Source: a virus (taxonomy: Duplodnaviria > Caudoviricetes). Taken from it: a DNA stretch of 64,000 bases. The position numbers were made by a program, and so were the translations under genes. Shown here one piece after another: positions 1 through 64,000 of the stretch. The stretch lies in IMG/VR virus record IMGVR_UViG_3300046694_000619; one strand, 5' to 3'. The notes beneath the pieces were generated by a model that searched no databases, was not told the origin of the DNA, and saw only the letters and a list, made by a program, of their open reading frames with translations. Positions within the stretch are counted from its first letter, which is position 1. Each line of letters starts with the position of its first letter.

Positions 1-465
1 AGCGACATTGACCATGCGCAGCGTCAAGCGCCGGGCAGGGTAGAAAATCTGTTTGGTTTGCACGGCATCGTCGACCAGCACGACCTCCGTGTCGTCGAAC
101 TCAGGGCTCATCTCGATGAAGTGCTGAAATCCGAAGTCCTTGCCATGAAACAGCATGCATTCGTTGTCGCTCTCGAAAACCGTGCCCCGGCTCAGGCAGA
201 GATGAAAAAGCTTCTCTGTCGTGAAGGTGTCCGCCAGGTCGAGCGTCACGCCGAGCGCCCGGTTGAGCCTTGCCTCAAAGAATTCGCGAAACAGTGCGAC
301 CCGGTGCTCATCCCATAGCGCAAAGGAAAAGAGCCGTACCGCCTCCGGCGCTTCGTCTTCGATAAAACCCCGGACAGGCTCCACGTTCACAAGCCGTGCG
401 AGCGCCGCGGCATCGAATTCGTCGATGACCGTGTCTTCCAGGTCCAGGAACACGACTTTCTTCAT
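1..465 (-). CDS. HAD-superfamily-like protein, runs off the left edge
   Basis: Read by hand: ATG at 465, MKKVVFLDLEDTVIDE (motif I-like DxxxT) and VVLVDD (motif IV-like); no stop before position 1. Confidence 0.6.
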   Translation of the reverse strand, partial: MKKVVFLDLEDTVIDEFDAAALARLVNVEPVRGFIEDEAPEAVRLFSFALWDEHRVALFREFFEARLNRALGVTLDLADTFTTEKLFHLCLSRGTVFESDNECMLFHGKDFGFQHFIEMSPEFDDTEVVLVDDAVQTKQIFYPARRLTLRMVNVA

Positions 466-597
466 GGGAGCGAGCAACGCATCAAGTTATTCTGTAATAT
501 ACCATTTATTGCGCCACCCGTCAATTTTGGCGGCGTTAAATTGGCATCTGCAATATTGTACGGTATACTTTATGCCTCTCATGTTTTAAGGCTTCGA

Positions 598-873
598 ATG
601 TCCGATTCAGTTTCTCGTGCTGATGCGACCGCGCGCACCGGCGTGCCTGCTGGTGATGCGCAAGCGATACCCGACCGCGGACCGTGGATGGTGACCGTCT
701 GGCCCGGTCAAAAGGTCGTGCTGCAGTCGGACGACTTCACGCACGACGTCGCCCTCGAAATTTCGGGCGATTTCGGCTCACACGATGAAAAGCGCGCCTA
801 CGCGAAAGCCCTGGCGGACTGGATGAATTCGAATCTCCCCGCGGCGAGCCGCCGCGCAGCAGCATCAAACTAA
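598..873 (+). CDS. hypothetical protein
   Basis: ORF from MSDSVSR, directly upstream of the next gene. Confidence 0.55.
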   Translation: MSDSVSRADATARTGVPAGDAQAIPDRGPWMVTVWPGQKVVLQSDDFTHDVALEISGDFGSHDEKRAYAKALADWMNSNLPAASRRAAASN

Positions 874-878
874 CTACC

Positions 879-2555
879 ATGCGCACGCAATATCTGATTC
901 TCGTACCGATTACCGTCATGTTCAGCCTGCTGCTCGACAGCTGGGCCCTGGGCGCGACGCCGCTCATCTGTGCCGTCATCCCTGGCTGCCTGTTGCTGCT
1001 CGGACTGCGCGATGCGATGCAGACCAAGCACAGTGTGCTGCGAAACTACCCAATCATTGGGCACATCCGCTACATCATGGAAGAGATGCGGCCCGCCATT
1101 CGGCAGTACCTCGTCGAGGGCGACCTCGAGGAAACGCCGTTCAGCCGCTCGCAACGCAGCGTCGTCTATCAGCGCGCAAAGAACACTGTCGATTCGCGTA
1201 CGTTTGGCACTGAGCTGAACGTCAACCAGATTGGCCACGAGTTCCTTGCTCACTCGCTGAGCCCAACGACCATCGCTGACCAGGATTCGGACTTCCGCGT
1301 CGTGATTGGTGCGAATCGTGAGAAGCCGTATGCGATGTCGGTCTTTAACATTTCGGCCATGAGCTTCGGCGCGTTGTCGGCCAATGCCATTCGCGCGCTC
1401 AATCGAGGCGCGAAGATGGGTGGATTTGCGCACGACACGGGAGAAGGCTCCCTCTCGAAGCATCACATTCAGGAGGGTGGAGATACGATTTGGGAAATCG
1501 CCTCCGGCTACTTCGGCTGTCGCACGGCTGAGGGTCGGTTTGACCCGGAAGCGTTCCAGCGGCTCGCGACGCTCGACCAGGTTAAAATGATTGAAATCAA
1601 GCTGTCGCAAGGCGCGAAGCCTGGCCACGGCGGTGTGTTGCCGGCGGCGAAGATTACGCCTGAGATTGCTGAGACGCGTGGCATCCCGATGGGCAAGGAT
1701 TGCATTTCGCCGTCGGCACACCCTGAATTTTCGACGCCTGTCGAAGCGCTTCGCTTCCTGCAGCTGCTTCGTACACTGTCCGGCGGCAAGCCCACGGGCG
1801 CGAAACTCTGCATTGGCCAGCCGCACGAGTGGATGGCGTTCCTCAAGGCAATCCTGCTGACGGGTATCTATCCTGACTTCGTCGTTGTGGATGGCGCAGA
1901 AGGCGGTACGGGTGCGGCTCCGGTCGAATTTGCGGACCACGTCGGCATGCCATTGCAGGAAGGTCTGCAACTGGTGCACAACTCCCTCATCGGCGCCGGA
2001 TTGCGCGACAAGATTAAGGTTGGCGCGAGCGGAAAAATCGTCACCGCGTTCGATATTGCGCGAGTGATTGCGCTCGGCGCGGATTACGCAAATAGCGGGA
2101 GAGCGATGATGATGTCCATCGGTTGTATACAATCTAACACCTGCAACAGCAATAAATGTCCTACGGGCGTCGCCACGCAAGACCCGAAACGGCAAGAAGC
2201 GCTGGTTGTCCCGGATAAGGCCGAGCGCGTTTATCACTTCCACCGCAACACACTGCACGCGCTCAAGGAGCTGTTGCAAGCCGCCGGGTTGATGAATCCC
2301 GCTGACCTGCGCCTGCATCACATCATGCGACGTGTGTCGACGTTCCAGGTCGAGCCGCTTTCGAACCTGCTCGAGCATATTGGACCCGGCTCGCTTGTGG
2401 ATGGCACCTGTCAAAGCCAAGCCTATACGAACTGGTGGGCCCAGGCGGATGCACATTCGTTCCAGCATCAGAACGCGCGAGCTGTGGTTGGCAAGCGAGT
2501 TATCTGGATGCAGCGCATGAGCGACCTCGAAGCAAAGCCTGCGGCCGTCGAATAA
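879..2555 (+). CDS. FMN-binding glutamate synthase family protein
   Basis: SAMSFGALS, TGEG, EIKLSQGAKPGHGG, DGAEGGTGAAP and Cys cluster GCIQSNTCNSNKCPTGVATQ; N-terminal TM segments. Confidence 0.92.
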   Translation: MRTQYLILVPITVMFSLLLDSWALGATPLICAVIPGCLLLLGLRDAMQTKHSVLRNYPIIGHIRYIMEEMRPAIRQYLVEGDLEETPFSRSQRSVVYQRAKNTVDSRTFGTELNVNQIGHEFLAHSLSPTTIADQDSDFRVVIGANREKPYAMSVFNISAMSFGALSANAIRALNRGAKMGGFAHDTGEGSLSKHHIQEGGDTIWEIASGYFGCRTAEGRFDPEAFQRLATLDQVKMIEIKLSQGAKPGHGGVLPAAKITPEIAETRGIPMGKDCISPSAHPEFSTPVEALRFLQLLRTLSGGKPTGAKLCIGQPHEWMAFLKAILLTGIYPDFVVVDGAEGGTGAAPVEFADHVGMPLQEGLQLVHNSLIGAGLRDKIKVGASGKIVTAFDIARVIALGADYANSGRAMMMSIGCIQSNTCNSNKCPTGVATQDPKRQEALVVPDKAERVYHFHRNTLHALKELLQAAGLMNPADLRLHHIMRRVSTFQVEPLSNLLEHIGPGSLVDGTCQSQAYTNWWAQADAHSFQHQNARAVVGKRVIWMQRMSDLEAKPAAVE

Positions 2556-2607
2556 CCCCTGAGCCGGGCATACGTCCGGCTCGCTTACCCAATGGGAGCA
2601 ATACTCA

Positions 2608-2913
2608 ATGATTGACATCAATAACTCCGCCGAGCTTCAGGAAAAACTCCTCGCGGCCGACGTAGCACTCATCGACTTCTGGGCGCCGTGGTGCGGCCCG
2701 TGCAAGCAGATGATGCCGGCGCTGGAGTCCCTCCAGGCGAACAACCCGTCTCTCGTCATCGGCAAGGTCAACTGCGACGAGGCCCAGGAGCTCGCGAAGT
2801 CGTTCGGCGTGCGCGCCATCCCGACGCTGGTGCTGCTCAAGAAGGGCCATGTCGCCGGCACGCACGTAGGCGCCCAGTCGCTCGACGCCCTGAACAAGCT
2901 TATCAACGGATAA
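2608..2913 (+). CDS. trxA: thioredoxin
   Basis: FWAPWCGPCK and cis-Pro IPT motif, 101 aa. Confidence 0.9.
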   Translation: MIDINNSAELQEKLLAADVALIDFWAPWCGPCKQMMPALESLQANNPSLVIGKVNCDEAQELAKSFGVRAIPTLVLLKKGHVAGTHVGAQSLDALNKLING

Positions 2914-2918
2914 CCAGC

Positions 2919-3233
2919 ATGTTGAAGGTCGAGACACCTGCGCAGCTGAAAAGCCAGGTGCTGTCAGCGAACAAGGCGCTTCTGTTTTTCACGACGCCCG
3001 ATTGCCCCGACTCGGCTTTCGTCAAGGAGCGCCTCGATATGGTGAAGGGGCGCAATGGAAGTCTCACTATCGCGAGCGCCGATATGACCCGCGTGCCGGC
3101 GCTTGCCCGTGCGCTGAATGTCACCGAGGCGCCCACGGTTGTGCTCTTCCGGTGGGGCAAACGTATTTCTCATCTGACCGGAAAAGTGAGTGCCCGGGAA
3201 ATCCAGAATCTGGTCGACAGCGTGTTCTGGTAG
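2919..3233 (+). CDS. thioredoxin-like protein with CxxS motif
   Basis: ATG 2919; FTTPDCPDS and APTVVLF..G, thioredoxin fold pattern. Confidence 0.7.
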   Translation: MLKVETPAQLKSQVLSANKALLFFTTPDCPDSAFVKERLDMVKGRNGSLTIASADMTRVPALARALNVTEAPTVVLFRWGKRISHLTGKVSAREIQNLVDSVFW

Positions 3234-3418
3234 AACAGACCGTTAGAGTCACATAATCGGTTGAAAGCGGTACTCCGATTCATCAAACTAGCCCCTATCG
3301 GTCATCGACTTATAGGGGCTTTTCCATGCCCGGACTTGAGCGCCACAGACCGGCTGCTTACGGTAGAATTTTGGTCAGCTATGCCGTCTAGTGGTCCGTT
3401 CACGCCCAAGGTTTCCAA

Positions 3419-4954
3419 ATGGCTAAAAAGTCGACGCCAACCCCGCCGCCAACCGATAATCCCATCGACGTATCCAACCTGTTAGCGGGTAGGCCCAGGA
3501 ATGAGCTTTTGTCGGAAGTCCTTGCCGCTGAGGAGGCGGGTGACGTCGACCTGGCGGCCAAGCACGCAATATCGGCGCTAGCCAGCAAGATGCCTCGCGA
3601 AATGGTCGACGTGCTGTTGAGCATTGTTCATGACATGGCGGTCATCGAGAGCCACTTTTCGCCAGCCGTCAAATCGCTCCTTTGCAAGGCCGCAGATAAG
3701 GGCTACCACCTCTATGCCTATGCCGCCGCAAATAGCGTCAGGGACGACGCCAAAAACGTTCGGGACTATCGCCGGGCCGAGCGCTACTACAAACTCGCGA
3801 TGAGCTGTACCGAGGAGCCGGCGAGGCAGGCGGCGGCGCATGTCAACTACGGCCGTATGGTGCGGGAGGGCCGGGTATCCGATAAACCGGATTTGCCTGC
3901 CGCAATTGAAATTTTCGAAGTTGCTGGCCGGATGGGACTGGTTAAAGGCATGTTCCATGCGGGTGATACGAGTTCCACTCTCGCCCAGGACGGTGACCGG
4001 GCGTATGGCGCCCGCGCAGCCTACTGGTTCAACAAGGCGCTGGAAACAAGGGCCAGCGGCGTCCCAATATTGGACTATGAAAACGACGCGGAACTGGAAC
4101 GTCAAGTTTACGAAAGCTGCGTGTTTGAACTGTCTGCCCTGAACATTGATTCATTATTTGACGGAGCCGATGTTGAGGAAGGAATCCGGTGGGCGCGACA
4201 ACTGGCCGATAGGGGCAGCGCGCGTGCTCGCCGCAATCTGCAGATTGCTTATGAACGGCACCTGACCGATATGACCACAAAGCCTGCCAAATCTCCGGGC
4301 GGGAACTGGAAATCGGTGCTAGCCCAGATGGATTGGTCGTTCAAGGGAAAACTGCGGACCATTACCGTCCCGGTCGTGCTCAGTGACTCAGATGAAGAGG
4401 AGTCGATGCAGGTCGATGTTCTGACGGTAAACCTGCACAAGGGTAAGCAGATTGATTTGTTCGTTGTGCACGACCCATGTTTGCCTGCGCAAGGCGGATT
4501 CGAGTTGCTGTCCACAGTTGCGCAGGTACTCTCCAAAATCCATCCGGGAGACTTTTTTCTGCTCAGCCGCAAGGCGCTTTTTATAGAGCAGGACGACATG
4601 GCGTACACACCTATCTACGTCAGACACAACGGTCGTGTTCGGCCACAGGCGCTTTGGCTAGGATGCTCGCCAGCCGAAGTGCTTCAACGCGCAAAAGATG
4701 GCGTGGAGTTCCTGGACCCACGCTTCGGCAATGAAAATTGCATCCTCCCGATTGCCGTAAACACGTTGGACGAAGGCTACGTGGTAGCAACCGATGCCCG
4801 ACTGGACCTGCCATGGGTCGGAGTCGGAGAGCCTTGGTGTATGCCGTTCCTGGACCGGAACCAGCTGGCCGGGCTTGGCATCATTTTTGAGGGTGGGCGA
4901 GTCCTCATGCTCTCGCAGGACGATTGGGAGCGCAAGGTGCGGTGGCCGGAATAG
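3419..4954 (+). CDS. Sel1/TPR-like repeat protein
   Basis: Helical repeats such as AERYYKLA, AIEIFEVAGRMG, AAYWFNKA, GIRWARQLADRG. Confidence 0.6.
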   Translation: MAKKSTPTPPPTDNPIDVSNLLAGRPRNELLSEVLAAEEAGDVDLAAKHAISALASKMPREMVDVLLSIVHDMAVIESHFSPAVKSLLCKAADKGYHLYAYAAANSVRDDAKNVRDYRRAERYYKLAMSCTEEPARQAAAHVNYGRMVREGRVSDKPDLPAAIEIFEVAGRMGLVKGMFHAGDTSSTLAQDGDRAYGARAAYWFNKALETRASGVPILDYENDAELERQVYESCVFELSALNIDSLFDGADVEEGIRWARQLADRGSARARRNLQIAYERHLTDMTTKPAKSPGGNWKSVLAQMDWSFKGKLRTITVPVVLSDSDEEESMQVDVLTVNLHKGKQIDLFVVHDPCLPAQGGFELLSTVAQVLSKIHPGDFFLLSRKALFIEQDDMAYTPIYVRHNGRVRPQALWLGCSPAEVLQRAKDGVEFLDPRFGNENCILPIAVNTLDEGYVVATDARLDLPWVGVGEPWCMPFLDRNQLAGLGIIFEGGRVLMLSQDDWERKVRWPE

Positions 4955-5032
4955 TAGGGCGGTCGTACGGGCCAACGAGCCGTAAAAAAGACTCCCGGGT
5001 TTCCAGGAGTCTGAAAGGCCTCGAACGGGAAA

Positions 5033-7537
5033 TCACTGCTGCCAGGTAACGCTCACCAGGCCATTCAAGCCCTGACCGTTGATGCCGCCCGCACCGGCAG
5101 AACCACGCAGCGAAGAACCGGCGTTGCCCGGCGTGGTGCCCGAGCCGCCGAGCAACGCTGCGCCTGTAGCGCCCGCCTCAATGTAGCCGGAGCCACCACC
5201 ACCACCCGCGCCGCCCGAGCAGCCACCGCCGGTACCACCTGAGCCACCGCCGAAATAGCCGCCACCGCCGCCGCCGGATGCGCCGTTGCCAGAAAAGCCA
5301 TAGCCAGAAATGCCGCCGCCACCGTAGTTAAAGCCGGACATGCTGGACGCGGGCCCGCCGTGAAGCGAAGAGCCAGGTTGTCCGCCGCCACCACCTCCGG
5401 TCATGGAGCCGCCTGTGCCCCCGGCGCTTTGATTGCCGCCACCACCACCGCCCGAATTTGTAGGCGCGGTGGACGACGCGCCGCCGCCTGCAACACCAGT
5501 AGCGCCACCACCTGCACCGCCCGCGCCACCGACACCGCCCGCGGGACTAACCGAATACGTCGGGCAGACGGCGGTGCCGCCACCGCTGCCACCCGCACCG
5601 CCTCCACCGCCCGCGGCCATCGCCAACGTGCCGTTGATATACGCAAATGAACCGCCGCCGCCGGTGCCGCCTTGGTACGTCGAGGCGCTTGTCGTGCACT
5701 GACTGGAGCCATATTCGCAAGTACCGTTGCTGGTGCCGCCTTGGCCCACGCGCACGAGAAGCGTGGCGCTGACGGGCACGGGGATAGTCGCTCCTGCATA
5801 ACCACCGCCACCGCCTTGGCCCGAGTATCCGCCGCCACCGGCACCCCACATGGCAATGCTGGCGTGGCCGCACGCAGCTGGCGCCGTTACCGAGTAATCC
5901 GAAAGCTGCGTGACGGTAACCGTGCCACCCGGGCAGGCCGGCGTCCCTGTCAGCGCGACCGGAACGCTCGTGTCCTGCGAACTGACCATCAGGTTTCCCG
6001 ACAGCGCCGTCGACGTTCTCGGCGCGTAGGTCAGGGTCGCCGTGCAGCTTGTCCCTGCAGCTAGTGCCTGTCCGCAGGTATCAGTCTCGGTTACACCAGT
6101 CGGCAAGGAGAACGACAACTTCGTTGTCGCGATATTGCCGTTGTTCGTGAGTGTTACTGTCTTGACCAGGCTGCTTGCAGTGCTGACGCTACCGAAGTCC
6201 ACGGCCGTCGGCGACGCGACCAACTTCGTACCTTGACCTGTGCCGGACAGGTTGACAGTCGTGTCGCCGGAGCTCGCCGATACCTTGACGGTGCCCGTGG
6301 CCGCGCCGATTGCGGTTGGCGTGAAAGTGACGCTGACCGTACAGTTCGCGTTCGCCGCGAGCGAAGAGCCGCAGGTGTTCGTCACACTGAACGGACCGGT
6401 ACCCGTGATGCCAGTCACGCCGAGGGGTTTGTCCCCTGTGTTGGTGAGCGTGAGCGTCTTCGCGCTCGACGGTGTGCTTACGGCCTGGTTATCGAAGCTC
6501 AGTGCCGTTGCCGACAGCGTTCCGTATCCGAGCTTGGCCACGAAGAGCTGGTATGCCTGCTGACCAGTCTTTGCCTTGTATGCGGCCTGAATCGTGAATG
6601 TGCTAGTGCTGCCCGCCGGCGGCGTTCCCGCGATGACCCCGTCAGAAGTAAGGCTCAGGCCGACTGGAAGGCTGCCGCCGACCACGCTCCAGGTAACCCC
6701 CGCGCCGGTGTAGGCAGCGTCACCTGAGACAGAAAGACGGGGCTTGAGGTCGTAGCTGTAGGCCGATGACTGGGTGGCGTCGGGCAGTGCCGCGCTAGCC
6801 AGCGTGACAGTAATCGCCCCCACCGCGACCTGGTAGGCCTGCTGACCCGAGCGGGTTTTGTATGCGGCCTGAACCGTAAAGGGCGTTCCGGCGTTTTCTG
6901 CCGTCGGGATTCCGGCGATGACGCCATTGGCTCCGAGGCTCAGTCCGGCCGGCAGCGCTCCGCTGACGACACTCCAGGTGACGCCCGTGCCTGTGTAAGC
7001 CGAATCGCCTGACACAGCGAGGGAGGGCGTGAGGTCATAGCTGTATGGCGCACCTTGGGTCCCGTCCGGCAGGCCTGAAGCAGCCAGGGAGACGACCAGG
7101 TTGTTGATGGTGACGGAGTAGCTCTGCTCACCGGCCTTGGTCTTGTAGCTCGCCAGCAGCTGAAAGTTCGAGTTGGCCGGGGCTGCCGGCGTACCGGAGA
7201 GCTTGCCGTCCGTGCTGAGTGTCAAGCCAGCGGGCAATGCGCCGCTCGCTACGGACCAGCGCACATTGCTTGCGCTAAATTGCGGGTCACCTTTGACCTG
7301 CAGCACCGAGTTGAAGTCGAAGCCCGCGTACGCCTCCCCAACCAAACCCTGAGGCAGGCTGTACGCACTGAGCGAAACCAGAATGTTGCCAGCCGTTGCG
7401 GTCCGATTCGGCACCGGGACAACCACGTAATAGTTCGTGGCGAACGACGAGGCCGAGGCTACCAGCAGCGAGGCTGCGAGGAGCTGCTTCAAGCGGGTCA
7501 GCCGGAATGGCGAGTGCGAGGAGGTCGATTGGTCCAT
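5033..7537 (-). CDS. secreted putative Ig-repeat / ASH-domain protein with glycine-rich C-terminus
   Basis: Signal peptide, 3x W.V.SG.LP.GL.L..G.I.G.P repeats, two LTNTG/CG..LA...CT domains, WGAGGGG Gly-rich tail. Confidence 0.85.
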   Translation of the reverse strand: MDQSTSSHSPFRLTRLKQLLAASLLVASASSFATNYYVVVPVPNRTATAGNILVSLSAYSLPQGLVGEAYAGFDFNSVLQVKGDPQFSASNVRWSVASGALPAGLTLSTDGKLSGTPAAPANSNFQLLASYKTKAGEQSYSVTINNLVVSLAASGLPDGTQGAPYSYDLTPSLAVSGDSAYTGTGVTWSVVSGALPAGLSLGANGVIAGIPTAENAGTPFTVQAAYKTRSGQQAYQVAVGAITVTLASAALPDATQSSAYSYDLKPRLSVSGDAAYTGAGVTWSVVGGSLPVGLSLTSDGVIAGTPPAGSTSTFTIQAAYKAKTGQQAYQLFVAKLGYGTLSATALSFDNQAVSTPSSAKTLTLTNTGDKPLGVTGITGTGPFSVTNTCGSSLAANANCTVSVTFTPTAIGAATGTVKVSASSGDTTVNLSGTGQGTKLVASPTAVDFGSVSTASSLVKTVTLTNNGNIATTKLSFSLPTGVTETDTCGQALAAGTSCTATLTYAPRTSTALSGNLMVSSQDTSVPVALTGTPACPGGTVTVTQLSDYSVTAPAACGHASIAMWGAGGGGYSGQGGGGGYAGATIPVPVSATLLVRVGQGGTSNGTCEYGSSQCTTSASTYQGGTGGGGSFAYINGTLAMAAGGGGGAGGSGGGTAVCPTYSVSPAGGVGGAGGAGGGATGVAGGGASSTAPTNSGGGGGGNQSAGGTGGSMTGGGGGGQPGSSLHGGPASSMSGFNYGGGGISGYGFSGNGASGGGGGGYFGGGSGGTGGGCSGGAGGGGGSGYIEAGATGAALLGGSGTTPGNAGSSLRGSAGAGGINGQGLNGLVSVTWQQ

Positions 7538-7628
7538 TTGTCAAGGCAAATCAGAGGTTTCGTAGTATAGGAGTCACTATCTGCCGGCCTATACCAGAAT
7601 GAGTCAAACTTAATTTCTGGAGGGTCAT

Positions 7629-7952
7629 ATGAACATCATTCGCACAATTCTTTTCATCGTCCTTCTCTCGCTGGGGCTGTCAGCCAAGGCGCAAGTCAAG
7701 GAGTACGTGGTCGCACCGGATGTACAGGTGCAGTATTTCAACGGCGAAATGCGCTTCTGCGAACGAGCAAACCTGCGCGGCATCACTTGTGGCTCCGAGC
7801 GGAAGATTTTCGGCAAGCACTTTTTCGCCGCACGGGACTGGTGGAAGCCGGAGACATACGTCCAGGCCGTCACCGGTCTGAACGAATTTACGCTGTGGAG
7901 CGCCGAGCCCACGCCCGATGGCCGCGGCATCGTCATCTATTACAGCCGCTGA
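7629..7952 (+). CDS. hypothetical secreted protein
   Basis: GGAGG RBS; signal peptide ending AKA. Confidence 0.7.
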   Translation: MNIIRTILFIVLLSLGLSAKAQVKEYVVAPDVQVQYFNGEMRFCERANLRGITCGSERKIFGKHFFAARDWWKPETYVQAVTGLNEFTLWSAEPTPDGRGIVIYYSR

Positions 7953-8148
7953 CACACCAAGTTCGACACTGACGTTTCTCTCAAAGCCACGGCAATTGCT
8001 GTGGCTTTTCTTTTTCCGCTCGGCCATTCACACGACGCTCAGCCGCCGTATATCATCCAACACGTATTCGGTCAAGTCGCGTTCCTATACTCAAGACCTT
8101 TGAGCCACCCTTCCCGGTGGCGTACGAATTCACGAGTAGCAGGTACGC

Positions 8149-9984
8149 ATGGACCTCATTTCAAAACTGCTGGATAGCCAGGAGGCGTCGGCCGCAGCCT
8201 TCGGGTTTCTGGCCTACGCCTTGTTTATTGTGTGGCGCCGCGCGTCGGCGCGCTGGGTGAACTGGTTCCCGCCACTCGCCAAGATTGCTCGCCTCGCGCT
8301 CTATGCCTGCGCGCTCGTCGTCGGCTTCATCGGCTTTCGCGTACTCACCAACGCGGATGCGTCGCCTTACACCTGGCTGCTCGTCGTTGGTGGTGGCTGT
8401 ACGGGTCCCGTGCTGAACCGCGTGTCCCGCTTCCTGCGCCCGAAAGAAAAGATTCGCCGCGGCGCGCGCGTGGGCACGCCCGCTGACGTCAACAAGCAGA
8501 GTAGCAAGGAGATGCCGTCCAGCGACTTCAAGGACAGCTTCGAGATGGGCGGCGTGAAAATCCCGCGCTCGGCCGAACCGTATCACTTCTTCGTGGTCGG
8601 CTCGACGGGTACGGGTAAGTCGGTGGCCATCACCAACCTCATGGACGAAATCGAAGCGCGCGGCGACATCGCGCTCGTCGTCGACTCGGGTGGTGAGTTT
8701 TCTTCGCGCTACTTCAAGCCGGGCCGCGACCACATCCTGAATCCGTTCGACGACCGTTGCGCACCCTGGTCGCCTACTGCAGAGCTTGCGGGCCCTTGGG
8801 ACGCTGAAGCGCTCGCCAAGTCGATGGTGCCGGACGGTGTCGGAGACTCGAAGGAATGGAACGGCTACGCGCAGACGTTCGTGACGTCCGTGTTGCGTCG
8901 GCTCATGGCATTGAACCGCCTCTCCATCAAGGACCTGCTGTACTACGTCCAGGCCGCGCCCATCGAGGAGCTCACGCCATTGCTGGCCGGCACGTCGGCC
9001 GCCGCACAACTGGTTTCGGACCGGACTTTCGGGTCCATCCGGACGATTGCGACCAACTATCTGTCGACGTACGCGTATCTGTCGGACAACGACAACCCCT
9101 TCTCGGTGGCGAAGTTCATCCGTGCCGAAAAGCCGGGATTCCTGTTCTTCACGTACCGCGACGACCAGCTCGATTCGCTGCGCAACATGATTGCCTGCGC
9201 GCTTGACGTAGCGGCGCGGACCATCCTTGCGTTGCCTGCCAATAGTGAGCGACGGGTATGGCTCATCATCGACGAGTTCGCCTCAATCGGCAAAGTGCAG
9301 AGCATCGAGGCCGTGGCAACCAAGGCACGGAAGATGGGTGGTTGCCTGCTGATTGGTCTGCAGTCGGTTTCGCAGTTGCAGGAACGCTACGGCGAGAAGG
9401 GCGCGCAAACCATTCTGTCGTGCTTGAGCTCCTGGCTCGTGCTGCGCTGCTCCGACGCGGAGACATCTGAGTACGTCTCGAGGTACATCGGCGATACGGA
9501 AATCTCCCGCATGACCCGCTCGGAGTCTACTTCCGACACGGGCGGCGGCTCGGACTCACGCAACGAACAGATTCAGACCCAGCGCGCGGTGATGCCGGTG
9601 GAGCTGCAAAAACTTGTCAACCTGCACGGCTTCTTCAAGCTCGCCGGCGGCTACCCCATCTGCAACGTCAAGCTGAGCTACCCCAAGAAGCGCGAAGCAC
9701 GCTCCCAGAAATACGCCGAACGCGACTTCATCGCGAAGCCGATGCTCGACCTCATTCCGGCTACCACTCCGGCGAGCCCGGCTGGTGGAAGTGAAGGCGC
9801 GGGACAGGGCATGCAACCGCAGGCCCACGCCGAGGACGCGAACACGTCGGTCGCCGACACGCATCCGACCGCTGAAACCGAACAAGCCACCTTGCGGGTC
9901 CGCAAGAGCCCGCTCGAAGAGGGGCCTGCCGCCCTCGAAGAAATTCTGAATGAACTGGCAGAAGCGTTCGAAAACGATTTTTAA
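8149..9984 (+). CDS. type IV coupling protein (TrwB/TraD family)
   Basis: N-terminal TMs, Walker A GSTGTGKS, LNPFDDR..W, Walker B IIDEF, RK.GG...GLQS..QL..YG. Confidence 0.9.
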   Translation: MDLISKLLDSQEASAAAFGFLAYALFIVWRRASARWVNWFPPLAKIARLALYACALVVGFIGFRVLTNADASPYTWLLVVGGGCTGPVLNRVSRFLRPKEKIRRGARVGTPADVNKQSSKEMPSSDFKDSFEMGGVKIPRSAEPYHFFVVGSTGTGKSVAITNLMDEIEARGDIALVVDSGGEFSSRYFKPGRDHILNPFDDRCAPWSPTAELAGPWDAEALAKSMVPDGVGDSKEWNGYAQTFVTSVLRRLMALNRLSIKDLLYYVQAAPIEELTPLLAGTSAAAQLVSDRTFGSIRTIATNYLSTYAYLSDNDNPFSVAKFIRAEKPGFLFFTYRDDQLDSLRNMIACALDVAARTILALPANSERRVWLIIDEFASIGKVQSIEAVATKARKMGGCLLIGLQSVSQLQERYGEKGAQTILSCLSSWLVLRCSDAETSEYVSRYIGDTEISRMTRSESTSDTGGGSDSRNEQIQTQRAVMPVELQKLVNLHGFFKLAGGYPICNVKLSYPKKREARSQKYAERDFIAKPMLDLIPATTPASPAGGSEGAGQGMQPQAHAEDANTSVADTHPTAETEQATLRVRKSPLEEGPAALEEILNELAEAFENDF

Positions 9985-11367
9985 ATGAACTCCTTGCTCA
10001 TCCCAAATCCGAGCCAGCCCCACGATACTTACCGGATTCTGGTGGCAGACGATTCCCCGGTCCTCCGGGGCGTTTTCCGGTCCTTCAATACCGGTGAGGT
10101 GATTGTGCGCGACGTGGTTACAGACCGCCCGGCCCTCATTCGAGCCTTGAAGGATGCGCACGACCTTGACGCCGTGCTGTGTTCCGACCATCTGGCCGGC
10201 CGCTACGGCGGCGTCCTCGCCCTCAATGAGCTTCGCGAGAGCAAGCTGCTGCCACACGAAACCGCCTTCATCATGATGAGCGGTGACGCACGCCGGTCCA
10301 ACCTGATGGTGGACATCGAGGCGAAGCCCGACAGCATCCTGCTCAAGCCGTTTGCGCCCGCGACGCTTGTGCGCAAGCTGGCTCAAACGGTGCCGGTGCG
10401 TCGCGCGCTGGCCCATGTGCGCCGGCAGGCCGACGCTCAGAACTGGGGCGACGTCCTGCGCGTGACTAACCGGATGCTGGAGGAGGGCACGGACTTCCCG
10501 ACGGCTGTGCTATCGCTCAAACTGGAGGCGCTGAGCAAGCTCGGGCAGCACGATGTAGTCATGGCCCTGTACGAGACCATCCTGGAGAACTCGCCCAGGT
10601 CGGTCGCGCTCCTCGAGCCTATCGCGCGCTATGCCTACGACCAAGGCCAGCTGGTGAACGCAGAGAAGACGCTTGTGCGCATGTTGGCGCTGCAGCCGGC
10701 AAACTGCTTCGCAGCGGACCTGCTCGCAGACATCAAGCTCGAGCGCGGCGACTCGGTCGGGGCGCAGCTCCAGCTGCATCAGGCACTGCGGCACTCGCCT
10801 AATAGTATTGGGCGCCACCGTGCGCTCGGTCACATTGCGCTGCTCAACAACGACCTGGTTACGGCACAGCGCGCATATGCGGCCGCGATGCGACTCAATG
10901 CGGAAACATTCGGGCTCAGCGAGGTCGACGTCGCGAACGTTGTACGTGCTCTGTTGCTTAACGGCGACAACCTGCACGCCAATCGAGCCATCCGCGACGC
11001 ACGGCATGTATTGCGGGAAAACCTGGTGCTCGACGTGCTTCAGCAGCTCACCGAGGCTATGCTGTATCGCGAGTTTGACTCCTTCGGCCGGACGCAGCAA
11101 CGCGTACAGCAAGGCATCGCGCTCCTGGAGCGCACCATCCTGCCCGACAATGGCGTAATGCTTTTGGCAGCCACGGAAGCGAGCTTGATGGCGTCACTTG
11201 CACATCGCGGGTACCAGCTCAGTTCTGCGTTACTGAACAAGCGTTCGCATGTTAAGTTGCATCCTGCACAAAAAAGATGGGCCGAGAAGCTTCACAAGTG
11301 GTCCAGAGATGTGCACAATGAAGTTCTGCCGGAAGGCATGTTGCAGTATCAGCAGTACATGCAGTAA
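9985..11367 (+). CDS. response-regulator receiver plus TPR domain protein
   Basis: ILVADD...LLKPF receiver followed by TPR helices; ATG abuts the T4CP stop. Confidence 0.75.
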   Translation: MNSLLIPNPSQPHDTYRILVADDSPVLRGVFRSFNTGEVIVRDVVTDRPALIRALKDAHDLDAVLCSDHLAGRYGGVLALNELRESKLLPHETAFIMMSGDARRSNLMVDIEAKPDSILLKPFAPATLVRKLAQTVPVRRALAHVRRQADAQNWGDVLRVTNRMLEEGTDFPTAVLSLKLEALSKLGQHDVVMALYETILENSPRSVALLEPIARYAYDQGQLVNAEKTLVRMLALQPANCFAADLLADIKLERGDSVGAQLQLHQALRHSPNSIGRHRALGHIALLNNDLVTAQRAYAAAMRLNAETFGLSEVDVANVVRALLLNGDNLHANRAIRDARHVLRENLVLDVLQQLTEAMLYREFDSFGRTQQRVQQGIALLERTILPDNGVMLLAATEASLMASLAHRGYQLSSALLNKRSHVKLHPAQKRWAEKLHKWSRDVHNEVLPEGMLQYQQYMQ

Positions 11368-11448
11368 GTAACTCATTGATTTTGTTGGTGAGTTAAGTGT
11401 TAACACTTAGACGCGCGAAAATATTTTCAACTTTTTTGAATTTGAGTG

Positions 11449-11476
11449 TTGACATGCAGGTTGGTGGTGCTATACT
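11449..11476 (+). promoter_or_regulatory. sigma70 promoter of the tRNA operon (rrn P1-like)
   Basis: TTGACA-16 nt-TATACT with extended TG; AT-rich upstream. Confidence 0.85.
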
Positions 11477-11552
11477 AGCTCACATGGTCCTCATAACCGA
11501 GGACTGAAACCAGCAGTAAACCCAATTTACGAACATTTACGGAATCGAAATC

Positions 11553-11729
11553 ATGACACGCAGCCTCCGCCCAATCAACGCCGCCTCCACGCTTAATGCG
11601 TGGAATGGCGTTGTGCGCGTCGGATTCTCGCCGTCGAAAGATTGCGGTTTTAGCGCACTGAGCCTGGGCTTGGGTTATCAACCCGAGCATATTCAGGAAC
11701 AGGTGCATTCCGGGAGGAAGGGCAGATAA
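11553..11729 (+). CDS. putative attenuator leader peptide, 58 aa
   Basis: MTRSLRPINAASTLNAWNGVVRVGFSPSKDCGFSALSLGLGYQPEHIQEQVHSGRKGR; its 3' codons are complementary to the terminator 5' arm. Confidence 0.65.
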   Translation: MTRSLRPINAASTLNAWNGVVRVGFSPSKDCGFSALSLGLGYQPEHIQEQVHSGRKGR

Positions 11730-11758
11730 TATCGCCTAGACCTCAAGGTTCAAGACAG

Positions 11759-11798
11759 AACCCCCGGAATGCGCAAGCACCCGGGGGTTTTTGTTTTT
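11759..11798 (+). terminator. intrinsic terminator / attenuator hairpin
   Basis: AACCCCCGG..TGC GCAA GCA..CCGGGGG followed by TTTTTGTTTTT. Confidence 0.85.
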
Positions 11799-12046
11799 AA
11801 CCACCAAACAACGTGCCAAACGGAACGAGACCGTGGCCAGCACGATACCGGCAAAGCCGGATGGCAAATGGGCGGGGTCCCGGATTGAAACTGCGGAGGA
11901 AACGCAGGAGTAAAATGGGCATGCGGAGGGACGACCTCCGCACTTTTTCAAGGGTCTTGTCGACTTGTTAACCCGAGTAGGGTCCTTGAAAAAGCGATGA
12001 CGCAGTCGCTTGATTGCGAAATTTACGTTTTCATGTGATACATGAC

Positions 12047-12122
12047 GCCGGTTTAGCTCAGATGGAAGAGCTACTGTTTTGTAAACAGAGGGTCACGGGT
12101 TCGAATCCTGTAGCCGGCACCA
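12047..12122 (+). tRNA. tRNA-Thr(TGT)
   Basis: cloverleaf, loop TT TGT AA, CCA. Confidence 0.9.
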
Positions 12123-12133
12123 CCCATCACGCT

Positions 12134-12210
12134 CGGGGCATAGCGCAGTCTGGTAGCGCGTCTGCATGGGGTGCAGAAGGCCGCAGGTTCGAATCCTGCT
12201 GTCCCGACCA
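12134..12210 (+). tRNA. tRNA-Pro(GGG)
   Basis: cloverleaf, loop AT GGG GT, CCA. Confidence 0.92.
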
Positions 12211-12220
12211 ACGGTTCAAT

Positions 12221-12296
12221 GCGGGTGTAGCTCAGATGGTAGAGCAGAAGCCTTCCAAGCTTAGTGTCGCGAGTTCGATTCTCGTCGCCCGCTCCA
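12221..12296 (+). tRNA. tRNA-Gly(TCC)
   Basis: cloverleaf, CT TCC AA, U73, CCA. Confidence 0.93.
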
Positions 12297-12427
12297 GTTC
12301 CTTGTTGTCGCAGTCATGCGTTAAATGGCGTCTGCCGGTTGTCCTCTCTCCGGCGCGGTCACTGCGATAAGTGACGTGCTGGCAGGCAAGCTGCAAGCCG
12401 TGCTGACGGGAATCAGCGCGCAACGCT

Positions 12428-12511
12428 GCCCAGGTGGTGAAATGGAAGACACGCTGGTTTCAGAAGCCAGTGGCGAAAGCTGTGAGGGTTCGAGTCCCTC
12501 CCTGGGCACCA
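12428..12511 (+). tRNA. tRNA-Leu(CAG)
   Basis: class II cloverleaf, TT CAG AA, CCA. Confidence 0.92.
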
Positions 12512-12564
12512 TTAGTACAACTTACATGTAGTAGGTCGCAATCACTGCATGTTTTCGCTTCAAC

Positions 12565-12650
12565 GGGGATGTGGCTGAGTGGCCGAAGGCGGCGGACTGT
12601 AAATCCGTTCTGTAAAAAGCGCGATGGTTCGAATCCATCCGTCCCCACCA
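12565..12650 (+). tRNA. tRNA-Tyr(GTA)
   Basis: class II, CT GTA AA, CCA. Confidence 0.92.
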
Positions 12651-12665
12651 CGATTTTTTTGCAAT

Positions 12666-12742
12666 GCCTAGGTAGCTCAGCATGGTAGAGCGCCGTCTTG
12701 ATAAGGCGAGGGTCGCTGGTTCAAATCCAGCTCTAGGTACCA
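12666..12742 (+). tRNA. tRNA-Ile(GAT)
   Basis: TT GAT AA, CCA. Confidence 0.88.
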
Positions 12743-12752
12743 GTTTCACAAT

Positions 12753-12829
12753 TGGCCAGTAGCTCAGTTCGGTAGAGCGCTCCGCTGTTAACGGAAGGGT
12801 CACGGGTTCGAAGCCTGTCTGGCCAGCCA
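12753..12829 (+). tRNA. tRNA-Asn(GTT)
   Basis: U1-A72, CT GTT AA, G73, CCA. Confidence 0.9.
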
Positions 12830-12838
12830 ATTTACGAT

Positions 12839-12924
12839 GCACGTGTGGCCGAGCGGTTGAAGGCACTGGGCTGCAAACCCAGCGATGAAACTCCACGCCA
12901 GTTCGAATCTGGCCACGTGCTCCA
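12839..12924 (+). tRNA. tRNA-Cys(GCA) with long variable region
   Basis: CT GCA AA, U73, 14-nt variable region, CCA. Confidence 0.88.
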
Positions 12925-12951
12925 GTCGCTGTTGCTAGTTGTACGAATAAT

Positions 12952-13037
12952 GCACGCGTAGCCAAGAGGTCGAAGGCACAGGTCCGCAAAACCTACGACG
13001 CAAGTCCACGTCAGTTCGAATCTGACCGCGTGCTCCA
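12952..13037 (+). tRNA. tRNA-Cys(GCA) with long variable arm and C33
   Basis: CC GCA AA, variable hairpin GAC-GCAA-GTC, U73, CCA. Confidence 0.82.
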
Positions 13038-13060
13038 GTAGTTCCTGAAGTTTGCTTTGC

Positions 13061-13134
13061 TCCGGTGTAGCTCAGTTCGGTAGAGCGCCTGGCTGTTAAC
13101 CAGGATGTCGGTGGTTCGAACCCACTCTCCGGAG
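13061..13134 (+). tRNA. tRNA-Asn(GTT), CCA not encoded
   Basis: CT GTT AA; flanks TTTGCTTTGC/GCAAAGCAAA extend the acceptor stem. Confidence 0.88.
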
Positions 13135-13151
13135 CAAAGCAAAGTTTCAAT

Positions 13152-13228
13152 GCTCGGATAGCTCAGTTTGGTAGAGCGCCGGCCCGATAAGCCGTAGGTC
13201 GCTGGTTCAAATCCAGCTCCGAGTACCA
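13152..13228 (+). tRNA. tRNA-Ile(GAT) with C33
   Basis: CC GAT AA, CCA. Confidence 0.85.
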
Positions 13229-13236
13229 AGTTTTCT

Positions 13237-13312
13237 GCGGGAATAGCTCAGTTGGTAGAGCGCAACCTTGCCAAGGTTGAGGTCGCGAGTTCGAGACTCG
13301 TTTCCCGCTCCA
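13237..13312 (+). tRNA. tRNA-Gly(GCC)
   Basis: canonical proteobacterial-type sequence, CCA. Confidence 0.95.
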
Positions 13313-13323
13313 GGTTTGCCCTT

Positions 13324-13400
13324 GCAGGGGTAGCTCAGTTGGCTAGAGCATCTGCTTGCCATGCAGAAGGTCGCGAGTTCGAGTCTCGTTCCCTGCTCCA
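13324..13400 (+). tRNA. tRNA-Gly(GCC), divergent copy
   Basis: TT GCC AT, U73, CCA. Confidence 0.9.
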
Positions 13401-13408
13401 GTTTCATC

Positions 13409-13506
13409 GCCGAGATAGTCCGGTCGGTGCCGGTACGAATCCATAAGAGTTGTCGCTTGGTGACCCAGGCGCAGCCCACGCAGTTCGACTCTGCGTCTCG
13501 GCTCCA
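13409..13506 (+). ncRNA. YrlA-like Y RNA (tRNA mimic)
   Basis: Acceptor GCCGAGA/TCTCGGC + TCCA, T arm CGCAG TTCGACT CTGCG, long stem with GTACGAA / TTGTCGC resembling the Ro60-binding helix; no anticodon arm. Confidence 0.65.
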
Positions 13507-13515
13507 GCTTCATTT

Positions 13516-13592
13516 GCGGTAGTAGCTCAGCTGGTTAGAGCGCCGGCCTGTCGAGCCGGGGGTCACGGGTTCGAGTCCCGTCTGCCGCGCCA
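13516..13592 (+). tRNA. tRNA-Asp(GTC)
   Basis: CT GTC GA, G73, CCA. Confidence 0.92.
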
Positions 13593-13604
13593 GTTTCACC
13601 CGAT

Positions 13605-13680
13605 GTTCCGTTGGACTTTTGGTAAGGTCAGCAGGCTTTCAACCTGCGCAAGCTCGGTTCGAATCCGGCACGGAACTCCA
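13605..13680 (+). tRNA. tRNA-Glu(TTC), divergent
   Basis: CT TTC AA, U73, CCA. Confidence 0.82.
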
Positions 13681-13689
13681 GATTACATT

Positions 13690-13765
13690 GCTCCGTTAAC
13701 TCAGCGGCCAGAGTGCGTCCCTGTCCAGGACGAAGCCGAGGGTTCGACTCCCTCACGGGGCGCCA
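13690..13765 (+). tRNA. tRNA-Asp(GTC) with C37
   Basis: CT GTC CA, G73, CCA. Confidence 0.85.
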
Positions 13766-13775
13766 GTTTCACAGC

Positions 13776-13851
13776 AGGGGGTAAATCGATTGGAGCAGAT
13801 ACTTGGCTTTGACCCAAGGTGAGTCGGGTTCGATTCCCACACCCCCTTCCA
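13776..13851 (+). tRNA. tRNA-Gln(TTG), divergent D arm
   Basis: CTTGG CT TTG AC CCAAG, CCA. Confidence 0.75.
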
Positions 13852-13863
13852 AAAAATCACAAC

Positions 13864-13939
13864 GTGCGCTTCGTCTAGTGGCCCAGGACCCCGTCTAACA
13901 AGGCGGGAGACACAGGTTCGAATCCTGTAGCGCGCTCCA
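13864..13939 (+). tRNA. tRNA with Glu-like body and a non-7-nt anticodon loop (identity undetermined)
   Basis: D arm GTCTAGTGGCCCAGGAC; arm CCCGTCTAACAAGGCGGG folds to a 6- or 8-nt loop; CCA. Confidence 0.7.
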
Positions 13940-13959
13940 GTAACAACAAAGCACATTGC

Positions 13960-14032
13960 ATGACTGTGGCGCAATTGGCAGCGCAGCGGTCTCCAAAACC
14001 GAAGGTTGAGAGTTCGACCCTCTCCAGTCATG
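13960..14032 (+). tRNA. tRNA-Trp(CCA), 3' CCA not encoded
   Basis: CT CCA AA, G73; self-complementary flanks. Confidence 0.88.
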
Positions 14033-14051
14033 CAATGTGTTTTCCCCCTGT

Positions 14052-14128
14052 CTGGGCGTAATGTCAGTTGGTAGACGGCCGGCTTTGGAAGCCGGAGGCC
14101 GCAGGTTCGAGTCCTGTCGCCCAGACCA
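14052..14128 (+). tRNA. tRNA-Pro(TGG)
   Basis: C1-G72, TT TGG AA, CCA. Confidence 0.88.
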
Positions 14129-14140
14129 AATTTTTTCAAC

Positions 14141-14217
14141 ACTCGGGTCGTCTAGCTGGCCTAGGACACCGCCCTTTCAAGGCGGGCACGCGGGTTCGAA
14201 TCCCGTCCCGAGTACCA
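14141..14217 (+). tRNA. tRNA-Glu(TTC)
   Basis: CT TTC AA, Glu-type D arm, CCA. Confidence 0.9.
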
Positions 14218-14233
14218 AATTTCGAGGACAGTC

Positions 14234-14779
14234 ATGTTGACGTGCGTGAATTATAGGCCCGGCTTCGTGGCCAATCCGAATCCGATTTTCGATGCGCTGT
14301 GGTCCGAGCTGGACTGGGAGCGCAGAGGCTCGACGCCCAGGCGTGAGTATTACTGCAACGACGTCGGCGTGCCGTATGTCTATGGCCGCGGCGCCGGCGT
14401 ACGGGAATACCTGCCCAAGGCCATGCATCCCGCCCTGGCTGCCCTGAAAGGCGAGACGGAAGCCGCACTGAGCACCAAGTTCGAAGTGGCCTTTCTGAAC
14501 GGCTACGAGGACGCCCGCGACAGCTTGGGCTGGCACGCGGATGACAGCGAGTCGATGGATGACAATCGTCCCATCGCCATCCTGACGCTGGGCGCGGAAC
14601 GCGAAATCTGGTTCTGCCGCAACACCGACCGCTCCGACATCACGAAGCTGGTGCTGGGCAACGGCAGCCTGTGCGTCATGGCGCCGGGCATGCAAGATAC
14701 CCACCTGCACAGAATCCCCAAGGCGGGGTTCGAGTGCGGCCCGCGTATCAGTATTACATTCAGGGGTTACGTAGCGTAG
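14234..14779 (+). CDS. alkB: AlkB-family 2OG-Fe(II) dioxygenase (ALKBH2/3-like)
   Basis: LNGYEDARDSLGWHADD (HxD), H.IPK, RISITFR. Confidence 0.88.
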   Translation: MLTCVNYRPGFVANPNPIFDALWSELDWERRGSTPRREYYCNDVGVPYVYGRGAGVREYLPKAMHPALAALKGETEAALSTKFEVAFLNGYEDARDSLGWHADDSESMDDNRPIAILTLGAEREIWFCRNTDRSDITKLVLGNGSLCVMAPGMQDTHLHRIPKAGFECGPRISITFRGYVA

Positions 14780-14900
14780 TCCTGAAGGGGTTGCTTCATG
14801 CTGCCCTGGCGCCAGGTGTAGACCATCTGGCGCCGTCTCTACAAGTTGTCGTAGTGCCTATTGCATGGTATATTAAACTCCCCATCATAAGGAGTTTCCC

Positions 14901-15089
14901 ATGAATTACTCGACGGCTCTGTCGTTTGCTGTTCCGGTCTTGATGCTCATTGCAACCGTGAATCTGGTTGCGTACTGGGCTCGTAACGCAAAGAAGGTAG
15001 CTGACGCCCGGCTGCGTGCGCATTACGATGCGCACCCCGATAAGGCTGAAGCTCGTGCGCTGATGCGCGCAGCAGGCTACAACGTCTGA
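14901..15089 (+). CDS. small membrane protein
   Basis: AAGGAG RBS, N-terminal hydrophobic helix. Confidence 0.6.
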   Translation: MNYSTALSFAVPVLMLIATVNLVAYWARNAKKVADARLRAHYDAHPDKAEARALMRAAGYNV

Positions 15090-15147
15090 GCGTAACGCCG
15101 GCGTTGTGCTCCGTCCCAGGTCGGCCAACACCTGGAAAGAACACCTT

Positions 15148-15223
15148 GGGGGTGTAACTCAGTCGGTAGAGTGCCTGACTCTTAATCAGGAAGTCGCGAG
15201 TTCGAGCCTCGCCGCCCCCACCA
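15148..15223 (+). tRNA. tRNA-Lys(CTT)
   Basis: CT CTT AA, CCA. Confidence 0.93.
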
Positions 15224-15231
15224 CGATTACT

Positions 15232-15322
15232 GGAGAGCAAACCTGGCAGGGCTGGGCGCCGATTCGAAATCGGTTGGAGTGGCGAAAGCTGCTTGGGCTT
15301 CGAGTGCACCTGCTCTCCGCCA
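15232..15322 (+). tRNA. 8/4-type (allo-tRNA-like) tRNA-Ser(CGA)
   Basis: 8-bp acceptor GGAGAGCA/TGCTCTCC, short bulged T stem, long V arm, TT CGA AA, G73, CCA. Confidence 0.82.
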
Positions 15323-15328
15323 GACAAT

Positions 15329-15406
15329 AGGACCGTAGCTCAGTTGGACCAGAGCGCCGCGCTACGAACGCGGAGGTCGGGGATTCGAATTCCTCCGGTC
15401 CTACCA
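15329..15406 (+). tRNA. tRNA-Arg(ACG)
   Basis: CT ACG AA, CCA. Confidence 0.9.
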
Positions 15407-15417
15407 TTTCATTTCTT

Positions 15418-15493
15418 GCCTCGGTAGCTCAGCTGGTAGAGCACTGCACTGAAGATGCAGGTGTCGCTGGTTCGATTCCAGCTCGAGGCACCA
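15418..15493 (+). tRNA. tRNA-Phe(GAA)
   Basis: CT GAA GA, CCA. Confidence 0.92.
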
Positions 15494-15510
15494 CCTTCCG
15501 GAGCTTGTCT

Positions 15511-15837
15511 ATGGTCGCGTATCCCGTGAACTACACAGACGAGCAGCTTGGAAAAGCCTACGCGGCCGGGATGCTGCGAAAGACCAAGCTTGAGGATGGC
15601 CGCTATTACAGAGGCGAATGTCGAAACGCGAGCGTCGCGCGCTGGTGCGCCGAACTGCAAGCATTCGTGCACTGGACCTTCACGATGGGCGGCTGGCATC
15701 TGGACCTCATCCATCATCCCGACGACGAGAAACGGTATGACGTGTTTCTCGCGTTCGAACGCGTTGAACCTTCCGCAGACGACGTCATCGCTGACGCCGA
15801 ATACGAAGGGTTCGTCGCGATGTATCGCAAACAATGA
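15511..15837 (+). CDS. hypothetical protein (phage-like)
   Basis: GGAG RBS; LEDGRYYRGECRNASVARW. Confidence 0.7.
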   Translation: MVAYPVNYTDEQLGKAYAAGMLRKTKLEDGRYYRGECRNASVARWCAELQAFVHWTFTMGGWHLDLIHHPDDEKRYDVFLAFERVEPSADDVIADAEYEGFVAMYRKQ

Positions 15838-15848
15838 GACTGCAGCGG

Positions 15849-15925
15849 GGTGGCCGTCGCCAAGTGGTTAAGGCCCGCGGCTGTGACCCGCGCATGCATG
15901 GGTTCAAATCCCATCGGTCACCCCA
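15849..15925 (+). tRNA. tRNA-His(GTG)
   Basis: G-1:C73, CT GTG AC, CCA. Confidence 0.92.
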
Positions 15926-15988
15926 CTGCAGTCTCGGACAAAACGTTTTTTCAGTCAGGTTTTTCAATCAACCAACAGGAGCTTCGAT

Positions 15989-16240
15989 ATGCATCGAAAA
16001 CCGAAGCTGGCGCCGCGTAACCCGTTCGTGGCGTCCAGTCTGTTTCGCAAAGCGGGTACGCATGACAAGCCGCACAAGGCCACGCGCCGTGCGGACAAGA
16101 TGGACTTACGGCGTGTAGCTCAACTGGCAGAGCAAAGGGCTTTTACCCCTGAGGTTCTGGGTTCAACTCCCAGTGCGCCGACCATCCGAGACATCAAACA
16201 CATACCGATGTGCAGCAGCATTGCGCAGCTATCTGTTTGA
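15989..16240 (+). CDS. small basic protein whose frame runs through tRNA-Lys
   Basis: AGGAG RBS; 40 K/R/H-rich codons, then the tRNA begins exactly at codon 41. Confidence 0.6.
   Translation: MHRKPKLAPRNPFVASSLFRKAGTHDKPHKATRRADKMDLRRVAQLAEQRAFTPEVLGSTPSAPTIRDIKHIPMCSSIAQLSV
16109..16184 (+). tRNA. tRNA-Lys(TTT)
   Basis: CT TTT AC, CCA. Confidence 0.85.
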
Positions 16241-16268
16241 GGTTTCTCGTGTCGCAAGACACGCGATA

Positions 16269-16404
16269 GGTTTTGAATCGGCGGCGTGGATGGACACGCA
16301 GCAATCCGGACAAAGGCGAATACGACTAGCCAAGCCGGATTGTGTGGAAGTTGGCCAGTCGTGCTAGCACCAGCGGGTGTCGAAACCTGCACGTTTCAAA
16401 ACCA
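16269..16404 (+). ncRNA. tRNA-shell RNA with an internal pseudoknot
   Basis: Closing helix GGTTTTGAA/TTCAAAACC, GCGTG GATGGA CACGC hairpin, T-like hairpin, two crossing helices. Confidence 0.6.
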
Positions 16405-16407
16405 CAT

Positions 16408-16481
16408 GGGGGTGTAGCTCTAAGGTAGAGCGCCTGCTTTGCAAGCAGAGGGTCCGAATTCGATTTTCGGCGCCTCCACCA
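16408..16481 (+). tRNA. tRNA-Ala(TGC)
   Basis: G3:U70, TT TGC AA, CCA. Confidence 0.88.
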
Positions 16482-16489
16482 ATCTTCCT

Positions 16490-16619
16490 GGTGACGTAGC
16501 TCAGTCGGTAGAGCGCGGAATCCTGGGCCGGCTTCGCGTGGCGCTCCTTCGCTGCGCGGTGACTAATCGGCTCTTGGTTTGTTCCGAGGTCGGATGTTCG
16601 AACCATCCCGTCATCGCCA
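16490..16619 (+). ncRNA. tRNA-like RNA with the anticodon loop replaced by a ~60-nt hairpin
   Basis: Normal acceptor, D and T arms and CCA; CGGAA/TTCCG stem encloses a long insert. Confidence 0.75.
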
Positions 16620-16631
16620 AACACGTTGTAT

Positions 16632-16722
16632 GGAGAGTAAACCTGGCAGGGCCGGGCGCCGGTTGGAAGCCGGTCGGAGCGGCGAAAGCTGCTTGGGCTT
16701 CGAGTGCACCTACTCTCCGCCA
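16632..16722 (+). tRNA. 8/4-type tRNA-Ser(GGA)
   Basis: 8-bp acceptor; near-copy of 15232 with loop TT GGA AG. Confidence 0.82.
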
Positions 16723-16731
16723 TTCATTTTT

Positions 16732-16808
16732 GCTTCGGTAGCTCAGTCTGGTAGAGCGCTGCGTTGAAGGCGCAGGCGTCGTTGGTTCAATTCCAACCCG
16801 AAGCACCA
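16732..16808 (+). tRNA. tRNA-Phe(GAA)
   Basis: TT GAA GG, CCA. Confidence 0.9.
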
Positions 16809-16829
16809 CATACAGGAGGTTTTCTTCTC

Positions 16830-17027
16830 ATGGGAACGGTAAGCCTTCACGGCCTGCGTGTGCTACGCCTTGAAAGGGCGTTGCGTGCGAGAGGCGTAAA
16901 AGATGTGAAGCTGGTGGTCAACCCATCCGCTCACGTATCAAGAGACGCACTCACAGAGAGCGTTTGCCGGGTGCTCGAGGCCTACCTTGCGGGGAAGGTC
17001 ACGGCGCTACCGCGCGGCAGCTTCTGA
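16830..17027 (+). CDS. hypothetical protein
   Basis: AGGAGG RBS, 65 aa. Confidence 0.6.
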   Translation: MGTVSLHGLRVLRLERALRARGVKDVKLVVNPSAHVSRDALTESVCRVLEAYLAGKVTALPRGSF

Positions 17028-17234
17028 GTGCGTTTCTTGAGGTCATAAACCGGGGGCAAGATAGGGCCATCGCGCGAACCCGTCACGCGTCGAGTAGCTG
17101 GCGTAAGCAGCTAATACTTCTTCGAAACTCCTTCGGGGTGTGCTCCGCTCATGCGAGTCTGTGCACTCCAAAGCAGTTTTGATTGTCCGGCCGTCTTCTC
17201 TGGCAGCCAGGGCTGTGCGCTTGCGCACGACCAT

Positions 17235-17311
17235 CTCCGTGTAGCTCAGTCTGATAGAGCGCCTCGTTCGGGACGAGGAGGTCGCAGGTTTGAACCCTGT
17301 CTCGGAGACCA
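17235..17311 (+). tRNA. tRNA-Pro(CGG)
   Basis: TT CGG GA, CCA. Confidence 0.87.
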
Positions 17312-17380
17312 TTTTTGAGGGAAGCGTCGCGTGTCGACGCATGCGGCGCCCCAGCGCGTAATCTGGGGCAACGATTTCTT

Positions 17381-17470
17381 GGAGGGTGAACCAGACAGGG
17401 TTTGGGCTCGCCTGCTAAGCGAGGCGTTTGGCGAAAGCTGAATTCGGTTCGATACCGACTCCCTCCTCCA
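17381..17470 (+). tRNA. 8/4-type tRNA-Ser(GCT)
   Basis: 8-bp acceptor with one mismatch, 4-bp T stem TCGG/CCGA, long V arm, CT GCT AA. Confidence 0.82.
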
Positions 17471-17479
17471 GGTTTCAAT

Positions 17480-17554
17480 GCTCGTGTAGCGCAGTGGTAG
17501 CGCACCGCTTTCACACAGCGGGGGTCGCTGGTTCGATGCCAGCCTCGAGCACCA
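17480..17554 (+). tRNA. tRNA-Val(CAC)
   Basis: TT CAC AC, CCA. Confidence 0.9.
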
Positions 17555-17562
17555 GTTCAATT

Positions 17563-18303
17563 TCACCTCAGGAGCGACATGACGGATTTGTCAGCCCAGA
17601 GTTGCGCACACAAGGCTGCGCGGTCGGGGCGGACCGTGGAGTCCGACGGTGCCGCAGATTCGATTCGCTCCCGCAGCGCTGCCATTCGTTCGCGCACCAG
17701 TGCTTCGTCGGCAGGAACGTAGCGACCCTCAGCATCCGCCAGGGGCAGCAGGGCAATGGGCTCATCACCAAACAGGTCGGCAGCGATGTCCGCGACAAAG
17801 CGCTCGTTGCCGTCGTCAACCTCGACCCAATAGTGAGCGTGGCAGTTGCCCGCAGCATCGAAAAAGCCGGTGACTTCGCCGTCACCGGCACGAATGCAGG
17901 AGCTCATCTTCGGCAGGGATTTCTTGACCTGCAGGTCGGCGAGATAGGCGGCGAACGCACAGCTCCCAGCGACCTGACCCAAGAATCCAGATTCGCACGC
18001 GCGGTCGAGAGCGCCGATGGTCTTTGTCAGCGCCGCGTGCAACGCTATCGAACTCGCCTGGCGCCCTTCGCGAATGGTCGCGCCCGCGGCATCAATCTGA
18101 TTGCCAATCTCGCGGGAAACCTCTCGCGCGTCGAACGAATCCTTGGCAGCGAATTTCACCTTGACTGTCAAATCCTCGCCTACCGGGTACCAGCGCTCTT
18201 GAAATCGGATACGCGCGCCTGCATAGAGCGGGGCGCGGACGTGTGCGGTAAAAAGCCACTCTCCGTCAACGCGTGTGGTTGTCGAGGTTACGAAGTACGA
18301 CAT
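17563..18303 (-). CDS. hypothetical protein interrupting the tRNA array
   Basis: AGGAG RBS; GSC...HYWV...DIAADLF resembles a transglutaminase/papain-like Cys-His-Asp arrangement. Confidence 0.7.
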   Translation of the reverse strand: MSYFVTSTTTRVDGEWLFTAHVRAPLYAGARIRFQERWYPVGEDLTVKVKFAAKDSFDAREVSREIGNQIDAAGATIREGRQASSIALHAALTKTIGALDRACESGFLGQVAGSCAFAAYLADLQVKKSLPKMSSCIRAGDGEVTGFFDAAGNCHAHYWVEVDDGNERFVADIAADLFGDEPIALLPLADAEGRYVPADEALVRERMAALRERIESAAPSDSTVRPDRAALCAQLWADKSVMSLLR

Positions 18304-18376
18304 GATTTCTCCTGAAACATGTCCGTAGTATACAAAGTAATTTGCGTAGCGACAACTACGCAGAGAGTTGATGAAT

Positions 18377-18452
18377 GGGTACCTAGCTCAGTTGGAAGAG
18401 CATCGCCTCGACACGGCGAAGGTCGGCGGTTCGAACCCGTCGGTACCTACCA
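18377..18452 (+). tRNA. tRNA-Val(GAC) with C33
   Basis: TC GAC AC, CCA. Confidence 0.88.
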
Positions 18453-18460
18453 GTTTTGAT

Positions 18461-18539
18461 AGGGGAGTGGCGCCGAGCGGTCTAAGGCACCGGGTTCTGA
18501 CCCCGGGTTTCGCAGGTTCGAATCCTGCCTCCTCTTCCA
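18461..18539 (+). tRNA. tRNA-Gln(CTG)
   Basis: TT CTG AC, CCA. Confidence 0.85.
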
Positions 18540-18546
18540 GCTTTAC

Positions 18547-18625
18547 AGGCCCGTAGCTCAGGTGGATTGAGAGCGCGACACTACGAATGTCGAGGTCGGG
18601 GGTTCAAGTCCCTCCGGGTCTACCA
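18547..18625 (+). tRNA. tRNA-Arg(ACG)
   Basis: CT ACG AA, CCA. Confidence 0.9.
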
Positions 18626-18636
18626 TTAAAGCATAG

Positions 18637-18665
18637 TTGCCATTAAGCATTTTTAATGATATAAT
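18637..18665 (+). promoter_or_regulatory. internal sigma70 promoter
   Basis: TTGCCA-17-TATAAT with extended TG. Confidence 0.7.
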
Positions 18666-18689
18666 GCAAAGCATCAGTAGTGCACACCT

Positions 18690-18776
18690 GCCCAGGTGGC
18701 GGAATTGGTAGACGCGCAGCGTTGAGGTCGCTGTGTCCGAAAGGACGTGGGGGTTCGAGTCCCCCCTTGGGCACCA
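18690..18776 (+). tRNA. tRNA-Leu(GAG)
   Basis: class II, TT GAG GT, CCA. Confidence 0.93.
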
Positions 18777-18792
18777 TTTTTTGAGGTATGTC

Positions 18793-18993
18793 ATGGCCAA
18801 CGATGAAGTCGTCGTCGAGCTGAACTTCAATGCGGCACCGCCGCCGAAGTGCAAGCGATGCGGCCGCGACAAGGGAAGTCACAAAGCAGTGACGCTGCAT
18901 TGTCCGATTGGACGCGGCAATTTCCCTTCTTTCGCGATGGCCAAGCTATACGAGCCCCGCACGCCGCGCTTAAAGCGGTCAAAAGCGGGCTGA
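18793..18993 (+). CDS. small Cys/His-containing protein
   Basis: GAGG RBS; CKRCG...H......C. Confidence 0.55.
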   Translation: MANDEVVVELNFNAAPPPKCKRCGRDKGSHKAVTLHCPIGRGNFPSFAMAKLYEPRTPRLKRSKAG

Positions 18994-19004
18994 AGTAGTA
19001 CAAC

Positions 19005-19089
19005 GCTCCGAATGGCGGAATTGGTTAGACGCCTTGGTCGTACCAGGGACCGCAAGGTCGTGTGGGTTCGAATCCCGCTTCGGGCACCA
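19005..19089 (+). ncRNA. tRNA-Leu-like RNA lacking an anticodon loop
   Basis: Leu D arm, V arm, A73 and CCA present; anticodon arm is CTTGGT-CGT-ACCAGG. Confidence 0.75.
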
Positions 19090-19256
19090 GATTCATCTCT
19101 TTGTATGGCACTTGCGGCTATACCTGGGGATGATGTCGAGCCTTCTGGCTGTTAGACCTGCGCGACATAAAAGGAACTGCAGGCGAGTCATCCGCACTTT
19201 CAGTAGGAGTCGGCGGCAGGGGGAGTGCCTGCATCCTTTCAACAAGGTTTTTGAAC

Positions 19257-19532
19257 ATGCGCTCGTTGGTTTTCGCTTTTTTGGTTTCGTGCAGCCTCCC
19301 GCTCGCCGTCCTTGGATGCAGCAACGGGAATGCGGTCACGTCCCAGCACATTGCTTTGGCATCGGACAAGTGCGCGGCAAACGGTGGCCTGAAGCAGGTC
19401 GAGCGGGCCGACGCCACTCGCATGAGCGAGAGCTGCGGCTACAAGTGCAGTCGCTACACCGGTCAGATAGAGTACGAGGCCCAGTTCTCTTGCAAGAACG
19501 GCGCGCACTTCGACCTGACCTGGCAAGAATAA
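19257..19532 (+). CDS. putative lipoprotein
   Basis: Hydrophobic N-terminus with VLGC lipobox-like motif. Confidence 0.6.
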   Translation: MRSLVFAFLVSCSLPLAVLGCSNGNAVTSQHIALASDKCAANGGLKQVERADATRMSESCGYKCSRYTGQIEYEAQFSCKNGAHFDLTWQE

Positions 19533-19540
19533 GGAGCAGC

Positions 19541-19774
19541 ATGAGCGAGCGCAAGCAGGAGTGGCAGGCGTACCGCGTGCGCCGGTTCTTTCGGACGCGG
19601 CACTATGTGGCGTGTTGGATAAACGGTTATGAGTTCCTGTATGCCCATGCCGGCAAGCCTCGCTACTTCGCAGAAGCGGCTGACGCAATAAAGTTTGCTG
19701 AGTATCTGAGTCTGCCTGAAGCGGAGCGGCAGCTCATTGACTATGCGGAAGCCTACGGCGCGTTCTACGCGTAA
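19541..19774 (+). CDS. hypothetical protein
   Basis: AAGGAG RBS, MSERKQEW. Confidence 0.6.
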   Translation: MSERKQEWQAYRVRRFFRTRHYVACWINGYEFLYAHAGKPRYFAEAADAIKFAEYLSLPEAERQLIDYAEAYGAFYA

Positions 19775-19814
19775 GAGCGTTAAGCCTTCGACCGCAAGCG
19801 CACTAAAGATTCAA

Positions 19815-19900
19815 GCCCTTTTGGTGGAATGGAAGACACAGGAGATTCAAAATTTCCCGCCTTAAAAAGCGTGCCGGTTCGAGTCCGGCATAGGGCACCA
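19815..19900 (+). tRNA. tRNA-Leu(CAA)
   Basis: class II, TT CAA AA, CCA. Confidence 0.9.
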
Positions 19901-19910
19901 AGTTTAATAT

Positions 19911-19988
19911 CGGGGATTAATGTCAGTCCGGTAGACGGCCTGCTCCGGAAGCAGGAGGCCGCAGGTTCAAATCCTGCATCCCCGACCA
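19911..19988 (+). tRNA. tRNA-Pro(CGG) with C33 and A37
   Basis: TC CGG AA, CCA. Confidence 0.82.
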
Positions 19989-20147
19989 AATTTCGACCGC
20001 AGACTACGCGGTATCTCGCCGTCGTCCTGGGAAATCGCATCCGCGAAAGTACAATCGGCAGGGCTAGGAGCAGCGATGAAATAGCCGCCATCGCGCTCGA
20101 CGCAAGAGGCCGGGCTGGTGGAATGCCAGTCGCGAATGCAACACGAT

Positions 20148-20223
20148 GCGTCCGTAACTCAGTGGAAAGAGTGCCACCCTCCGAAGGTGGAAGCCGGCCG
20201 TTCGATTCGGTCCGGACGCGCCA
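20148..20223 (+). tRNA. tRNA-Arg(CCG)
   Basis: CT CCG AA, CCA. Confidence 0.9.
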
Positions 20224-20471
20224 GAACTCTGGCTCAGCCAAGATTTCGCTGGGCTGGTACGAGCACCAACCTCTCGGCCCCGGTCATCTATCGGGAAAGT
20301 ACTGGGAGGTCGTCTGCCCCGACGTGAGTTAAGTGGGCATGGCGCTCCATAGGAGCCCGCTGGGAAGCCATACCGCAGGTCGCCCCTGTGGCCAAAATCC
20401 CGGCACACAAGAGCTGTACGACAGAAGGGGCCGTTCGATTCATCGGACGGCCCCTTTTTGCATTCCGCGCT

Positions 20472-20559
20472 GCCTGCGTGGTGAAATTGGTAGACACACC
20501 TGGCTTAAGACCAGACGCTGCTAGTCAGCATAAGGGTTCGAGGCCCTTCGCAGGCACCA
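20472..20559 (+). tRNA. tRNA-Leu(TAA)
   Basis: class II, CT TAA GA, CCA. Confidence 0.9.
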
Positions 20560-20632
20560 GTCTCTACGCAAAACGCTCATTATTTGATATACTAAAAACA
20601 CATAAGCTCAATTCGCATGGCCCGTCAGCACG

Positions 20633-21310
20633 ATGACCTTTTTGTCTTCCATCCATCTCGGCGCATTCCTCAAGCTGGGTCTTCTCGACCTGACGCTCGG
20701 GCTGAACAACGCCGTGCTCATCGTGCCGACAATCATGTCGATTCCGGCGGCCATCCGTCGGCGCGCGATGCTGTGGGGCACGCTTGGCGCCATCGGTGTT
20801 CGCGCGCTGCTGTTGCTGTTGGCGGGAGCCCTTGTCGGGCTGCCGTGCGTCAATCTTCTGGCGGGCGGATACCTCGTCTACCGGGGCTATCGCATGCTCG
20901 TGTCGCACGACGCCGCGCCGGCGAGCGTCACGCCGCACCGAAGCCTGTTCCTGGCTGCAGCGGCCATTGCCGCGGCCGACATGACCATGAGCGTCGACAA
21001 CGTGCTCGCACTGGCGGCTACCGCACATGCACAGGGCAGCATCGTGTATGCCCTTGGAGCCATCTGCATGAGCATACCCGCCATCATGTTCGGGTCGAAG
21101 ATGCTCTCGCACGTTGGTCACAGGCTGCCGCTGCTCGTCTGGCTCGGCGGCGCCATGCTCGGCTATGTCGGCGCATCCATTGCTCTTTCAGACGTCGTAA
21201 TGCCCGACAGCGACAGCTGGTTCGCGGATTACACGCCATGGCTGCTGGCGCTCTGCGTTGTTAGTCTGGCGACGCTTGAACGGCGTCGTGCAATGGCAAC
21301 CGTGGTCTGA
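20633..21310 (+). CDS. TerC/YjbE-family membrane protein
   Basis: DL.L..NNAVLI, ADMTMSVDNVLALA, multiple TMs. Confidence 0.85.
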   Translation: MTFLSSIHLGAFLKLGLLDLTLGLNNAVLIVPTIMSIPAAIRRRAMLWGTLGAIGVRALLLLLAGALVGLPCVNLLAGGYLVYRGYRMLVSHDAAPASVTPHRSLFLAAAAIAAADMTMSVDNVLALAATAHAQGSIVYALGAICMSIPAIMFGSKMLSHVGHRLPLLVWLGGAMLGYVGASIALSDVVMPDSDSWFADYTPWLLALCVVSLATLERRRAMATVV

Positions 21311-21510
21311 GTACCAGGGCCTCCCGGTGAGATAAGTGTCATAGCTTGTCGCATGTGCTAAAAATCACCCTGCCGTCAAGCCAAGTATTTTGCTCACCAG
21401 CCATTGTGGCGAGCGCGTCCTCGATGTTAACTTTCTCCTGCGCGCCGCCCGGTGCGTAACCCATGCGGATGGTCCTGGAAACAGACCATCGCCACTAGGA
21501 GACGGAAAAT

Positions 21511-22653
21511 ATGCTGACGTCCACCGGCTATAAGAGCGCGGCTGAGCTTGCTCCGCTGGAAGCCAAAATCAACAAGATGGCGTCGCTCGCCAGCAAGCTT
21601 GCCGAGGTCGGTGACAACATCCAGGACTTCCCGGCGCGCAATGCTGCTCGAACCTGGAACGCGCAACTCGCGCATCTCATCACCGGCTACCTCGAGTCCG
21701 GCCGGGATGACGCGCTCAACAGTGCGCTCGCCAATCTGGTTTCGCCGACGATGGAGCCGACCGAAGGCTGGACCACGCTTCGGGACTACATCCGTACGTA
21801 CGCCAGTTGGGAGCTGGTCGACGACGCCGGCACAGATGTTCCGCACGAATATTATCTGTGCAGCATTCCCGTCATGCTGGGGCCGCACGCGCCGCAGGTG
21901 AATGGTGACAAGCTCGCCGCGCTGGAAAGCGTCTTGCGGCAATCGGGTCTGGTTGGCGTGGGTGCCGAGGTGACGCTCGTCCCGTGCGGCCTGGTGCCTG
22001 CGGAACTGGTCACCACGCTGTCGTTTTCGCAGGTCAAGCAGCTTACGCAGCTGCTGGCTCACTGCAAACGAACGGGGAAATGGCGGCTCGCGAGCGATTT
22101 CCTTGCGTCCCGGCTAGGCCAAATCGACCGGTCAGTCGCGCCCACCAATCTGCACTCGATGCTGCTGCTCTATCGGACCGAGGACCGCTCTCAGCCCTTT
22201 GCCTATGGCAGCATGAGCGCGGAGGTCGTGGAGACCGGCCACGGGTCCGCTGAGGCCATCTACGAGTCACTCTGTACGGACTGGCGCCGTAACGCGGAAG
22301 CTCATCTCGCTGACGCATTCAGTCTCCCACTCGAGCAAATCTATGTCGGCGACCCGCAGCCTTATTTCCAAGGTCAGGAGGAACTCGACGAAGAGCTGCG
22401 CAAGCGCCAGTTCCTGATGCGCACAGGCGGTGTATTGGGCGACCAGGACGAGACGTACGAAGCCGTGCGCGCCGGCATCTTGCCCATGGCGTTTTGCCGG
22501 GGGTTCTCGGTTGTCTACGAGCGAGAAGGCGCGCGCGCGGGCAGTGTCGACTTCCTCAGCTTTCCGGCGGAGTCGACGGAGGATGTTCTCGAGATGCTCG
22601 TCGAGGCGCTAGCAACCCTGAACATCGAGCCGAAGCGCGTCGCCCAGGCTTGA
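21511..22653 (+). CDS. hypothetical protein
   Basis: 380-aa ORF with RBS and GC3 bias. Confidence 0.75.
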   Translation: MLTSTGYKSAAELAPLEAKINKMASLASKLAEVGDNIQDFPARNAARTWNAQLAHLITGYLESGRDDALNSALANLVSPTMEPTEGWTTLRDYIRTYASWELVDDAGTDVPHEYYLCSIPVMLGPHAPQVNGDKLAALESVLRQSGLVGVGAEVTLVPCGLVPAELVTTLSFSQVKQLTQLLAHCKRTGKWRLASDFLASRLGQIDRSVAPTNLHSMLLLYRTEDRSQPFAYGSMSAEVVETGHGSAEAIYESLCTDWRRNAEAHLADAFSLPLEQIYVGDPQPYFQGQEELDEELRKRQFLMRTGGVLGDQDETYEAVRAGILPMAFCRGFSVVYEREGARAGSVDFLSFPAESTEDVLEMLVEALATLNIEPKRVAQA

Positions 22654-22714
22654 GCGGCCGGGTCGGTTCTATACAGCCGTGCCCGCCGCGTCACGACGCA
22701 CTCGGGCAGCTGAC

Positions 22715-25426
22715 CTAGCCGGCCCGGCTACCCGGTTTCGGGGCTTGCGTGAGCCCCGACAGGTCCTCAAGCAGCCTCCTCGCCTGGTCGTATCCCGGGA
22801 TGTCCTCGCGAAGCGTATCAACCAGTTCGCCGAGATGCTCCGAAACCTGGCCGCGTATGACGGCTTCTGATGGATTACCGACCGGACGGAGTCGCAAGAA
22901 CGGGATGCCCGCCGTAGCAAACAACCGGTCCTTGCGTTCATCCTTGGCCAGTTGCTTTTCCGTGTCATGCCAGACGCTATCGACTTCGATGGCCAGCATC
23001 GGCAGATATGTTGTGGTGGAGACGACCACAATGTCGACACTCGCCCTAAGGTAGTAGCCAAAGTCCTCGTCCTCGACCAACTCCTTCATGCGGTCAAAGC
23101 TCATGATGCTCTGCAACGCGCAGTTTGGAAACACCATGTGATTGGGGCACAGCTGCACCAGAATCTGGTAGATGCTGAACTCGCGCTGGCTGTTGAAGAC
23201 TTGCTTGACCGCATTGGTGCCCGTTCCGCGCACGATGCGGCCGATTACTGCGTGCTGCGACTCGCGCTCGAGAAGCGGCGCGATATGCGGATTGATTTTC
23301 CAGCTGTCTTTCGACTCCAGGACCATCCCTTCTTCCACGAGCTTGTTGTAGTGCCGCTCGGCCCAAACCGCATCCATGCCGGCATAGCGGCCCAGTTCAT
23401 CGAAGCCGTGATAGCCCTGAATCTGGTGGAGCACCGACAGGACCTTTCGTGCGGGCGCCGTCAGGGACGGCCATCGATTGACGGCCGTACGCTCAAACTG
23501 GTCCTTGCTTCTCAGCGGCTTCAGCGGCTTCAGCCGCTTCTCCGCTTCGCGCAGGAGGCCGTTGACGGTATCGGCATGGACCCCCGTTTTGGCGAAATCC
23601 CGAAGACGCTCAATGAGCTCTTCGGCCACGAGCAGGTCGGTGGCCTTCGCACAGAGCAGTTTCACGTTCGACGTGAGGCTTTCACCCGGCGTCTTCCGGA
23701 GTCTCAGGGACTCGAGGTAGGCGACCAGCGCCGCCGCCGGGGACCCGGCGACCTGCTCCAGGTAACCAAGCAGGAACAGGCCGTCCGCTGTAGCCAGGTC
23801 GGCTGCAAACTTGCGGGCCAGAACCAGCGACTTCTCAAGCGATTCGCGCTTTGACCCATCCAGCATCTGGAAGATGCCGGCGGCCGCGCTTCGCCAGAGC
23901 TTCGCCGTTGCATCATCAAGCAAGCTTCGCTTCGTGGAAAAGTCCTCCAATAAGTCCAGAACCTGCTCGGTATCATCTGGGTTCAACTTTTCGTCCGGGA
24001 TGTGATTCAGGTGGCCCCGTAATAGGCTTGCCGAGTCGGCGGCCCGGATAAGCGCACCCACTGCCAAAACAACGAATTCGAACGGATGCTCAACGGTATC
24101 CGCGACCATCCATTGGAACTGGATGTTTTGCTTGCACAGCCAGACGAACTCCTTCGACTCAAGATTCGATGAACTTTCCAGGCTACCGTAGGCGGAAGCA
24201 ACGTCATACAGGGTGTAGAACGCCAGCAGTTCTTCCCGTCTCGGATAGCCGGCCGGCGCCCTCTCAGCCAGGCGTAATATCAGTCCCGGTGCTTCAGGGC
24301 ACTGGATGTCGCTGTACCCGAACGGAAGGGCCTTCGACCCATCCGGGCTGGCGACAACCATGCAGTTGCCCATACTATGTTCGCCACTATCCACGTAGCG
24401 GGTCAGGCAGGTCATCGCCTGGACGAAGTGTGTGTCAATGGCCGGGCCATCCGAGTTGATGCTTCGAAGAAAATGAGCCAGTCCATCGCACAGGTCGCTA
24501 CCGAAGCCGTCCGGGTACCGGGAGGCCAGGGCTTTGAACTCGCTTCCCGGCGTCATGCTGAGCTCCCACAGGAAGCCCCAGCCCCTTGGCGTAAGCGAGG
24601 CCCAGGGGCCGTCCATATCGCCTGTTTTCTCCCGGTCACTGGGTGATGGCGAGGGCACGTCGGCGAGGCTACGACGGATGGTGTCCAAATCCCATGGCTC
24701 GGCCGTCATCAGGTCCAGCTCGATGCGAAAGAGCTGCAGCCGAAGCCGGTCATCCGGCTCCAGATTCGGAATGTCACAGGCTCGCGCGTAGGCCTGCTTG
24801 AGAGCCAGGTCAATGTCCGGGAGTTTTGCAATCTGCGCCCGAAGCGCGTCGGTCAGCTCATCATCCTCATCATCATCCGCCGCCCAGGCGTCAGGGTTCA
24901 TCAGTCGAAGGCCAAAGCTGCGGAGACGCTCGACCCAATTGAAGTCCAACGGCTGGCGACAAGCGCGGTCCATGACTTCGAAGCCTTGAAGCGCGTCAGC
25001 CACGGTATATCCGAAAGACCGGTAGTAGAGGGCAAACTCGGGCATTTGATGGAAATCGTCCATCAATCCGTCGAGCTCACGCATCGCATCCTGCAACGGC
25101 TGCCGGTCCGCCTTGTCAACGCTATGCCAGGCGTCCAGCTCACCTTTTGCCAGTGCCCACACCTTCGTACGCAGCAATTGAACGCGGGCGTCGTAGCGCT
25201 CGTCCGGTGCGAAATGCGTGAGGGGCGTTGCGGCCAGTTCCAGGAGCTTTTCCAATAATCCCGTGGACGCGTATTCGCTGGCCTGCTTTCGCACCTCGTC
25301 CAGCGACACTAAAGGACCCCCGGGAGCCAGTTCAGACTCCGGAGCGGCGGCACTGGACGGCGGCAGCTCTGACAGTTTGTAAACTACGACCGGCCCGTTC
25401 TTTCTGTTCTTCCTTTTTCGGCTCAC
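22715..25426 (-). CDS. large helical protein with C-terminal DUF2726-like nuclease-fold domain
   Basis: GTG at 25426 after GAGGA; C-terminal VDIVVV...LAIEVD...H.......D.RKD.LF..AGIPFLR. Confidence 0.78.
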   Translation of the reverse strand: MSRKRKNRKNGPVVVYKLSELPPSSAAAPESELAPGGPLVSLDEVRKQASEYASTGLLEKLLELAATPLTHFAPDERYDARVQLLRTKVWALAKGELDAWHSVDKADRQPLQDAMRELDGLMDDFHQMPEFALYYRSFGYTVADALQGFEVMDRACRQPLDFNWVERLRSFGLRLMNPDAWAADDDEDDELTDALRAQIAKLPDIDLALKQAYARACDIPNLEPDDRLRLQLFRIELDLMTAEPWDLDTIRRSLADVPSPSPSDREKTGDMDGPWASLTPRGWGFLWELSMTPGSEFKALASRYPDGFGSDLCDGLAHFLRSINSDGPAIDTHFVQAMTCLTRYVDSGEHSMGNCMVVASPDGSKALPFGYSDIQCPEAPGLILRLAERAPAGYPRREELLAFYTLYDVASAYGSLESSSNLESKEFVWLCKQNIQFQWMVADTVEHPFEFVVLAVGALIRAADSASLLRGHLNHIPDEKLNPDDTEQVLDLLEDFSTKRSLLDDATAKLWRSAAAGIFQMLDGSKRESLEKSLVLARKFAADLATADGLFLLGYLEQVAGSPAAALVAYLESLRLRKTPGESLTSNVKLLCAKATDLLVAEELIERLRDFAKTGVHADTVNGLLREAEKRLKPLKPLRSKDQFERTAVNRWPSLTAPARKVLSVLHQIQGYHGFDELGRYAGMDAVWAERHYNKLVEEGMVLESKDSWKINPHIAPLLERESQHAVIGRIVRGTGTNAVKQVFNSQREFSIYQILVQLCPNHMVFPNCALQSIMSFDRMKELVEDEDFGYYLRASVDIVVVSTTTYLPMLAIEVDSVWHDTEKQLAKDERKDRLFATAGIPFLRLRPVGNPSEAVIRGQVSEHLGELVDTLREDIPGYDQARRLLEDLSGLTQAPKPGSRAG

Positions 25427-25554
25427 CGGAATCCTCGATGTGTTGTCGCGGTGCTGCAGCACCAGTTGTGGTTGGCATTCTACCCGCGACATGGCCGGTG
25501 CGGCTTGCCGGGCAGGTGCCCTATACCTCCTTAGGCAAACACGGAGGAGTAGGT

Positions 25555-25752
25555 ATGGAAGCGATTGTCGAGGTTGACCCCGCGAGCCCCTGCAAACGGC
25601 AGTGCCAGCTGACCGAGTGCAGGACGTGCATGGGCTGCGGCCGCACGGTCGATGAGATTTCAGGCTGGCGCGCAATGACGGTCGAACAGAAGCAGAAGAC
25701 TGTCGATGCGGCCGCCGTTCGACTGGATGTGATGGGAATGATGGCGTTTTGA
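25555..25752 (+). CDS. DUF1289-like Fe-S/Zn protein
   Basis: SPCKRQC...CMGCGRTVDEI..W. Confidence 0.8.
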   Translation: MEAIVEVDPASPCKRQCQLTECRTCMGCGRTVDEISGWRAMTVEQKQKTVDAAAVRLDVMGMMAF

Positions 25753-26130
25753 CTCAGGAGCTCAGCGATGCTGGGCTCTTTTTCTTGGATGTGGCGGCGA
25801 GCTATACCGGGATGTACCAACCCATCCAAGGAAAAATCTCATGTCACATGCCGCCATCCCGGCCGCCGTCGAGTGGCCACGTCTTGCCTTCGCTCCCATC
25901 AACCTGTGGAGTTTTCCCGCAGCCTGGAAGCGTGAATCAACGGATTTCCGCGCCGCCCCGGTGCAGGTGACCCAGGTCAGCAATGCCCAGCATCAGGTCA
26001 ACCCGCATATCCGGCGGCTCCTGGCTCACCGGTAACTCCCCGAACGCCTCTCGATTTTATGAGAGGCGTTGTCTTTTGGTGCGTTTGGCACAACACAGCC
26101 GAGCAAACATGCACTTTTTCACTCGCACTA

Positions 26131-26159
26131 TTGAGTATGACAGCATTTGGTGTTATACT
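26131..26159 (+). promoter_or_regulatory. sigma70 promoter of the second RNA cluster
   Basis: TTGAGT-17-TATACT with extended TG. Confidence 0.6.
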
Positions 26160-26179
26160 GTCATTTCAGTAGTTAATTC

Positions 26180-26255
26180 GGGTCCTTAGCTCAGTTGGTA
26201 GAGCGGTTGCCTTACAAGCAATAGGTCGGCGGTTCGACCCCGTCAGGACCCACCA
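26180..26255 (+). tRNA. tRNA-Val(TAC)
   Basis: CT TAC AA, CCA. Confidence 0.93.
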
Positions 26256-26259
26256 CCTG

Positions 26260-26410
26260 AATCATGAGTTCTGCTGTCTGACGATGAAAGCGAGGCGGTG
26301 GCGCCGCTTGCCTCAGTAGTCGGCAGAAGTAACGCCAAGTTGACCGGACAGGGTTTCGCGACCAGACGCCGGCAAGCAACGGAGCTTCGTGGACGGCAGA
26401 ACTCATGATT
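26260..26410 (+). ncRNA. structured RNA of unknown family
   Basis: 19-bp closing helix AATCATGAGTTCTGCTGTC/GACGGCAGAACTCATGATT containing a G-U pair. Confidence 0.55.
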
Positions 26411-26535
26411 TAAAGGTTTTTTCGCGAAAAGAAAGGGGATTCCGGTGGTCCTACCGCGGTGGGGACTGTAAAAGCCGGGACGCGTCCGGGGTAAAACTCC
26501 ATACGCCGCAACAGTTTTGTTTTTGGAGCTCGGTT

Positions 26536-26652
26536 TTGCCAAAAGACCGCAGTTACTCTGACGATGCGCTGAAAGGTGCTATAGAAAAGGCTGTGTCTTG
26601 GACTCAAGTTTCAACGCTTTTGGGTCGCTTGTCGGATTTTCAGAAGTTGTAG
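26536..26652 (+). pseudogene. possible remnant of an HNH homing-endonuclease N-terminus
   Basis: RSYSDDALKGAIEKAVSWTQVSTLLG then an early stop. Confidence 0.35.
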
Positions 26653-26657
26653 TTCAT

Positions 26658-26776
26658 GGTCATCTAGCTTAATGGCAGAGCGCCGCAGTAGGGCTGCACC
26701 CCGTTCGATTCGGGTGAGAGAATGGTTCGCGTAAGTCCGCATGCGGAGGAGTGGTTCGAAACCAAAATGACCTCCA
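26658..26776 (+). ncRNA. tRNA-like RNA with expanded anticodon arm
   Basis: GGTCAT/ATGACC + TCCA, D arm TAGCTTAATGGCAGAGC, CCGCA/TGCGG stem enclosing ~50 nt including a second GTTCGAT loop. Confidence 0.6.
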
Positions 26777-26801
26777 GGTTTTATGCGGTACAGCAGTATT
26801 C

Positions 26802-26877
26802 GGGGGCTTAGCTCAGTTGGGAGAGCATCTGCTTTGCAAGCAGAGGGTCATCGGTTCGAACCCGATAGCCTCCACCA
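26802..26877 (+). tRNA. tRNA-Ala(TGC)
   Basis: G3:U70, CCA. Confidence 0.94.
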
Positions 26878-26887
26878 GCTTTATCAA

Positions 26888-27086
26888 TTCTGGAAATCGG
26901 TAGGAGCAGAGCCTTGTGGATGGGCGGCCGGCCGACTGACGGGCACGAACGCGCGAGCGAGGCGCGTCACGGTCCAGACGAGCGGGCAATGCCTTCTCGT
27001 CGCATGCGTGCAGTGCGGGCGACGGTAAAACGGAGTGGCGGGTAGGTTTTCGCAACCGATGTGTCCACACCGGCCGGTTTCCAGAA
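26888..27086 (+). ncRNA. structured RNA, family A copy 1
   Basis: Closing helix TTCTGGAAATCGGT/GCCGGTTTCCAGAA; motifs shared with 33305-33475. Confidence 0.55.
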
Positions 27087-27354
27087 TTGATGAAGTCCTG
27101 TAGTCAGCGTCGGTGTGGATGGACACACTAAGCACGGTGCAGAAACATTAAACCTGTTCTCCCGTAGGGGTCACCGCGACCGTCGAACTCCCAAATGCGA
27201 AAGCCTTCGGGAGTCGAGCCGGAAAGGGACAGGCTGCGAAGGTGCCGAAGGAAAACGGAGTGGGCAATGCGGACGCGCAACCCACCGCAGGCCACTGGCA
27301 GTGTGTGGCTGACCCGGAATCAAGCCCGGGGCGCTGTCTACAGGGCTTCATCAA
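27087..27354 (+). ncRNA. tRNA-shell RNA related to 16269-16404
   Basis: Long closing helix, GTGTG GATGGA CACAC hairpin, T-like CCGG AATCAAGC CCGG. Confidence 0.6.
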
Positions 27355-27380
27355 CAACGAGTAGTGCCCGCAAGGTACTA

Positions 27381-27537
27381 CCATCTGCGCAGCGTCAGCG
27401 GGCTGAGTTTCCCGCACGATTCATGGTGACGTTTGCAGGGGGGCGAGGTTCGATGTCCTCAAGGCGACCCGGTTCGAGTCCGGTGCCAGTGGCTGAACCT
27501 GCAATGCTGGCGATTGTCCAGCACGCTGCGCAGATGG
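27381..27537 (+). ncRNA. structured RNA with two tandem T-loop hairpins
   Basis: 15-bp closing helix; GAGGTTCGATGTCCTC and CCGGTTCGAGTCCGG. Confidence 0.55.
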
Positions 27538-27735
27538 GTGAAAAGCGAAAACGACACGGAAGCCTGGAGCCGACCGGAAACGGCGCCAGGTGGAAGGACT
27601 GGAAGTAGCTGGTTCAGGCTATCCGAACACGGGGACTCGACGCGAGTACGCCAACTGGGTCAATGAAAACAGTACCGGACCCCCGTGATGCCGCTGGTTC
27701 AACCTCAGCCTCATCGTCCAACATTCAATCCTGAT

Positions 27736-28002
27736 ATGACCAAGTACGTGTTGCTCTACACAGGCACGCAAGGCGCGAAGGTCCCTGCTGTAGACATCAA
27801 AGCCATCAAGGCGTTGCCCGGTATCGTCGTCTCGAAAGAGATTCCGATGAAATCCGCGTACATGATGCACGTCGAAGGCCCCGTCACGGTTAAACGCGCC
27901 GTCAACAAGATGGCTTGCTGGGTCGCATCAGAAGTGCACACGTACGAAAGCCCGGAGCCACGTCCGGGGTTTCAGGTATCGGCCGGCAAGCGCACGAAGT
28001 AA
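27736..28002 (+). CDS. hypothetical protein
   Basis: ORF with GC3 bias. Confidence 0.55.
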   Translation: MTKYVLLYTGTQGAKVPAVDIKAIKALPGIVVSKEIPMKSAYMMHVEGPVTVKRAVNKMACWVASEVHTYESPEPRPGFQVSAGKRTK

Positions 28003-28025
28003 CGCTCGGCCGCAGTATCAACTTT

Positions 28026-28116
28026 GGAAGACGAACCCGCCAGGGGTGGGACCTGATTTGAAATCAGTGGGAGTGGCGAAAGCTGCTTGGGCTTCGAGTG
28101 CACCCGTCTTCCGCCA
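28026..28116 (+). tRNA. 8/4-type tRNA-Ser(TGA)
   Basis: 8-bp acceptor GGAAGACG/CGTCTTCC, same V/T arms as 15232, TT TGA AA. Confidence 0.82.
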
Positions 28117-28149
28117 AACAACATCACTCTTCCTCGACTTCCCGCGTAC

Positions 28150-29028
28150 ATGGCAAGTGCCCTTCGTTCCCTGAGCTTCAAAGTCTTCATCGCTGACCTC
28201 GTTAGCTCGGAGGATGATGGACCAGGTCTGCCATATCGCCTCCTCGAAGCACGTCCGCTCGTCGACGGTGAGCCTCTGCTGAAGGGCTATGTCTTCGACA
28301 TTGCCCCGCTTATCGGCTATGGGCTGCGCGACGTCGACACGGACCTCTACACGTGCGGCTGCGGGGTCGCCGGTTGCGCGGGAATCCATGACCACGTCCA
28401 GCTGCGCGTTGACCGCGGCTTGATGACCTGGACGTTTCCAGAAGACCCGTTCCGCAAGGGGTTCGCAGCAGAACTTTTCCCGGCCGAGGCACCGCTCACC
28501 CTGCGCTTCGCCAAGAAACAGTACCGGCAAGCGCTCAAAAGCGTGGAAGCCGAGCTGCTCGCCCTGGCTGCCGATGGCGGCGCGCCGGTGGTGCTGGCGG
28601 CTGGTTCGGCCTATCCGGACCTGAATACGCCGCTGAAGAAGGTGCTGAAATCGGTTCGCAAACACGCGAACCGCTGGCTTGCGAGCGTCGCGCGCGAGAA
28701 GCAACTCTTTGGCGAACTGCTCAACCAGGAGGTGCTGGTGCGCTTCCCGAACGGAGCGCTGCGCATTATTCCCGTCACCAACTTCGCCTATCACCTCGCA
28801 TACGAAGAAGAGGAGCGGACAGGCGTCGCAAGAGACGACATTCTCGCCGATACGTACCTGCCCGAATGGAAGCGGGACACGGGGAGCCTCATAGCCGCAG
28901 TGCGTGCCACCAACTGGGACCTCATCCGCGAGGTGATGTTCCGCACGTCCCGCGGCGGCGATGACATCGAGCCAGCGCGCGAGCAGTGGGCTGCGGCCGT
29001 GTTCACGCTCGAGCAGTCACTCTCGTAA
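28150..29028 (+). CDS. hypothetical protein (C-x-C-G-x-x-G-C motif)
   Basis: YTCGCGVAGCAGI. Confidence 0.7.
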   Translation: MASALRSLSFKVFIADLVSSEDDGPGLPYRLLEARPLVDGEPLLKGYVFDIAPLIGYGLRDVDTDLYTCGCGVAGCAGIHDHVQLRVDRGLMTWTFPEDPFRKGFAAELFPAEAPLTLRFAKKQYRQALKSVEAELLALAADGGAPVVLAAGSAYPDLNTPLKKVLKSVRKHANRWLASVAREKQLFGELLNQEVLVRFPNGALRIIPVTNFAYHLAYEEEERTGVARDDILADTYLPEWKRDTGSLIAAVRATNWDLIREVMFRTSRGGDDIEPAREQWAAAVFTLEQSLS

Positions 29029-29049
29029 CTCACCCCCGGAGCGCACCCC

Positions 29050-29565
29050 ATGAAAGTCTGGTTCACACGACCCTCGACCTGGGACCTCTATGTACGCGGC
29101 GTCGAGCGCTGCGAACTCTGGCTGCAAAAGCCGGAGTTCGACCATTCGCCACGCGGCAAAGAGCGCGACTCCATCCTGCCGAATCTCCCGATTGGTTGGC
29201 GCGCGCTGGACCCGGAATACGGTGACATCACCGGGCAGGTACGCGTCACCGTTGGTGAGGCTATCCCGACAGGGCAACACGACGCAGTCTTGCATGCGCT
29301 CTGGGACGCCTTGTGTCGTTCCGTCGATGGCCGCGGCGCTCTTGAGGGCGCGCCGGCGCCACAGCGCTGGGAGCAGGGCCTGGATGATGGCTCGTTCAGC
29401 GAGGCGGATGAGCGGACTCTCGCGAGCTTCCTCTTCGAATCTGACGTGTCGCCGGAGTTATGGTTCAAGGCTGCGTTGCTCAATGGTCTCGAATACCAGA
29501 CCGCGGCGGGACGCTGGGCTCAGAAATTCTTCCCGCTCGACGATGAACTGGGCGTCACTTCCTGA
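29050..29565 (+). CDS. hypothetical protein
   Basis: GGAG RBS, 171 aa. Confidence 0.7.
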   Translation: MKVWFTRPSTWDLYVRGVERCELWLQKPEFDHSPRGKERDSILPNLPIGWRALDPEYGDITGQVRVTVGEAIPTGQHDAVLHALWDALCRSVDGRGALEGAPAPQRWEQGLDDGSFSEADERTLASFLFESDVSPELWFKAALLNGLEYQTAAGRWAQKFFPLDDELGVTS

Positions 29566-29581
29566 AAGAGAACAATACAAA

Positions 29582-30127
29582 ATGACCTGGACTGGCATCG
29601 CCACTGACCTGACGCTTCACGACGTGATTGGAGCCGCCGACACTGGCTCGCACCTGCCGCCACCCGCGGCTTCTGCCATCGCGGCTGCCAATCCGAAGCC
29701 CAGTAGCTTCCGCCTCTTCCTCCGACGCAATCGCGAACGACTGTTTCTCACCGCCGCCGCGCTGTTCGGCCTGGTGGCCGTCCAGTCGTATTACTGGATT
29801 ACGGACGCAGTAAAGGAGTACCGGTTCGAGCGGGAAAGAGCGGCACAGGACATCGTCGACCAGCAGGCAATCAAGGCCGCGGAGGCTCGCGAGAAAGCGA
29901 AGTCGGCCACAGGGGGCCCGGCAGCACCGTCAAGTATGGCGGCGCCGGCGCCGACCGGCCCGCAGGAGGTACCCATCACTCCGCAGGTCGCGCAGACGAA
30001 AAAAGCGGTGCCGCACAATCATGCGGCGGTGACACCGTCGGCATCGGTGACTGGCGGCGACACGCCGGTTGAAAGTGGCTCAGCGATGAGCCTGGAACAT
30101 TTCCGGGAACTATCGGGGAAGCTTTGA
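29582..30127 (+). CDS. single-TM hypothetical protein
   Basis: MTWTG start, TM LFLTAAALFGLVAV, Pro/Ala-rich tail. Confidence 0.65.
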   Translation: MTWTGIATDLTLHDVIGAADTGSHLPPPAASAIAAANPKPSSFRLFLRRNRERLFLTAAALFGLVAVQSYYWITDAVKEYRFERERAAQDIVDQQAIKAAEAREKAKSATGGPAAPSSMAAPAPTGPQEVPITPQVAQTKKAVPHNHAAVTPSASVTGGDTPVESGSAMSLEHFRELSGKL

Positions 30128-30128
30128 A

Positions 30129-30704
30129 ATGAAAATGAAACCAATATTTGTCGGCGCGGTGCTTGCGCTCAGCGCATTCGTAGCAAACGCTGCAGAGCTC
30201 ACACTATTCGGCGAGACCGTCAGTACGGTGCACCGGGATGAAATGAGGACCGCGGCCAAGACCAATGGCGCGCGGCTCATCAAGTCAAGCGGGACCTCGG
30301 ATGTATTCGACGCCTCACGAATGGGACTGCCGGGCGCTCAGACACTGGAAATAGTCTACCTCGACGGACAGCTGGTAATGGCGCAGTACGCGCTCGAGAA
30401 GGACAGCCCCACCGACGAAAAGCTTCGCAAGATGCTGGTCTCCAAGTATGCCTACCCGACGGGCGGCACTCCGGACCCCTGGGCTAAGACTCCGCGAAAG
30501 TTCGACGACGAATATGTCGGTGAGGGCAAATATCGCTGGAAGTTCGATAACGACATGGAGCTGGTCTACACGAAAGAGTTCTTCGGCGAGCGGTTTCTGA
30601 CGTACGCGAACAAGACCGCGCAAGCGAAGATGCAGCGATTGCTCGATTCAGCCGACAAGAGCGGCGTGTCGCAAGCGGCGAAAGCCAAGAGCAACCTCTT
30701 TTAA
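30129..30704 (+). CDS. secreted hypothetical protein
   Basis: Signal peptide ending ANA. Confidence 0.75.
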   Translation: MKMKPIFVGAVLALSAFVANAAELTLFGETVSTVHRDEMRTAAKTNGARLIKSSGTSDVFDASRMGLPGAQTLEIVYLDGQLVMAQYALEKDSPTDEKLRKMLVSKYAYPTGGTPDPWAKTPRKFDDEYVGEGKYRWKFDNDMELVYTKEFFGERFLTYANKTAQAKMQRLLDSADKSGVSQAAKAKSNLF

Positions 30705-30714
30705 GGAGCGCCCG

Positions 30715-31329
30715 ATGTCAGAACTGCAATGGCATGACCAGGCCGTCATCAATGGCATCCAGGTGAAGGCGTTCTTCTTCGACGGCAACGCAGCCAAGGC
30801 CGAAACCGACCTGGTACGGCGCGCCGTGCCGATGCTGGCCAACGCGCCCGTCAAGCCCGCGGTGCTCGCCACCGAGCAGGACCGCAAGAATTTCTACCAC
30901 GACATACTTGTCGCCCAGCCCGACGCTGTGTTCGCGCACGGGCAGGGCCTAGTCTGTGTCGAATATAAGTTTGTTGGATTTAAGGACCACTCGCGTCAGA
31001 ACTGGCGCAACGAAATCCGGCTTGGCGACATGCTGCAGAACATCGTGGCGAGCTTCGTGGTGGCGCAGTCACAACGCAAGGTCACCGCCTGCATTCTGCG
31101 GTATCACAACGTGGCGTATCTGCTCACGCCGGGCGAGGCGGTCATCAATATGGTGGTCGGCCTGGCACCGATGGCGATGGCGTACTACGCTGAAACCCGG
31201 CGAGTCGCCGCCAAGCAGCTCGCGAAGTTCGCCTTGGAGCGCGTGCAGAGCGCATTCCCGCGGGCCGAGACGGAACGTGCAGCAGAAGGGCGGGTCGCTC
31301 ACGACACCTTGCTTCGCCGGGATAGTTAA
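30715..31329 (+). CDS. possible PD-(D/E)xK nuclease-like protein
   Basis: QPDAVF......CVEYK. Confidence 0.55.
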   Translation: MSELQWHDQAVINGIQVKAFFFDGNAAKAETDLVRRAVPMLANAPVKPAVLATEQDRKNFYHDILVAQPDAVFAHGQGLVCVEYKFVGFKDHSRQNWRNEIRLGDMLQNIVASFVVAQSQRKVTACILRYHNVAYLLTPGEAVINMVVGLAPMAMAYYAETRRVAAKQLAKFALERVQSAFPRAETERAAEGRVAHDTLLRRDS

Positions 31330-31406
31330 CAAACCAGAAAGTGTTGTAAAAGGCCGACGCTTTCAACCTCGAGGCAGTTAACTTTAAAAAAGTTTGCGTC
31401 GAGGCG

Positions 31407-31434
31407 TTGACACGCGCGCTGTTGGTGCTATACT
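31407..31434 (+). promoter_or_regulatory. rrn-like sigma70 promoter
   Basis: TTGACA-16-TATACT; GGTGCTATACT identical to the 11449 promoter. Confidence 0.85.
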
Positions 31435-31484
31435 GCCAACACTGACTGATTCAAACAGTCTTCGACAGGTAGCAATACTGTCTC

Positions 31485-31496
31485 GCTCTTAAACAA
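31485..31496 (+). promoter_or_regulatory. boxA-like antitermination site
   Basis: GCTCTTAAACAA versus consensus GCTCTTTAACA. Confidence 0.6.
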
Positions 31497-31519
31497 TTTG
31501 GCTCTCAATTTTTCTCTCT

Positions 31520-32710
31520 CTTCTGGGGGAATCACGGCTAGGTAGGTAGGACCTACGATGACGTGCGCTGGCAGGTGGAAAGCATGGGCCTTGGCCCCTC
31601 TGCAACCCGAAGTTGTCCGGAAACACAGGCCGGACTGAGCAAGCATACCGACTTGCAACTGTGGTTCCCCGAGAAGAGAGAGTTTTGCATCGGTAAGTGT
31701 CTCCATGTAGCCGATGGGTTCGCGTTGCACCTGCGTCTTCCTTCGGGCGGATGTGGGCTCAGCTTCTGCCTTCGGGTGGAAGTCGGCTCCGCGAGCTGTC
31801 TATGGAGAAAACATCCCGCCTGGGGGAGACAGCCGTAGCGATACGGTCAAAGCGAGGTAGCCCACTAACTCGCGCCAAGCCTGGCCTGCACTTCGGTGCG
31901 GGTGAGGATGGTCAATCCAGGCAAGCCTCCTCGACCTCGCAAGGGGTTCGTCATCGACCAGCGGTGGCGATAAGGATGAAGCATGTGGCTGGGAAAGAAC
32001 GTTGGCCGACAAGCCCAAAGTGCCCTTCGGGGGCTGCGGGGAACTTGGGTCGACGAACAGCAGCGGGTGGTGCCGCGGTCCAGCCTTAACCAACGTGCGA
32101 ATCTGTACGGGAAAGGGTAGCGCTGTTGTCGTAGATGCCCTCAATGGCGACAGCGCAGTTCCAGGGGTAATGGGTTCGTTGCAAAACGCGCCCGGAGTCC
32201 TGAAGAACCGTCGAGTATCCGGCAGGAAAAAGACATGATGCGGGTGACATTGGGATGGTCAAAAGCCATTTCAGTCACGGACACGCCCGTATCGGTGGGT
32301 TGCAACTAGCTCAATTGGATAGAGCAACGGCCTTGAAAGCCGTGGGTTGAAGGTTCAATTCCTTCGTTCACTAAAACGCAAAGTCGTGTCCGGCATTTCG
32401 CAACAGTGGCTTAATCCTGTCCGGGGAACCCCGAAGGCAGGCGCCTGAAATCCGCAAGATGGAGGGTGTTGATTGGATTCCGCACGTAGAGGCTGCAACC
32501 TCGAACGGCTCGCAAGGTCGGCGGTAGGAAGAGAATCGAGTAGCGAGATGCGACAGGGAGAGTTCGCCAGCCCTGGGGTAACCCGAAAGACGGCAGCCAT
32601 GGCGCTAAACCGGGCTTGAGCTCGGTGGATACAGGAGGCAAGGTGGGCCGCAAGCTCACTATAATCCTCCTAAGTGGAGCGTCGATTCCGGCTGTAATCT
32701 CAGGCCTGAA
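31520..32710 (+). ncRNA. large GOLLD-like ncRNA, boundaries approximate
   Basis: 1.2 kb without a credible ORF, many GNRA/UUCG hairpins, embedded tRNA module, 3' end GCTGTAATCTCAGGC as I recall for GOLLD; tRNA-array context. Confidence 0.6.
32300..32372 (+). tRNA. tRNA module (anticodon TGA) embedded in the large RNA, defective acceptor stem
   Basis: D, anticodon (ACGGC CT TGA AA GCCGT) and T arms intact; only ~3 acceptor pairs, no CCA. Confidence 0.55.
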
Positions 32711-32767
32711 TAACCCAGTGCGAAAGCACTTGGGTCTGCGAGCAAAACCGCTTTCAGACCGAAGTGC

Positions 32768-32963
32768 TTTCACCGTTACGCACGTTAGATGTGCAGCCAG
32801 CTTTAATCTGGCCTTAGTCATGCTTGTAGGAGCGTAACCTACCCTGCGCCTGGTAGCGAACTTGGTGCATGTCGTTCGTAGTGAACAGCAGCAGGCCGCT
32901 AATTACTCATTGGCCTGCTGTTCAACACATGACATAGTCGGGGCAGTACCGACGACGGTGGAA
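32768..32963 (+). ncRNA. structured RNA with acceptor/T-arm-like end
   Basis: TTTCACCGTT/GACGGTGGAA closing helix preceded by GTCGG GGCAGTA CCGAC. Confidence 0.45.
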
Positions 32964-32975
32964 GTATTTTAGAAT

Positions 32976-33062
32976 GGAGAGGTGGCAGAGCGGTCAAATG
33001 CGCTGTCTTGGAAAGGCAGAGTCGGAAACGGCACCTGGGTTCGAACCCCAGTCTCTCCGCCA
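32976..33062 (+). tRNA. tRNA-Ser(GGA), canonical 7/5
   Basis: TT GGA AA, V arm, G73, CCA. Confidence 0.92.
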
Positions 33063-33219
33063 GCTATACCCCATCATGTATCCACTAACTAACGAGGTCG
33101 ATGCTTGATGAAAAAGAATACAGTACTGCCAGGTTTTCACCACGAAGGATGGGACCTGTGATGCAGCGAAAAGAATTAGCCCGTTTCGCCCGTGAAGGCT
33201 GGGACGGTTGACTGTTTTT

Positions 33220-33295
33220 GGCGGGGTGGCGCAGTTGGTAGCGCACGGGGCTCATAACCCTGGGGTCGATGGTTCGAATCCATCTCCCGCAACCA
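33220..33295 (+). tRNA. tRNA-fMet(CAT)
   Basis: 1:72 mismatch, three G-C pairs in the anticodon stem, CCA. Confidence 0.88.
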
Positions 33296-33304
33296 GTTTT
33301 TGCA

Positions 33305-33475
33305 GTGGGAAGGAGCAGACCGCAGCCTATGCGTGCGGGATGACAGGCCCCGCTCGGACGCATGAAGTTGGGTGCGGAGAGTCGACGGACTGAGCATAAA
33401 CGGAGTCGAGGGTAAGGCCGCGGACGTGTGATGTAGGGCACGAGAGCGGTTCCGAGGTTACGACACCGGCCCACA
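33305..33475 (+). ncRNA. structured RNA, family A copy 2
   Basis: AGGAGCAGA...AAACGGAGT..GGGTA...ACACCGGCC as in 26888-27086. Confidence 0.5.
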
Positions 33476-33526
33476 GCAGATTCACCATTTTCAAGAGCGG
33501 CACTTGTGCGGCTCGAGTAGTTCAAT

Positions 33527-33604
33527 GGCGGGGTAGCTCAGCCTGGTAGAGCGACAGCCTCATAAGCTGAATGTCGTTGGTTCGAATCCAACCCACCGCA
33601 ACCA
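33527..33604 (+). tRNA. tRNA-Met(CAT) with initiator-like acceptor end
   Basis: CT CAT AA, ...CCGCAACCA end, bulged acceptor. Confidence 0.82.
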
Positions 33605-33917
33605 GTTACCCGGGTGTCCTGGCCCGTAATTTACCAGGCTCGGCACTCCTGCCGGCCTACCGTTGGCTATGGAGCGGAACCTGCGGTATATCGGGGGCAA
33701 CCTCGGTAAGCCATCCCGAAAGGGATTCCGACAGGAGTAACGCAGGCAGCTTGGTGTGAGCTGAAACGCAAAGGATAGCGTATCTGTTGAGCCTCCCGGG
33801 GAGGCTCTTCGTGAGCGCCGCACATCTGACTGGTAAAGCGCCCACGTGCCAGCTGTTGGTAGCAGCGTGGCACACCGATTTTCAGGAGTGGCTTTCGAGC
33901 GACTCCAGCAGCTCGAT

Positions 33918-33995
33918 AGCGGGGTAGAGCAGTCCGGTAGCTCGTCGGCCTCATAAGCCGAAGGTCATGGGTTCAAATCCCATCCGCCGCAACCA
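33918..33995 (+). tRNA. tRNA-Met(CAT), fMet-like D arm
   Basis: GAGCAGTCCGGTAGCTC, CT CAT AA, bulged acceptor, CCA. Confidence 0.85.
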
Positions 33996-34186
33996 AACGT
34001 AGGTCGTTGTGAATGCAACGATTGAAAGACAATCCGGCCACGCTTGCCATCTTCACAAGGGATGGCGTGCCTTAAGAGGCAGCGCATCTGAAATCGCGGA
34101 TTTACGCGTGAACCCCAGGGACGCCTGGGTCTACGGAACAAGGTGGTCGCAAGACCATCGGCGAGGGGATAACCTTTGCCACCCTT

Positions 34187-34262
<76 letters not shown>

Positions 34263-34595
34263 AATTACTCCGGCCTGGCAGTGTCACCGCATAAGAGGAC
34301 AGGTGTTCCTCTGGACGATTTTCGTGCTGCCAGCCCCGAGTGATTTCAGCAGGAAATGCACGGGCGACGTGCAAGAAAGGACGGAGTGTCCTGGCAGTGA
34401 GAACTGACCAGCTGTTGCGATGAGAGGTCGCAAGACTTTTTCGGTTCGAAAGTAGCATCGGGCCGTCCAAAACCGAAATGCCGGGTTCGCATCCGGCTCC
34501 TGTCGATGTCACGCGAATTGACTGCTCCAAAACGTGGGACCCGGTCTCCATGGATGTGGCGAAGTATCGGGCTTTGAGCAGTCTTTTCGCAGGAT

Positions 34596-34672
34596 GGTGA
34601 TGTAGCTCAGCTGGTCAGAGCGTTGCACTCATAATGCAGAGGTCGTCGGTTCGAGCCCGACCATCACTACCA
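34596..34672 (+). tRNA. tRNA with CAT anticodon (Ile2 or elongator Met)
   Basis: CT CAT AA, CCA. Confidence 0.88.
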
Positions 34673-34680
34673 GTTTCAAT

Positions 34681-34768
34681 GCGGTGGACCTTCGGGTCTA
34701 ACGTCAATCAGCGGCCTAGGATAACGCCTGATTGTCGAGCGCCGGCGTAATGGCTGGACACCGCTCCA
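34681..34768 (+). ncRNA. CCA-ended three-hairpin RNA (tRNA/Y-RNA-like)
   Basis: GCGGTG/CACCGC + TCCA, UUCG hairpin, CAATCAG/CTGATTG stem. Confidence 0.45.
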
Positions 34769-34816
34769 TATCCGAGAGAGCCCGCTACATGCGGGCTTTC
34801 CCATATCAGCAACGCC

Positions 34817-35275
34817 ATGCATTCGACGACCGATAAACGACCACTGAACGTGCGTGAGTTGCGCACCAAGCTGAAGATGCTGCGGCAGTATCAGGCGCGC
34901 AGCTGCCGGTTCGAGACGGTGTCATACTACTGCCCGAGGCATCCTGTATTCGAGGACTTCTTCCGGCTGCTGGCTGAGCATGACTGGTTCAGTGACGACT
35001 ACCGATGGTGCCGTGCACAGTACCAAGGGGACAGGGCCGCGTACGAAAATGCCATCGACGAAGCCAACGCATACTGGAACCCGAAGGCGGTCTTGTGCCG
35101 ACAGCCGACGTACAAAGAAGCGCTGCAGTGTGCCCGGTTCATTTACAGGTGCGGCCGCATCATGGAAGGCTCGCCTTGGCTGCGGGCATTGTCGATGGGT
35201 GTCGTGCAGTGGATTATGGATGGCATCATCGAGGGTCCTGCTGATTGCGGGCAGCACGCGCAAGCCGAGCAATAG
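34817..35275 (+). CDS. hypothetical protein
   Basis: 152-aa ORF. Confidence 0.6.
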   Translation: MHSTTDKRPLNVRELRTKLKMLRQYQARSCRFETVSYYCPRHPVFEDFFRLLAEHDWFSDDYRWCRAQYQGDRAAYENAIDEANAYWNPKAVLCRQPTYKEALQCARFIYRCGRIMEGSPWLRALSMGVVQWIMDGIIEGPADCGQHAQAEQ

Positions 35276-35330
35276 TGGCTTCGTAGACTGTCGGTCGTCG
35301 GCAACAACGATGCTTAACAGGCTAAGCATT

Positions 35331-35600
35331 TTAGCTCCATCGTTGTAGACCGCGTTCAGGTGGCGGCCTTGATTTGCTGTGCTGCGAGCGGCGCCATCTT
35401 TGTTTGGACTGCCAGTCCTCTGCGCGAAGCACGTATTCCCCGTCTTCGCGGGCTTCGGCTTCCGAGCCGAATCCTTCCTCGCTGAAGGCGACGACTTTGA
35501 TGCCTGTGCCAGTCGACCTCTCGATGGTAATGCCCCAGTGCCACTCGCCTTCCTGCTCGAAGACGTGAAGCGTCGGGTCCGACGACGCGAGCGCGGCCAT
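35331..35600 (-). CDS. hypothetical protein
   Basis: AAGGAG RBS; WHWGI...VVAFSEEGF.SE.EA. Confidence 0.65.
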   Translation of the reverse strand: MAALASSDPTLHVFEQEGEWHWGITIERSTGTGIKVVAFSEEGFGSEAEAREDGEYVLRAEDWQSKQRWRRSQHSKSRPPPERGLQRWS

Positions 35601-35710
35601 GGTCAACTCCTTTCAATAGCGGTTCCTCCGTGAGCCGTCCGCATGGCAACGGATGGTGCACGAATTGTCAGTGCTAGCAGTGGCCTGATACCGCTCCTGT
35701 GGCGTTGTTG

Positions 35711-36031
35711 CTAGGTGCGCGTAGACCTCGACGACTGCTGTATGTGCGCGGAGCTGGAGAACGCCTGTGCAGGACACGGCGCCGGCGGCGATTCAAGGGC
35801 GTCGTCGGCCTCCAGAACGACAACTTCGAGGAATTCAAGCGGTACCCGGTCAAGCCGTTCTGGCCGTCGTTCACCATCCGGCGGGAATTCCACGCAAGCA
35901 TGAGATGCCTTCGGGGTATGCGCTACGACTTGCCCGATACGCCCTCGAAACCGGCTTGCTGAATGGTCATCGAGCGCGCTCAGGCGGGAAGCGGTAAGTC
36001 TTACGAACATGCCTTTCAGGCGTTGCCTCAT
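35711..36031 (-). CDS. hypothetical protein
   Basis: GAGGAGG RBS before MRQRLKG. Confidence 0.6.
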   Translation of the reverse strand: MRQRLKGMFVRLTASRLSALDDHSASRFRGRIGQVVAHTPKASHACVEFPPDGERRPERLDRVPLEFLEVVVLEADDALESPPAPCPAQAFSSSAHIQQSSRSTRT

Positions 36032-36278
36032 ATGTACCTCCTCACTTAAAAGCATTTGTTCAGAGGATAGAAAAGGGTCGTGTGAAGCGCAAGGAAAAGA
36101 AGGCGCAGCGGTACACAATACGGATGCGAGCGTAAAGGACGAATTTTTTACAACCTAGCAACATTGAAGGAGCTTCGAGATGGTTCTCAGGCAGGCATCG
36201 GTCATACGACCGGCCGTCAGCGCTTAAGAGTGCAGGAGGGTCCTGCACAGCTGGCGGTCGACACTCTTCGGAGTCTGT

Positions 36279-36506
36279 ATGACCAAGCCCATGACCCGCG
36301 CCCTTCGGCGTCATCATATTGCGCGCCTCAAGCGCGCCCGCCGGTTCTACTTCGGTAAGGACCTGGCGAAAGACCCGGTCGACCTCGGTATTACCGTGAC
36401 GACCGCCGCGCGCTGTTCGTGCGCAATGTGCGGAAATCCTCGTCGCATTTTCCTCGAGCTCACGATGCAGGAACGTCGTCTGTTTCAGGACATCGGTGAA
36501 GATTGA
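36279..36506 (+). CDS. small basic Cys-motif protein
   Basis: RALRRHHIARLKRAR...CSCAMCGNPRR. Confidence 0.7.
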   Translation: MTKPMTRALRRHHIARLKRARRFYFGKDLAKDPVDLGITVTTAARCSCAMCGNPRRIFLELTMQERRLFQDIGED

Positions 36507-36646
36507 GAGCCGAAACGCATATTCTCAACGCGCTGTTGCGAATATGCGTTAAAAACACTATACTGTGTTTGTGTTGGTGGCGGGAGCCGGACAGCAACGG
36601 CCCGCCGCGACGGCGAAGTATCAAGCCCTGCTGATGCAGTACATTA

Positions 36647-36721
36647 GCCCTTGTAGCTCAGTGGCAGAGCACTCCCTTGGTAAGGGAGAGGCCGACAGTT
36701 CAATCCTGTCCAGGGGCACCA
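36647..36721 (+). tRNA. tRNA-Thr(GGT)
   Basis: TT GGT AA, CCA. Confidence 0.93.
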
Positions 36722-36735
36722 GAATTTCGATTCAT

Positions 36736-36811
36736 GCCGGTGTAGCTCAGTTGGTAGAGCAACGCACTCGTAACGCGTAGGTCGGAGGTTCGAATCCTCT
36801 CTCCGGCACCA
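36736..36811 (+). tRNA. tRNA-Thr(CGT)
   Basis: CT CGT AA, CCA. Confidence 0.92.
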
Positions 36812-36830
36812 GATTTCCTACATTTTCATC

Positions 36831-37235
36831 ATGACTGCAGACACGACGACGGCGGTGTACGCGCTTCGAGAGCAGGTCACCGACCGCACCGCGGGCTATG
36901 CCGTACGGCATCCGCAGTCGGGCGCGCTCGTGTCCAATCGCAGTTTCGATAACGGCTATTGCGTCCAGCCGCTGACGTTCCCGCGCGACGAGGCTGAGGC
37001 CCATCTGGCGGAGCTCACAGCGGAAACCCGCGTCACCTGGATGCTCGAGCTGGCACCCGGTCCGTGTCCCGCATGCAAGCGCGTCATCTGGGCTGACGAC
37101 CTTGACTTCTGCTACCCGCTGAACCGGGAACGCACACTCTACCGCGCCGGCTGCAACAAGCATGACTTCGGTTGCGGGCTAGAGGTCGAAAGCGATTCTT
37201 TCGAAGGTGCCATCAGGCGCTGGAACGGGCAGTAG
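36831..37235 (+). CDS. hypothetical protein with C-terminal Zn-ribbon-like motif
   Basis: PCPAC...GC......GCG........AIRRWN. Confidence 0.7.
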   Translation: MTADTTTAVYALREQVTDRTAGYAVRHPQSGALVSNRSFDNGYCVQPLTFPRDEAEAHLAELTAETRVTWMLELAPGPCPACKRVIWADDLDFCYPLNRERTLYRAGCNKHDFGCGLEVESDSFEGAIRRWNGQ

Positions 37236-37255
37236 CTCAGCTCATCTGTCTTCAC

Positions 37256-37331
37256 GCGCCTGTAGTTCAACGGATAGAACAGTGGTCTTCTACACCATAG
37301 GTTGGGGGTTCAAATCCCTCCGGGCGCGCCA
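37256..37331 (+). tRNA. tRNA-Arg(TCT)
   Basis: CT TCT AC, CCA. Confidence 0.9.
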
Positions 37332-37396
37332 CAATTGCCAGTTTTAAGCGTTTTGTGCTATAATATCGACACTTTAGGTTAGCTTGGAGCATTATT

Positions 37397-38032
37397 ATGT
37401 CGGTATTGTCCCTTGCTCGATTCCAGGAATCAGTCACCATTCTCGGCGGCGGCAACGCTCAAGACTTACACTCGCGGCTGCTCACTGCCTGGGCCGAACC
37501 GGCGCGTCGTTACCATACCCAACAGCACCTCGAAGAAGGCCTCACCCTGGCCGACATCTGGGGCGAGCAGCTCTCGCGGCACGAGAAGGCTGAGCTTGAC
37601 CTGGGATTCTGGCTTCATGACGCCATTCTCGACCCACGCGGCACTGAGAACGAGCGTAAGAGTGCTGATATGGCCCGCGCAGAGCTCGCCAAGCTCGGAA
37701 TCCACGAGCAAACACCGGAACGCATCGCCGCGCTGGTCATGGCCACGGCACACGGCACCCCGGTGCCCGCGGGCGACTACGTGGTGGACCTGCTGCTCGA
37801 TATTGACCTCGCTATCATCGGCGCGCCAGCCGCACGCTTTGCGCAATACGAGGCACAGGTTCGGGATGAGTACAGCTTCGTCGACGATGCGGCCTATCAG
37901 GTCGGCCGCGGCAAGGTGATGGGGCATTTCCGCGCGATGGCGTTCAACGAACCGTCCACGCTATACCGTACAGTCTACGGTAGCACGTTGCTTCCGCAGG
38001 CGCGCGTCAACCTCGCCAAGTACCATCACTAA
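37397..38032 (+). CDS. HD-domain metal-dependent phosphohydrolase
   Basis: RRYHT..HL, WLHDAI, NERKSA, LLDIDLAI, YEAQVRDEY. Confidence 0.88.
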   Translation: MSVLSLARFQESVTILGGGNAQDLHSRLLTAWAEPARRYHTQQHLEEGLTLADIWGEQLSRHEKAELDLGFWLHDAILDPRGTENERKSADMARAELAKLGIHEQTPERIAALVMATAHGTPVPAGDYVVDLLLDIDLAIIGAPAARFAQYEAQVRDEYSFVDDAAYQVGRGKVMGHFRAMAFNEPSTLYRTVYGSTLLPQARVNLAKYHH

Positions 38033-38211
38033 TGCTCATCCTTTACCGACAACACGGCCGCGTGCGCATCGTGCGCACACCGCAAGCGGAGACTGGCGAA
38101 AAGTTGTGTCCGCCGGATGACGCTTACGGGATGCCGTATTCCCAACTGCCGCCGGAACAGAAGGCGCTCCTTGCCGCTGAAGAGCGCGAACGGAACGCAA
38201 AAGAACAATAA
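38032..38211 (+). CDS. hypothetical protein, 59 aa
   Basis: Overlaps the upstream stop (TAATG) and abuts the downstream ATG. Confidence 0.5.
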   Translation: MLILYRQHGRVRIVRTPQAETGEKLCPPDDAYGMPYSQLPPEQKALLAAEERERNAKEQ

Positions 38212-38718
38212 ATGGTAAATCTCGACGACTGCTACATCAATCTCGACCTGGATGGTGTCATGGTCGACTTCTACGGGGAAACCTCCCGCATTCTGGGCGC
38301 GAACTACAAGAGCCTGCCTTCCGCGCAAGCGTGGAGTGTGCTCGAGAAGATTCCGCATTTCTTCGAAAAACTGCCGATGCTCCCCGATGCACTCGAACTC
38401 TGGAAGGGACTCGAGGGTCGTGGGCGTCCGTCTCGTGTCCTGACCGCGGTTCCGAAGCCAACGGGCCTGCTCAATACGGCGCCCGGCGACAAACGCATCT
38501 GGGTGCGCGAGAACATCAGCCAGACCGTCCCGGTGCTGATTGCGCCGCACGGCGCTGCGAAGGCGGAGTGGGCCCGGCCGGGCCACATCCTCATCGACGA
38601 CCTTCAGCGCAACATCGACGCCTGGGTCGCCGCTGGCGGCATTGGCATCCTGCATCGCAGCGCGCGTGAGACACTCGAGCAGCTCGATGAGCACGCGCCG
38701 CTGCTGCAGGCGGCCTGA
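38212..38718 (+). CDS. HAD-family 5'(3')-deoxyribonucleotidase-like protein
   Basis: DLDGVMVDF, ILIDD...NI..W..AGGIGILH. Confidence 0.85.
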   Translation: MVNLDDCYINLDLDGVMVDFYGETSRILGANYKSLPSAQAWSVLEKIPHFFEKLPMLPDALELWKGLEGRGRPSRVLTAVPKPTGLLNTAPGDKRIWVRENISQTVPVLIAPHGAAKAEWARPGHILIDDLQRNIDAWVAAGGIGILHRSARETLEQLDEHAPLLQAA

Positions 38719-38766
38719 GCATCTGACCCTACAACGAAAAAAGCCCTCACACCGGAGGGCTTTTGT

Positions 38767-39132
38767 TTAGTGAAGGCAGGGCGGTTGAACATACCGTCCC
38801 CGGTTAAGCGTCTTGTGGTGGTCGTCGTGCAGGTTTCCCCACACGGTCTTCACCCTCCCATCTACCATCACCACCCATACCAGGTCGAGACGCGCCGTGA
38901 CCTGGTGCCGAATGACTCGTTTGAGTATTCGACCCGTCATGGCGCACTCAACTTCCACGATTTCGCTCGAAGCAACGACAAGCTTCGCGGAAAGGTGGCC
39001 GGTCAGGTCGCCGTAGCGGTCCTCGTGTGCGGCCAAAAGTGCATGGCGGGTGTAGTGCAGCGACAAGGCTCCAGGGGTCTGGAACAGCCGCACCGGCGCA
39101 TAAACATCCTTATGAAAAAGCATAGTTTGCAT
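38767..39132 (-). CDS. hypothetical phage-like protein
   Basis: GAGG RBS; YTRHA...DRYG, VKTVW.N...D.H.TL....Y. Confidence 0.7.
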   Translation of the reverse strand: MQTMLFHKDVYAPVRLFQTPGALSLHYTRHALLAAHEDRYGDLTGHLSAKLVVASSEIVEVECAMTGRILKRVIRHQVTARLDLVWVVMVDGRVKTVWGNLHDDHHKTLNRGRYVQPPCLH

Positions 39133-39333
39133 GATGTACCTCAAAATGGATTTGGCACTCACTGACACGTACACTCGAACAAGGGGATACCCAGCGGTTT
39201 CCTCGAATTCGTATAGCTCAGAGAGTGCCCATCGCAGAGGTAACAACCGCGCAGGTCTGCCACATTTCGGATATTGCATTCAGAGGGGTCTAACGCGTTA
39301 ATGCTGTTTTATGATATAATGCAACTTCAGTGA

Positions 39334-39628
39334 GTCAGACTCATGGGCGGTAGGCTTAGAAGCAGCCAGCGGCGTGAAAACCCGCGTACCGATAATGAGT
39401 GGTGATAGGCGCGTGTGACCGTGGAACTGTTCACCCTGATGAACACCACAGACCCGTGAGATTCGCGGGCACTGGAAGCAGGGCGAGGATGGCAGATACC
39501 GAAGGACTGATGCTGCATGGACGTGGAGCGGCATCGGAGAAGGCAAGCCATCAGGAAAAAAGGTTGCGAGGGCGTTGTCCCCTGAAATGACCAATAACCT
39601 TTGGCGTGAAAGCACACCTGGGTTTGAC
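39334..39628 (+). ncRNA. RNA containing a split mimic of the 23S rRNA L11-binding domain (H43/H44)
   Basis: GGCTTAGAAGCAGCCA and GCGTGAAAGCACAC closed by GTCAGACTCA/TGGGTTTGAC; extended -10 promoter at 39312-39320. Confidence 0.7.
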
Positions 39629-39709
39629 CTGCTGACGCCCTGGACTCGCGGGCGTTAAAACGAGGAGGGAGTCCGGTGGAAGCCCGGCACCGAATACACG
39701 GAGAAGCCA

Positions 39710-40048
39710 ATGGCTGAGAATTTTGATACCACGCCGTACTACCGCAAGCTGGCCAGCAATGAGCCTCTCACCGAGGACGAAATCGTCTCGCTGCTAAAGG
39801 CTGTGGATTCGTTTCGAAACGCGACCGCCTATCTGGCGGACTGCCATGCCGCAACGCTCGAGAGCATGCCGCGTTCTGCGTCCAAGTCCGCGCGTACGCG
39901 CATGGAATCCATCTGCAAGACGTCGGCCGAGCTGCTCGACGGCGGCTACAACCCGTTGACTCATCGCTCCACGCCCGACGCCGCGCAGAAGCGCTGTTTG
40001 CGAGTCATCGAAGAAAGCAAGGCGCTCGTCGGGCCGGTCGGTACCTGA
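39710..40048 (+). CDS. hypothetical protein
   Basis: GGAG RBS, 112 aa. Confidence 0.7.
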   Translation: MAENFDTTPYYRKLASNEPLTEDEIVSLLKAVDSFRNATAYLADCHAATLESMPRSASKSARTRMESICKTSAELLDGGYNPLTHRSTPDAAQKRCLRVIEESKALVGPVGT

Positions 40049-40142
40049 GCCATCGTTCGAGCCCAGATTATGCGCGGGCGCGGAGCGTGCTAGCCGTTGC
40101 AGAGGAGCCGGTGACGTCTGCCTGAAAACACAAAGAGGTGGC

Positions 40143-40544
40143 ATGAAAAACTACATTCTCGCTGTCATTTCTACAGTCTTGATGAATAGTGCATATGCCA
40201 CGTATGCCAATGGCATCATCCCCGCAGGCGCCATGCTCCCCGCTCGAGTGAGCCGCATGGATGAGCATTCGGTCCGGGCGCAAGTTGTTGCGCCGAAAGA
40301 GCAGGGGTTGTCGGACACGATTGCCGCCGCTGTGACAGGGTGTGTCGTATATGGGTCGCGCGCTTTCCTTACCCACGACCGCATTCACATGCAGTTCGAC
40401 ATACTCAAGTGCGCAGGAAGGCGGGCAATACCCATCAAGGCTGTCGCGGTATCCCGCGGGGACCACCAGGTTGGCTTGCATGCTCTGGCGGACGTGGGCA
40501 CCCCGATGAGCATCCTGCTCCTCGACAGCGTGAAAACGCCATAG
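40143..40544 (+). CDS. secreted protein, weakly TrbI/VirB10 C-domain-like
   Basis: Signal peptide, IPAGAML.A.V, G......DRI...F..L. Confidence 0.5.
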   Translation: MKNYILAVISTVLMNSAYATYANGIIPAGAMLPARVSRMDEHSVRAQVVAPKEQGLSDTIAAAVTGCVVYGSRAFLTHDRIHMQFDILKCAGRRAIPIKAVAVSRGDHQVGLHALADVGTPMSILLLDSVKTP

Positions 40545-40619
40545 TCGTCAGCCTGCTTAACCCCGTCAAAGAAGACAAAAACACCAACCCATAAGGCATA
40601 AAAGCCAAAGGAAAGCATC

Positions 40620-41066
40620 ATGACCACATTGCTCGAACGCATCCGCCAGGACTCCCTGGCTGCCCGCAAAGCGCGGGAATCGAACAAGGCGCTATTCCTG
40701 ACGACGCTGTTGTCGGAAGCCGGCCGTGTCGGTAAGGACGATGGCAACCGCGAGTCGACCGACGCGGAAGTTACCGCGACCATAAAAAAGTTCATTAAGA
40801 ACACCGACGAAACGCTGCGCGTGCTGCCGGCTGGTTCGGCCGCTCGAGTGCAACCCGAAGCCGAGCTGGCCATCCTGAATGCCTACCTTCCGCGCCAGGC
40901 GAGCGAAGATGAAGTGCGCGCCGCCGTGGCCCGTTACGTCGCCGAGCTCGCCGAGCGCAACCCGAAGCAGATGGGTGTTGTGATGGGCAAGCTCAATGCC
41001 GAGTTCGAAGGCAACTTCGACAAGGGGGTTGCGAGCAAGCTGGTCAAGGAAGCGCTCGCAGGCTAA
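40620..41066 (+). CDS. GatB/YqeY domain protein
   Basis: E..IL..YLP.Q..E.E, K.MG.VMG.L, 148 aa. Confidence 0.88.
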   Translation: MTTLLERIRQDSLAARKARESNKALFLTTLLSEAGRVGKDDGNRESTDAEVTATIKKFIKNTDETLRVLPAGSAARVQPEAELAILNAYLPRQASEDEVRAAVARYVAELAERNPKQMGVVMGKLNAEFEGNFDKGVASKLVKEALAG

Positions 41067-41209
41067 CGGTCTGTCCCGATTGCCGAAACCACTTTTGACG
41101 AAACCGGCGAACGGTCGCTGCCAGGACAAGGCATTGGGCGCCTCCTAGAGGCTATACGGGGTTAGGCCAAATCTGTGGGCCACAACCCATCTCTATGAGG
41201 ACCCGAGTA

Positions 41210-41443
41210 ATGAAAACCATCCCGCAAAAGCTGTTTGACGCTGCCGACAACCACGGCGAGGATTCCGAGCCGGACCACACCGTCGGCGACCTGCAGGACC
41301 TTTTTTCTGCAGCATGGAACCTGATGACCGCCGAGCAGAAGCAAGCGCTGCTGATATGCGACGCTGTCGAAAACATCGTCGACATGGGTGCTCGCAGCGA
41401 GTTCGAGGTCGCAGACCTGCTCAACCAGCTGGATTCGGAATAA
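41210..41443 (+). CDS. hypothetical protein
   Basis: acidic 77-aa ORF with RBS. Confidence 0.6.
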   Translation: MKTIPQKLFDAADNHGEDSEPDHTVGDLQDLFSAAWNLMTAEQKQALLICDAVENIVDMGARSEFEVADLLNQLDSE

Positions 41444-41619
41444 CGGGCAACCCGTCTCATACCCCGCGCAACGCTGTTGCCGGGGTTTTTTAACGTCCAC
41501 CGTGCCACCGGACAATGGTATGGCGGCTGCCGTTGTAAGCATGTCTCGAAAGGTCACGATGCGATAAAATGGCGGTCGACGTCCACAGATTGCGTGGCTT
41601 CGAATTTAAGGAAGGGTTC

Positions 41620-42123
41620 ATGTTTCGTTTCAAATGCGGCAACTGCGACGAATGGCACGAGGGTGCACCAAGTCTGGCCTGCCAAGTTCCGGATATGCTT
41701 CTTGCCGTACCGCCAAAGGAACGCCGGGCGCGGGTTCAAATTGGCTCCGAAGTTGCAGTTCTGGACGAGAAGCATTTCTTTATTCGCGCCTGCATGAACG
41801 TGCCTATCCAGGGCACCGAAGCTCACTTCACGTGGGGTTTGTGGGCAGATGTTTCCTCGCGCGACTTCTTCGACTACTGCGAACTGTCAGAGAAGGGTGC
41901 CGTCGGCGGCCCGTACCAGGGCAGGCTCGCGAACTCGCTGCCGTTCTACCCCGACTGCCTAAGCATCCCGGTCTCGGTTCAACCCCAATCCGGCGACCAG
42001 CGGCCGTTGCTGCTCACGCCAGATGGCGAAAGCAGCCTTGCACGGCATCTCAGAGAGGGCATGCCCGAGCAGGACGCTAAAGCGTATTTCGAGCGCGTGT
42101 TGCACCCAGGTGCCCCGCACTGA
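41620..42123 (+). CDS. DUF2199-like protein
   Basis: FKCGNCDEWHEG, FFIR....PI, FTWGLW..VS, G.LAN.LP.YP. Confidence 0.75.
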   Translation: MFRFKCGNCDEWHEGAPSLACQVPDMLLAVPPKERRARVQIGSEVAVLDEKHFFIRACMNVPIQGTEAHFTWGLWADVSSRDFFDYCELSEKGAVGGPYQGRLANSLPFYPDCLSIPVSVQPQSGDQRPLLLTPDGESSLARHLREGMPEQDAKAYFERVLHPGAPH

Positions 42124-42139
42124 CAACCAGGAGAACACC

Positions 42140-42331
42140 ATGGCTGATTGCTTCTATCATGGCCAATCGCTGCCGGGCCCGTGCCCCGATTGCGACCGCG
42201 CACAACAGCTCAAGCTGGCGCCTCAATGTGTCGAGTCGACCATCACGCCGATTCCGATGGAAGAGCGATACGACGCTCTGGGCCGGCTCTTCCTTGAGCA
42301 ACTGCGAACGGGCGGCAAGTCCGCAGTTTGA
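42140..42331 (+). CDS. hypothetical protein
   Basis: AGGAG RBS; C..H......C..C. Confidence 0.55.
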   Translation: MADCFYHGQSLPGPCPDCDRAQQLKLAPQCVESTITPIPMEERYDALGRLFLEQLRTGGKSAV

Positions 42332-42408
42332 TGGTCCAAGCGACTCTTACCTGTCTGGGCCGGACGAAAGAAAACCCCGCACGTGGCGGGGCGTGTAGAG
42401 AAGGGCGG

Positions 42409-43077
42409 TTAGTCCTCGATGCAAAACGTGACTATCAGCTCCTGTAGCGCGGTACCGATATTTGTCACGCCACCCTCACCCATGGTGGTTTGGCACTGAA
42501 CGATAGCTTTCTTCAAAAAGTCCGGCCTGTACGGGCCGTACACCGAAAACATCTCGGACAGCGCAATGGCCGCTGCCGTGACATCCATCACACCGCGCTC
42601 AGCTTTAAGCACGGCCTTCAGCACCATCAAGCCAATGTCGACTTGCGGATTCGTGTGCAGCAACACGCGCGCACGGTCGAGTTCAACCTGTGACACCGTC
42701 AGCCCGTCCTCAGCGATTGCCTGGTCCTCATCGGAGTGGTCCGGTTCGCCATGCAAGTTTCCGTCGAGAAAGGCCTGGAAGTTGTCGCCCATTATTCCGA
42801 TGACTTCCAGCGCGCCATAGCCTGTTTTCTGCATGTCGCGGAAAGTGCGGATGCGCGGATACAGAAAATCGACCGGGAATTTCGGGTTGCGGTCCGAAAG
42901 AATCTTCGCAGCTGCTGCGTAGAAACCGGGTGTGCCTTCTGGCTCGTGGACAACGACAAGGCCCATCATGCCGGCCATGAGCGTCTGCAGCAGACTGTCG
43001 AGAAACGTCTGAGCCTGCGCAAGCTCATGTTCCGTGTAGCCAGGCATCGTGTCGTACTGTTCGGGTTTGCTCATCAT
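42409..43077 (-). CDS. hypothetical protein
   Basis: GAGG RBS before MMSKPEQ; the longer ORF call is upstream read-through. Confidence 0.7.
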   Translation of the reverse strand: MMSKPEQYDTMPGYTEHELAQAQTFLDSLLQTLMAGMMGLVVVHEPEGTPGFYAAAAKILSDRNPKFPVDFLYPRIRTFRDMQKTGYGALEVIGIMGDNFQAFLDGNLHGEPDHSDEDQAIAEDGLTVSQVELDRARVLLHTNPQVDIGLMVLKAVLKAERGVMDVTAAAIALSEMFSVYGPYRPDFLKKAIVQCQTTMGEGGVTNIGTALQELIVTFCIED

Positions 43078-43169
43078 GTTCCTCATCAAAAGTTGGGTAC
43101 CTGCTGTCGTATAGCCGCCGCACGCTCGCCAAAAAAGAAGAAAGCCCGCTTTGGCGGGCTTTTCATCGT

Positions 43170-45797
43170 TCAGGTCAGGCTCCGCTTGAGCCGGCGCAGC
43201 TTGATGCGCGCCATCCGCGGCAAGACGAACGGGTCCCAGCGCAGTTCGGTCAGGCCGACCATCATCAGGCCGGCGACATAGGGCAGCGACAGGATGACCA
43301 GCACGCTCGTCCATGACTCGACTTCCAGCGACTCCTCCGGATAGATGGTCAGCGCGCCGCATGCCGCGGCAATCAGCAGCGTGCCCAGCCAGATTTCGCG
43401 CTTGATGGCCGGGAACGACGTCACCGAACCTGCCTTCTTCTTCGCCGTCACGATGAACGCCGCGTGCTTGCCGAGCAGCCCGGTCAGGACGCCTTCGGCA
43501 ATCGCGTAGGTCAGCGCCACGCTGGCGAGCGCCGCGCCGAATGTGTCGCTCCAGGACGTGCCTACCTTCCGCTTGAAGAGCCATACGCCCATCACTGCGC
43601 GGAACACCGGTACGACGAACACGAGCGCGACCATGGCAGGCGCCGGCGGGCCGAACACCCGGGGGTACGCGGCCATGCCCATGGTCCACGCGAGCGCAAC
43701 AATAGACCCCATGACCTGCGCAGCTTCGCTGACCCACGGCAACCACCCCGCGACGAAGTGGTAGCGCTGCGCGAGTGTCAGTTTGCTGCGGCCGAAGATT
43801 GTCTTCGCATGCCCACGCATAATCTGCATGGCGCCAAGCGCCCACCGGCGACGCTGGCTGCGGAACGCCGCGAAGGTCGCCGGCGCCAGCCCGCGGCCGA
43901 ACACTTCGTCGACGTAACGGGTCTCGTGACCAGCTGCCAAGATGCGCAGGCCCAGCTCTGCGTCTTCGCAGATGGTCCACGTCGCCCAGCCGCCCAGTTC
44001 ACGCAGCACGCTCGCACGCATGAGCGCCATCGTGCCGTGCTGAATAATACTGTCGCGCGCCGCACGGTGGTGCATACCCACCCGGAAGAAGCCGTCGAAC
44101 TCGTACGCGGCCCAGCGCGCAAGGCGGTCATTCTCGAAATCACGGTGCGCCTGCGGTGCCTGCACGAGCGCAACCGGAGCCTCAGCAAAGTGCCCTACGA
44201 GGTCGTGCAGCCAGTTCGGCTCGACCACGTAGTCCGCGTCCACCACGCCGATGACATCAGCATCCGTGTGCGTTTGTTCCAGCGCGTGATTCAGCGCTTC
44301 CGCCTTGAATCCAGGGCAGAACGGCAGATGCCAGAAACGAAAATGCTCGGCGTGCTCGGCTACCCACGCCTGCACCGGCCGCCACAGGTTCTCATCCTTC
44401 GTGTTGTTGTCGACCACCAGGACTTCGAAGTTGCGATAGTTCAGCGCGGCAAAGCTTTCGAGCGTAGCAATCACCATCTCCGGCGGCTCGTTCGCGCAAG
44501 CCAGATGAAGGCTGACGAACGGCTCCGGCTCGCCATCAGCAAGCGGCTTGCGCTGATGCAACTCCGTCACGCCCTTGCGACCGAGCACCTCGAGACCTTC
44601 GAACAACTGCACCCAAAGCACGACGACACAAAGCGCAGTCATCGGCGTCAGCAAGCCATACAGAACGAGTCGCGATGCGGAGTACAAGCCATCGAAGGAC
44701 AGGGCGTACGAGCCCAGATAGGCCGCGCCGCCAAATAGCGCCATTCCCATCAACAGTCGGCACCCGACGTTCCAGGTGCGCGCAAGATACATGGCCAGCA
44801 GGACAAACGGGGCAACCACGATGAATAGCCGGGAAGCGAGAAGCGGAAAGTTAGCCGTTTTCCAGACGGTGCCTGCGGCATGAATCTTCAGATGGCGGTC
44901 GCCATCCCAGATGCCCCAAAATGCACCCGCACGACCCTCAATTTCAGATTTGTACGGCTGGTCGAATGCCTCGATGATGTAATAGTCCGCGCCGACGGCA
45001 GCAGCCTGCTGCACAAAGGAGCGCAGATACATAGTTTCGTTTTGCAGACTCGCTTTCGCGTGACCCACCGTATCGCCGGCTGACGGCCAGCCGGTTTCGG
45101 TCACCACGATTTTCTTGCCCGGAAACTTCTCCTGCATCAGCTTCAGCCGCGAAATCGAAAAATCTACGGCCTTGTCGGCAGGGACATCATCCCAGTAGGG
45201 AAGCAAGTGCACCGCGATGAAGTCAACGTGCTTCGCAAGCTCGGGCTGCGTGAGCCACATGGTCCACGGCTCAGCCGTCGACACGGGCTTCTTTGTTTTC
45301 TTCTTCACTTCGTCGAGGTAGCTCGCCAGTTGCTCCGCGGTGATGTCGCCGCGCACCAATGTTTCGTTGCCCACGAGCAGCCGGCTGACGTTGGGGAGCT
45401 TCGAATTTTCGATGAGCGCATCGAGCTCGCGCCGGTCGGTACCCTGGTTGCCCTGGAGCCAGGCGCCCGCGGTCACGTCGATGCCGTAGTCGTTCGCGAT
45501 GGCGGCCACGTTCGGGCCTTCATTCGAGGCATAAAGGCGCAGACGGTGCGTGTGCTTGGCAAGGATGGCCATGTCATCACGAACCTGAGCTTCGGAGGGA
45601 TACCGCCCCTTCAGGGGGTCCTGGTCTGGCCGATAACCGGAGTAGGTGACGCCGGCGAGCTGACCGTCCCATGAGGGCGCGGTCACAGGCGCTTGAGTCC
45701 AGGTCCAGACGGCGAGCACCGCGGCGGCGGCCACAGCGCATAGAATGGTTGCGACGAGCAGATGCCCGCATCGCTTGAAGAACGACGGAGAGGTCAC
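43170..45797 (-). CDS. GH17 + GT2 beta-glucan synthase (NdvB-like)
   Basis: VGNE, VTETGWPS, EAFDQ (GH17); DN.T.D, GFKA.ALN, DADY, ICED.ELG, QRRRW (GT2). Confidence 0.88.
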   Translation of the reverse strand: MTSPSFFKRCGHLLVATILCAVAAAAVLAVWTWTQAPVTAPSWDGQLAGVTYSGYRPDQDPLKGRYPSEAQVRDDMAILAKHTHRLRLYASNEGPNVAAIANDYGIDVTAGAWLQGNQGTDRRELDALIENSKLPNVSRLLVGNETLVRGDITAEQLASYLDEVKKKTKKPVSTAEPWTMWLTQPELAKHVDFIAVHLLPYWDDVPADKAVDFSISRLKLMQEKFPGKKIVVTETGWPSAGDTVGHAKASLQNETMYLRSFVQQAAAVGADYYIIEAFDQPYKSEIEGRAGAFWGIWDGDRHLKIHAAGTVWKTANFPLLASRLFIVVAPFVLLAMYLARTWNVGCRLLMGMALFGGAAYLGSYALSFDGLYSASRLVLYGLLTPMTALCVVVLWVQLFEGLEVLGRKGVTELHQRKPLADGEPEPFVSLHLACANEPPEMVIATLESFAALNYRNFEVLVVDNNTKDENLWRPVQAWVAEHAEHFRFWHLPFCPGFKAEALNHALEQTHTDADVIGVVDADYVVEPNWLHDLVGHFAEAPVALVQAPQAHRDFENDRLARWAAYEFDGFFRVGMHHRAARDSIIQHGTMALMRASVLRELGGWATWTICEDAELGLRILAAGHETRYVDEVFGRGLAPATFAAFRSQRRRWALGAMQIMRGHAKTIFGRSKLTLAQRYHFVAGWLPWVSEAAQVMGSIVALAWTMGMAAYPRVFGPPAPAMVALVFVVPVFRAVMGVWLFKRKVGTSWSDTFGAALASVALTYAIAEGVLTGLLGKHAAFIVTAKKKAGSVTSFPAIKREIWLGTLLIAAACGALTIYPEESLEVESWTSVLVILSLPYVAGLMMVGLTELRWDPFVLPRMARIKLRRLKRSLT

Positions 45798-45947
45798 GTT
45801 GGCCTCGGGTTGCCTCAGCAACAAAAGGGGTTGGAATCGCACTAATATAGCATCAAATATGCTATATGCCAACTTCCCCTAGGTGATTGCCCTTTCCCGC
45901 TATACGTGGAGAGGCAATACCGCCCGGACAACCTGAATGGAATCAAC

Positions 45948-46964
45948 ATGACCAAACCGCATCCGATGGAGCAATTCCACGACCTCGTACGCCGTATCCT
46001 GACCGATGGTGTGCGAGAGCAAAACCGAACCGGCATCGACACGTTGTCGATTCCCTGTGCGGTACTCAAGTTCGACATGGCAGACGGCTTCCCCGCCATC
46101 ACGACCAAAAAGCTCGCTTTCAGGTCGGCCGTTGGCGAATGGGTTGGCTTCGTCCGCGGCTACATCAGCGCGGCACAATTCCGTGAGCTGAATTGCAAAG
46201 TTTGGGACGGAAATGCCAACTCTACGCAGAGCTGGCTCGATAATCCCAAGCGAAAAGGCGAGGATGACCTCGGTCGCATCTATTCGAAGCAATGGACCGA
46301 CTGGCGTGACTGGAAGCACACGCGGTCTTGCCAGGATGCGAAAGCATTGGTCGAAAAGGGCTACGAAATCATCGTCTGGGACGCTGAAGACGACAATTAC
46401 GTTTTGCGTCGAGGCATCAACCAGCTCGAGGAAGTGCTCAAGACACTTCTGACCAACCCGTCTGACCGGCGCAAGGTTGTAACGGGCTGGCGTCCCGACG
46501 AGTGGTCGGAGGCTGCACTTCCGAGCTGCCATACCGAGTACGTCTGGAAAACTGAGATGGGCGCAACCCGAGGCGTTGATGGAACACCGGTCACGTACAA
46601 GGAAGGTACGCGCGGCCGGCTGCACCTGTCGATGCAGATGCGCAGCTATGACGTCGGGCTGGGTTTCAATCCGGCGTTAGCCGGGTTAATGCTCTCCGTC
46701 ATGGCCAAGCTCTCGGGCTTTGAGCCCGGCGAAATCGTGATGAGCATCAACGATGCTCACGCTTATTGGGGACATATCACGGGGCTGAAGGAGCTCATTT
46801 CACGCGAGCACTATCCGCAACCCACGCTGCATCTGGGGGACAGCATTCCGACGCTCACCGATGTGAGCCAGGTGAAGGGCGTGTTCGAGCGTATCCAACC
46901 TGAGGATATTCAGCTGGTCGGCTACAAGCACCACCCGCCAATCAAGATGGACATGGCGGTTTAA
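45948..46964 (+). CDS. thyA: thymidylate synthase
   Basis: NRTGID, FP.ITTKK, DLG.IY..QW, RR, LPSCH, RS.D..LG, DAH.Y..H. Confidence 0.9.
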   Translation: MTKPHPMEQFHDLVRRILTDGVREQNRTGIDTLSIPCAVLKFDMADGFPAITTKKLAFRSAVGEWVGFVRGYISAAQFRELNCKVWDGNANSTQSWLDNPKRKGEDDLGRIYSKQWTDWRDWKHTRSCQDAKALVEKGYEIIVWDAEDDNYVLRRGINQLEEVLKTLLTNPSDRRKVVTGWRPDEWSEAALPSCHTEYVWKTEMGATRGVDGTPVTYKEGTRGRLHLSMQMRSYDVGLGFNPALAGLMLSVMAKLSGFEPGEIVMSINDAHAYWGHITGLKELISREHYPQPTLHLGDSIPTLTDVSQVKGVFERIQPEDIQLVGYKHHPPIKMDMAV

Positions 46965-46992
46965 ATCGCAGTCGAAGTCCTCTCTCCGAACC

Positions 46993-47021
46993 TCCTATGG
47001 TCAGCCCATAGGGGGTTTTTT
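46993..47021 (+). terminator. intrinsic terminator
   Basis: TCCTATGG..CCATAGGG hairpin followed by a T7 run. Confidence 0.7.
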
Positions 47022-47408
47022 ATTTCCAGTCATAGCGCCACGGCTAGGACAGGGGTCGCGCGGCCGATATTTTCTTCAGTTGCCATCGGAAAATAGAAGC
47101 GTTCCGTGCCCCACCAGTAAAGGGTTTGCGGCGAGTTTCACCCACTCCGAAACTCGTGCAAAAGCGTTCCGCGGAAAGCTTTCTTTTTTGGTCCGAAATC
47201 CATAGGAGGTTGAGGGGTGGCGCGGTTCGAGTTGAGCCGACGGCAAATAGCAAATGAAAGTCTTCCGAGTCTTGTCCGGTAAGGGTTTGGCGCAAATTTG
47301 ACCCCCGGCAAGGAAAGGTTTCTACCCCGAACCAGGAAAGCTTTCTATTTCCCGGTAACGGCGTTACGGCATTGGCGGGTCCATAGTAGGTAGGGCGCTA
47401 TACCGGGC

Positions 47409-47696
47409 ATGACCAAAATCATCACTGCCATCCTGCTCGCCGCGGTCACGACCCTGGCGCACGCGCAATTAACCAGCCCAGCCGCCATCCCGGCCGTAGA
47501 CCGGTGCAACGTATTCGCCCAGACTCTGACGGGCAAGGCCTACGACGACGTCGCCGCGCGCGTCACGGCACAGTCGTTCACCACGCGCGTAGTGGCGCGG
47601 GACCACGCCCGATACGCCGCAACGATGGACTATCGGCCAGACCGCGTGAACCTCCAGCTGGAGCACGGCAAGATTACGCAGGCGTCCTGCGGCTGA
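47409..47696 (+). CDS. secreted I78 peptidase-inhibitor-like protein
   Basis: Signal peptide, TMDYRPDRVNL....G.I....CG. Confidence 0.75.
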   Translation: MTKIITAILLAAVTTLAHAQLTSPAAIPAVDRCNVFAQTLTGKAYDDVAARVTAQSFTTRVVARDHARYAATMDYRPDRVNLQLEHGKITQASCG

Positions 47697-47766
47697 CCGT
47701 CAAGCAAAAGTCTCTGGCGTTTACAGCTATTTCACAGTATACTAACGAGAACTCAAGGAGGTTCTC

Positions 47767-48219
47767 GTGATTGACATCAACAAGGTGCTCGTCGTCTATC
47801 TCGCCGGCGGCATGAAGACTGGCTGGGCAGCACGCGTCAAGAAGGCTGTGCCGGGCGTCATCTATATCGACCCGAGCGAGAGCGGGCTGACCGATGAAGA
47901 AGGCTACACGGCGTATGACCTCGCGGGCGTCGAGCGCGCAGACATCGTCTTCGGCTACATGGAAAAGACCAACCCGGGCGGCTCCGGACTGGCCGTTGAA
48001 TTCGGCTGGGGCGCTCGCGCTGGAAGGACCCTCCTGCTCGCAGAAGAAGAAGGCTACCCGCAAGAGCGCTATTTCGGCATGGTTCGCTCGCTCGCGCACG
48101 TTCATCACAAGGGCGAAGACAGCCTCGGGCTGGCAATCGCGGACCTCGCGCGCATCCAGGAACGCGGTCTTCACGCCTACCTGGCAGGACTTCCCCGCGA
48201 GGCCGAGCAATGCTACTGA
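47767..48219 (+). CDS. nucleoside 2-deoxyribosyltransferase-like protein
   Basis: VYLAGG, DL..V..ADIV, G...EFG.G. Confidence 0.8.
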   Translation: MIDINKVLVVYLAGGMKTGWAARVKKAVPGVIYIDPSESGLTDEEGYTAYDLAGVERADIVFGYMEKTNPGGSGLAVEFGWGARAGRTLLLAEEEGYPQERYFGMVRSLAHVHHKGEDSLGLAIADLARIQERGLHAYLAGLPREAEQCY

Positions 48220-48361
48220 ATCCCAACGCAATGCGCGGCAATCTGCTGGCGCTCGCTTTTGTTCATCCGATGTTCATCGGTCTGGCCATGGCGGCAATCA
48301 TGACGAGCGACATGGATAGCCTTTACGTGGCGCCCCCTGCGGCACCCAAGCCGGAGCCAGC

Positions 48362-48571
48362 ATGACCGACAAGAAAGTTGTGATTCGTACCGACGGCCAC
48401 GAAGAGCAGTTCGATGTCGAGGTGAACGGCAAGTCGATTGCCCATTTCAGCTATGATGCGCACGGCTCGGCGGCCATGCAGGACGCCAGAGCCCTTATCG
48501 AGCGCCTGGGCGTAGCCTTCGGCTTCGAAGTCGTTCGCGAAGAAGCGGGCGGCGAAGACGAGGAAGCCTGA
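48362..48571 (+). CDS. hypothetical protein
   Basis: GGAG RBS, operon position. Confidence 0.6.
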   Translation: MTDKKVVIRTDGHEEQFDVEVNGKSIAHFSYDAHGSAAMQDARALIERLGVAFGFEVVREEAGGEDEEA

Positions 48572-48574
48572 CCC

Positions 48575-48862
48575 GTGGAAAACACCCAGGCTAGCACCTC
48601 GCACATCGACCTCTCGGCGGTCAAAGCGAAATACCCACGCTTTTTCTTCGAGGTCTTCGACAGCATCAGCAGCTTCATCGAAAACTACGTCGACCTCGGG
48701 CCCAGCCAGGACCTGCGTTTTTCACATTCCTGGCACGAGGGCGGTAACACGCTCATCGAAATGGTCGGCGACATGATGGACGAAGTGGTCATCATCCGGG
48801 GAATTCACGCCGAAGTTGACGTGAAATCGGCAGTGGGCAAAGTCGAAGGCACTCCGCGCTGA
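48575..48862 (+). CDS. hypothetical protein
   Basis: operon position, GC3 bias. Confidence 0.6.
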   Translation: MENTQASTSHIDLSAVKAKYPRFFFEVFDSISSFIENYVDLGPSQDLRFSHSWHEGGNTLIEMVGDMMDEVVIIRGIHAEVDVKSAVGKVEGTPR

Positions 48863-48913
48863 CCGTTAGACGCGAGAGCATCCCGACAATCAACCAAGCA
48901 ATTCGAGTACTAC

Positions 48914-49411
48914 ATGCAGCTGAATACTGAAGTGAAACCCGAGCAATTCAAGAACACGGACATCGCAATGAAATTCGCCAAAAAGCACCCGGACTCCCTG
49001 ACGCCGAAATACATGACCGAAGGCGCGGCCTGCTTCGACATTTTCGCGCTGGTCGACGGCGACCCGGTTGTCATTCAGCCGGGCGAGGCGAAAGCAATTC
49101 GCACGGGCCTCGCAGTCGAGATTCCGGTGGGCTGGCGTCTTGACGTCGTGAGCCGCAGCGGCCTGTGGTTCAAGAACCGGGTACGTGTCGGACAGGGTCG
49201 CGGGACCATCGACCATGACTACCGTGGCGAAATCATGGTGTCGCTGGAAAACACCGGCACCGAGCCGTTCGTCATCAAGCAGCACGACCGCATCGCTCAA
49301 GGCGAGCTCAACAAGGTCACGCGCGTCGAGTTCGTCGAATGTTCGGTCGAGGAGCTGAGCGCTACCGAACGCGGCGCCGGCGGCTTCGGCAGCACCGGTG
49401 TGAGCAAGTAA
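48914..49411 (+). CDS. dut: dUTPase
   Basis: SRSGL, GTIDHDYRGEI, DRIAQ, RGAGGFGSTG. Confidence 0.95.
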   Translation: MQLNTEVKPEQFKNTDIAMKFAKKHPDSLTPKYMTEGAACFDIFALVDGDPVVIQPGEAKAIRTGLAVEIPVGWRLDVVSRSGLWFKNRVRVGQGRGTIDHDYRGEIMVSLENTGTEPFVIKQHDRIAQGELNKVTRVEFVECSVEELSATERGAGGFGSTGVSK

Positions 49412-49460
49412 CCAACCCAGGCGCTCCGCAAGTCGGGGCGCACATCAACAGAAGCTCATC

Positions 49461-49940
49461 ATGAAGCGCATTCTTCCCTTCCTCGTCGCGATGCTGGCTG
49501 CCGCACCGGCCCTGGCTGCCGGCCCCGTCAGTGAGGCCAGCTTGCCGGCCATCTTCCGCACGGAGCCGCCGTACATGCAGAACCGCATCTGCGGCGAGCT
49601 GATGGTCAGTATGTCCCGGATGAGCGCCGCCCTGTACGAAGAGTCGGGCATCACCGGCGCCCGCGAAGCTGCAGTCACAGTGGCCACGCGCGGCATGACG
49701 TTCGTGATGGCCAACGCGTCACTGACCGATGAAGAGAAGGCGCGCGCGAAGAGCATCGCCGACGAACTCGAGAAAGAGGCTACACCCACAAACCCGACCA
49801 TCCTGGCGTACAAGTTCTGCGAAGAGCGCGCCGAGCGCTGGGTGAAGGAAGGCGTCGTGACGCCGGCCGAGGTCAAGGCGACCGAGCAGAAGGTCCGCGC
49901 GGCGCTGGACCAGATGGCACCCCTCAAGAACAAGTCCTGA
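49461..49940 (+). CDS. secreted hypothetical protein
   Basis: Signal peptide ending ALA. Confidence 0.75.
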   Translation: MKRILPFLVAMLAAAPALAAGPVSEASLPAIFRTEPPYMQNRICGELMVSMSRMSAALYEESGITGAREAAVTVATRGMTFVMANASLTDEEKARAKSIADELEKEATPTNPTILAYKFCEERAERWVKEGVVTPAEVKATEQKVRAALDQMAPLKNKS

Positions 49941-50012
49941 GACCTCGCCGCGAGAAGCTATACGGCATTGAGCGATTTTGCTTAGACGAGGACAACTCAA
50001 AAGAGGACCGCA

Positions 50013-50429
50013 ATGTGCCTTCAATGCACGACCCAAGCAACCGTCGTCAAGGCTGACATCCTGCCCGGATTCAGCCTGATGCAATCCCAACTCGACAGTC
50101 CGGAGTGGCCGAAAGGTTTCTACGGGCTTGTAGAAACGAACGACCCGACCCTCGTGTTCGCTGGCCCGCTGCTGAAGGACCCCACGCACAGCTTGGGCGA
50201 TGACGAGCTCAACGCGTTGCCCGGATTTCCCGCGGGTACCGATGAGTTCGATGCGGCAGCCTGGCTGCTGCGCGACCAACTCGTGCTTGATGCGGTAACC
50301 GGCTGGCGGATTGTGCAAGCCTGCATCGAGCGTGGGTATCGCCCTGCGGAAGATGGCTACCTGCACCGCTGGCTGATGCAGTACATGGCCATGCAAGTCG
50401 AATCGGTTACCGACGTCAGCGCAAGCTGA
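50013..50429 (+). CDS. hypothetical protein
   Basis: GAGG RBS; terminator follows. Confidence 0.7.
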   Translation: MCLQCTTQATVVKADILPGFSLMQSQLDSPEWPKGFYGLVETNDPTLVFAGPLLKDPTHSLGDDELNALPGFPAGTDEFDAAAWLLRDQLVLDAVTGWRIVQACIERGYRPAEDGYLHRWLMQYMAMQVESVTDVSAS

Positions 50430-50558
50430 ACCCCTCAAAGCTCCGCCCTCGCGCGGAGCTTTTTTTCATGCCGGATGCGCGCTGATGCCGCCGTGCCGCG
50501 ATTCTTGCGGGAGAGGCCTATACCGTCGTGTCAGGCCAACCAACACGACAGAGGAAAC

Positions 50559-50813
50559 ATGAACACACCTACGCAACACGACATTCTTCAACCGCTGCGC
50601 GCCCCGATGCTTGAACTGATTGGTCGCGCAGTACCCTTCGCTGCGAGTATCAACGGCGAGTACTCGGTATGCGTCGATTTGCACGGCTGGAGCCGTCGAG
50701 CGGGGCTTGAAACGCAGCATACGACCGTCGACGAAGTGAGTTTCATCGAGCTCGCACACCTGGCAGATACCGCTGCGGAAATACTGTCGCGTTCTGAAGC
50801 AACGCCTGGGTAA
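50559..50813 (+). CDS. hypothetical protein
   Basis: GAGG RBS. Confidence 0.55.
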   Translation: MNTPTQHDILQPLRAPMLELIGRAVPFAASINGEYSVCVDLHGWSRRAGLETQHTTVDEVSFIELAHLADTAAEILSRSEATPG

Positions 50814-50926
50814 CGAACGTGCAGCCGATGTAAACTTCGAATCAGCGCAGGGCTGAATCTCAAAGCTCCGCGGGTCGCGGAGCTTTATTTCTTGGCGCGG
50901 CGCCGTGCATCCTGGAGACTTAAACA

Positions 50927-51196
50927 ATGGCACCCACCAGCGTGACAGCGGTTCCCGGACGGAAAATCGCCCATTACTACTATTCCGACGGCCATGAACT
51001 CATCATCTATGTGCTCAAACGCAAGGTGATGATTCGTGAGCCAGATGGCAGCTTCCCGGTCTGTCCGGACCGGCACATCAGATGCCCGCATCCGAACGAG
51101 GAGGACGGCCGCGACGGTGCCATCCCGACGTTCGAGGAGGCCGGACTGTTCTACGGCTATGAAATGGCCGACACGGGCTGGAGCGGAGACTGCTGA
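50927..51196 (+). CDS. hypothetical protein
   Basis: GGAG RBS. Confidence 0.55.
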   Translation: MAPTSVTAVPGRKIAHYYYSDGHELIIYVLKRKVMIREPDGSFPVCPDRHIRCPHPNEEDGRDGAIPTFEEAGLFYGYEMADTGWSGDC

Positions 51197-51218
51197 TGCC
51201 GCACGAGAAATCGGACAG

Positions 51219-51857
51219 TCAGGGGAACGGAGATTCGTTCGGGTCGTCAGCACGAGCTTTGCGTTCTGCGACTCTAAAATCAATATGCCATCGTGCCAGC
51301 TCTTCCGTAGCGGAGATGGGTCCTCGTTGCCCGTCCAATACTGCCCGCGCGACGGAGTCAACCGCGGCATACGCCGCATTTGGCACAGCGCATCGACTTG
51401 ACGACCCAAGCGGGGCTTCCTTCTCGTCGAGCATGGTGTAGACAGCCCCGTTGCGGTCGAAAACCATCAAACAGTTTCGGGATTCGCCCTCGGGCTTGAA
51501 AACCAGATACCGGTAACGGCGACTTGCCCGACCACTAGCCGGCACGACCTCCACGCTGAAGTCGCAACCGCCTGGCGCAAGAAGGTTATACGCGGATTCG
51601 GTGAGCTTACGCGACTCGGTGGCCAGCAACACGTAGCCCAGATTGGTCCAGAAGAAGAATATTCCAGGGCGATGTGGGCTTTCACGCAGGTACATCCCCA
51701 TGGCGCTCGCCAACCGGTCCCGAACGCCAGGTGGCATCGTCTTTTTGCCCGCCACGTAGCTGGCAAGCTTCTCCGGCGCCACCCCAACTTTTTCTGCCAA
51801 CGCAGCGGGCTGCGCCCAGCAAGCGGCCAGGCACTTCAGGCCATCCAGGGAAATCAT
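51219..51857 (-). CDS. XRE-type HTH domain protein
   Basis: LAEKVGV....LASYV.GK..M......RLA.AMG. Confidence 0.65.
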   Translation of the reverse strand: MISLDGLKCLAACWAQPAALAEKVGVAPEKLASYVAGKKTMPPGVRDRLASAMGMYLRESPHRPGIFFFWTNLGYVLLATESRKLTESAYNLLAPGGCDFSVEVVPASGRASRRYRYLVFKPEGESRNCLMVFDRNGAVYTMLDEKEAPLGSSSRCAVPNAAYAAVDSVARAVLDGQRGPISATEELARWHIDFRVAERKARADDPNESPFP

Positions 51858-51970
51858 GTCGTCGCCCCTCCGCAGCTGCCAGTCAAGCTGACATACTAAC
51901 AGCGGCCGGCCGCGGGCCGCGGCCCGCGCCTTGCTATGGCTACGACAAGTGCGTCAAACTGGAGAGTGTC

Positions 51971-52183
51971 ATGTGCTACGGCGACCCTGTAAAACTGCTC
52001 GCGCAGTTCCTGGAAGCAAACCCGCTCGTCAAGGATGCGCGCGGCTTCACGGTGCTGGATGACTTCGACCACCTGTGCGCCTACTCGGGACTCGCCGAGG
52101 CGGACGAGCTGTCCATCGCATGGGGACGCTACAGTTATGTCTCAGCCTCCTACCGCAAACGCCAGGCAGGCGCCCCCGCATAA
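51971..52183 (+). CDS. hypothetical protein
   Basis: GGAG RBS. Confidence 0.5.
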   Translation: MCYGDPVKLLAQFLEANPLVKDARGFTVLDDFDHLCAYSGLAEADELSIAWGRYSYVSASYRKRQAGAPA

Positions 52184-52250
52184 GACACGCGTGCTGGTCA
52201 GCTAGTCATTCCGGGAACGGTTCCGTCGGCGCCACCTTTTTGGCGACCAT

Positions 52251-52991
52251 TCAGTGCCGGACTGGCTCGAGACTGAAGCTTTCGAGATTCGGCATTGCCA
52301 TGAATACGTGTGCGAGCTCCACGCGGGAGAGCTTCAGCCGGCCACTGACGGCCTCGAGCGGGAAGCGCCAGACCATCTTTCCGTCTTCGCTCGAAATCGA
52401 CATCTTTGACAGCTGCGCGGAGTAGCCCTTGGTCAAGGTGCGCGCCGCCACATCCTGCTCGAGTGGCAGGGCACCCTGCTTGAACTTGAGCACGACGCCG
52501 AAGCAATCCTTCGACGGAAGGTGCTTTTCCACCATAAGGCCTATCGTCATCGCCAGCATGGCAAGACACGCCAGTGTGACCGCGGCACCGTAAAGACCGA
52601 CTCCCATCATGATGCCAATGGCCGACGCCGCCCAGAGCGATGCTGCCGTTGTAAGACCCGCCACGCTCAAACCGTCTTTCATGATGACACCGGCACACAG
52701 AAAACCGATGCCCGATACGATGCCTTGCACGACACGGGTGGGGTCCGGCGACACCGGACTGCCCGCGCCGCCAAACCAGGAGTGCGCGTAGCCCACGAAT
52801 ACCGTCAGTGCGCACGACGCCATGCACACCAGGCCATACGTGCGCATGCCCGCCGCTCGGCCGTGGTAGGCCCGCTCGTAGCCAACCAGCATGCCGAGCA
52901 ACAGGGCGCCGAGCAAATTCAGAGCAATCAGGATGTTGGCCTGCAGGGGCGCGCCCTGCCAGTACCCTTGTAATACAGAAATATTCAGCAT
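52251..52991 (-). CDS. MgtC/SapB family protein
   Basis: GYER...GRAAGMRT..LV, DPTRV...IVSGIGFL.AG.I, GLTTAASLW. Confidence 0.92.
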   Translation of the reverse strand: MLNISVLQGYWQGAPLQANILIALNLLGALLLGMLVGYERAYHGRAAGMRTYGLVCMASCALTVFVGYAHSWFGGAGSPVSPDPTRVVQGIVSGIGFLCAGVIMKDGLSVAGLTTAASLWAASAIGIMMGVGLYGAAVTLACLAMLAMTIGLMVEKHLPSKDCFGVVLKFKQGALPLEQDVAARTLTKGYSAQLSKMSISSEDGKMVWRFPLEAVSGRLKLSRVELAHVFMAMPNLESFSLEPVRH

Positions 52992-53077
52992 TGTGGTCTG
53001 TTGCGGCGCGGATGCGCGGTCGAGCGATAATATACTGTTAAATACCTATTAACGCAACGTACACGGCGCGCTTTGCA

Positions 53078-56047
53078 ATGCAACCCTTGCTTAAAAAAAT
53101 AGTTGTCGCAACACTCCTGGCAGTTAATGCTGGCCCGCTGCTCGCTTCGGACTACTTCGTCGTGGTTCCGGTACCGAACCGAACAGCTACTGCCGCAAAA
53201 AACATCACCGTTTCACTCACCGGGCTATCACTGCCCTCGGGCCTCATCGGCACGCCATACGCAGGTTTTGATTTCAAGAGCCTGCTCAACGTCACGGGCG
53301 ACCCTGCCTACAACGGCTATGGCGTGAAGTGGACCGTCGTCGCCGGCAGTCTGCCATCAGGCCTCACGCTCAACAGCAACGGCACGCTGAGCGGCACGCC
53401 GACGGCCGCAGGAACGTCGAGTTTCCAGGTGATGGCCAGCTACAAGTCGAAGGCTGGCCAGCAGGCCTACCAGGTTCAGGTCGCCAACATCACCGTTGGG
53501 CTGGCTGCCGGCGCGCCGCCTCAGGCACTTGTCGGGCAGGCTTACAGCTATGACCTGAAGCCGTTGCTCAGTGTGAGCGGCGACAGCGCATACACCGGCG
53601 CCGGGGTGACCTGGACAGTCGTGTCCAGCTCGCTGCCGACCGGTCTTTACCTCACATCGGACGGCTTTATCGGCGGCACGCCGACGGCTGGCGGCACGGG
53701 CTCCATCACTGCGCGCGCGTCGTACAAAGGCGTCAACGGCCAGCAAACCTATCAGGTGGTTTCGCTCGCCGTCTCGGTGGCGCTCGCGGCCGGAACGCCG
53801 CCGCAGGCACTTGTTGGACAAGCCTATTCGTACAGTCTGAATTCTCTCCTGTCGGTTGACGGGGACTCCGCCTTCAACGGCTCTGGGGTGACGTGGAGCG
53901 TTGTCTCGAGCACGCTGCTCGCCGGGTTGTATCTCACGAATGATGGCTGGATTGGCGGTACGCCGACGGCCAGCGGCAGCGGCACCATCACCGCGCGCGC
54001 GACGTATCGGGGTGTGAGCGGACAACAGACGTATCAGGTCGTGACGCTCAATCTCGCGGTCGGACTTGCCGCGGGTGCCCCACCTCAGGCAATCATCGGG
54101 CAAGCCTATTCGTACAGCCTGAGCTCGCTGCTCACTGTGAATGGCGACCCCGGCTTCAATGGTTCAGGCGTCACCTGGAGCCAAGTGTCGAATTCGCTGC
54201 CCGCCGGCCTTTCCCTGGGCCCGGATGGCACTGTCATCGGCACGCCGACGGCAGCTGGCACCGGCTCCATCACCGCTCGCGCGTCGTACCGCGGCGTTGA
54301 CGGCCAGCAAACTTACCAGGTCGTGTCGCTGAACATCGCAGTGACACTTGCTACGGCGACGCCGGCGCAAGCAATTGTCGGCCAGGCGTACACCTACGAC
54401 CTCAAACCGCTCCTGACGGTCTCAGGAGACGCGGGCTATTCCTCCGCGAACGTGACGTGGAGCGTAGATTCCGGGTCTCTGCCTGCTGGACTGTCGCTGG
54501 GGACAACTGGTGTCATTACCGGCACGCCGACGGCCGCAGGCACAGGTTCCATCGCCGCGCGCGCGACCTATCGCGGTGTCAACGGTACGCAGACCTATCA
54601 GGTTGTCACGCTCAACATCACCGTCGCTCTCGCGAATGCGACTGCGACCGCGGCTACTGCGGATGACGTCTACAGCTACGACCTGAAGCCACTCCTCTCC
54701 GTCGCGGGCGACAGCAGCTACCAGGTTTCGGCTGTCACCTGGGCACTATCGAGTGGAACGCTGCCCACAGGCCTGACGCTCAATACGACCACGGGTGTGA
54801 TTAGCGGCACGCCGGCCCGGTCGTCGACGGGCACCAGCACGTTTGGCGTTACCGCCTCGTACCGCAGCAAGACGGGGCAGGGCAGTTACACCATCAACGT
54901 CGCGATGGCGCCGGCCAAGCCGCGCTGGAGCGTCACGACGCTCAGCCTGGGCAACGCGAGCCTGAGCGGCACGAGCAATACGGCGACCGCCACGCTCTAC
55001 AACGACGGTGGCCTCGCAGGAAACTGGACGTCGCTCAGCAATTTGGGAAGCGGTGTCACAGCGGACGCGTCAGGCTGCTCGAGCGTCGCGCCGAGCGCGT
55101 CATGCGTGGTGACGTTCACGTTCAAGCCGACCGTCATCGGTACGGTCAATCTGAGCGGCATCACACCCACGGCCAGCGCTAGCCGCGCAGTCAACACGCT
55201 GACCATCACGGCGGCCGGCGTGCAGCGCATTCTCGCGCTCAGCCCGGCTGTAAGCGGCAAGAGCAGCTGGAACCTCGATACCGACGGTCCGCTGCGCCTG
55301 GCTGCTGCGGGCACTTACACCGTCGTGCCCGCTACCTCGATGAACATCAGCACGAAGCTCTGGGGTGCTGGCGGAGGCGGTGGCGGCGCAGACGCCGCGC
55401 CTTACTACTCCGGCGTCGGCGGCGGTGGCGGCTATGTCGGCGGCACGTACGTCGCAGCCAAGAGCGTGAGTATGACCTTCAACGTAGGTGGCGGTGGTGG
55501 CTCGGGCATCGGAGCCAGCGGCGCTGGCGGTGGTGCTGGAGGCTGGAATGGCGGCGGCAAGGGCGGCAACGCTGGTCTTCAGGGCTCGTCCGGCGGGGGC
55601 GGCGGCGGTGGCGGCTTGACCGAATTGGTAGTGAACGGCAGCGAAATTGCATGTGCCGGCGGCGGCGGCGGTGGTGGTGGTGATGGCAACGTAGCAACCA
55701 ACGGCAATAACAACGGCAACTATTACGGCGGCTGGACGACTACCAAGACCGGCGCAAGCGGGGCGCAGCGCTCGGACGACGGAGGGGGACCGGGCGGAGG
55801 CGGCGGTGGCTGTAACGGTGGCCAGGCCTCGACGTACTTCCCGGCCAGCGACTCGAACGCCGAAGGCGGTGCTTACGGCGCGTCGGTGAACTACGGGCTC
55901 AGCGGCGCGGCAGCGGCGCAGCCCGCAATGGGCGGCGCGGCGGCCAACTCGGCGGACGCTGACGTAGGTTCCAATGCGCACGGCGGCATCAATGCAACGA
56001 CATCCGGTGCAGCAGCCGGTACTGCTGGCGTCGTTGTCCTACGCTGA
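53078..56047 (+). CDS. secreted putative Ig-repeat protein with glycine-rich C-terminus
   Basis: Signal peptide, six ~94-aa repeats, Gly-rich tail; paralog of 5033-7537. Confidence 0.85.
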   Translation: MQPLLKKIVVATLLAVNAGPLLASDYFVVVPVPNRTATAAKNITVSLTGLSLPSGLIGTPYAGFDFKSLLNVTGDPAYNGYGVKWTVVAGSLPSGLTLNSNGTLSGTPTAAGTSSFQVMASYKSKAGQQAYQVQVANITVGLAAGAPPQALVGQAYSYDLKPLLSVSGDSAYTGAGVTWTVVSSSLPTGLYLTSDGFIGGTPTAGGTGSITARASYKGVNGQQTYQVVSLAVSVALAAGTPPQALVGQAYSYSLNSLLSVDGDSAFNGSGVTWSVVSSTLLAGLYLTNDGWIGGTPTASGSGTITARATYRGVSGQQTYQVVTLNLAVGLAAGAPPQAIIGQAYSYSLSSLLTVNGDPGFNGSGVTWSQVSNSLPAGLSLGPDGTVIGTPTAAGTGSITARASYRGVDGQQTYQVVSLNIAVTLATATPAQAIVGQAYTYDLKPLLTVSGDAGYSSANVTWSVDSGSLPAGLSLGTTGVITGTPTAAGTGSIAARATYRGVNGTQTYQVVTLNITVALANATATAATADDVYSYDLKPLLSVAGDSSYQVSAVTWALSSGTLPTGLTLNTTTGVISGTPARSSTGTSTFGVTASYRSKTGQGSYTINVAMAPAKPRWSVTTLSLGNASLSGTSNTATATLYNDGGLAGNWTSLSNLGSGVTADASGCSSVAPSASCVVTFTFKPTVIGTVNLSGITPTASASRAVNTLTITAAGVQRILALSPAVSGKSSWNLDTDGPLRLAAAGTYTVVPATSMNISTKLWGAGGGGGGADAAPYYSGVGGGGGYVGGTYVAAKSVSMTFNVGGGGGSGIGASGAGGGAGGWNGGGKGGNAGLQGSSGGGGGGGGLTELVVNGSEIACAGGGGGGGGDGNVATNGNNNGNYYGGWTTTKTGASGAQRSDDGGGPGGGGGGCNGGQASTYFPASDSNAEGGAYGASVNYGLSGAAAAQPAMGGAAANSADADVGSNAHGGINATTSGAAAGTAGVVVLR

Positions 56048-56153
56048 CCTGATGTAACCATGGCTCCAGCAGCATTTGCCGCTGCCGGAGCCTTTATTTT
56101 ATGCTATACTGCACGCGGCCAATTTTGATGGCCATAACCACATGGAGTGACCG

Positions 56154-56832
56154 ATGAAACTGACGCTTGAAATCCATCCCGCAGAAGGCGGCGATGACGC
56201 AAAGCTGCTGGTCCATGACCAGGCAGCAATCTACACCCGCTTTGCCGCCCGCAACGGCCTGAAGGCACATGTGGAGGCACGGGGCTACCTTTGACCTCGT
56301 TTTCATTGAAGGCCCCGAGGAGCTGCTGAAGCCCCTCATTCAAGAAGCCGGAGGCCACCGCCACATGCGCGTGCCGCCCACCGAGCGCAAAGGACGCGTG
56401 CACACGAGCACCGTCACTGTCGCAGTGTTCGAAGGTCACTTCGAGCCACAGCAAGCGACGTCAATCCATCCGAATGACATCCATGAGCGCGTTACGCGCG
56501 GAACTGGCGCGGGTGGACAAAATCGCAATAAACGTGAAACTGTCATTGTGCTAACGCATCGCCCCACCGGCATCGAGGTGAAGGCCGAGGCGGAGCGCAC
56601 GCAGGAAGCCAATCGACGCGTCGCCACCGCCACGCTACTTGAGCGGGTGCAGGCGCACTACGCTGGCGCGGCGCAGAACGCCGTCAACCAGCAGCGCAAG
56701 TCGCATGTCGGCACGGGCCAACGCGGCGACAAGGTACGGACCTACCGCGCCGACGGCGTCACGGACCACCGCACTAGCCGGCGCGCGCCGCTCGCATATG
56801 TGCAGGCGGGCAAGCTTGAGCTGTTGCGGTAA
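56154..56832 (+). CDS. peptide chain release factor-like protein with a +1 programmed frameshift at 56289-56295
   Basis: ORF0 MKLTLEIHPAEGGDDAKL...RGYL-TGA; +1 frame has EAGGHR..RVPPTE..GRVHTS, GAGGQ, ERTQ..N, RGDKVRTY. Confidence 0.88.
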
Positions 56833-56994
56833 TCGAGAACCAGCTGGGATGACGGCGGCGCCCCGGGAGGCGCCGTTTCGTGCTTTGGATTTTGACGGTG
56901 CTGACTTGTGCGCGGCGCCATAGTGCCTGCGGCGAGCAGGCCTATACGCTAGCGCAGGCCATCACACAACGTCGGAAATATGAGGAGCCAAGGC

Positions 56995-57279
56995 ATGGCT
57001 AAGGTTACGCAAATCTTCAAAAGAGAGAACGGGTCAGAAGTCAGGATTGTCGCTCAAGAGTGTTTTGGGTTAGGCCTGACTCGCTCGATAGATGTCTGCG
57101 TCCATCACCGAGCGAGTCCTGAGCTCCCCTGGAAGTTGGCGAACAATCGACCACATCCAGATTGGCGAAAGATGTCGGTTGACGACTACATCAAACGTGG
57201 CCGTTCTGAAATGCTGCAAGTGGCGTCGCATGGTGAAATCTTAAAGGTAACTAGCGCGCTAGCATCTCTCTCGATGTAA
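56995..57279 (+). CDS. hypothetical protein
   Basis: RBS, 94 aa, terminator follows. Confidence 0.65.
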   Translation: MAKVTQIFKRENGSEVRIVAQECFGLGLTRSIDVCVHHRASPELPWKLANNRPHPDWRKMSVDDYIKRGRSEMLQVASHGEILKVTSALASLSM

Positions 57280-57439
57280 AGCTTCCCTACCCGCCCCGCG
57301 ACTCGACATTTGAGTCCGGGGCTTTTTGTCATCCATGAACCCACCACCGGTCGGCGCACACATGTATTGCGGGAGCCAAAAAACAGAAGTCCCCGCGGTA
57401 ATCGAACCAGGGGACTTCAATGAGTAGGTACAGCGTCTT

Positions 57440-57709
57440 CTACGACTTCGACACGGCCGCATCACTTTCGCGATACTGCACGATGGCGTCCTGGATTTTT
57501 TTGCCGAGAGGCATCTTCAGCAATGCCGGCGCGCACGTCAACGCACCATCCAGCAGTTTCACGAGTTCGTCAATTTCAGGCTTCAATGCATCCTGTCCAG
57601 CGATAAAGCCGCAGCTGAACGTGAATCCCTTGTTAAGGTCCTCGTCAGTCGACGGCGTGCGTTTAAGATACTTGGTGAATGCAGCCAGGCTTTTCTGTGC
57701 GTTGTCCAT
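57440..57709 (-). CDS. hypothetical protein
   Basis: GAGG RBS. Confidence 0.65.
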   Translation of the reverse strand: MDNAQKSLAAFTKYLKRTPSTDEDLNKGFTFSCGFIAGQDALKPEIDELVKLLDGALTCAPALLKMPLGKKIQDAIVQYRESDAAVSKS

Positions 57710-57851
57710 GAGAGTTCCTCAAATTAAAATGTCTCATCCCGTATAGTTCCCACCCAGTGATTTCTGGAATCGTAACTGCTTGAGCTAATCAGAAGTGAAA
57801 AGCCCACCGTGGAGATGCTCCAGGTGGGCTTGTGAGTTACAGCTTTGAGGC

Positions 57852-58136
57852 TCAGTCAGCGTACGTCGGGATGCCGTCAATGTAATCACCGTCCGCGTCG
57901 AGGCGCAAAAGAGCGCATTCGGCGCCGCGCGCGACATCGAGTAGTTGCCGCAGGTCGGCCGGTATGTCTTCGTGGAATTCGCCGGTCGGCGGAACCGAGA
58001 TGAAAAACCCGAATTCGTAGCTACCGATGGTTTGGCCGACGACGTTCGTGCCCGCAGCCCAGTCGAGCCAGTTTTTCGTCTTCTTCGAGACGTGGCCCGT
58101 GCTGCAATCGAGATACTTCATGACGTTCAGCTTCAT
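57852..58136 (-). CDS. hypothetical protein
   Basis: AAGGAG RBS; LD.ST.HV, L.LDADG. Confidence 0.7.
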   Translation of the reverse strand: MKLNVMKYLDCSTGHVSKKTKNWLDWAAGTNVVGQTIGSYEFGFFISVPPTGEFHEDIPADLRQLLDVARGAECALLRLDADGDYIDGIPTYAD

Positions 58137-58351
58137 TGTCGACTCCTTGAATTTTTCGAAAAGCGGCGAGTGGCTCGCCAGGATGTGCGCTGAGAGTCCA
58201 GATGGCCTCATGCTGCATCTTTGTATAGCCGGAATTCTAAAGGGCTCCACGTCGAGGTGGTTCAACCCGCGAGTAGGCAGTGGTTGGATAAGAAAAAGCC
58301 CTGAACAACGTGCGTTGTCAGGGCTGTGAGAATTGTGAAATGCCTGGTTGG

Positions 58352-58723
58352 TTAAGCCGTGACTTCCGGAATCAGATGGCAGAGAATTGGCGTTTCATCG
58401 CCCATCCCGTTCTGCGCGACGAAGGCACCTTTCGAACGTTTCCAGCTCATCACGAACGGTTGCTTCAGGCACTCGTCGTAACCGAGGCAGAAGCCACGCA
58501 ACGGAGCATTATCGAGCGAGAGCCAGTCACCGTGTTCACCATTCTTCGGCACGCGCGGCAAATGCATCCAGTGAGTCGCCACAGCTTCATCGTCTTCACT
58601 GCAGCTTTCGATGAAGCGACCCTCCGGAACGTTCCATATCATCACGAAGGGGCGTTTCTCCACTGCGTTGATGCCCAGCAAAAAGATGTCTTTCGGTGCG
58701 GTCTCGATTGCCATGAACGACAT
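58352..58723 (-). CDS. hypothetical protein with internal duplication (DUF551-like)
   Basis: IETAPKD...THWMHLP, repeated PFVM.W...G.F. Confidence 0.65.
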   Translation of the reverse strand: MSFMAIETAPKDIFLLGINAVEKRPFVMIWNVPEGRFIESCSEDDEAVATHWMHLPRVPKNGEHGDWLSLDNAPLRGFCLGYDECLKQPFVMSWKRSKGAFVAQNGMGDETPILCHLIPEVTA

Positions 58724-58840
58724 GATTTTTCCTCTAACAAGTTTCGGTAGAGGAGTATAGGAATCCGCGCAGTGTGTTCTGACGGGCGTGAAAAAGAGCC
58801 CGCAAAGGGGCTCTGAGTTTTGACAGATTGACCTGCGGTA

Positions 58841-59182
58841 TCAGGCTGCTGCGGCTTCGTCTTCGTCTTCGGTTTCAATCAGGCTCACGTGCTTCGTCTT
58901 GGCGATGAGCGCCTCGATGAGCGTAACCACCTGCTCGACCTTCTTTCGGTCGCTCGACTCGACAGCGAACGCGCCATGCCAGAGCACCTGCGTGTTTTCC
59001 GAGTCAAACGTGACATCGTGTTCGGCCAACAGAATACGGATTCGCAACTCCAGCTTCGACATGCGCTGCGAGGCTTCGTAGGAGATGTCGGCGCTTTTCG
59101 CGTTCTTTTTGTGATGCGCCGGGTCGAGTGAGGCCTCGGCCCAAACCACAGCACGGAAAACCTGCTCGATTTTCGTTTTCAT
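58841..59182 (-). CDS. hypothetical protein
   Basis: GAGG RBS. Confidence 0.65.
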   Translation of the reverse strand: MKTKIEQVFRAVVWAEASLDPAHHKKNAKSADISYEASQRMSKLELRIRILLAEHDVTFDSENTQVLWHGAFAVESSDRKKVEQVVTLIEALIAKTKHVSLIETEDEDEAAAA

Positions 59183-59265
59183 CGGTTCGTTTCCTCATTC
59201 GTGTTCATTGAAAGGTATGCCCGATTCAGTATAGGTAGCCGCGCAAAGCCCGACCCAGCCAGCGC

Positions 59266-60498
59266 TCAGACCTCACCTTCGTTCCAGTCAGCGTGGTGGT
59301 ACCTTTCGGTAGCATCGTGTCGCGAGTTGGCTTCGCTATGCAGATATATGCTGGTTGTGGAAATCGAGTTGTGACCAAAGTTGTCACGCACGAACCGCAA
59401 GTCGATGTGGTCGGCCATTTGAGTGCCAGCAGTGTGACGCATCCAGTGAGCGGACGCACGCTCGACCCCCGCCGCGAGCGCCTCGCTTTCCGGACCTGGC
59501 GTTTGCCGCACACGCGCCGCTGTGCGATGGAAGACCTCCTTGATTATCCGATGCAACGCTCCGCGGGTGAGCGGTCGCCCCTTATCTTGTGCTATGACCG
59601 GTAGAACCAGCGGACGAACAGGCTCTCCCGCGCGCGGCAAAGGCGGAAGGTCATTGGCAATCCGATAGCGTTTGAGTTCCGTCATCATCTCGGAAGTGGC
59701 AGGAACATCGCGCGTCTTGCCACCTTTACCAGTCACCTTGAGCCACCAACGTTCGATACCTTTTGAGTCTCGTCGACCGAAGAGGGAGCCCATGGTGGCA
59801 CCCGTAACTTCCGACGCGCGCAGACCCCCGATGTACAACACCGTGAAAAGCCATCGACAACGCGCTGCGTGAAGGCGCTCGCGTTGGGTGGTAACTGGCA
59901 TCTGCTCGATAGTGGTCTTCACGAGAAGCCACATCTCGGTACTCAGAAACCGCTCGACGCGAGGCGGCTCTTCACGCTCCCGCGGCACCAGTGCGAAGGG
60001 GTTACGATTGAGATACCCCGCATTTTGAAGCCATTTAAAGCAGGTACTCAGTACCACATGCGCATATTCAACGCTGTTTGACGACAGCGTCCCCGCGAAT
60101 GGTCGCCAGTCTGCGTGCCCGCGCGGCAATTTCTTCTTGCCCTTCAGCATCCATCGCTCTCTGGGCTGCGGGTCCGCCAGAAAGTGCCGATAGGCCACCA
60201 GGTCTTCATGCGTGAGCGACGAAAGTGGCTTTCCCCGCTCAATCACAGCCCATAGGAGGAACCGCTCGGCCTCGCGACGATAGGCATCCAGGGTAGCCGG
60301 CCGTTTCAGATAGTTCGTCAGCCACGCCACAACGGCCGAGATGTCATCCTTCGCAGTGAGCTGCAAATCTTCCAACGGCGCGCGGTTTTTACCTTCAACT
60401 CCCGACAGGGCGCGGGGAAGCCTCAGTTGCTCGAGCGGTACCGGTACAGAAGGCGCGGCAATGGGCTGCGGCAATTGCGATGAGAGTTCGTGGCTCAT
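59266..60498 (-). CDS. tyrosine recombinase / resolvase
   Basis: GLRASE, GKGGK.R, HWMRH, FGH..ISTT..Y. Confidence 0.93.
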   Translation of the reverse strand: MSHELSSQLPQPIAAPSVPVPLEQLRLPRALSGVEGKNRAPLEDLQLTAKDDISAVVAWLTNYLKRPATLDAYRREAERFLLWAVIERGKPLSSLTHEDLVAYRHFLADPQPRERWMLKGKKKLPRGHADWRPFAGTLSSNSVEYAHVVLSTCFKWLQNAGYLNRNPFALVPREREEPPRVERFLSTEMWLLVKTTIEQMPVTTQRERLHAARCRWLFTVLYIGGLRASEVTGATMGSLFGRRDSKGIERWWLKVTGKGGKTRDVPATSEMMTELKRYRIANDLPPLPRAGEPVRPLVLPVIAQDKGRPLTRGALHRIIKEVFHRTAARVRQTPGPESEALAAGVERASAHWMRHTAGTQMADHIDLRFVRDNFGHNSISTTSIYLHSEANSRHDATERYHHADWNEGEV

Positions 60499-60658
60499 TT
60501 GAGGACCGACAGTCGTGGGCGAGGCATTTTCCAAAATAGGTAGCCAAATTGTACAACAAGTTACCTAATAACCCTTATGTCTAAACTCTCGCTATTTTTT
60601 CAGGATAACCTATGTATTACGTAGTAATATTTGAATAAATCACTCTCCGCCTTCCGAA

Positions 60659-61690
60659 ATGACCGAAAACCCCGAAAAGCTCGATGATTCCGCCCTCCAG
60701 GTCGAGGTCGAAGCGCTGCGCAATCGCGTCCCGGATACGCGGGCGCTGTACCGGGAGGTCTGCGGGCTGCTGTTCTTCAGGTACGGCTCCGTGCCGACGG
60801 CCAACCGGCTCTATCAGCTCGTGCGCAAAGGCAGCATGGGCGTGCCCGGCGAGGTGCTCGCCCAGTTCTGGGTCGACCTACGAGAGAAGTCCCGCGTCAA
60901 AATCGACCATCCCGAGATGCCGGACGCCATCAAGCAGGTGGCGGTCGAGGCGATGCAGGGCATCTGGGAAGCCGCGGCCGCAGCGGCACGCAGCGAGCTA
61001 TCGGACGTGCGCGCCGACGTCGAACTCAGGGCGCAGGAGGCCGAGGTCCAGCGCCAGCAGACCCAGACCGCGCTCGATTACGCGCGCCGCGAAATCGCTG
61101 TGGGCCAGGAAAAGCTCGACGAGCTCGCGCGCGAACTGACTGAATCACAGGAACTGCTTCAGGCCGAGCGTGCTGCACACGCAGCGACGGAAGCCCGCCT
61201 GCAGGAGATGCGCCGGCAGGTAGAGGAACGCGACCGGCAGCTGACCGAGACACGCGCGCAATTCTCGACCGAGCTCGAGCACGCGCGGCAACAGGTCACC
61301 GACGCAGCGGCGCGCGCCGCTGCAACTGAGCGACGAGTGATGCTCGAGTTCGACAGCGAGCGGACGTTGCGGCAGAAGGGGGAAAAGCTCATCGAGGAGC
61401 TTCGAGCAGAACTCGGCAGCGCGCGCAATGAGACCCGGGAAGCCGACGTGCGGCACGCGGACGCCGTAGCGCGACTCCAGAGCGAATTGCAGGGCGTCAA
61501 CCAGCGTTTGACGGTTGCGGACGCCGCGCAGGACCGCCACGCGGGGTTATTGTCGCAACTGCGCGCCGAGCTGGACGAGGCCACGCGGCGCGCGGAACGA
61601 GCAGAGACCGAAGTCGAGGTCACCCGCCGGCTTATCGCGGGCTTCAAATCCACGCCGGTAGAAAAGGCCGCGCGCCGCCGCAGCACATAA
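60659..61690 (+). CDS. KfrA-like DNA-binding coiled-coil protein
   Basis: PTANRLYQLVRKGSM N-domain then a long coiled coil; divergent from the recombinase. Confidence 0.85.
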   Translation: MTENPEKLDDSALQVEVEALRNRVPDTRALYREVCGLLFFRYGSVPTANRLYQLVRKGSMGVPGEVLAQFWVDLREKSRVKIDHPEMPDAIKQVAVEAMQGIWEAAAAAARSELSDVRADVELRAQEAEVQRQQTQTALDYARREIAVGQEKLDELARELTESQELLQAERAAHAATEARLQEMRRQVEERDRQLTETRAQFSTELEHARQQVTDAAARAAATERRVMLEFDSERTLRQKGEKLIEELRAELGSARNETREADVRHADAVARLQSELQGVNQRLTVADAAQDRHAGLLSQLRAELDEATRRAERAETEVEVTRRLIAGFKSTPVEKAARRRST

Positions 61691-62185
61691 GCGACCACGC
61701 AAAGAACAAAAAACCGCTCTACATGAGAGCGGTCGGGAGGGGCTTATTGCTTAGAAGTCCGCCGTGTGCGTGACCTGCGCGCCATTCGTCTCGGCAAGCA
61801 TCACGGTTATCTCGTGTCTCTTTTTCTCAGGCACCTTCCAGAACGCGGCAGCCTTCTTCTGTGCATCGTAGCTGGTGTCTGCTTGAATTTCGGTGCGGCG
61901 ACCCTTGTGAAATGCGACGTATCCGTTCATGGCGTATGTATCCTCAGAATGTCAGCGAAATTGCGACATTCCGTATAGCGCGCCGCCGGCCGCGAAGATG
62001 CTCGCCCGCTCTCGACTCCTGGCTGCCCAATCGCAAGGCCTGAGTTTCACCATCTTCCATGCACGCATCGAGGAAGAGGGTGAGGGAGCGACGCTCGCCT
62101 GGAAACAGGGTTACACAGATTATTCGATTACAGGATTACCGGGCGCCGCATTCTCAAAAACTCGCCACTACCAATTCTGTTTTCG

Positions 62186-62290
62186 AGTGTGGATACCCAA
62201 ATAGCGTGGGTGGACGACAAGTATTCCGTGTGTGGGGGACCAGTGTGGGCGTGTGTGACCGACAAGTTTTCCGTGTGTGGACGACAAGCG
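62186..62290 (+). repeat. iteron-like direct repeats upstream of rep
   Basis: CGACAAGT(A/T)TTCCGTGTGTGG twice plus partial GTGTGG copies. Confidence 0.55.
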
Positions 62291-62432
62291 GCCGAATCAT
62301 GCCCTGCTGTGTTGCCCGACCCATATGCCACTCGTTAAGAAGGGAATTCCCGATTCGCGTCATCGTCTCAAGACGTGTCATTATCGCTATTTTATGGTAT
62401 AATGTGGGTATCCACTTAAAGAAGTGCCCGCA

Positions 62433-62651
62433 ATGCCAAAGCCTAACTCCGCTGACCGACACCGAGCTGGTAGCGTTCAGCTCAAAGCGTGGTTACCGGA
62501 AACCCTCCGTGACCAGTTCAACGCCAGCTGCAAGTCTCAGGGTATGCCGGCAGCCGTTGTACTGCGCGAGCTCATGGAAGCGTACATCAGTCACGTCAAC
62601 GAGCCGCCCGCAACGCCTTCTCAGCCCGAGTCTGCCCATGCCTCGCATTGA
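62433..62651 (+). CDS. ribbon-helix-helix (CopG-like) protein
   Basis: LKAWLPETLRDQF...C...G......LRELMEAYI; overlaps the rep start. Confidence 0.65.
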   Translation: MPKPNSADRHRAGSVQLKAWLPETLRDQFNASCKSQGMPAAVVLRELMEAYISHVNEPPATPSQPESAHASH

Positions 62652-63711
62652 TTTCGCGCAGGTCGCGCTCGCCGCGCAGGCCAAGGCGGTCCGTCGCGCG
62701 GCGGAGCACGCTGTCGACGGCGAGACGCGCGTGCTTGCGCAGGCCGCGGCTGACACCGTCGAAGCGGTAGCGCGCCGCCAGCAGCACCGAAAGGCTGCCG
62801 AAACGGCGACGCCCGTGCTCGAGCTGGCCGCGAACGCGTCGCCCACCGAAATCCGGGTGGCACGCCAGCGCCGTGCCGTGCGACGCGGCAAGGACGTGTT
62901 CCTGCCGTCATGGAAAGACGCCGCCGTCGCGTTGCCCAATGCGCTGTTGCGCTCGGCACTCTTTTCGGCAAGCAGCGCGAGCCGTGAAGCGCTGTTCGAG
63001 GCACCGATTGCGGCACAAGGCGACGTTGTGCTTACGCTCACTGGGCATCAGCTCTGCGATTATGACCGACGCGTGTTCGCTGCCTGTCTGAATCACTACC
63101 GTGACGACCGGCCGCTGGTGCCGGACGACACTTCGCCCGCCTGGGTCACACTCACGTTTTACCAATTCGCACAAGACCTGGTCACGTCATACAGCGCGAA
63201 TGTTCACAAGGCCATCCGGGACAGCCTTATCCGGCTGAGCGCCGCCCATCTGCGGGTGCGCATCAACCGGCGCGACATTCCGTTACCGCGGCTCATTGAT
63301 GTCGCGTTTGACGACGGCTTCGCCGGCCAGGAGCCGGCCGACTGCATGCTGCGCGGTAGCGACCGGGTGGCGTTCCGGATTTTTGAGTCCATGGCCAACC
63401 TGTTCGGGCCTGCGGACTGGAGCGCAGTGCCGCAGCCGGCGCTCACCGACTACTCAGGGCTCGCTTCGTGGCTCGCGAGCTTCTACAGCACGCACGCGAA
63501 GCCGTATCCGTTGAAGGTCGCCGACCTGTACCGTTATGCGGGCGTTACCTGCGAGCTGCGCGAGTTCCGCCGCATGCTGAAAATAGCGCTCGAGAAGCTC
63601 AAGCGCGACACGGCCAACCCGGTCGTGCGCGTAGAGAGCTTCGAGCTGACCAAGGATGACCTGACGGTACGTCTTGCGCGCTGGACGCAGATGGCGTTGC
63701 CGCTCGGCTGA
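62638..63711 (+). CDS. plasmid replication initiator, TrfA family
   Basis: LP.W......PNALLRSALF, G.QL...D..V, WL..FY.TH..PYP..V..L....G. Confidence 0.85.
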   Translation: MPRIDFAQVALAAQAKAVRRAAEHAVDGETRVLAQAAADTVEAVARRQQHRKAAETATPVLELAANASPTEIRVARQRRAVRRGKDVFLPSWKDAAVALPNALLRSALFSASSASREALFEAPIAAQGDVVLTLTGHQLCDYDRRVFAACLNHYRDDRPLVPDDTSPAWVTLTFYQFAQDLVTSYSANVHKAIRDSLIRLSAAHLRVRINRRDIPLPRLIDVAFDDGFAGQEPADCMLRGSDRVAFRIFESMANLFGPADWSAVPQPALTDYSGLASWLASFYSTHAKPYPLKVADLYRYAGVTCELREFRRMLKIALEKLKRDTANPVVRVESFELTKDDLTVRLARWTQMALPLG

Positions 63712-63736
63712 TTGCTTTCGACAAGGAGATAGGCTT

Positions 63737-64000
63737 GTGACCAAGATTCGTTCGAAACTGGGTGCGGTGTTCAACTGGAAGCAAAATCCTGCGTCGGTGT
63801 TTTTCATCATTGTGCCGCTAGCGCTCATTGGATTTGGTTGTCTCGGCGTTCGTGCCTGGCTGCTTTGGAAACAGGACGGCGAGCTGGCGCCGGCCATCAT
63901 TTACGTGGCGGGACTCGTGCTGCTGTTTGTCGCGCTGATACCTGCATACCGCATTGCCCAAAGCTTGCGCGCGCTGTCGGCCGCGGTCCAACTGGAATGA
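63737..64000 (+). CDS. two-TM membrane protein
   Basis: AAGGAG RBS, GTG start, stop at the window end. Confidence 0.6.
   Translation: MTKIRSKLGAVFNWKQNPASVFFIIVPLALIGFGCLGVRAWLLWKQDGELAPAIIYVAGLVLLFVALIPAYRIAQSLRALSAAVQLE

Follow-up and report, generated by a model that had tools for sequence, protein, structure and literature searches.

The window analysed here, a 64,000-nucleotide stretch of DNA, carries a 52-tRNA array on a conjugative element, and a promoter, a leader ORF and an intrinsic terminator stand ahead of the array. These three elements, together with an alternative pairing between the ORF and the terminator, had been described in an initial annotation of the sequence and all of them were found in place. 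The features at the head of the array are as follows.

11395..11408, no strand assigned: perfect 14-nt palindrome AAGTGTTAACACTT upstream of the promoter, read from the sequence
11417..11446, + strand: A+T-rich tract (24 of 30 bases) beginning with the palindrome GAAAATATTTTC, in the position of an UP element
11449..11476, + strand: sigma-70 promoter with TTGACA, a 16-nt spacer and the extended -10 TGcTATACT (11 of 12 matches, with the TG)
11486..11505, + strand: stem-loop at the 5' end of the transcript (MFE fold)
11541..11544, + strand: weak Shine-Dalgarno-like GGAA, 8 nt before the ATG
11553..11729, + strand: 58-codon leader ORF, ATG at 11553, stop codon at 11727-11729
11587..11603, + strand: covarying hairpin inside the ORF, CCACGC / GCGTGG (RNAalifold)
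11703..11714, + strand: 5' strand of the putative antiterminator (codons 51-54), complementary to 11763-11774
11714..11744, + strand: predicted hairpin with the stop codon in its loop, between the two antiterminator strands
11761..11798, + strand: intrinsic terminator 1, with a 7-bp G+C stem (11761-11767/11781-11787) and an inner 3-bp stem with a GNRA loop
11801..11950, + strand: structured RNA 'module B', found in all loci by nhmmer
11922..11950, + strand: terminator 2, which ends module B, with its stem at 11922-11942 followed by CTTTTTC (terminator scan)
12047..20559, + strand: first tRNA block, 41 tRNA genes (ARAGORN and Rfam)

The promoter hexamers and the bases just 5' of the -10 are almost invariant, even where the neighbouring protein is about 50% identical. 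The A/T tract at 11417..11446 is also conserved in the alignment of related loci, and from the known architecture of stable-RNA promoters we infer that it serves as an UP element. The GTTAA(C) core of the palindrome at 11395..11408 recurs in related loci and upstream of a second copy of the promoter at 31407-31434, and the palindrome is a possible regulator site. As read from the alignment, the stem at 11486..11505 is kept in related loci despite changes on both sides. Between terminator 1 and the first tRNA no other sigma-70-like promoter was found in six loci using promoter scans that recognise sigma-70 consensus sites only. A promoter-like site on the antisense strand (11753-11726) was rejected as it is not conserved in homologs.

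Burkholderia contigs and soil metagenomes together yielded 20 distinct DNA copies of the promoter-ORF-terminator unit, and isolates of Burkholderia ubonensis, vietnamiensis and multivorans (L004, L021 and L010) are among the carriers. In each copy the TraD and response-regulator-TPR genes precede the unit, and module B and a syntenic tRNA array follow it. Alignment of homologous loci, which the initial annotation had suggested, shows that all 20 copies keep the ORF, the alternative pairing and the terminator, and the nucleotide identity of the unit is higher than that of the adjacent gene (0.87 compared with 0.67 in L004 and 0.70 compared with 0.59 in L010). In four loci (L006, L012, L023 and L024) two ORF-terminator units stand in tandem behind a single promoter. 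DNA searches with the 667-nt region returned no match in plasmid and phage collections, a plasmid protein search with the neighbouring regulator gave only weak and unrelated matches, and a genome collection scanned with the regulator protein gave none. The sole peptide-profile match in the genome collection, 24 residues in a Nitrospirales MAG (L020), was judged spurious because module A is absent there by nhmmer. Rfam has no family for module A, module B or an extra element in L004; the best matches scored below their gathering thresholds (rdlD 22.4 bits with a threshold of 50, and the best leader family, His_leader, 17.1 with a threshold of 49; E-values 0.05-3.4) and no T-box riboswitch was matched in Rfam scans, whether at the gathering threshold or at E<=10. 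Logan contigs from two metatranscriptome runs, one of 151 nt inside the ORF (11509-11656) and one of 205 nt spanning 11760-11964 and crossing the terminator 1 U-tract, have a depth of 2.6-4.1 with ends, strand and level not readable and library DNA possible, and are not counted as evidence.

An ORF of 55-60 codons with conserved ATG and stop positions is kept in 20 of 20 DNA copies and the indels within it are multiples of three. Its dN/dS is around 0.2-0.6, entropy by codon position is 0.46, 0.55 and 0.72 with the third position highest, and stops number 28 and 51 in the two alternative sense frames but none in the reading frame itself. By these signatures the leader ORF evolves as coding sequence and is under coding selection, and its translation is predicted. 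The ribosome-binding site had been called weak, as the GGAA at 11541-11544 confirms; most homologs retain such an element, spaced by 7-10 nt from the start codon, and L016 and L017 lack it. The last ~10 codons of the ORF are without coding periodicity, and in L008 a 1-nt frameshift occurs directly upstream of the equivalent of 11703, yet the nucleotide sequence of that strand is kept. An ORF on the antisense strand (11475-11708), open in 19 of 20 copies, was rejected, since G+C-rich coding DNA accounts for an open antisense frame that is aligned with its codons, and also because variability peaks at the third positions of the sense frame.

The leader is structured as RNA. Two pairs of the hairpin at 11587..11603 switch from C-G to A-U, in four sequences each, its enclosing helix covaries too according to RNAalifold, and the whole-transcript fold has a z of -7.3. 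At the peptide level W17, F33 and G41-Y-Q-P44 are positionally conserved, structure prediction gives a pLDDT of 57 with no secondary structure and no fold, and the peptide matches no Pfam family.

Our counts bear out the initial annotation in that every one of the 20 amino acids occurs in the leader ORF and its 58 codons are of 43 different kinds. None of the 34 distinct peptides of the family (55-62 aa, identity down to 38%) lacks any of the 20 amino acids, the base rate of such completeness being 3.8% (~4%) of comparable random 58-residue stretches. The outcome of tests on this retention depends on the null model chosen. A column shuffle across seven lineages less than 65% identical gave p=0.0036, and an earlier one with the first seven lineage representatives less than 70% identical gave p=0.07; the shuffle was significant only once two distant members had been added. 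Tree simulations using BLOSUM62-derived exchange rates with generic or family amino-acid frequencies gave p=0.0002-0.0003 and a simulation with site-specific residue profiles gave p=0.003, on which we rely more because the BLOSUM62-derived version is dominated by Cys and its site rates are smoothed. Cys, Ile, Lys and Thr shift position among lineages and are never lost, and an internal Met codon is absent in 30 of the 34 leaders. The diversity of codons had also been proposed to exceed expectation and it clearly does so, 43 comparing with 31.9±3.4 distinct codons in 58-codon windows taken from the window's long ORFs, where none of 100,000 reached 43; the family mean is 38.7. The leader shows no codon run for any single amino acid, each being represented once or a few times, and rare codons are not clearly enriched (GC3 of 0.58-0.72 compared with 0.72 in genes).

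Terminator 1 is nearly invariant in the 20 copies. In the window its inner stem is capped by a GCAA loop and its G+C stem is followed by the U-tract TTTTTGTTTTT at 11788-11798, with GCAA or GAAA as the loop among the copies, and it was missed by a simple terminator scan solely because its loop is longer than 8 nt. Within the ORF, 11703-11714 is complementary to 11774-11763, which gives a potential 12-bp helix that includes one G-U and whose 3' strand is the 5' arm of the terminator plus its inner stem. The duplex of ORF and terminator arm has a predicted energy of -27.3 kcal/mol compared with -18.7±2.7 in 1000 dinucleotide shuffles (p=0.005). Across 20 sequences 93% of antiterminator cells are paired, a single unpaired cell falls within the 9-bp core, and every change within the helix keeps a pair (U-G/C-G, C-G/U-G and U-A/U-G). 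Both strands are nearly invariant and no compensatory, two-sided changes occur among the 20 sequences, so that the covariation proposed as a check in the initial annotation did not appear, and at the level of sequence the antiterminator pairing is a conserved potential and not a proven structure. A hairpin equivalent to 11714..11744 is present in homologs with differing stem sequences.

Folding predictions place the two alternatives close together. In the window the forced antiterminator (-63.7 kcal/mol) and the terminator fold (-65.9 kcal/mol) are nearly isoenergetic, with the difference ranging from -8.9 to +6.0 over the 20 units. When the RNA is cut before the 3' arm of the terminator the antiterminator has a P of at least 0.95 in 15 of 20 units, and it is the predicted fold of the nascent RNA. 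Predictions without a ribosome vary from 0% to 97% antiterminator among homologs, with two rows for second tandem copies set aside as invalid because the terminator was mis-indexed in them; in the window the full-length MFE pairs 11653-11660 with 11699-11706, a possible anti-antiterminator or pause (1:2) helix that is not kept by RNAalifold, and 83% terminator is predicted. With a ribosome placed anywhere from codon 48 to the stop, masking takes P(terminator) to at least 0.97, and modelled stalls at codons 31-43 take P(antiterminator) above 0.96. For a ribosome stalled at codons 12-19, 24 or 27 the equilibrium model favours the terminator (P ~0.8), and most other codons within 7-30 are intermediate. 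Two mechanistic proposals of the initial annotation are modified by these models. A ribosome at the stop codon had been thought to mask the antiterminator but it would cover only ~3 nt of 11703-11714 from there, and the masking holds while codons 48-58 are being read. Likewise a stall at almost any codon had been expected to give read-through, which the model bears out for codons 31-43 where the antiterminator is favoured, but in the equilibrium model not every codon is a trigger. A kinetic race model would make every codon one.

The anatomy of the locus fits a switch that turns on spare tRNAs upon faltering translation, and on the sequence and modelling evidence we see an even chance that ribosomes attenuate transcription through this unit, which heads a mobile tRNA array. 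The unit would probably represent attenuation of the ribosome-mediated type in a new form with an all-20 leader; the presence of all 20 amino acids with no codon run for a single one marks a variant and not a plain leader-peptide attenuator. Translational control of termination, the direction of its logic and its physiological role, all of which we infer, would operate as follows. A very strong promoter of stable-RNA type (11449) would start a transcript whose first 320 nt comprise the 58-codon ORF and the intrinsic terminator, and in this nascent RNA the antiterminator (11703-11714/11763-11774) would form first. By the time 11763-11787 emerges, a ribosome that keeps up with transcription would have reached the last ~11 codons or the stop and would cover the antiterminator strand, whereupon the terminator would form and transcription would stop near 11798. 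With a ribosome lagging or stalled anywhere earlier the antiterminator would persist and RNA polymerase would continue through module B into the tRNAs. Shortage of almost any charged tRNA, or a general failure of elongation, would in this way raise expression of the array and act as a feedback on translational capacity. Such a response to almost any tRNA is suggested because selection appears to keep all 19 elongator-read amino acids and an unusually wide set of codons, and read-through would be needed for the tRNAs as no other sigma-70-like promoter was seen ahead of them and tandem units stand behind one promoter. The more specific reading of a pan-aminoacyl-tRNA sensor, in which a ribosome delayed by the shortage of any charged tRNA, or by drug or toxin damage to tRNAs or ribosomes, would open an array that supplies tRNAs for the same 19 amino acids, is a tentative one that we hold at rather less than an even chance.

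Module B is 78-97% identical where the neighbouring gene is 58-90% identical, and its helices contain 3 covarying pairs by RNAalifold. A third hairpin-U element also precedes the first tRNA in addition to terminators 1 and 2, and because terminator 2 and this third hairpin intervene, read-through at 11798 alone may not reach the array. The first tRNA block, starting at 12047, covers 19 amino acids and has no Met, with an order of Thr-Pro-Gly-Leu... identical in five related loci; the second promoter copy, at 31407, stands ahead of the Met tRNAs. Only this first block could be gated by the leader, and the initial annotation overstated its case in describing the gating of a complete tRNA set, given the missing Met and the intervening hairpins.

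Coding selection on the ORF and the conserved residues W17, F33 and G41-Y-Q-P44, which a pure codon sensor would not need, raise the question as to whether the locus is a stand-alone small-protein gene, whose 57-58-aa basic peptide might for example bind RNA or protein in the service of the conjugative element. In that case the match between ORF and terminator would be incidental or mRNA-stabilising and the tRNAs would have a promoter unrecognisable to scans that see sigma-70 consensus sites only. The ORF does have its own promoter and a canonical terminator and is annotated by gene callers in every locus. However the peptide has no predicted fold (pLDDT 57) and no Pfam family, its last ~10 codons are without periodicity, and where L008 is frameshifted in this part the nucleotides are nevertheless kept. 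A small-protein gene also leaves unexplained the retention of all 20 amino acids beyond the null, the near-isoenergetic alternative fold and the promoterless second copy behind a terminator, and what is complementary to the ORF is precisely the terminator's inner stem, an unusual and conserved feature. We consider this explanation unlikely, if still worth weighing.

Quite improbable in our view is an attenuator acting through its nascent peptide, in which the C-terminal half (GF-AP-LG-GYQPEH) would be a TnaC- or SecM-like arrest sequence for one signal and the diversity of amino acids a by-product. The most conserved block (residues 32-46) does coincide with codons 31-46, where stalls are the most antiterminator-favouring in the model, and synonymous variation in GYQPE points to selection on amino acids, but such a peptide would not lead one to expect that all 20 amino acids stay while Cys, Ile, Lys and Thr change places, and a search limited to Pfam found no similarity to known arrest peptides. 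We give least credence to a structured regulatory or dual-function small RNA of ~320 nt, acting in trans or as a processing or stability element, whose frame would be open mainly through G+C content and slow evolution. The whole-transcript fold (z=-7.3), the covarying hairpins in the ORF and a nucleotide conservation above that of the neighbouring gene, untranslated parts included, are in keeping with such an RNA, and the codon-aligned antisense frame open in 19 of 20 copies makes openness alone weak evidence of coding. In-frame indels, sense third positions as the most variable, dN/dS below 1, a conserved ATG and stop, and the 28 and 51 stops in the other two sense frames argue against it, and no Rfam family matches.

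If the pan-sensor reading is right, the conjugative element would carry a self-contained translational-capacity homeostat, possibly countering tRNA-cleaving defences or codon mismatch in new hosts. No attenuator of tRNA genes would have been shown before it, nor one built to gauge decoding capacity as a whole, since the conserved leader would sample the full amino-acid alphabet ahead of a near-complete tRNA set. It would also offer an explanation of how large mobile tRNA arrays, whose function is debated, could be silent when unneeded and switched on in a mismatched or tRNA-depleted host, and the element might find use as a compact genetic reporter for general translation stress.

In the leader-peptide attenuators known so far the signal is one amino acid or a few and the targets are biosynthetic genes. 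Control of stable-RNA operons is generally placed at their promoters. With the attenuators of amino-acid operons (trp, his, leu, thr, ilv and pheA) the locus shares a promoter-proximal short ORF, a terminator before the regulated genes, a strand common to antiterminator and terminator, and a ribosome position predicted to choose the fold. It differs from them in having no codon run for one amino acid and in placing the antiterminator strand inside the ORF, and at 55-62 codons the leader is longer than those of amino-acid operons. Among the 20 units no strong and conserved 1:2 anti-antiterminator is apparent, and from the truncated-RNA folds the ribosome-free nascent RNA would be expected to read through and not to super-attenuate. 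The regulated genes are biosynthetic enzymes in amino-acid operons whereas the candidates here are tRNAs on a mobile element. Leaders of the erm, cat, vmlR and bmrCD type carry drug-dependent arrest motifs and control resistance genes. These antibiotic-inducible attenuators likewise combine a short leader ORF with a choice between terminator and antiterminator made by a stalled ribosome, and what sets the leader here apart is the conserved full amino-acid alphabet and tRNA genes as candidate targets.

tRNA arrays are known on Variovorax megaplasmids and other elements (PMC7313664). With such mobile arrays (Variovorax, Acidithiobacillus ICE, mycobacterial and phage) the element shares a long co-oriented array, all 20 amino acids and a conjugative element, although it has no relative in the plasmid or phage collections searched, and no regulatory leader for mobile tRNA arrays is described in the literature that we found. 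In E. coli toiL, located before topAI-yjhQ, is described as a multipurpose uORF in which different stresses stall ribosomes at different positions and so alter the RNA structure further down (10.1101/682021). The shared logic is that of a general sensor of translation failure. In toiL a ribosome-binding site becomes exposed, which prevents Rho-dependent termination inside the next ORF, whereas the leader here is predicted to act on an intrinsic terminator ahead of tRNA genes, which are not translated. A full set of amino acids is not reported for toiL.

The unit studied here, a promoter, a short leader ORF and an intrinsic terminator (terminator 1) ahead of a tRNA array, lies in the 680 nt that separate the regulator gene from the first tRNA. 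The window is a portion of a large conjugative element and the DNA sequencing runs containing this stretch are rhizosphere and soil metagenomes.

Features of the window
8149-9984: TrwB/TraD-type coupling protein
9985-11367: receiver-domain/TPR protein (the regulator)
11395-11408: perfect palindrome AAGTGTTAACACTT, just upstream of the promoter
11417-11428: perfect palindrome GAAAATATTTTC, just upstream of the promoter
11449-11476, plus strand: promoter TTGACA-16-TATACT, extended -10 TG, 11/12 matches
11553-11729, plus strand: leader ORF, ATG 11553 to TAA 11727-11729, 58 codons
11761-11798: terminator 1, 7-bp G+C stem 11761-11767/11781-11787, 3-bp inner stem capped by GCAA, then TTTTTGTTTTT to 11798
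11801-11950: module B, conserved structured RNA, in every locus after terminator 1
11922-11942 plus CTTTTTC: terminator 2, the end of module B
12047-37331: tRNA array, 52 co-oriented tRNA genes
31407-31434: second promoter copy, TTGACA, 16 nt, TGCTATACT, 1 mismatch over the pattern
32237-32706: GOLLD RNA (Rfam match)

The strong promoter, the 58-codon ORF and the intrinsic terminator proposed in the initial annotation were each found where they had been placed; terminator 1 escaped a consensus scan only because its "loop" exceeds 8 nt. Copies of the unit were gathered from contigs of regulator homologs (protein identity 91% down to ~50%) and by profile scans using the leader peptide, giving 20 distinct DNA copies from Burkholderia ubonensis and B. 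vietnamiensis contigs of 430-640 kb and from metagenomes of soil and rhizosphere; the plasmid and phage collections searched contained no relative. The order never changes: coupling protein, regulator and promoter come first, then the ORF and terminator 1, then module B and terminator 2, and last the tRNA array, which starts Thr-Pro-Gly-Leu (Thr-Pro-Leu in the related locus L010). Nucleotide identity is higher in the unit than in the adjacent gene, at 0.87 vs 0.67 for the B. ubonensis locus and 0.70 vs 0.59 for L010, and hardly any change is seen in the promoter hexamers. Tandem duplication of the ORF-terminator unit occurs in four loci (L006, L012, L023 and L024), where the second copy begins ~40 nt past the first terminator and the upstream site is the sole promoter-like one. 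The observed unit is confirmed as real and conserved.

The element family resembles a conjugative megaplasmid or ICE of very large size, one missing from the plasmid collection searched. Genes for gyrase/topoisomerase subunits, thioredoxins and a glutamate-synthase-domain protein adjoin the coupling-protein gene in the upstream 8 kb of five loci (L004, L006, L008, L010 and L012; contigs of 430-640 kb). Two tRNA-like genes of the window (13864-13939 and 19006-19089) have four-base anticodons (aaca, acca) in 8-nt anticodon loops according to ARAGORN, with equivalents in L001 and L004. Five loci carry inside the tRNA array, at a conserved position, a gene for a 181-aa 2OG-Fe(II) oxygenase (AlkB-like, PF13532), which could suggest methylated-tRNA repair.

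Position of the AlkB-like oxygenase gene
L001: 12068-12613
L004: 12684-13229
L006: 11963-12508
L008: 12476-13021
L010: 12552-13097

The coding signal of the ORF bears on whether the leader is translated, and it also fits the main rival to an attenuator, a stand-alone small-protein gene. An ORF of 55-60 codons is kept in 20/20 copies with an ATG context common to all, and its indels are multiples of three with the sole exception of L008, which has lost 1 nt ten codons before the end. Across the 20 copies frame 1 has no stops and the other two sense frames have 28 and 51, entropies at the three codon positions are 0.46/0.55/0.72 for the whole ORF and 0.43/0.49/0.85 over codons 25-48, and pairwise dN/dS is mostly 0.2-0.6 in the part of the ORF upstream of the pairing segment. 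An antisense ORF of 77 codons overlaps the leader (11475-11708, minus strand), its codon-aligned frame open in 19/20 copies. Such open frames are common in G+C-rich genes, and this one most likely arises as a side effect of G+C-rich coding sequence; the sense frame is taken as the coding frame because of where variability is greatest.

The stop codon lies within the loop of the same hairpin in 20/20 copies, the whole-transcript fold (z=-7.3) is that of a strongly structured RNA and hairpins inside the ORF contain compensatory changes. The last ~10 codons have no periodicity (0.59/0.46/0.63) and in L008 they are frameshifted with the nucleotides kept, so what is conserved there appears to be the RNA sequence rather than the peptide. 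For the leader peptide AlphaFold gave no fold (pLDDT 57, no secondary structure) and no Pfam family was matched; its own family is tiny, with 7 clusters among 1.8 billion representatives.

The pairing of the proposed antiterminator is present in the sequence, 11703-11714, inside the ORF, matching 11774-11763 in the 5' half of terminator 1 over 12 bp including one G-U. The duplex of the ORF with the terminator arm reaches -27.3 kcal/mol vs -18.7±2.7 in dinucleotide shuffles (p=0.005), and this duplex, like the leader's codon and amino-acid diversity, exceeds chance. The ORF-complementary part of terminator 1 is exactly its unusual inner stem and internal loop, neither of which an ordinary terminator needs. 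Across 20 sequences 93% of the cells of the antiterminator helix are pairable, its 9-bp core is paired except for one cell and its three variable pairs switch only among standard pairs; the covariation suggested as a check in the initial annotation was not seen, the helix having no two-sided compensatory changes in the 20 sequences because both strands are nearly invariant.

Modelled energetics of terminator and antiterminator are balanced, the window folding at -65.9 kcal/mol with the terminator and -63.7 with a forced antiterminator, and the difference over the 20 units running from -8.9 to +6.0. With the RNA cut just before the terminator 3' arm, the antiterminator has a P of at least 0.95 in 15/20 units. 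To model the ribosome, equilibrium folding was run with its 29-nt footprint barred from pairing. The terminator results when the ribosome occupies codons 48-58 or the stop (P at least 0.97); the antiterminator results from stalling within codons 31-43 (P>0.96) and is likewise preferred for most of codons 44-46. A stall within codons 12-19 barely shifts the equilibrium from that of RNA free of ribosomes, which is 83% terminator in the window and varies among homologs, and elsewhere from codon 7 to codon 30 most stalls have intermediate outcomes. At equilibrium the model thus makes only part of the ORF a trigger, rather than almost any stall. On a kinetic reading the antiterminator would form first unless a ribosome comes in time and every codon would count, which would fit selection on the full alphabet.

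The window leader peptide contains all 20 amino acids and, as had been counted by hand, 43 distinct codons in 58; stretches of 58 codons taken from the long ORFs in the window contain 31.9±3.4, with 0/100,000 reaching 43, and just 3.8% of comparable 58-residue stretches have all 20 amino acids. The full set also holds in 34/34 distinct peptides of 55-62 residues (20 derived from DNA, 12 more from databases and two distant ones of 38-41% identity), sequences on which the claim had not been based. This is in part ordinary conservation, with invariant columns for Trp, Phe, Tyr, Gln and Pro and nearly invariant ones for Asp and (mostly) His; the columns of Cys, Ile, Lys and Thr differ between lineages, yet these residues are never lost. 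Three nulls were applied. A column shuffle preserving the composition of each column gave p=0.07 for the 7 initial lineage representatives (below 70% identity) and p=0.0036 for 7 lineages under 65% identical with distant members included. Simulating evolution from the window peptide along the maximum-likelihood tree, using BLOSUM62-derived exchange together with rates per site, led to p ~0.0003, a result dominated by Cys. The most conservative null, a site-profile simulation limiting each column to residues seen there at their observed frequencies, gave p=0.003 with ~11/33 tips expected to lack some amino acid. On these model-dependent tests the full alphabet in the leader is probably selected. 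In 30/34 peptides the initiator is the only Met, and the first contiguous tRNA block (12047-20559) covers exactly the other 19 amino acids with no Met tRNA; all four CAT-anticodon tRNAs (33220-34672) lie 3' of the GOLLD RNA, and the arrays of five relatives have no Met tRNA within the stretch sampled.

An A+T tract (24/30) in the UP-element position 5' of the -35 and the perfect 14-nt palindrome at 11395-11408 make the promoter look like a stable-RNA promoter, by analogy with known promoter architecture. Both upstream palindromes are possible operator sites, the gene next door encoding the receiver-domain/TPR protein. The second promoter copy, ~800 nt 5' of the GOLLD match, has GTTAAC and an A/T tract upstream as at the first copy and lacks a leader ORF; transcription of GOLLD and of the later tRNAs, which lie downstream and include all four with CAT anticodons, probably starts there.

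Between terminator 1 and the first tRNA, six loci showed no sigma-70-like promoter, also when the threshold was relaxed, so the conserved promoter appears to serve the array and read-through appears obligatory. The route from the switch to the tRNAs is not clear, as module B with terminator 2, a good terminator, and then two hairpins intervene. Module B is more conserved than the leader, with three covarying pairs in its helices, long invariant stretches and a variable hairpin missing from some loci; it has no Rfam match and may be a small RNA, perhaps the regulated product in its own right, or may act as a signal for processive antitermination. In the hairpin after terminator 2 the U-tract of that terminator can pair with an A-tract ~40 nt downstream (CTTTTTCAAGG / CCTTGAAAAAG, 11944-11993), a stem kept through differing sequences in L001, L004, L006, L008 and L010, and a third hairpin with a T-run lies just 5' of the first tRNA, tRNA-Thr. 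Two loci only have an extra conserved ~130-nt element between terminator 2 and the first tRNA (L004 10030-10170, L008 9990-10120), with no Rfam match.

Comparative and thermodynamic evidence partly supports the attenuator interpretation. We put the chances that the unit is a translation-controlled attenuator at about even, and the chances of its being a pan-amino-acid sensor slightly lower. The unit shares its architecture with leader-peptide attenuation but lacks the codon run, and its anti-antiterminator is doubtful; Rfam leader and T-box models did not match. Arrays of tRNA genes are known on megaplasmids and other mobile elements (PMC7313664), and in the literature we searched none is described as preceded by a leader ORF or attenuator. 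In function the unit would be like toiL, a multipurpose stress-sensing uORF (10.1101/682021) and, if the interpretation is true, it would represent a known mechanism in a new variant, acting on a new class of target.

Follow-up and report, generated by a model that had tools for sequence, protein, structure and literature searches.

ArfA is the RF2-dependent alternative ribosome-rescue factor of Escherichia coli, Neisseria, and other bacteria. Its gene, like brfA, is expressed from non-stop mRNAs, which for arfA arise through an RNase III hairpin or an internal terminator, and tmRNA tags and removes the products of both genes unless trans-translation is short; this mode of regulation is so far known for rescue factors only (PMC6299226, PMC11633108). 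BrfA of Bacillus subtilis is a short basic peptide that lets RF2 free the chains held on non-stop ribosomes, and ArfT of Francisella tularensis, also a short basic peptide, fulfills the same task with RF1 or RF2 (PMC6299226, PMC11633108). Among betaproteobacteria, ArfA was reported in 37 of 1000, and, by our own reading of the counts, both ArfA and ArfB are missing from roughly a quarter to a third of the genomes (PMC11633108). Given that ArfA is rare and that many genomes are devoid of both factors, the back-up of trans-translation in betaproteobacteria is partly unexplained.

RNase P processing of tRNA 5' ends is fast and universal, and the cuts made by RNase P in mitochondrial tRNA punctuation and in MALAT1/mascRNA provide known 3' ends of mRNAs and other RNAs. 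We know of no earlier bacterial case in which the 5' maturation of a tRNA makes a regulatory non-stop mRNA, and a full-text search of the literature found no bacterial non-stop mRNA made by RNase P. In human mitochondria, messages without a complete stop codon do occur (PMC9674279). Ribosome rescue has also been connected to RNA repair: PrfH frees damaged ribosomes, after which RtcB2 religates the 16S rRNA (PMC9304027, PMC6514570).

Here, we analyze a small gene lacking its own stop codon that abuts a tRNA-Lys(UUU) gene in a 64,000-nt stretch of DNA, referred to below, at its full length, as the window. We assign the gene to a family of peptides found in betaproteobacteria and their plasmids.

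RESULTS

A peptide gene without a stop codon between two tRNA genes

The + strand of the window carries 52 tRNA genes (ARAGORN), the G+C content is 58-62%, and a TrwB-type conjugative coupling protein is encoded. Together with an RF1-like short release factor described below, the + strand tRNAs and the coupling protein fit a large conjugative plasmid-like element. With megablast, the region under study had no match among phages and only a 63-nt tRNA-like match among plasmids. Two tRNAs of the window, at 13864-13939 and 19006-19089, have four-base anticodons (aaca, acca) according to ARAGORN; they may have odd anticodon loops or may be frameshift-suppressor-like tRNAs. The tRNA array also contains a gene at 14234-14779 whose product belongs to the 2OG-Fe(II) oxygenase superfamily (PF13532, AlkB-type family) and is possibly a nucleic-acid demethylase encoded among tRNAs. 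A 110-aa protein encoded at 15505-15837, beside the peptide ORF, has no relatives in genome, viral, and plasmid collections.

The peptide gene is directly preceded by a tRNA-His(GUG) gene (15850-15925, + strand), which is called by ARAGORN and by the Rfam tRNA model. A Shine-Dalgarno sequence, AGGAG (15977-15981, + strand, read from the sequence), stands 7 nt ahead of an ATG at 15989, from which 40 codons for a very basic peptide extend to 16108 on the + strand without a stop codon of their own; six of them are Lys codons. The gene of tRNA-Lys(UUU), with its CCA encoded, occupies 16109-16184 (+ strand; ARAGORN), and positions 1-71 of the Rfam tRNA model align to 16109-16181 with 60.4 bits. Since ARAGORN and the Rfam model agree, codon 41 begins on nucleotide 1 of tRNA-Lys (16109), and the RNase P site of this tRNA is predicted to coincide with the end of codon 40. 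The first in-frame stop, a TGA, is located at 16238-16240 (+ strand), 54 nt 3' of tRNA-Lys. The original prediction, made from the DNA letters only, was correct in each detail of this layout, namely, the AGGAG, the 40 codons, the start of codon 41 on the first nucleotide of tRNA-Lys, and the stop at 16238.

On the other side of the gene, 3' maturation of tRNA-His(GUG) would determine where the peptide message begins. tRNA-His is flanked by a 10-nt inverted repeat, GAGACTGCAG / CTGCAGTCTC, at 15836-15845 and 15926-15935, whose pairing would prolong the acceptor stem as a long duplex of leader and trailer. This duplex could serve in processing and, in doing so, define the 5' end of the message.

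The ORF is a conserved protein-coding gene

Taken alone, the length of the ORF and its Shine-Dalgarno sequence are unremarkable in DNA of 59% G+C, since the surrounding 4.5 kb contains 65 ORFs of at least 30 aa; our verdict that the gene is real is therefore founded on conservation and not on ORF length. A word-index protein search with the 40-mer returned no match, and phmmer, run exhaustively over 1.84 billion cluster representatives (E ≤ 1e-3), returned 168 that match the window peptide, all through the first ~40 residues only. These relatives range from 44 to 183 aa in total length, and their tails are unrelated to one another, many of them being the tRNA-Lys gene translated in one of three frames. 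An alignment of 51 sequences (A1) has the consensus MKxKxxxAPRNPxVAxALFRKAGxHxKPxKAxRRxxK, in which R10, N11, G23, H25, and R33 are invariant. From this alignment, AF2 predicts two helices, at residues 12-18 and 29-39, flanking the conserved RKAGxH loop (mean pLDDT 77).

By tblastn, the same peptide was found on plasmid pM7012 of Burkholderia sp. M701 and on a plasmid of Pandoraea pnomenusa, and both of these Burkholderiaceae copies sit immediately 5' of tRNA-Lys(UUU). They differ from each other by seven synonymous third-position changes, three replacements, and one single-base deletion at the extreme end of the ORF. Across 25 distinct tRNA-linked ORFs, the differences at codon positions 1, 2, and 3 number 2984, 2408, and 6169, respectively, and pN/pS is 0.35-0.40. 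The AGGAG is found again, in similar surroundings, in the relatives at loci L003 and L005, which have ~63% protein identity to the query alignment. The 168 clusters and the coding-type pattern of substitution rule out a chance ORF and uphold the earlier view of the ORF as a true gene, one that encodes a protein and is subject to purifying selection. A structured-RNA reading of the ORF is ruled out as well, because the RNA of the spacer and ORF folds no better than shuffled sequences (z = -0.15) and matches no Rfam family, as expected of an mRNA.

The same data bear on the idea that the ORF is a cis-acting leader, rich in Lys codons, that tunes the processing or yield of tRNA-Lys while the peptide itself is functionless. 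Such a leader would suit the constant pairing of the ORF with tRNA-Lys(UUU) and the presence of six Lys codons, but it would not account for an amino acid sequence that is conserved beyond its codon content, with the invariant R, N, G, H, and R residues and the pN/pS of 0.35-0.4, nor for chromosomal relatives that lie far from any tRNA-Lys. The spacer has no alternative RNA structure, and the ORF displays neither the free peptide sequence nor the alternative RNA pairings that characterize leader attenuators. We hold a cis-acting leader to be highly improbable.

The family is unannotated and is not related in sequence to ArfA

The peptide corresponds to no named family in Pfam, NCBIfam, or the PDB. 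The window peptide had no match in Pfam or NCBIfam at E ≤ 10, the peptide profile had none among PDB chains at the same threshold, and in the ESM Atlas the peptide matched unnamed hypothetical clusters only. Family members that are annotated in public records are labelled hypothetical proteins, and a full-text search of the literature found no description of the family or of an rtcB-linked small peptide. The family consists of unannotated basic peptides of 40-65 residues.

The original prediction had also perceived a loose resemblance to ArfA, a claim that failed when profiles were compared. The Pfam ArfA profile (PF03889), which recovered ArfA in E. coli and Neisseria-type genomes as a positive control, matched none of the 51 relatives even at E ≤ 10. 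Comparison of A1 with an ArfA alignment (A3) by hhalign gave a probability of 1% (P 0.055) over just nine columns, FVASSLFRK in the family versus LVKSDLFRH in ArfA. The KGKGSY motif, invariant in A3, is absent, the nearest comparable place in A1 being R-K-A-G-x-H. By sequence, these results rule out membership in the ArfA family, and what the two share is limited to layout and composition.

No tRNA-linked relative has a stop codon ahead of tRNA-Lys(UUU)

We gathered DNA loci independently of gene calls from 2 plasmids, 7 genomes, and 45 metagenome contigs and complemented them with 1 IMG/VR contig, which is listed as viral and carries one relative, and with 30 chromosomal loci from the genome survey presented below. 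The tRNA-linked set comprises 33 loci, the window included, and 25 distinct ORFs; as many metagenome loci are near-identical, the independent lineages are fewer than this count of loci. A stop codon ahead of tRNA-Lys(UUU) was found in 0 of the 33 loci, a positive outcome of the check that the original prediction had proposed for homologs preceding tRNAs. The tRNA starts 90-104 nt past the invariant Arg codon, leaving 3-7 codons between it and the last conserved residue, and the first stop of the ORFs is scattered from 36 to 138 codons past this Arg, in or beyond the tRNA.

The 5'-flanking tRNA differs by locus (His, Ala, Phe, Ser, or Met), whereas the 3'-flanking one is always Lys(UUU), so that the peptide gene and tRNA-Lys move as one unit. 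The start of tRNA-Lys falls in phase 0 in 8 of the distinct ORFs, in phase 1 in 15, and in phase 2 in 2. The exact codon boundary emphasized in the original prediction, although present in the window, thus belongs to that copy and is not conserved in the family. At locus L003 (1625-1700), the anticodon loop of tRNA-Lys is altered compared to that at L005 (1625-1700), and ARAGORN no longer calls a tRNA there; the peptide ORF of L003 is intact despite this change.

Different devices replace the stop codon in different lineages

In nine chromosomal loci, an intrinsic terminator composed of a GC stem and a U-run lies inside the ORF, well 5' of the stop. In one example, GGGCGGGATGATTTCCCGCC is followed by TTTTTT, and the in-frame translation yields the pseudo-motif GRDDFPPF; a canonical Neisseria arfA that we read has the same device, a GC stem and ATTTTT ~45 nt ahead of its stop, with a similar PPF translation. 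Hairpins of 20-27 bp are present within the ORF at five other loci (L004, L007, L018, L033, and L037), and in one subfamily (L006, L025, and L028) the ORF passes a conserved hairpin and continues into tRNA-Pro or tRNA-Phe. In chromosomes of Gallionella type, a tRNA-Arg(CCU) gene faces the peptide ORF, whose frame closes in the antisense of the tRNA, a layout that is kept in five loci (L008, 1489-1693; L021; L045; L049; and L052). We rely here on the terminators of the nine loci, which were checked by hand, and on the long hairpins listed above, automatic classing of hairpins in 100-nt windows being unreliable in such G+C-rich DNA.

Many chromosomal relatives therefore meet a hairpin or a terminator before their stop, an outcome that the original prediction had proposed to look for in the case of terminators, and the stop gives way, depending on the lineage, to unrelated devices (a tRNA, a long hairpin, or an internal terminator). 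As read from the sequence, the gene layout of the arfA/brfA type, predicted to yield a non-stop message, is present in the window, in the tRNA-linked loci (33 in all), and in the relatives with a hairpin or an internal terminator. Stop-less expression does not extend to every member, since about 15 of the 30 chromosomal homologs reach an ordinary stop ahead of any strong structure; these stops are found 38-49 codons past the invariant Arg and are followed by a terminator. The Chitiniphilus gene of L061 (WP_018748280.1) exemplifies the form that contains a stop. Normal stops in homologs had been named in the original prediction as an observation that would speak against it, and they do occur in about half of the chromosomal copies but in none of the 33 tRNA-linked ones.

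These ordinary stops lend weight to another account, according to which the peptide is an ordinary small protein whose stop drifted into or past the next tRNA in compact arrays, with no gating by tmRNA. Translation would then end on the unprocessed precursor, and the products would bear harmless junk tails. With only 3-7 codons available before the tRNA, the absence of a stop could easily be due to chance in one lineage, yet 0 of the 25 distinct tRNA-linked ORFs retain one, and the position of the stop is unconstrained over the range of 36 to 138 codons past the invariant Arg. Stop drift also fits poorly with the internal terminators, long hairpins, and antisense tRNA that yield the same outcome in other lineages and with the speed and universality of tRNA 5' processing by RNase P, and we judge it quite improbable. 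Altogether, we are highly confident that the peptide gene is real and that its stop-less layout has been selected.

Distribution of the family and of ArfA and ArfB

We surveyed 401 genomes that evenly sample one GTDB order of betaproteobacterial type, which includes Neisseria, Chitiniphilus, and Pseudothauera genomes. The peptide family is present in 66 of them, nearly always as a single copy. Pfam ArfA was detected in only 3 of the 401, and these do not overlap with the carriers of the peptide family. ArfB was detected in 243 of the 401 genomes, corresponding to 34 of the 66 peptide carriers versus 209 of the 335 non-carriers. In terms of complementarity between the peptide family and ArfB, this amounts to a weak, nonsignificant deficit (chi-square ~2.7, hand count over the 401 genomes).

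Chromosomal copies are often linked to rtcB

Pfam scans and tblastn searches of the flanks revealed rtcB upstream of the peptide gene, on the same strand, in 11 of the 30 chromosomal loci, with a gap of 12 nt in L069; of the nine loci with an internal terminator, six have this link to rtcB. The flanks beyond the pair, compared over 13 kb in each of four genomes, have nothing in common, so that rtcB and the peptide gene stand as a two-gene unit. RtcB homologs are also encoded at most 2 kb from the peptide in two tRNA-array loci, L003 and L048. For the other 19 chromosomal loci, rtcB is absent within 1.5 kb, and tblastn detected no RtcB in the window; adjacency to rtcB is a property of the family that the window copy does not share.

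Other neighbors were noted in chromosomes. At L066 (506-1477) and L061 (512-1486), both of Chitiniphilus type, a gene for a 324-aa protein with no Pfam match is inserted between rtcB and the peptide gene, and remnants of this protein are found at L064. At L070, L072, L074, L076, L079, and L086, the peptide gene lies 3' of a gene for a ~470-aa AAA_2 ATPase, on the same strand, which is HslU-like by domain content.

The link to rtcB opens an alternative in which the peptide takes part in RNA repair with RtcB and not in release-factor-dependent rescue. As a basic cofactor that binds RNA or the ribosome, it could, for example, hand broken tRNA or rRNA over to RtcB; otherwise, its role could relate to the damage that anticodon nucleases inflict on tRNA-Lys(UUU). 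The lack of a stop would then do no more than sense translation stress. The mobile copies are invariably associated with tRNA-Lys(UUU), the tRNA classically targeted by the anticodon nuclease PrrC. A repair function would further agree with the position of rtcB directly upstream in 11 of the 30 chromosomal loci while the flanks change, with the RtcB homologs at L003 and L048, and with the lack of a sequence link between the peptide and ArfA. It is harder to reconcile with the window, which has no RtcB, with the 19 chromosomal loci in which rtcB is absent within 1.5 kb, and with the restriction of known non-stop mRNA regulation to rescue factors (PMC6299226, PMC11633108). Moreover, repair and rescue overlap as explanations, as exemplified by PrfH-RtcB2 (PMC9304027). 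We consider it unlikely that the peptide acts in RNA repair in place of release-factor-dependent rescue.

Release factors as possible partners

The original prediction had named host RF2 or a factor encoded at 56154 in the window as possible partners of the peptide. The gene at 56154-56832 encodes an RF1-like short release factor without domain 1 and contains a CTT TGA C site, at which a +1 shift is needed after codon 46; by NCBIfam, the protein is closest to RF1 and not to PrfH or ArfB. No homolog was found on pM7012 or on the Pandoraea plasmid, both of which carry the peptide-tRNA-Lys unit. An obligatory pairing of the peptide with this factor is therefore unsupported, the factor being in addition RF1-like and not a PrfH. 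Among five RF2 genes that we read in carrier genomes, two (L098 and L100, the RF2 genes of G365 and G166) are single open frames without the usual CTT TGA C site. The 40-residue peptide contains no release-factor domain detectable with Pfam or NCBIfam, and, as it has no catalytic domain, a separate release factor would be needed for peptide release.

DISCUSSION

Our working model is that the peptide is a rescue-type factor whose message is truncated by the maturation of the neighboring tRNA. The tRNA array would be transcribed as a long precursor, which RNase P would cleave at 16108/16109, at nucleotide 1 of tRNA-Lys(UUU), and the upstream piece would be an mRNA that ends at codon 40, hence a non-stop mRNA. 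Ribosomes translating this piece would stall at its 3' end. As long as tmRNA-SmpB capacity is to spare, the peptide would be tagged and degraded, and when trans-translation is saturated or damaged, untagged peptide would build up. It would then act on stalled ribosomes in the manner of ArfA, BrfA, and ArfT, its basic part probably entering the empty mRNA channel, and would help a release factor to free the nascent chain. In chromosomes, this rescue function would be coupled to RNA repair by RtcB. The 52 tRNAs and the RF1-like short release factor borne by the element also speak for this model.

We infer the cut by RNase P, the translation of the cleaved piece, and the tagging by tmRNA from the established biology of RNase P and trans-translation, and the binding to the ribosome and the help given to a release factor are proposed from the behavior of the known rescue peptides. 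The TGA at 16238-16240 would be reachable solely on the unprocessed precursor; a ribosome engaged on that precursor could read through to this stop, which counts against gating. Considered as a whole, the chain leading from an RNase P-made non-stop message to a tmRNA-gated, ArfA-like rescue-type peptide is our preferred explanation, and a tentative one that we would accept almost as readily as we would doubt it. A more ambitious proposal is that the family represents the fourth independently evolved family of release-factor-dependent rescue peptides and the main ArfA-type back-up of betaproteobacteria, their plasmids, and phages, gated by tmRNA through interchangeable devices, uniquely including RNase P, and wired to RtcB; we regard this proposal as possible but rather doubtful.

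If the tmRNA-gated reading is true, the form that abuts a tRNA would be the first known bacterial regulatory non-stop mRNA generated by tRNA 5' maturation, and large tRNA-array plasmids, and perhaps phages, would carry their own ribosome-rescue tool. The peptide gene, present in 66 of the 401 genomes nearly always as a single copy, with repeated loss of its stop and often located behind rtcB, is a candidate for the missing back-up of betaproteobacterial trans-translation. As trans-translation and its back-ups are antibiotic targets, an unrecognized back-up would matter for target validation in Burkholderia-type bacteria.

Several known systems share part of these features. In mitochondrial tRNA punctuation and in MALAT1/mascRNA, a tRNA or tRNA-like fold lets RNase P set the 3' end of the upstream RNA, as we propose for the window. 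However, these systems are eukaryotic or organellar, and polyadenylation restores the missing stop, or its absence is an accident, so that it constitutes no regulatory device. PrfH-RtcB2 associates a rescue component with an RNA ligase in a two-gene unit of sporadic distribution (PMC9304027, PMC6514570), much as our family pairs rtcB with the peptide gene. PrfH is a GGQ-bearing release-factor homolog of ~200 residues, whereas the window peptide has no catalytic domain.

BrfA and ArfT are independent inventions, which we liken to the window peptide by description and not by sequence. ArfT has 40 residues, exactly the length of the window peptide, but it is not gated by a non-stop mRNA as we propose for the latter, and neither BrfA nor ArfT is tied to a tRNA or to rtcB, unlike the peptide family. 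The closest parallel in layout is ArfA (YhdL, PF03889), which is also small and very basic and in which, as in the peptide family, a conserved part is followed by a message-truncating RNA structure with no usable stop. The internal terminator of Neisseria arfA, a GC stem with a U-run, has the same build as those of our nine chromosomal relatives, and ArfA too has members with ordinary stops, such as the ArfA of L091, which ends right after 38 residues. The peptide family differs in two respects: no arfA gene has been described as truncated by RNase P at a tRNA, and the rtcB link of the family is new relative to ArfA. By this analogy, the novelty would lie in the control logic of arfA and brfA operating in an unrelated peptide family, with a tRNA as the truncating device.

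Follow-up and report, generated by a model that had tools for sequence, protein, structure and literature searches.

The GTPase-associated centre (GAC) of 23S rRNA is the ribosomal contact site of EF-G, EF-Tu, IF2, RF3 and RelA-dependent signalling and a target of thiopeptide antibiotics. Two of its adenines, A1067 and A1095, mark the thiostrepton and factor site. The C-terminal domain of uL11 contacts nucleotides 1058-1060, 1062-1065, 1075-1083 and 1088, and thiopeptides bind at A1067 and A1095 (PMC1802607); Tre23, a T6SS ADP-ribosyltransferase toxin, modifies H44 at 1095-1098 (PMC8661411). Among the closest described RNAs are the leaders of ribosomal protein mRNAs, such as the L10 leader (RF00557; PMC7247131), which likewise imitate a protein-binding site of rRNA, in the case of the L10 leader one in the same region. 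These leaders act in cis and resemble rRNA loosely (PMC7247131), whereas the RNA reported here is encoded by a gene of its own, nearly matches rRNA in sequence, mostly has tRNA genes around it and adjoins no ribosomal protein gene. GOLLD and ROOL are likewise large structured RNAs of unknown function found in tRNA-rich regions of mobile elements, but the GAC mimic matches neither in sequence or model. To our knowledge, neither GOLLD nor ROOL copies an rRNA domain.

The earlier note on this DNA had suggested a comparison with Rfam. In Rfam 15 no family was placed on the region at gathering thresholds or at E values up to 10, and ribosomal-protein leader families gave no match at E up to 10. A full-text literature search returned no description of a GAC-mimic RNA family, and none is mentioned in a survey of viral structured RNAs from 2023. 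Across Rfam 15 and the full-text literature we also found no functional rRNA domain described as a free-standing copy encoded in trans.

An RNA whose two ends resemble the 23S GAC

The window (the whole stretch of DNA that was analysed, 64,000 nt) carries at 39334-39628 on the + strand what its sequence identifies as a non-coding RNA of ~300 nt, whose two ends would rebuild the 23S GAC, E. coli 1051-1108 (Table 1). E. coli numbering and identities are those of rrlH in NC_000913.3. As the earlier note had stated, GGCTTAGAAGCAGCCA at 39353-39368 is an exact copy of E. coli 23S 1062-1077 in H43. Its 15-mer occurs once in the window, where ~1e-4 exact matches are expected from base count, and shuffled sequence gives 2.3 matches when up to 3 mismatches are allowed. 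The H44 half, GCGTGAAAGCACAC at 39604-39617, shares 11 of 14 nucleotides with E. coli 1091-1104; it retains both pairs named earlier for their part in base triples, G1091-C1100 and C1092-G1099, along with G1093.A1098. The gap between the two halves is 235 nt, also as claimed, and the predicted 10-bp closing helix (39334-39343 with 39619-39628) is contiguous and covaries in relatives. Beyond a bulged U39344 the helix continues through G39345-C39618 and G39346-C39617, which correspond to 1054:1105 and 1055:1104, to give an H42 of 12 bp. The extent originally proposed, 39312-39628, needs one correction: the RNA ends do rebuild the GAC, but the RNA proper begins at ~39328-39334, and 39312-39320 belongs to the promoter.

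Three pieces add to the first description, namely the lower H43 stem, an extra hairpin at 39369-39385 and a 1082-1090 segment at 39392-39400. When both insertions are spliced out, the GAC core equals E. coli 1051-1108 at 39 of 58 positions, and 12 of the 19 differences are the two sides of compensatory pairs (1053:1106, 1054:1105, 1057:1081, 1058:1080, 1082:1086 and 1090:1101). In H43 the 3-bp lower stem (1057-59/1079-81), which compensatory C-G and G-C pairs maintain in the window copy, is followed by an upper stem of 4 bp and by UAGAAGC, a 7-nt loop that contains A1067. Every H44 pair is present (G1087-C1102, 1090:1101, G1091-C1100, C1092-G1099, G1093.A1098), but the loop reads UGAA, with G at 1095. 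All nucleotides of the tertiary fold are there: U1060, A1088, G1071, C1072, G1056.A1103, G1091-C1100 and C1092-G1099. Identities are thus kept for the predicted contacts U1060-A1088 and 1082:1086 and for putative docking of G1071/C1072 on 1091-1100/1092-1099.

Table 1. Features of the RNA locus, RNA-library contigs covering it and genes of the carrier element. Positions are those of the window; helices are predicted.
Feature	Position	Strand	Remarks
Extended -10 promoter	39312..39320	+	TGATATAAT; read from sequence, conserved in relatives
H42 mimic, 5' strand	39334..39346	+	pairs with 39617-39628, U39344 bulged; own pairing and RNAalifold
H43 mimic	39348..39391	+	lower stem 39348-39350 with 39389-39391; A1067 at 39358
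H43 top hairpin	39353-39367	+	exact E. coli 1062-1076
Extra hairpin, 17 nt, between 1077 and 1078	39369..39385	+	without counterpart in rRNA
1082-1086 turn (A:U), then G1087, A1088, G1089, U1090	39392..39400	+	turn at 39392-39396, rest at 39397-39400
Inserted domain, 203 nt, between 1090 and 1091	39401..39603	+	RNAalifold on 6 and on 11 sequences
Insert basal helix	39401-39406 with 39594-39599	+	predicted in the window copy from the family-wide rule
Insert hairpins	39421-39449, 39453-39469	+	RNAalifold
Insert long arm	39488-39552	+	RNAalifold
UUUG linker	39600-39603	+	end of insert; follows the family-wide rule
H44 mimic	39604..39616	+	GCG-UGAA-AGC, 39604-39613 = 1091-1100; then A1101, C1102, A1103; G39608 at 1095
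H42 mimic, 3' strand	39617..39628	+	RNAalifold and per-sequence strands
Post-RNA hairpin	39635..39655	+	6-bp stem, 9-nt loop, without U tract
Next ORF	39710-40048	+	without Pfam or PHROG family
RNA-library contig X19, 266 nt	39357-39618		
RNA-library contig X20, 305 nt	39360-39664		
RNA-library contig X21, 324 nt	39340-39615		
RNA-library contig X22, 393 nt	39345-39582		
TrwB/TraD-type coupling protein	8149-9984		E 1e-109
Deoxyribonucleotidase	38212-38718		
YqeY protein	40620-41066		1 kb downstream of the RNA
Thymidylate synthase	45906-46964		
Tyrosine recombinase	59266-60534		
TrfA-like replication protein	62059-63711		

Compared with the 58-nt fragment of 23S rRNA that binds uL11 and thiostrepton, the mimic has the same secondary structure, the same H43 sequence at 1062-1077 and the same tertiary-contact nucleotides. 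It differs in being free-standing, encoded by a mobile element with its own promoter and closed by an H42 of non-rRNA sequence; in carrying the 203-nt domain at 1090/1091 and the 17-nt hairpin at 1077/1078; and in having G at 1095 and A:U rather than U:A at 1082:1086. A 23S rRNA gene or gene fragment was rejected: the Rfam scan found no rRNA match anywhere in the window, LSU rRNA included, in line with the earlier statement that no other rRNA lies nearby, and H42 and the flanks are non-rRNA sequence that covaries freely.

Unconstrained minimum free energy folding and two-sequence alifold folds did not recover H43, and the comparative fold is preferred. RNAalifold recovers H42, with compensatory changes at most of its pairs, and each insert helix shows compensatory pairs. 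The stem of the extra hairpin is preserved in relatives through G-C to G-U and A-U changes, and the changes seen there in RNA-library relatives (39382, 39385) are wobble-compatible. Three ORFs overlapping the RNA, 39327-39710 (-), 39298-39615 (-) and 39399-39590 (+), were rejected as genes because they have no Pfam family and indels in relatives are not multiples of three. A group I intron in a mimic of rRNA exons was likewise dismissed, with no Rfam intron match at E up to 10 and inserts in the family down to 41 nt.

Some details of the insert are set down here as observations. A small hairpin at 39472-39481, CUG-GAAG-CAG, resembles the H43 loop sequence minus one base, flanks included, and is conserved in 9 of 11 relatives. 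The long arm contains a conserved, purine-rich asymmetric internal loop (39499-39506 with 39538-39543, GAAGGA opposite AGAA) that may, judged by eye, be a protein-binding motif of the kink-turn or loop-E-like kind. A likeness of 39496-39506 to the sarcin-ricin loop was likewise a by-eye impression, and we make no claim on either.

Relatives on viral contigs and in metagenomes

Viral contigs were searched for the H43 15-mer, which returned at least 120 loci. About 30 of the listed loci are coincidences within coding sequence, and most of the remaining ones read like the entire 5' half of the GAC and then depart from rRNA. A script then searched downstream of each match for an H44-like hairpin and, behind it, a strand able to pair with the sequence preceding H43, and found the H44 half together with complementary H42 at 78 of 121 sites among the matches listed, against ~6 expected by chance from the information content of the pattern. 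When 1079-1090 also had to be located, at least 73 members were left, measuring 109-414 nt and comprising at least 68 distinct sequences. Both halves are thus kept in at least 68 distinct relatives on viral contigs and in 10 close relatives from metagenomes. The earlier note had expected the halves to co-occur in homologs, and they are present together in every relative examined, which, along with the rebuilt 58-nt GAC and its tertiary-fold nucleotides, bears out the idea of a stand-alone GAC mimic.

Canonical GAC pairs were counted by script in the family and in the close relatives. Among the 68 distinct members in the matches listed, nearly every H42 pair occurs as all four Watson-Crick types, 1057:1081 is AU or CG, 1058:1080 is UA, GC, AU or CG, and the tertiary pair 1082:1086 is UA in 38, CG in 20 and AU in 5. 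Position 1095, which was in no search pattern, is A in 67 of these 68 members, and this invariance indicates selection on the ligand-facing surface beyond the fold. Every member has its insert at the 1090/1091 junction, where it opens with a helix; UUUG links the 3' strand of this helix to G1091. Insert length varies between 41 and 350 nt and little sequence is shared from one subfamily to another, whereas the GAC part hardly changes. Of the 68 distinct members among the matches listed, 13 have an insertion of 19-57 nt at 1077/1078 and 55 lack one. The window copy has the same layout, with 5' and 3' halves on one strand and a UUUG-terminated insert at 1090/1091.

Most family members sit within tRNA arrays, and when 12 family loci were scanned with Rfam, tRNAs were the only matches, 87 in all, surrounding the mimic. 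Members occur in gut, lake, marine and soil contigs. The family is carried by big phages and, at the window locus, by a conjugative plasmid-like element, and its carriers are rich in tRNA genes; it is widespread, and we could not find it described. The window copy therefore extends the family from phages to plasmid-like elements.

On one viral contig (L069, 5137-5470) two H43 motifs lie 318 nt apart, and at least the second belongs to a complete member, which suggests tandem paralogous copies. A scan of genomes with the H44 half gave two true members in 120 loci, the rest being chance matches. These two are on contigs classed as bacterial genomes: L249, from the cultured isolate Clostridiaceae bacterium strain 9 (QXXE01000019.1), and L266, from a Ruminococcus MAG.

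Closer relatives were sought through the insert. The viral-contig locus L032 has 74% identity over 282 nt of the RNA, and two more viral-contig scans with insert motifs gave chance matches only, apart from L032. A metagenome scan that used a motif of the insert's 3' end returned 10 loci, and all have the exact H43 sequence, which was absent from the pattern; the H43 loop, A1067 included, is thus invariant in 10 relatives found via the insert alone. On an alignment of 11 sequences RNAalifold predicts 75 pairs, 28 with at least one compensatory change, and these cover H42, the extra hairpin and every insert helix. The program misses the short H43 stems; by script count all canonical GAC pairs are kept, and 1082:1086 covaries within close relatives too. 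Among the 11 aligned sequences G1095 occurs in the window copy and L215 only, with A in the other 9, and L209 and L218 have U at 1098. As G1095 and U1098 occur in two sequences each, the H44 loop, with GAAA, AAAU, AACA and AGUA among its variants in the subfamily, is the least constrained part of the core in the window lineage.

Promoter, RNA-library contigs and carrier element

The extended -10 element reported earlier just upstream of the RNA, TGATATAAT at 39312-39320, recurs in L209, L215 and L218 without change in spacing, and as the variant TGGTATAAT in L213 at the matching distance. From this element transcription is predicted to start at ~39327-39330. In L217 a canonical terminator directly follows H42, and in L210 two tRNAs flank the RNA, which is preceded by the 3' CCA end of the first and followed by the start of the second. 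Because the -10 element is conserved in some relatives and L210 sits between tRNA genes, the family appears to use either its own promoter or tRNA-type processing. We conclude that the locus is a gene for a stable non-coding RNA of ~300 nt under its own extended -10 promoter, with transcription hinted at by RNA libraries.

The stretch is present in 18 rhizosphere or root DNA runs, and parts of it are present in six RNA runs. In four RNA libraries, each from a different study, a single short contig falls on the RNA; identities of 90-97% mark these contigs as coming from relatives. For the transcript proposed in the earlier note, the coverage by short contigs from four RNA libraries is a hint and not a proof, since such libraries may contain DNA and the contigs show neither ends nor strand; contig ends are not to be equated with RNA ends. 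In X19, X21 and X22 no contig covers the flanks of the RNA, which is not readable as absence of transcription. Three of the four contigs end before ORF 39710-40048, and none reaches it. In X21 and X22, A39392>T is paired with T39396>A, which swaps 1082:1086 from A:U to U:A. The window copy thus supplies both a promoter and a hint of expression for the family.

The Rfam scan places ~47 tRNA genes in the window, all on the + strand, in three blocks (12047-20556, 26180-26874 and 32976-37328), with at least four copies of tRNA-Met (CAT). A GOLLD RNA lies at 32237-32706 (154.6 bits, gathering score 150), 7 kb upstream of the mimic, and includes a tRNA-like match at 32304-32368. The best relatives of the coupling protein, at 54% identity, are on 800-kb Variovorax megaplasmids. 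No phage structural family was matched in a PHROGs scan of 20 window ORFs; a PHROG match named terminase was set aside as merely the ATPase motif of the coupling protein. Relatives L215 and L214 are on contigs of 248 and 508 kb, and both have tRNA genes of similar kind and order ~2 kb upstream of their copy of the RNA. Given the coupling protein, the TrfA-like protein, the lack of phage structural ORFs in that scan and the Variovorax megaplasmid and 248- and 508-kb relatives, we interpret the carrier as a conjugative megaplasmid or ICE from a rhizosphere proteobacterium, not a phage. GOLLD accordingly sits here on an element with conjugation and plasmid-replication genes rather than phage genes. 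Searches of the window by tblastn with E. coli uL11, uL1, uL10 and bL12 gave nothing below E 0.2, and with no uL11, uL10 or bL12 gene on the element any such partner would be the host's.

Candidate functions and an element downstream of the RNA

The reading we prefer, at a probability of roughly 0.45, is that the RNA acts off the ribosome as a mimic of the GAC, with a host ribosomal protein as its most likely partner. Its 5' and 3' ends would join to rebuild the 58-nt GAC (the end of H42, H43 and H44), with the 203-nt domain looped out, and the surface so formed would be presented to host uL11 and/or the uL10-bL12 stalk base and, via them, to translation GTPases. Host proteins that bind the GAC would thereby be titrated or recruited. 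The likeness in sequence and fold, the family, the covariation and the presence in RNA libraries are observed; each binding step and the physiological effect are inferred. The setting is related to translation, with the tRNA genes and GOLLD upstream and YqeY downstream. Two points weigh against simple uL11 binding, although not decisively: the extra hairpin falls inside 1075-1083, a stretch contacted by the uL11 C-terminal domain (PMC1802607), and the window copy has G at 1095, one of the two adenine sites. Titration of abundant ribosomal proteins would also demand very abundant RNA, and the benefit to a plasmid is not obvious.

The GAC fold could instead be reused for its structure: self-folding and compact, it would clamp shut a larger RNA whose inserted domain does the work, by forming RNA-only assemblies as in GOLLD and ROOL or by binding an unrelated partner. 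The insert is conserved within the subfamily and folds well, each helix showing compensatory pairs, and the nearby GOLLD belongs with ROOL to RNAs that form RNA-only multimers (PMC12286853). Across subfamilies, however, inserts are dissimilar while the GAC part stays nearly invariant, exposed A1095 included, and a plain clamp would not require exposed loop bases. Since the core is kept beyond what a helix clamp needs (A1095, the A1067 loop) while the insert ranges so widely in length, selection on the GAC surface is favoured, and we consider such reuse unlikely. Control in cis would make the RNA the 5' UTR of ORF 39710-40048 and have it act through a ribosomal protein, like the L10 leader. The ORF does lie within 80 nt of the RNA, with the same arrangement in L215, L218 and L209, but relatives have unrelated neighbours, which makes this role very improbable: the L210 RNA is flanked by tRNA genes, L217 has its terminator, the surroundings of L032, L211, L212 and L214 differ, and most members are in tRNA arrays. 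The searches with uL11, uL1, uL10 and bL12 found no ribosomal protein gene in the window, the ORF is without a recognised family, and the RNA-library contigs stop short of it. A chance resemblance, or the decayed fragment of a captured rRNA gene, has the likeness itself in its favour and nothing more. Against it stand the tiny number of 15-mer matches expected per window, flanks that are not rRNA, and halves, closing helix and insertion site conserved with covariation in dozens of diverged relatives; this conservation and covariation exclude it.

A free copy of the GAC could also serve as a decoy: by sequestering a GAC-directed toxin or antibiotic, for instance a Tre23-type ADP-ribosyltransferase or a thiopeptide, it would protect the ribosomes of the carrier cell. 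The tRNA arrays of mobile elements are commonly interpreted as spares for components of translation that come under attack, and a decoy would fit this established idea. The element inhabits the rhizosphere, where GAC-directed weapons are common, and the H44 loop, the most variable part of the core in the subfamily, falls where Tre23 acts (1095-1098; PMC8661411) and includes one of the thiopeptide sites, A1067/A1095 (PMC1802607). No toxin or immunity gene was linked to the RNA at the locus, though, G1095 would weaken the bait for agents that read A1095, and occurrence in gut, lake, marine and soil contigs makes it unlikely that a single toxin class accounts for the family. Overall we judge a decoy improbable.

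Mimicry off the ribosome can be carried further, tentatively and with more doubt than belief on our part. Mobile elements that carry tRNAs may also carry a free "stalk base", in which the RNA together with host uL11 and uL10-(bL12)n would form a ribosome-independent particle. Such a particle, in the same doubtful reading, would capture translation GTPases or RelA, or shield the real GAC. If this is true, translation in the carrier cell would be reprogrammed or protected, and with the RNA a trans-acting copy of a functional rRNA domain would be known for the first time. More generally, mobile-element RNAs that copy the GAC down to exposed loop bases would imply an unknown way of manipulating or protecting translation. 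The natural variants, with a hairpin in the uL11 footprint and G1095, are ready-made mutants for binding tests.

Directly after the RNA lies an element of 58 nt (39636-39693) whose counterpart, at 84.5% identity, is intergenic in 39 temperate phages of Pseudomonas, among them D3, PAJU2, PMG1 and Marin, and is also found in 3 P. aeruginosa plasmid records. In blastn comparisons with phage records and with plasmids, these 58 nt were the sole match of the region. The element has two hairpins, the second of which (39673-39687) has the loop UGGAAGC, one base off the H43 loop UAGAAGC. The hairpin at 39635-39655 shows one compensatory pair relative to Pseudomonas phage Marin and could act as a structure at the 3' end. 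In the window and in the phages alike, the element is followed by an ORF with a GGAG ribosome-binding site, and in the Pseudomonas phages the element is upstream of tRNA genes as placed by Rfam, a placement that differs from the record annotation. In phage Marin (L001, OR683406.1) the tRNAs are annotated at 1442-1678 and placed by Rfam at 1787-2026, ~345 nt downstream, and the deposited tRNA coordinates look shifted.

Follow-up and report, generated by a model that had tools for sequence, protein, structure and literature searches.

A split gene for a short RF1-type release factor with a prfB-like CTT TGA C junction on a tRNA-array element

The mini-RF gene, its product and its surroundings

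The stretch of DNA analyzed here (64,000 nucleotides; IMG/VR record IMGVR_UViG_3300046694_000619; hereafter the window) stems from a rhizosphere metagenome assembly and carries near its end, on the plus strand, a release factor gene in two pieces that we refer to as mini-RF. A Shine-Dalgarno sequence recognized by direct reading (GGAG; 56144-56147) precedes by 6 nt the ATG codon (56154) of a first reading frame, ORF1 (56154-56294), whose 46 frame-0 codons (56154-56291) encode the first strand and the codon-reading helix (GGDDA) of release factor domain 2 and are followed by a TGA stop codon (56292-56294). The second reading frame, ORF2 (56293-56832), is found in the +1 frame and extends from a GAC codon at 56293 to a TAA stop codon at 56830-56832 (179 codons plus TAA); it encodes the remaining part of domain 2/4 with the motifs PPT (56374-56382) and RVHTS, and domain 3 with the GGQ motif (56512-56520). 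The end of ORF1 reads CGG (56280) GGC TAC CTT TGA C through position 56295. It contains an SD-like GGGG (56281-56284), the presumed stimulator of a frameshift, positioned 4 nt upstream of the CTT codon of the putative shift site CTT TGA C (56289-56295; CTT 56289-56291, TGA 56292-56294, C 56295). When CTT-T is taken as a single step, the joined product of ORF1 and ORF2 (P0001) comprises 225 amino acids and has GYLDLVFIEGPEELLK as its junction peptide. The heptamer CTTTGAC occurs 10 times in the window against 8.1 expected occurrences, which is the chance level; hence, what speaks for its use is where it lies, at the junction, together with its conservation in relatives.

A promoter scan upstream of ORF1 found no sigma-70-like site. 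Downstream of ORF2, direct reading reveals a candidate terminator on the plus strand (56856-56888), a 7-bp GC hairpin (CGGCGCC/GGCGCCG) followed by TTTCGTGCTTT, that was not called in a consensus terminator scan; we regard it as tentative because its T run is too weak for such a scan. Two other ways of dealing with the junction were considered and discarded: transcriptional slippage, since the T run at this site consists of three bases only, and frame-0 readthrough past the TGA codon, since that frame stops after four codons and is without homology.

The joined protein matches the RF1 model NF001859 in a colinear fashion with 168.5 bits over positions 106-332 of 347, to which ORF1 alone contributes positions 106-143 and ORF2 alone those from about 167 onward, and it contains the Pfam domains PCRF (PF03462; 61.6 bits) and RF-1 (PF00472; 74.6 bits). 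It stays below the equivalog cut-offs of both RF1 models (168.5 vs. 400 bits for NF001859; 161 vs. 423 bits for TIGR00019). Among solved structures, RF1 chains are matched with an E value of 5e-37 and 34-35% identity over residues 125-350 of a 371-aa RF1 protein, and RF2 chains with an E value of 1e-16. The PrfH model TIGR03072 reaches 57.2 bits (cut-off 166.65) and covers the GGQ domain only, while the ArfB model NF006718 reaches 33.4 bits (cut-off 100) over merely 35 residues. An AlphaFold2 model of the joined protein, based on a 32-sequence alignment, has a mean pLDDT of 91.5 and places the junction (residues 46/47) inside a beta hairpin of domain 2, with the sheet continuous across it. When compared by Foldseek, this model superimposes on ribosome-bound RF1 with a TM-score of 0.88 (2.3 Å), whereas the TM-score is 0.62 with PrfH and about 0.5 with closed crystal forms.

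Since the protein starts where domain 2 of RF1 starts, domain 1 (about 105 residues) is wholly missing. Codon recognition and peptide release do not require domain 1, but action on RF3 does (Baranov et al., 2006, PMC1586002). The PPT, RVHTS, and GGQ motifs are invariant or nearly so across the family alignment, and no SPF-like element is present in P0001. The analysis therefore confirmed the gene as one for a short RF1-type class-I release factor that consists of domains 2, 3, and 4 only. An earlier note on this DNA, drawn up from the letters and their open reading frames, had proposed just such an RF1-like factor without domain 1, of about 225 amino acids with PPT, RVHTS, and GGQ, arising at a CGG GGC TAC CTT TGA C junction between a short ORF1 and a +1 ORF2. 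The sequence reads exactly so, the joined product aligns to RF1 without a break, and both the match to the RF1 model and the motifs support the class assignment; the likeness to PrfH that the note had also seen extends to the missing domain 1 and ends there, given the low score against the PrfH model and the RF1-like decoding motifs.

With RF1 decoding motifs in the product, peptide release would be expected at UAA and UAG. Two substitutions leave this codon specificity less than certain: at the tip of the codon-reading helix, the conserved Glu of RF1 is replaced by Asp throughout the family, and the Gln residue preceding PxT in RF1 is replaced by Met, the latter exchange being confined to the window and the two relatives closest to it. 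In the structures of RF1 and RF2 termination complexes, this Gln contributes to third-base reading, and the corresponding residue of RF2 is hydrophobic. It is a matter of speculation that the Met-carrying subclade might read UAA only.

Among the genes of the window are those for a TrwB/TraD-type coupling protein (8149-9984), a tyrosine integrase (59266-60534, minus strand), KfrA (60659-61690), and TrfA (62059-63711). These backbone genes give the window the appearance of a plasmid or integrative conjugative element and not that of a phage. The window also encodes thymidylate synthase, dUTPase, and a YqeY-like protein, and its 52 tRNA genes (12047-37331), all on the plus strand, cover most amino acids and include a tRNA-Leu(GAG) gene (18690-18776) whose product would read CUU. 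In this array, ARAGORN assigned four-base anticodons to two tRNAs (13864-13939, 'aaca'; 19006-19089, 'acca'), four tRNAs have a CAT anticodon (33220-34672), and a GOLLD RNA (32237-32706; 154.6 bits with a gathering score of 150 in Rfam) has a tRNA-like match (32304-32368) embedded in it. Another stretch of the window (39298-39710) is conserved in the Novimethylophilus locus (L002:703-978); the tblastn matches lie on ORFs that overlap each other, a pattern suggestive of conservation at the RNA and not the protein level.

In the window, mini-RF is flanked by a gene for an Ig-domain protein and by small ORFs. Large proteins with He_PIG Ig-like repeats are encoded at 53078-56047 and 5033-7537; the former, whose gene immediately precedes mini-RF, ends with a long Gly-rich tail. 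The window has no RtcB gene next to mini-RF, and no partner gene is conserved beside mini-RF across the loci. Individual relatives have RNA-repair genes next to them: a kinase-phosphatase-T4-type RNA ligase 1 fusion of the tRNA-repair type lies directly upstream of the Novimethylophilus gene (L002:3720-5933), an RtcB RNA ligase gene (L176:4715-5911) follows immediately downstream of a frameshift-type mini-RF and recalls the RtcB2-PrfH pair, though the factor is RF1-type here, and a 2'-phosphotransferase gene adjoins the relative in L175. The Novimethylophilus locus also has a tRNA gene with a UUA (ochre-reading) anticodon (L002:12256-12331), 5.6 kb downstream of mini-RF.

Conservation of the split and the types of interruption in the family

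A genome scan with a single protein query yielded three loci, and the homologs from Achromobacter anxifer and Novimethylophilus kurashikiensis (68-69% identity) show the identical split with CTT TGA C. At the DNA level, we collected 14 frameshift-type genes with identities as low as 49%; their sources are genomes of Achromobacter, Novimethylophilus, and Paraburkholderia, viral contigs, and metagenomes. In every one of them ORF1 has its own start codon and a length of 46 codons, and the CTT TGA sequence is invariant; the next base is a C in 13 of the 14 genes, and a GGAG or GAGG sequence is found at an equal distance before ORF1 in 12. The codon preceding CTT is variable (TAC, TAT, CAC, CAT, AGT, CGT, CGC, TTT). 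Approximately 39 further clusters at 90% identity, taken from the best 120 database matches, are represented by ORF2-only calls whose artificial N-termini bear the imprint F-D, the +1-frame reading of TTTGAC.

For ORF1, dN/dS amounts to 0.0-0.37 in frame 0, and a +1-frame reading of this DNA yields values of about 1-3; comparison with the relative in L005 shows 11 synonymous and no non-synonymous changes in ORF1. This frame specificity indicates that ORF1 is translated in frame 0 up to its stop codon and that no internal start of ORF2 is under selection. The earlier note had held that in-frame homologs would point to a sequencing indel or a recent mutation. This is not what we found: close homologs are not in frame, and CTT TGA stands at the junction in all 14 diverged genes. 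Its expectation that annotation pipelines would mis-call the gene was borne out as well, since databases hold either ORF2-only proteins with arbitrary starts or two separate coding sequences. The frameshift-type gene that it described turned out to be one variant within a large family, most genes of which are interrupted by an in-frame UGA codon instead.

This family of proteins of about 225 amino acids without domain 1 is represented by at least 405 matches in viral contigs of IMG/VR and by 543 or more in metagenomes. Its genes reside on mobile elements, for the most part huge phages and megaplasmids, next to tRNA arrays. Contigs of 100-500 kb carry many of the loci, and tRNA genes lie within 5 kb at 104 of 165 loci. 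Among 164 genes, 133 have an early in-frame TGA codon at a conserved Trp position (11 of them with two TGAs), eight have a +1 shift at CTT TGA, two have a +1 shift at CTT TAG C (L050, L071), one has an in-frame TAG codon, and 20 are uninterrupted. A truly uninterrupted case (translation table 11) is P0010, whose gene adjoins the capsid gene of a T4-like phage, while P0067, which appears full-length in the database, translates only when TGA is read as Trp. In the low-GC relatives L050 and L071 (5001-5670 in both), the CTT TAG C sequence is found where a second in-frame TGA is present in their nearest relatives; autoregulation by an RF1-type product would be possible there. Two diverged, TGA-interrupted mini-RF copies are present on a single 3.9-kb metagenome contig (L057:940-1608 and L057:2911-3582).

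The same in-frame TGA occurs on a megaplasmid of a cultured isolate, Variovorax sp. WDL1, whose gene we translated here. The locus on its plasmid 2 (816 kb; L179:6971-7675) adjoins 15 tRNA genes. RefSeq lists two coding sequences at this site, one for a 56-aa hypothetical protein and the other for a 172-aa 'peptide chain release factor-like protein', and likewise splits the homolog into two coding sequences on three related Variovorax plasmids.

The base after an internal TGA codon is A in 89 cases, C in 26, and G in 12; T does not occur there. At the true ends of TGA-interrupted genes, TAA is used in 106 of 117 cases, often as TAAT, and 10 of the 11 genes that end in TGA have TGAT. The importance of a U in the +4 position is taken here from a published study (PMC5289835). 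Taken as sequence patterns, these stop contexts are consistent with selection that favors leakiness at the internal stop and efficiency at the final one.

An alternative genetic code does not account for the internal TGA. Four complete or near-complete huge phages (350-517 kb) with a TGA-interrupted mini-RF have genes for the Gp23 capsid protein and the large terminase without internal stops, from which we conclude that these four phages use the standard code. TGA serves as an ordinary stop codon in the low-GC flanks, and none of the tRNA genes found in the locus flanks has a UCA anticodon. The capsid and terminase check was used for the complete phages, and ORF-coverage and 'deep TGA' tests were read for the low-GC loci; the L160 contig (45% complete) gave no capsid or terminase match. 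Two homology tests for a reading of TGA as Trp in the flanks were set aside as too noisy, since they scored a standard-code chromosome like the phages and were dominated by off-frame and tRNA-derived alignments.

A quick maximum-likelihood tree groups the gene of the window with six other frameshift genes in a single monophyletic clade (SH-aLRT 100), which is nested among the genes with an in-frame TGA. The frameshift-type gene in L160 (49% identity) falls outside this clade, so that there was more than one gain or loss of the frameshift form. The shift site is positioned one codon downstream of the TGA of the relatives (G-Y-L-shift-D vs. G-W-L/I-D). For the GGGG of the window, the predicted duplex with the 3' end of the 16S rRNA has a free energy of -5.0 kcal/mol. 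Over the homologous 9 nt, anti-SD pairing averages -5.1 kcal/mol in frameshift genes vs. -3.1 kcal/mol in genes with an in-frame TGA and -2.6 kcal/mol in the high-GC relatives among the latter (Mann-Whitney p = 7e-7 for all genes and 1e-4 for the high-GC ones, p values that ignore kinship). The GGGG partly reflects a conserved Arg-Gly pair, and its spacing to CTT (4 nt vs. the canonical 3 nt) exceeds that in the host prfB genes by one nucleotide.

A proposed frameshift gated by host RF2 and rival readings

Because the anatomy of the junction is that of prfB, a programmed +1 shift at CUU UGA C appears by analogy to be the most economical reading. A ribosome that starts at 56154 would, after 46 codons, have a Leu-tRNA on CUU in its P site and UGA in its A site. 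Either host RF2 would then terminate translation and a 46-aa peptide would be released, or the tRNA would slip by +1 from CUU to UUU, aided by pairing of the GGGG with the 3' end of the 16S rRNA, whereupon GAC would be read and the full 225-aa factor would be produced. Termination by RF2 would compete with the frameshift, so that the output of the factor would be inverse to RF2 activity and should rise when RF2 is limiting at UGA. Since the product is RF1-type, such a device would amount to cross-regulation by RF2, not to autoregulation. The view of the earlier note, a rescue or substitute factor produced solely under low RF2 activity, would follow from the mechanism of prfB. RF2 normally shares the work at UAA. 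At the low-GC loci, the own genes of the mobile elements end mostly in TAA, and an RF1-type factor made under RF2 shortage would restore termination at UAA and UAG for the element; in the absence of domain 1, its coupling to RF3 would be lost.

The frameshift reading is strongly supported by the comparative evidence from the sequences, and we consider it probable that the window carries a working gene for a frameshift-gated short RF1-type factor on a tRNA-array element. We give even odds to a broader proposal: that elements with their own tRNA sets bring along an RF3-independent, RF1-type terminator metered by host RF2, with the UGA codon bypassed either by Trp readthrough or by a +1 shift. 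Several points speak against the reading as a frameshift-gated factor. An RF1-type product cannot autoregulate at UGA, so that the regulatory logic differs from that of prfB and its benefit is not obvious; furthermore, the CTT TAG C sequence in two relatives presents a stop codon that is not sensed by RF2. The 4-nt spacing of the GGGG, its partial origin in the Arg-Gly pair, and the Asp and Met exchanges in the decoding region likewise count against it.

Several other readings of the split gene have to be weighed. The window is a metagenome assembly and uninterrupted relatives such as P0010 exist, as one would expect if a 1-nt insertion had broken an open mini-RF gene and left a pseudogene or an assembly error behind. 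However, the same split, with an invariant CTT TGA and a 46-codon ORF1, is present in 14 independent, diverged genes, ORF1 and ORF2 are each under purifying selection in their own frame, and contigs from four other rhizosphere runs have no indel at the site, one of these runs even containing a strain with 12 differences in 145 nt and an unchanged cassette. By these comparisons the split is neither error nor decay, and we rate a broken gene as extremely improbable. The two pieces could alternatively be made as two products without any frameshift, namely as the 46-aa peptide and as a truncated factor initiated from within ORF2, for instance at an ATG that is present at 56269, upstream of the junction. 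Gene callers and NCBI do annotate ORF2 alone, as a 'peptide chain release factor-like protein', yet the internal start is not conserved and the called N-termini vary between genes. In addition, the +1 frame upstream of the junction is free of coding constraint, ORF1 has its own conserved SD sequence and start, and it contributes the strand, the helix, and the GGDDA tip by which domain 2 of the structural model becomes complete; production of two separate proteins is thus very unlikely.

With a frameshift granted, its purpose may still be read differently. The device would be autoregulatory, as in prfB, if the factor itself read UGA or all three stop codons. A three-stop reader would fit the finding that the relatives, with PPT retained, are interrupted mostly by UGA and in a few cases by UAG, and the Glu to Asp exchange throughout the family together with the Gln to Met exchange seen here gives the decoding pocket a non-standard makeup. 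Nevertheless, both the threonine of PxT and the loop with RVHTS are of the RF1 type, the match to RF1 is far above that to RF2, and an SPF-like element is absent, so that we view autoregulation at UGA as unlikely. A factor linked to rescue or repair on damaged or stalled ribosomes, in the manner of PrfH or ArfB, would agree with the missing domain 1, a trait of PrfH, and with the RNA-repair genes beside relatives (RtcB in L176, the kinase-phosphatase-RNA ligase in L002, and the 2'-phosphotransferase in L175). Such a role is quite unlikely in view of the scores far below the cut-offs of the PrfH and ArfB models, the restriction of the PrfH match to the GGQ domain, the closer superposition on RF1 than on PrfH, the retained stop-codon reading motifs, and the lack of an adjacent RtcB gene in the window. 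Plain dosage limitation of a toxic protein has to be named as a further rival to a frameshift gated by RF2.

Comparison with known release factor systems

The recoding field has long regarded the RF2 genes, and not the RF1 genes, as frameshift-controlled. According to a 2016 review, no frameshift device is known for RF1 and a counterpart is 'unknown' (PMC5009743); in a survey that covered more than 12,000 genomes, prfA yielded no convincing case of a programmed frameshift (Prince et al., 2025, PMC12421855); and the sole case cited by Atkins et al. is the eRF1 of a giant virus (PMC3521657). Our full-text literature searches retrieved no description of RF1-type genes interrupted by such recoding. 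The data presented here suggest that the RF1 lineage uses recoding control on mobile elements, in the two interchangeable forms of UGA readthrough and CUU-UGA-C frameshift. If true, the RF1 lineage would here provide its first natural example of expression controlled by recoding, and the two bacterial release-factor classes their first natural example of cross-regulation; the prfB cassette would then have arisen independently at a non-homologous position. Questions raised thereby are whether an RF1-type factor is tuned by RF2, which terminator need the phages and megaplasmids with tRNA arrays have, and how a factor without domain 1 works on the ribosome. For annotation, it matters that pipelines split or truncate these genes in isolates of Burkholderia, Paraburkholderia, Achromobacter, and Variovorax.

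Two TGA-recoded Jade phages have RF1 genes that are written in the standard code and are located next to tRNA genes (Borges et al., preprint, 10.1101/2021.08.26.457843). The Jade phages read TGA as Trp and their RF1 belongs to a code-change module, whereas the mini-RF phages tested here use the standard code and have the internal TGA in the release factor gene only. In Mimivirus and Megavirus, expression of the class-I release factor gene requires one readthrough and one frameshift event (Jeudy et al., 2012, PMC3521657). This gene resembles mini-RF in being a virus-borne release factor gene with internal stops, and both readthrough and frameshift are represented in the mini-RF family; it differs in being of the eRF1/aRF1 type, in residing in viruses of eukaryotes, and in having been argued to be autoregulatory, while mini-RF is a bacterial RF1-type gene of phages and plasmids.

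PrfH (RFH; the RtcB2-PrfH pair) is, like mini-RF, a short class-I paralog with a GGQ motif and without domain 1. Mini-RF differs from it by scoring below the family cut-off, by its RF1-like decoding motifs, and by having no obligatory RtcB partner. With canonical RF1 (prfA), mini-RF shares the PCRF and RF-1 domains, the PPT, RVHTS, and GGQ motifs, and the superposition on the ribosome-bound form; it departs from it by the absence of domain 1, by the Glu to Asp exchange at the helix tip, and, in one subclade, by Met in place of the Gln before PxT.

The closest parallel in gene anatomy is prfB, with its CTT TGA C heptamer, a G-rich SD-like element upstream, a short ORF1, and the bulk of the protein encoded in the +1 frame. 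In Achromobacter and Novimethylophilus, prfB itself reads CGG AGG TAT CTT TGA C, and the mini-RF genes of these bacteria have an almost identical cassette, CGG GGC TAT/CAC CTT TGA C. The two sites are nevertheless non-homologous, since the shift in prfB occurs in domain 1 near codon 25 and the putative shift site of mini-RF lies in domain 2, at about residue 150 of RF1. Mini-RF is, moreover, RF1-type rather than RF2 and resides on mobile elements. While prfB is autoregulatory, the mini-RF product, to judge from its decoding motifs, should not read UGA, and its frameshift would place an RF1-type factor under the cross-regulation of RF2.
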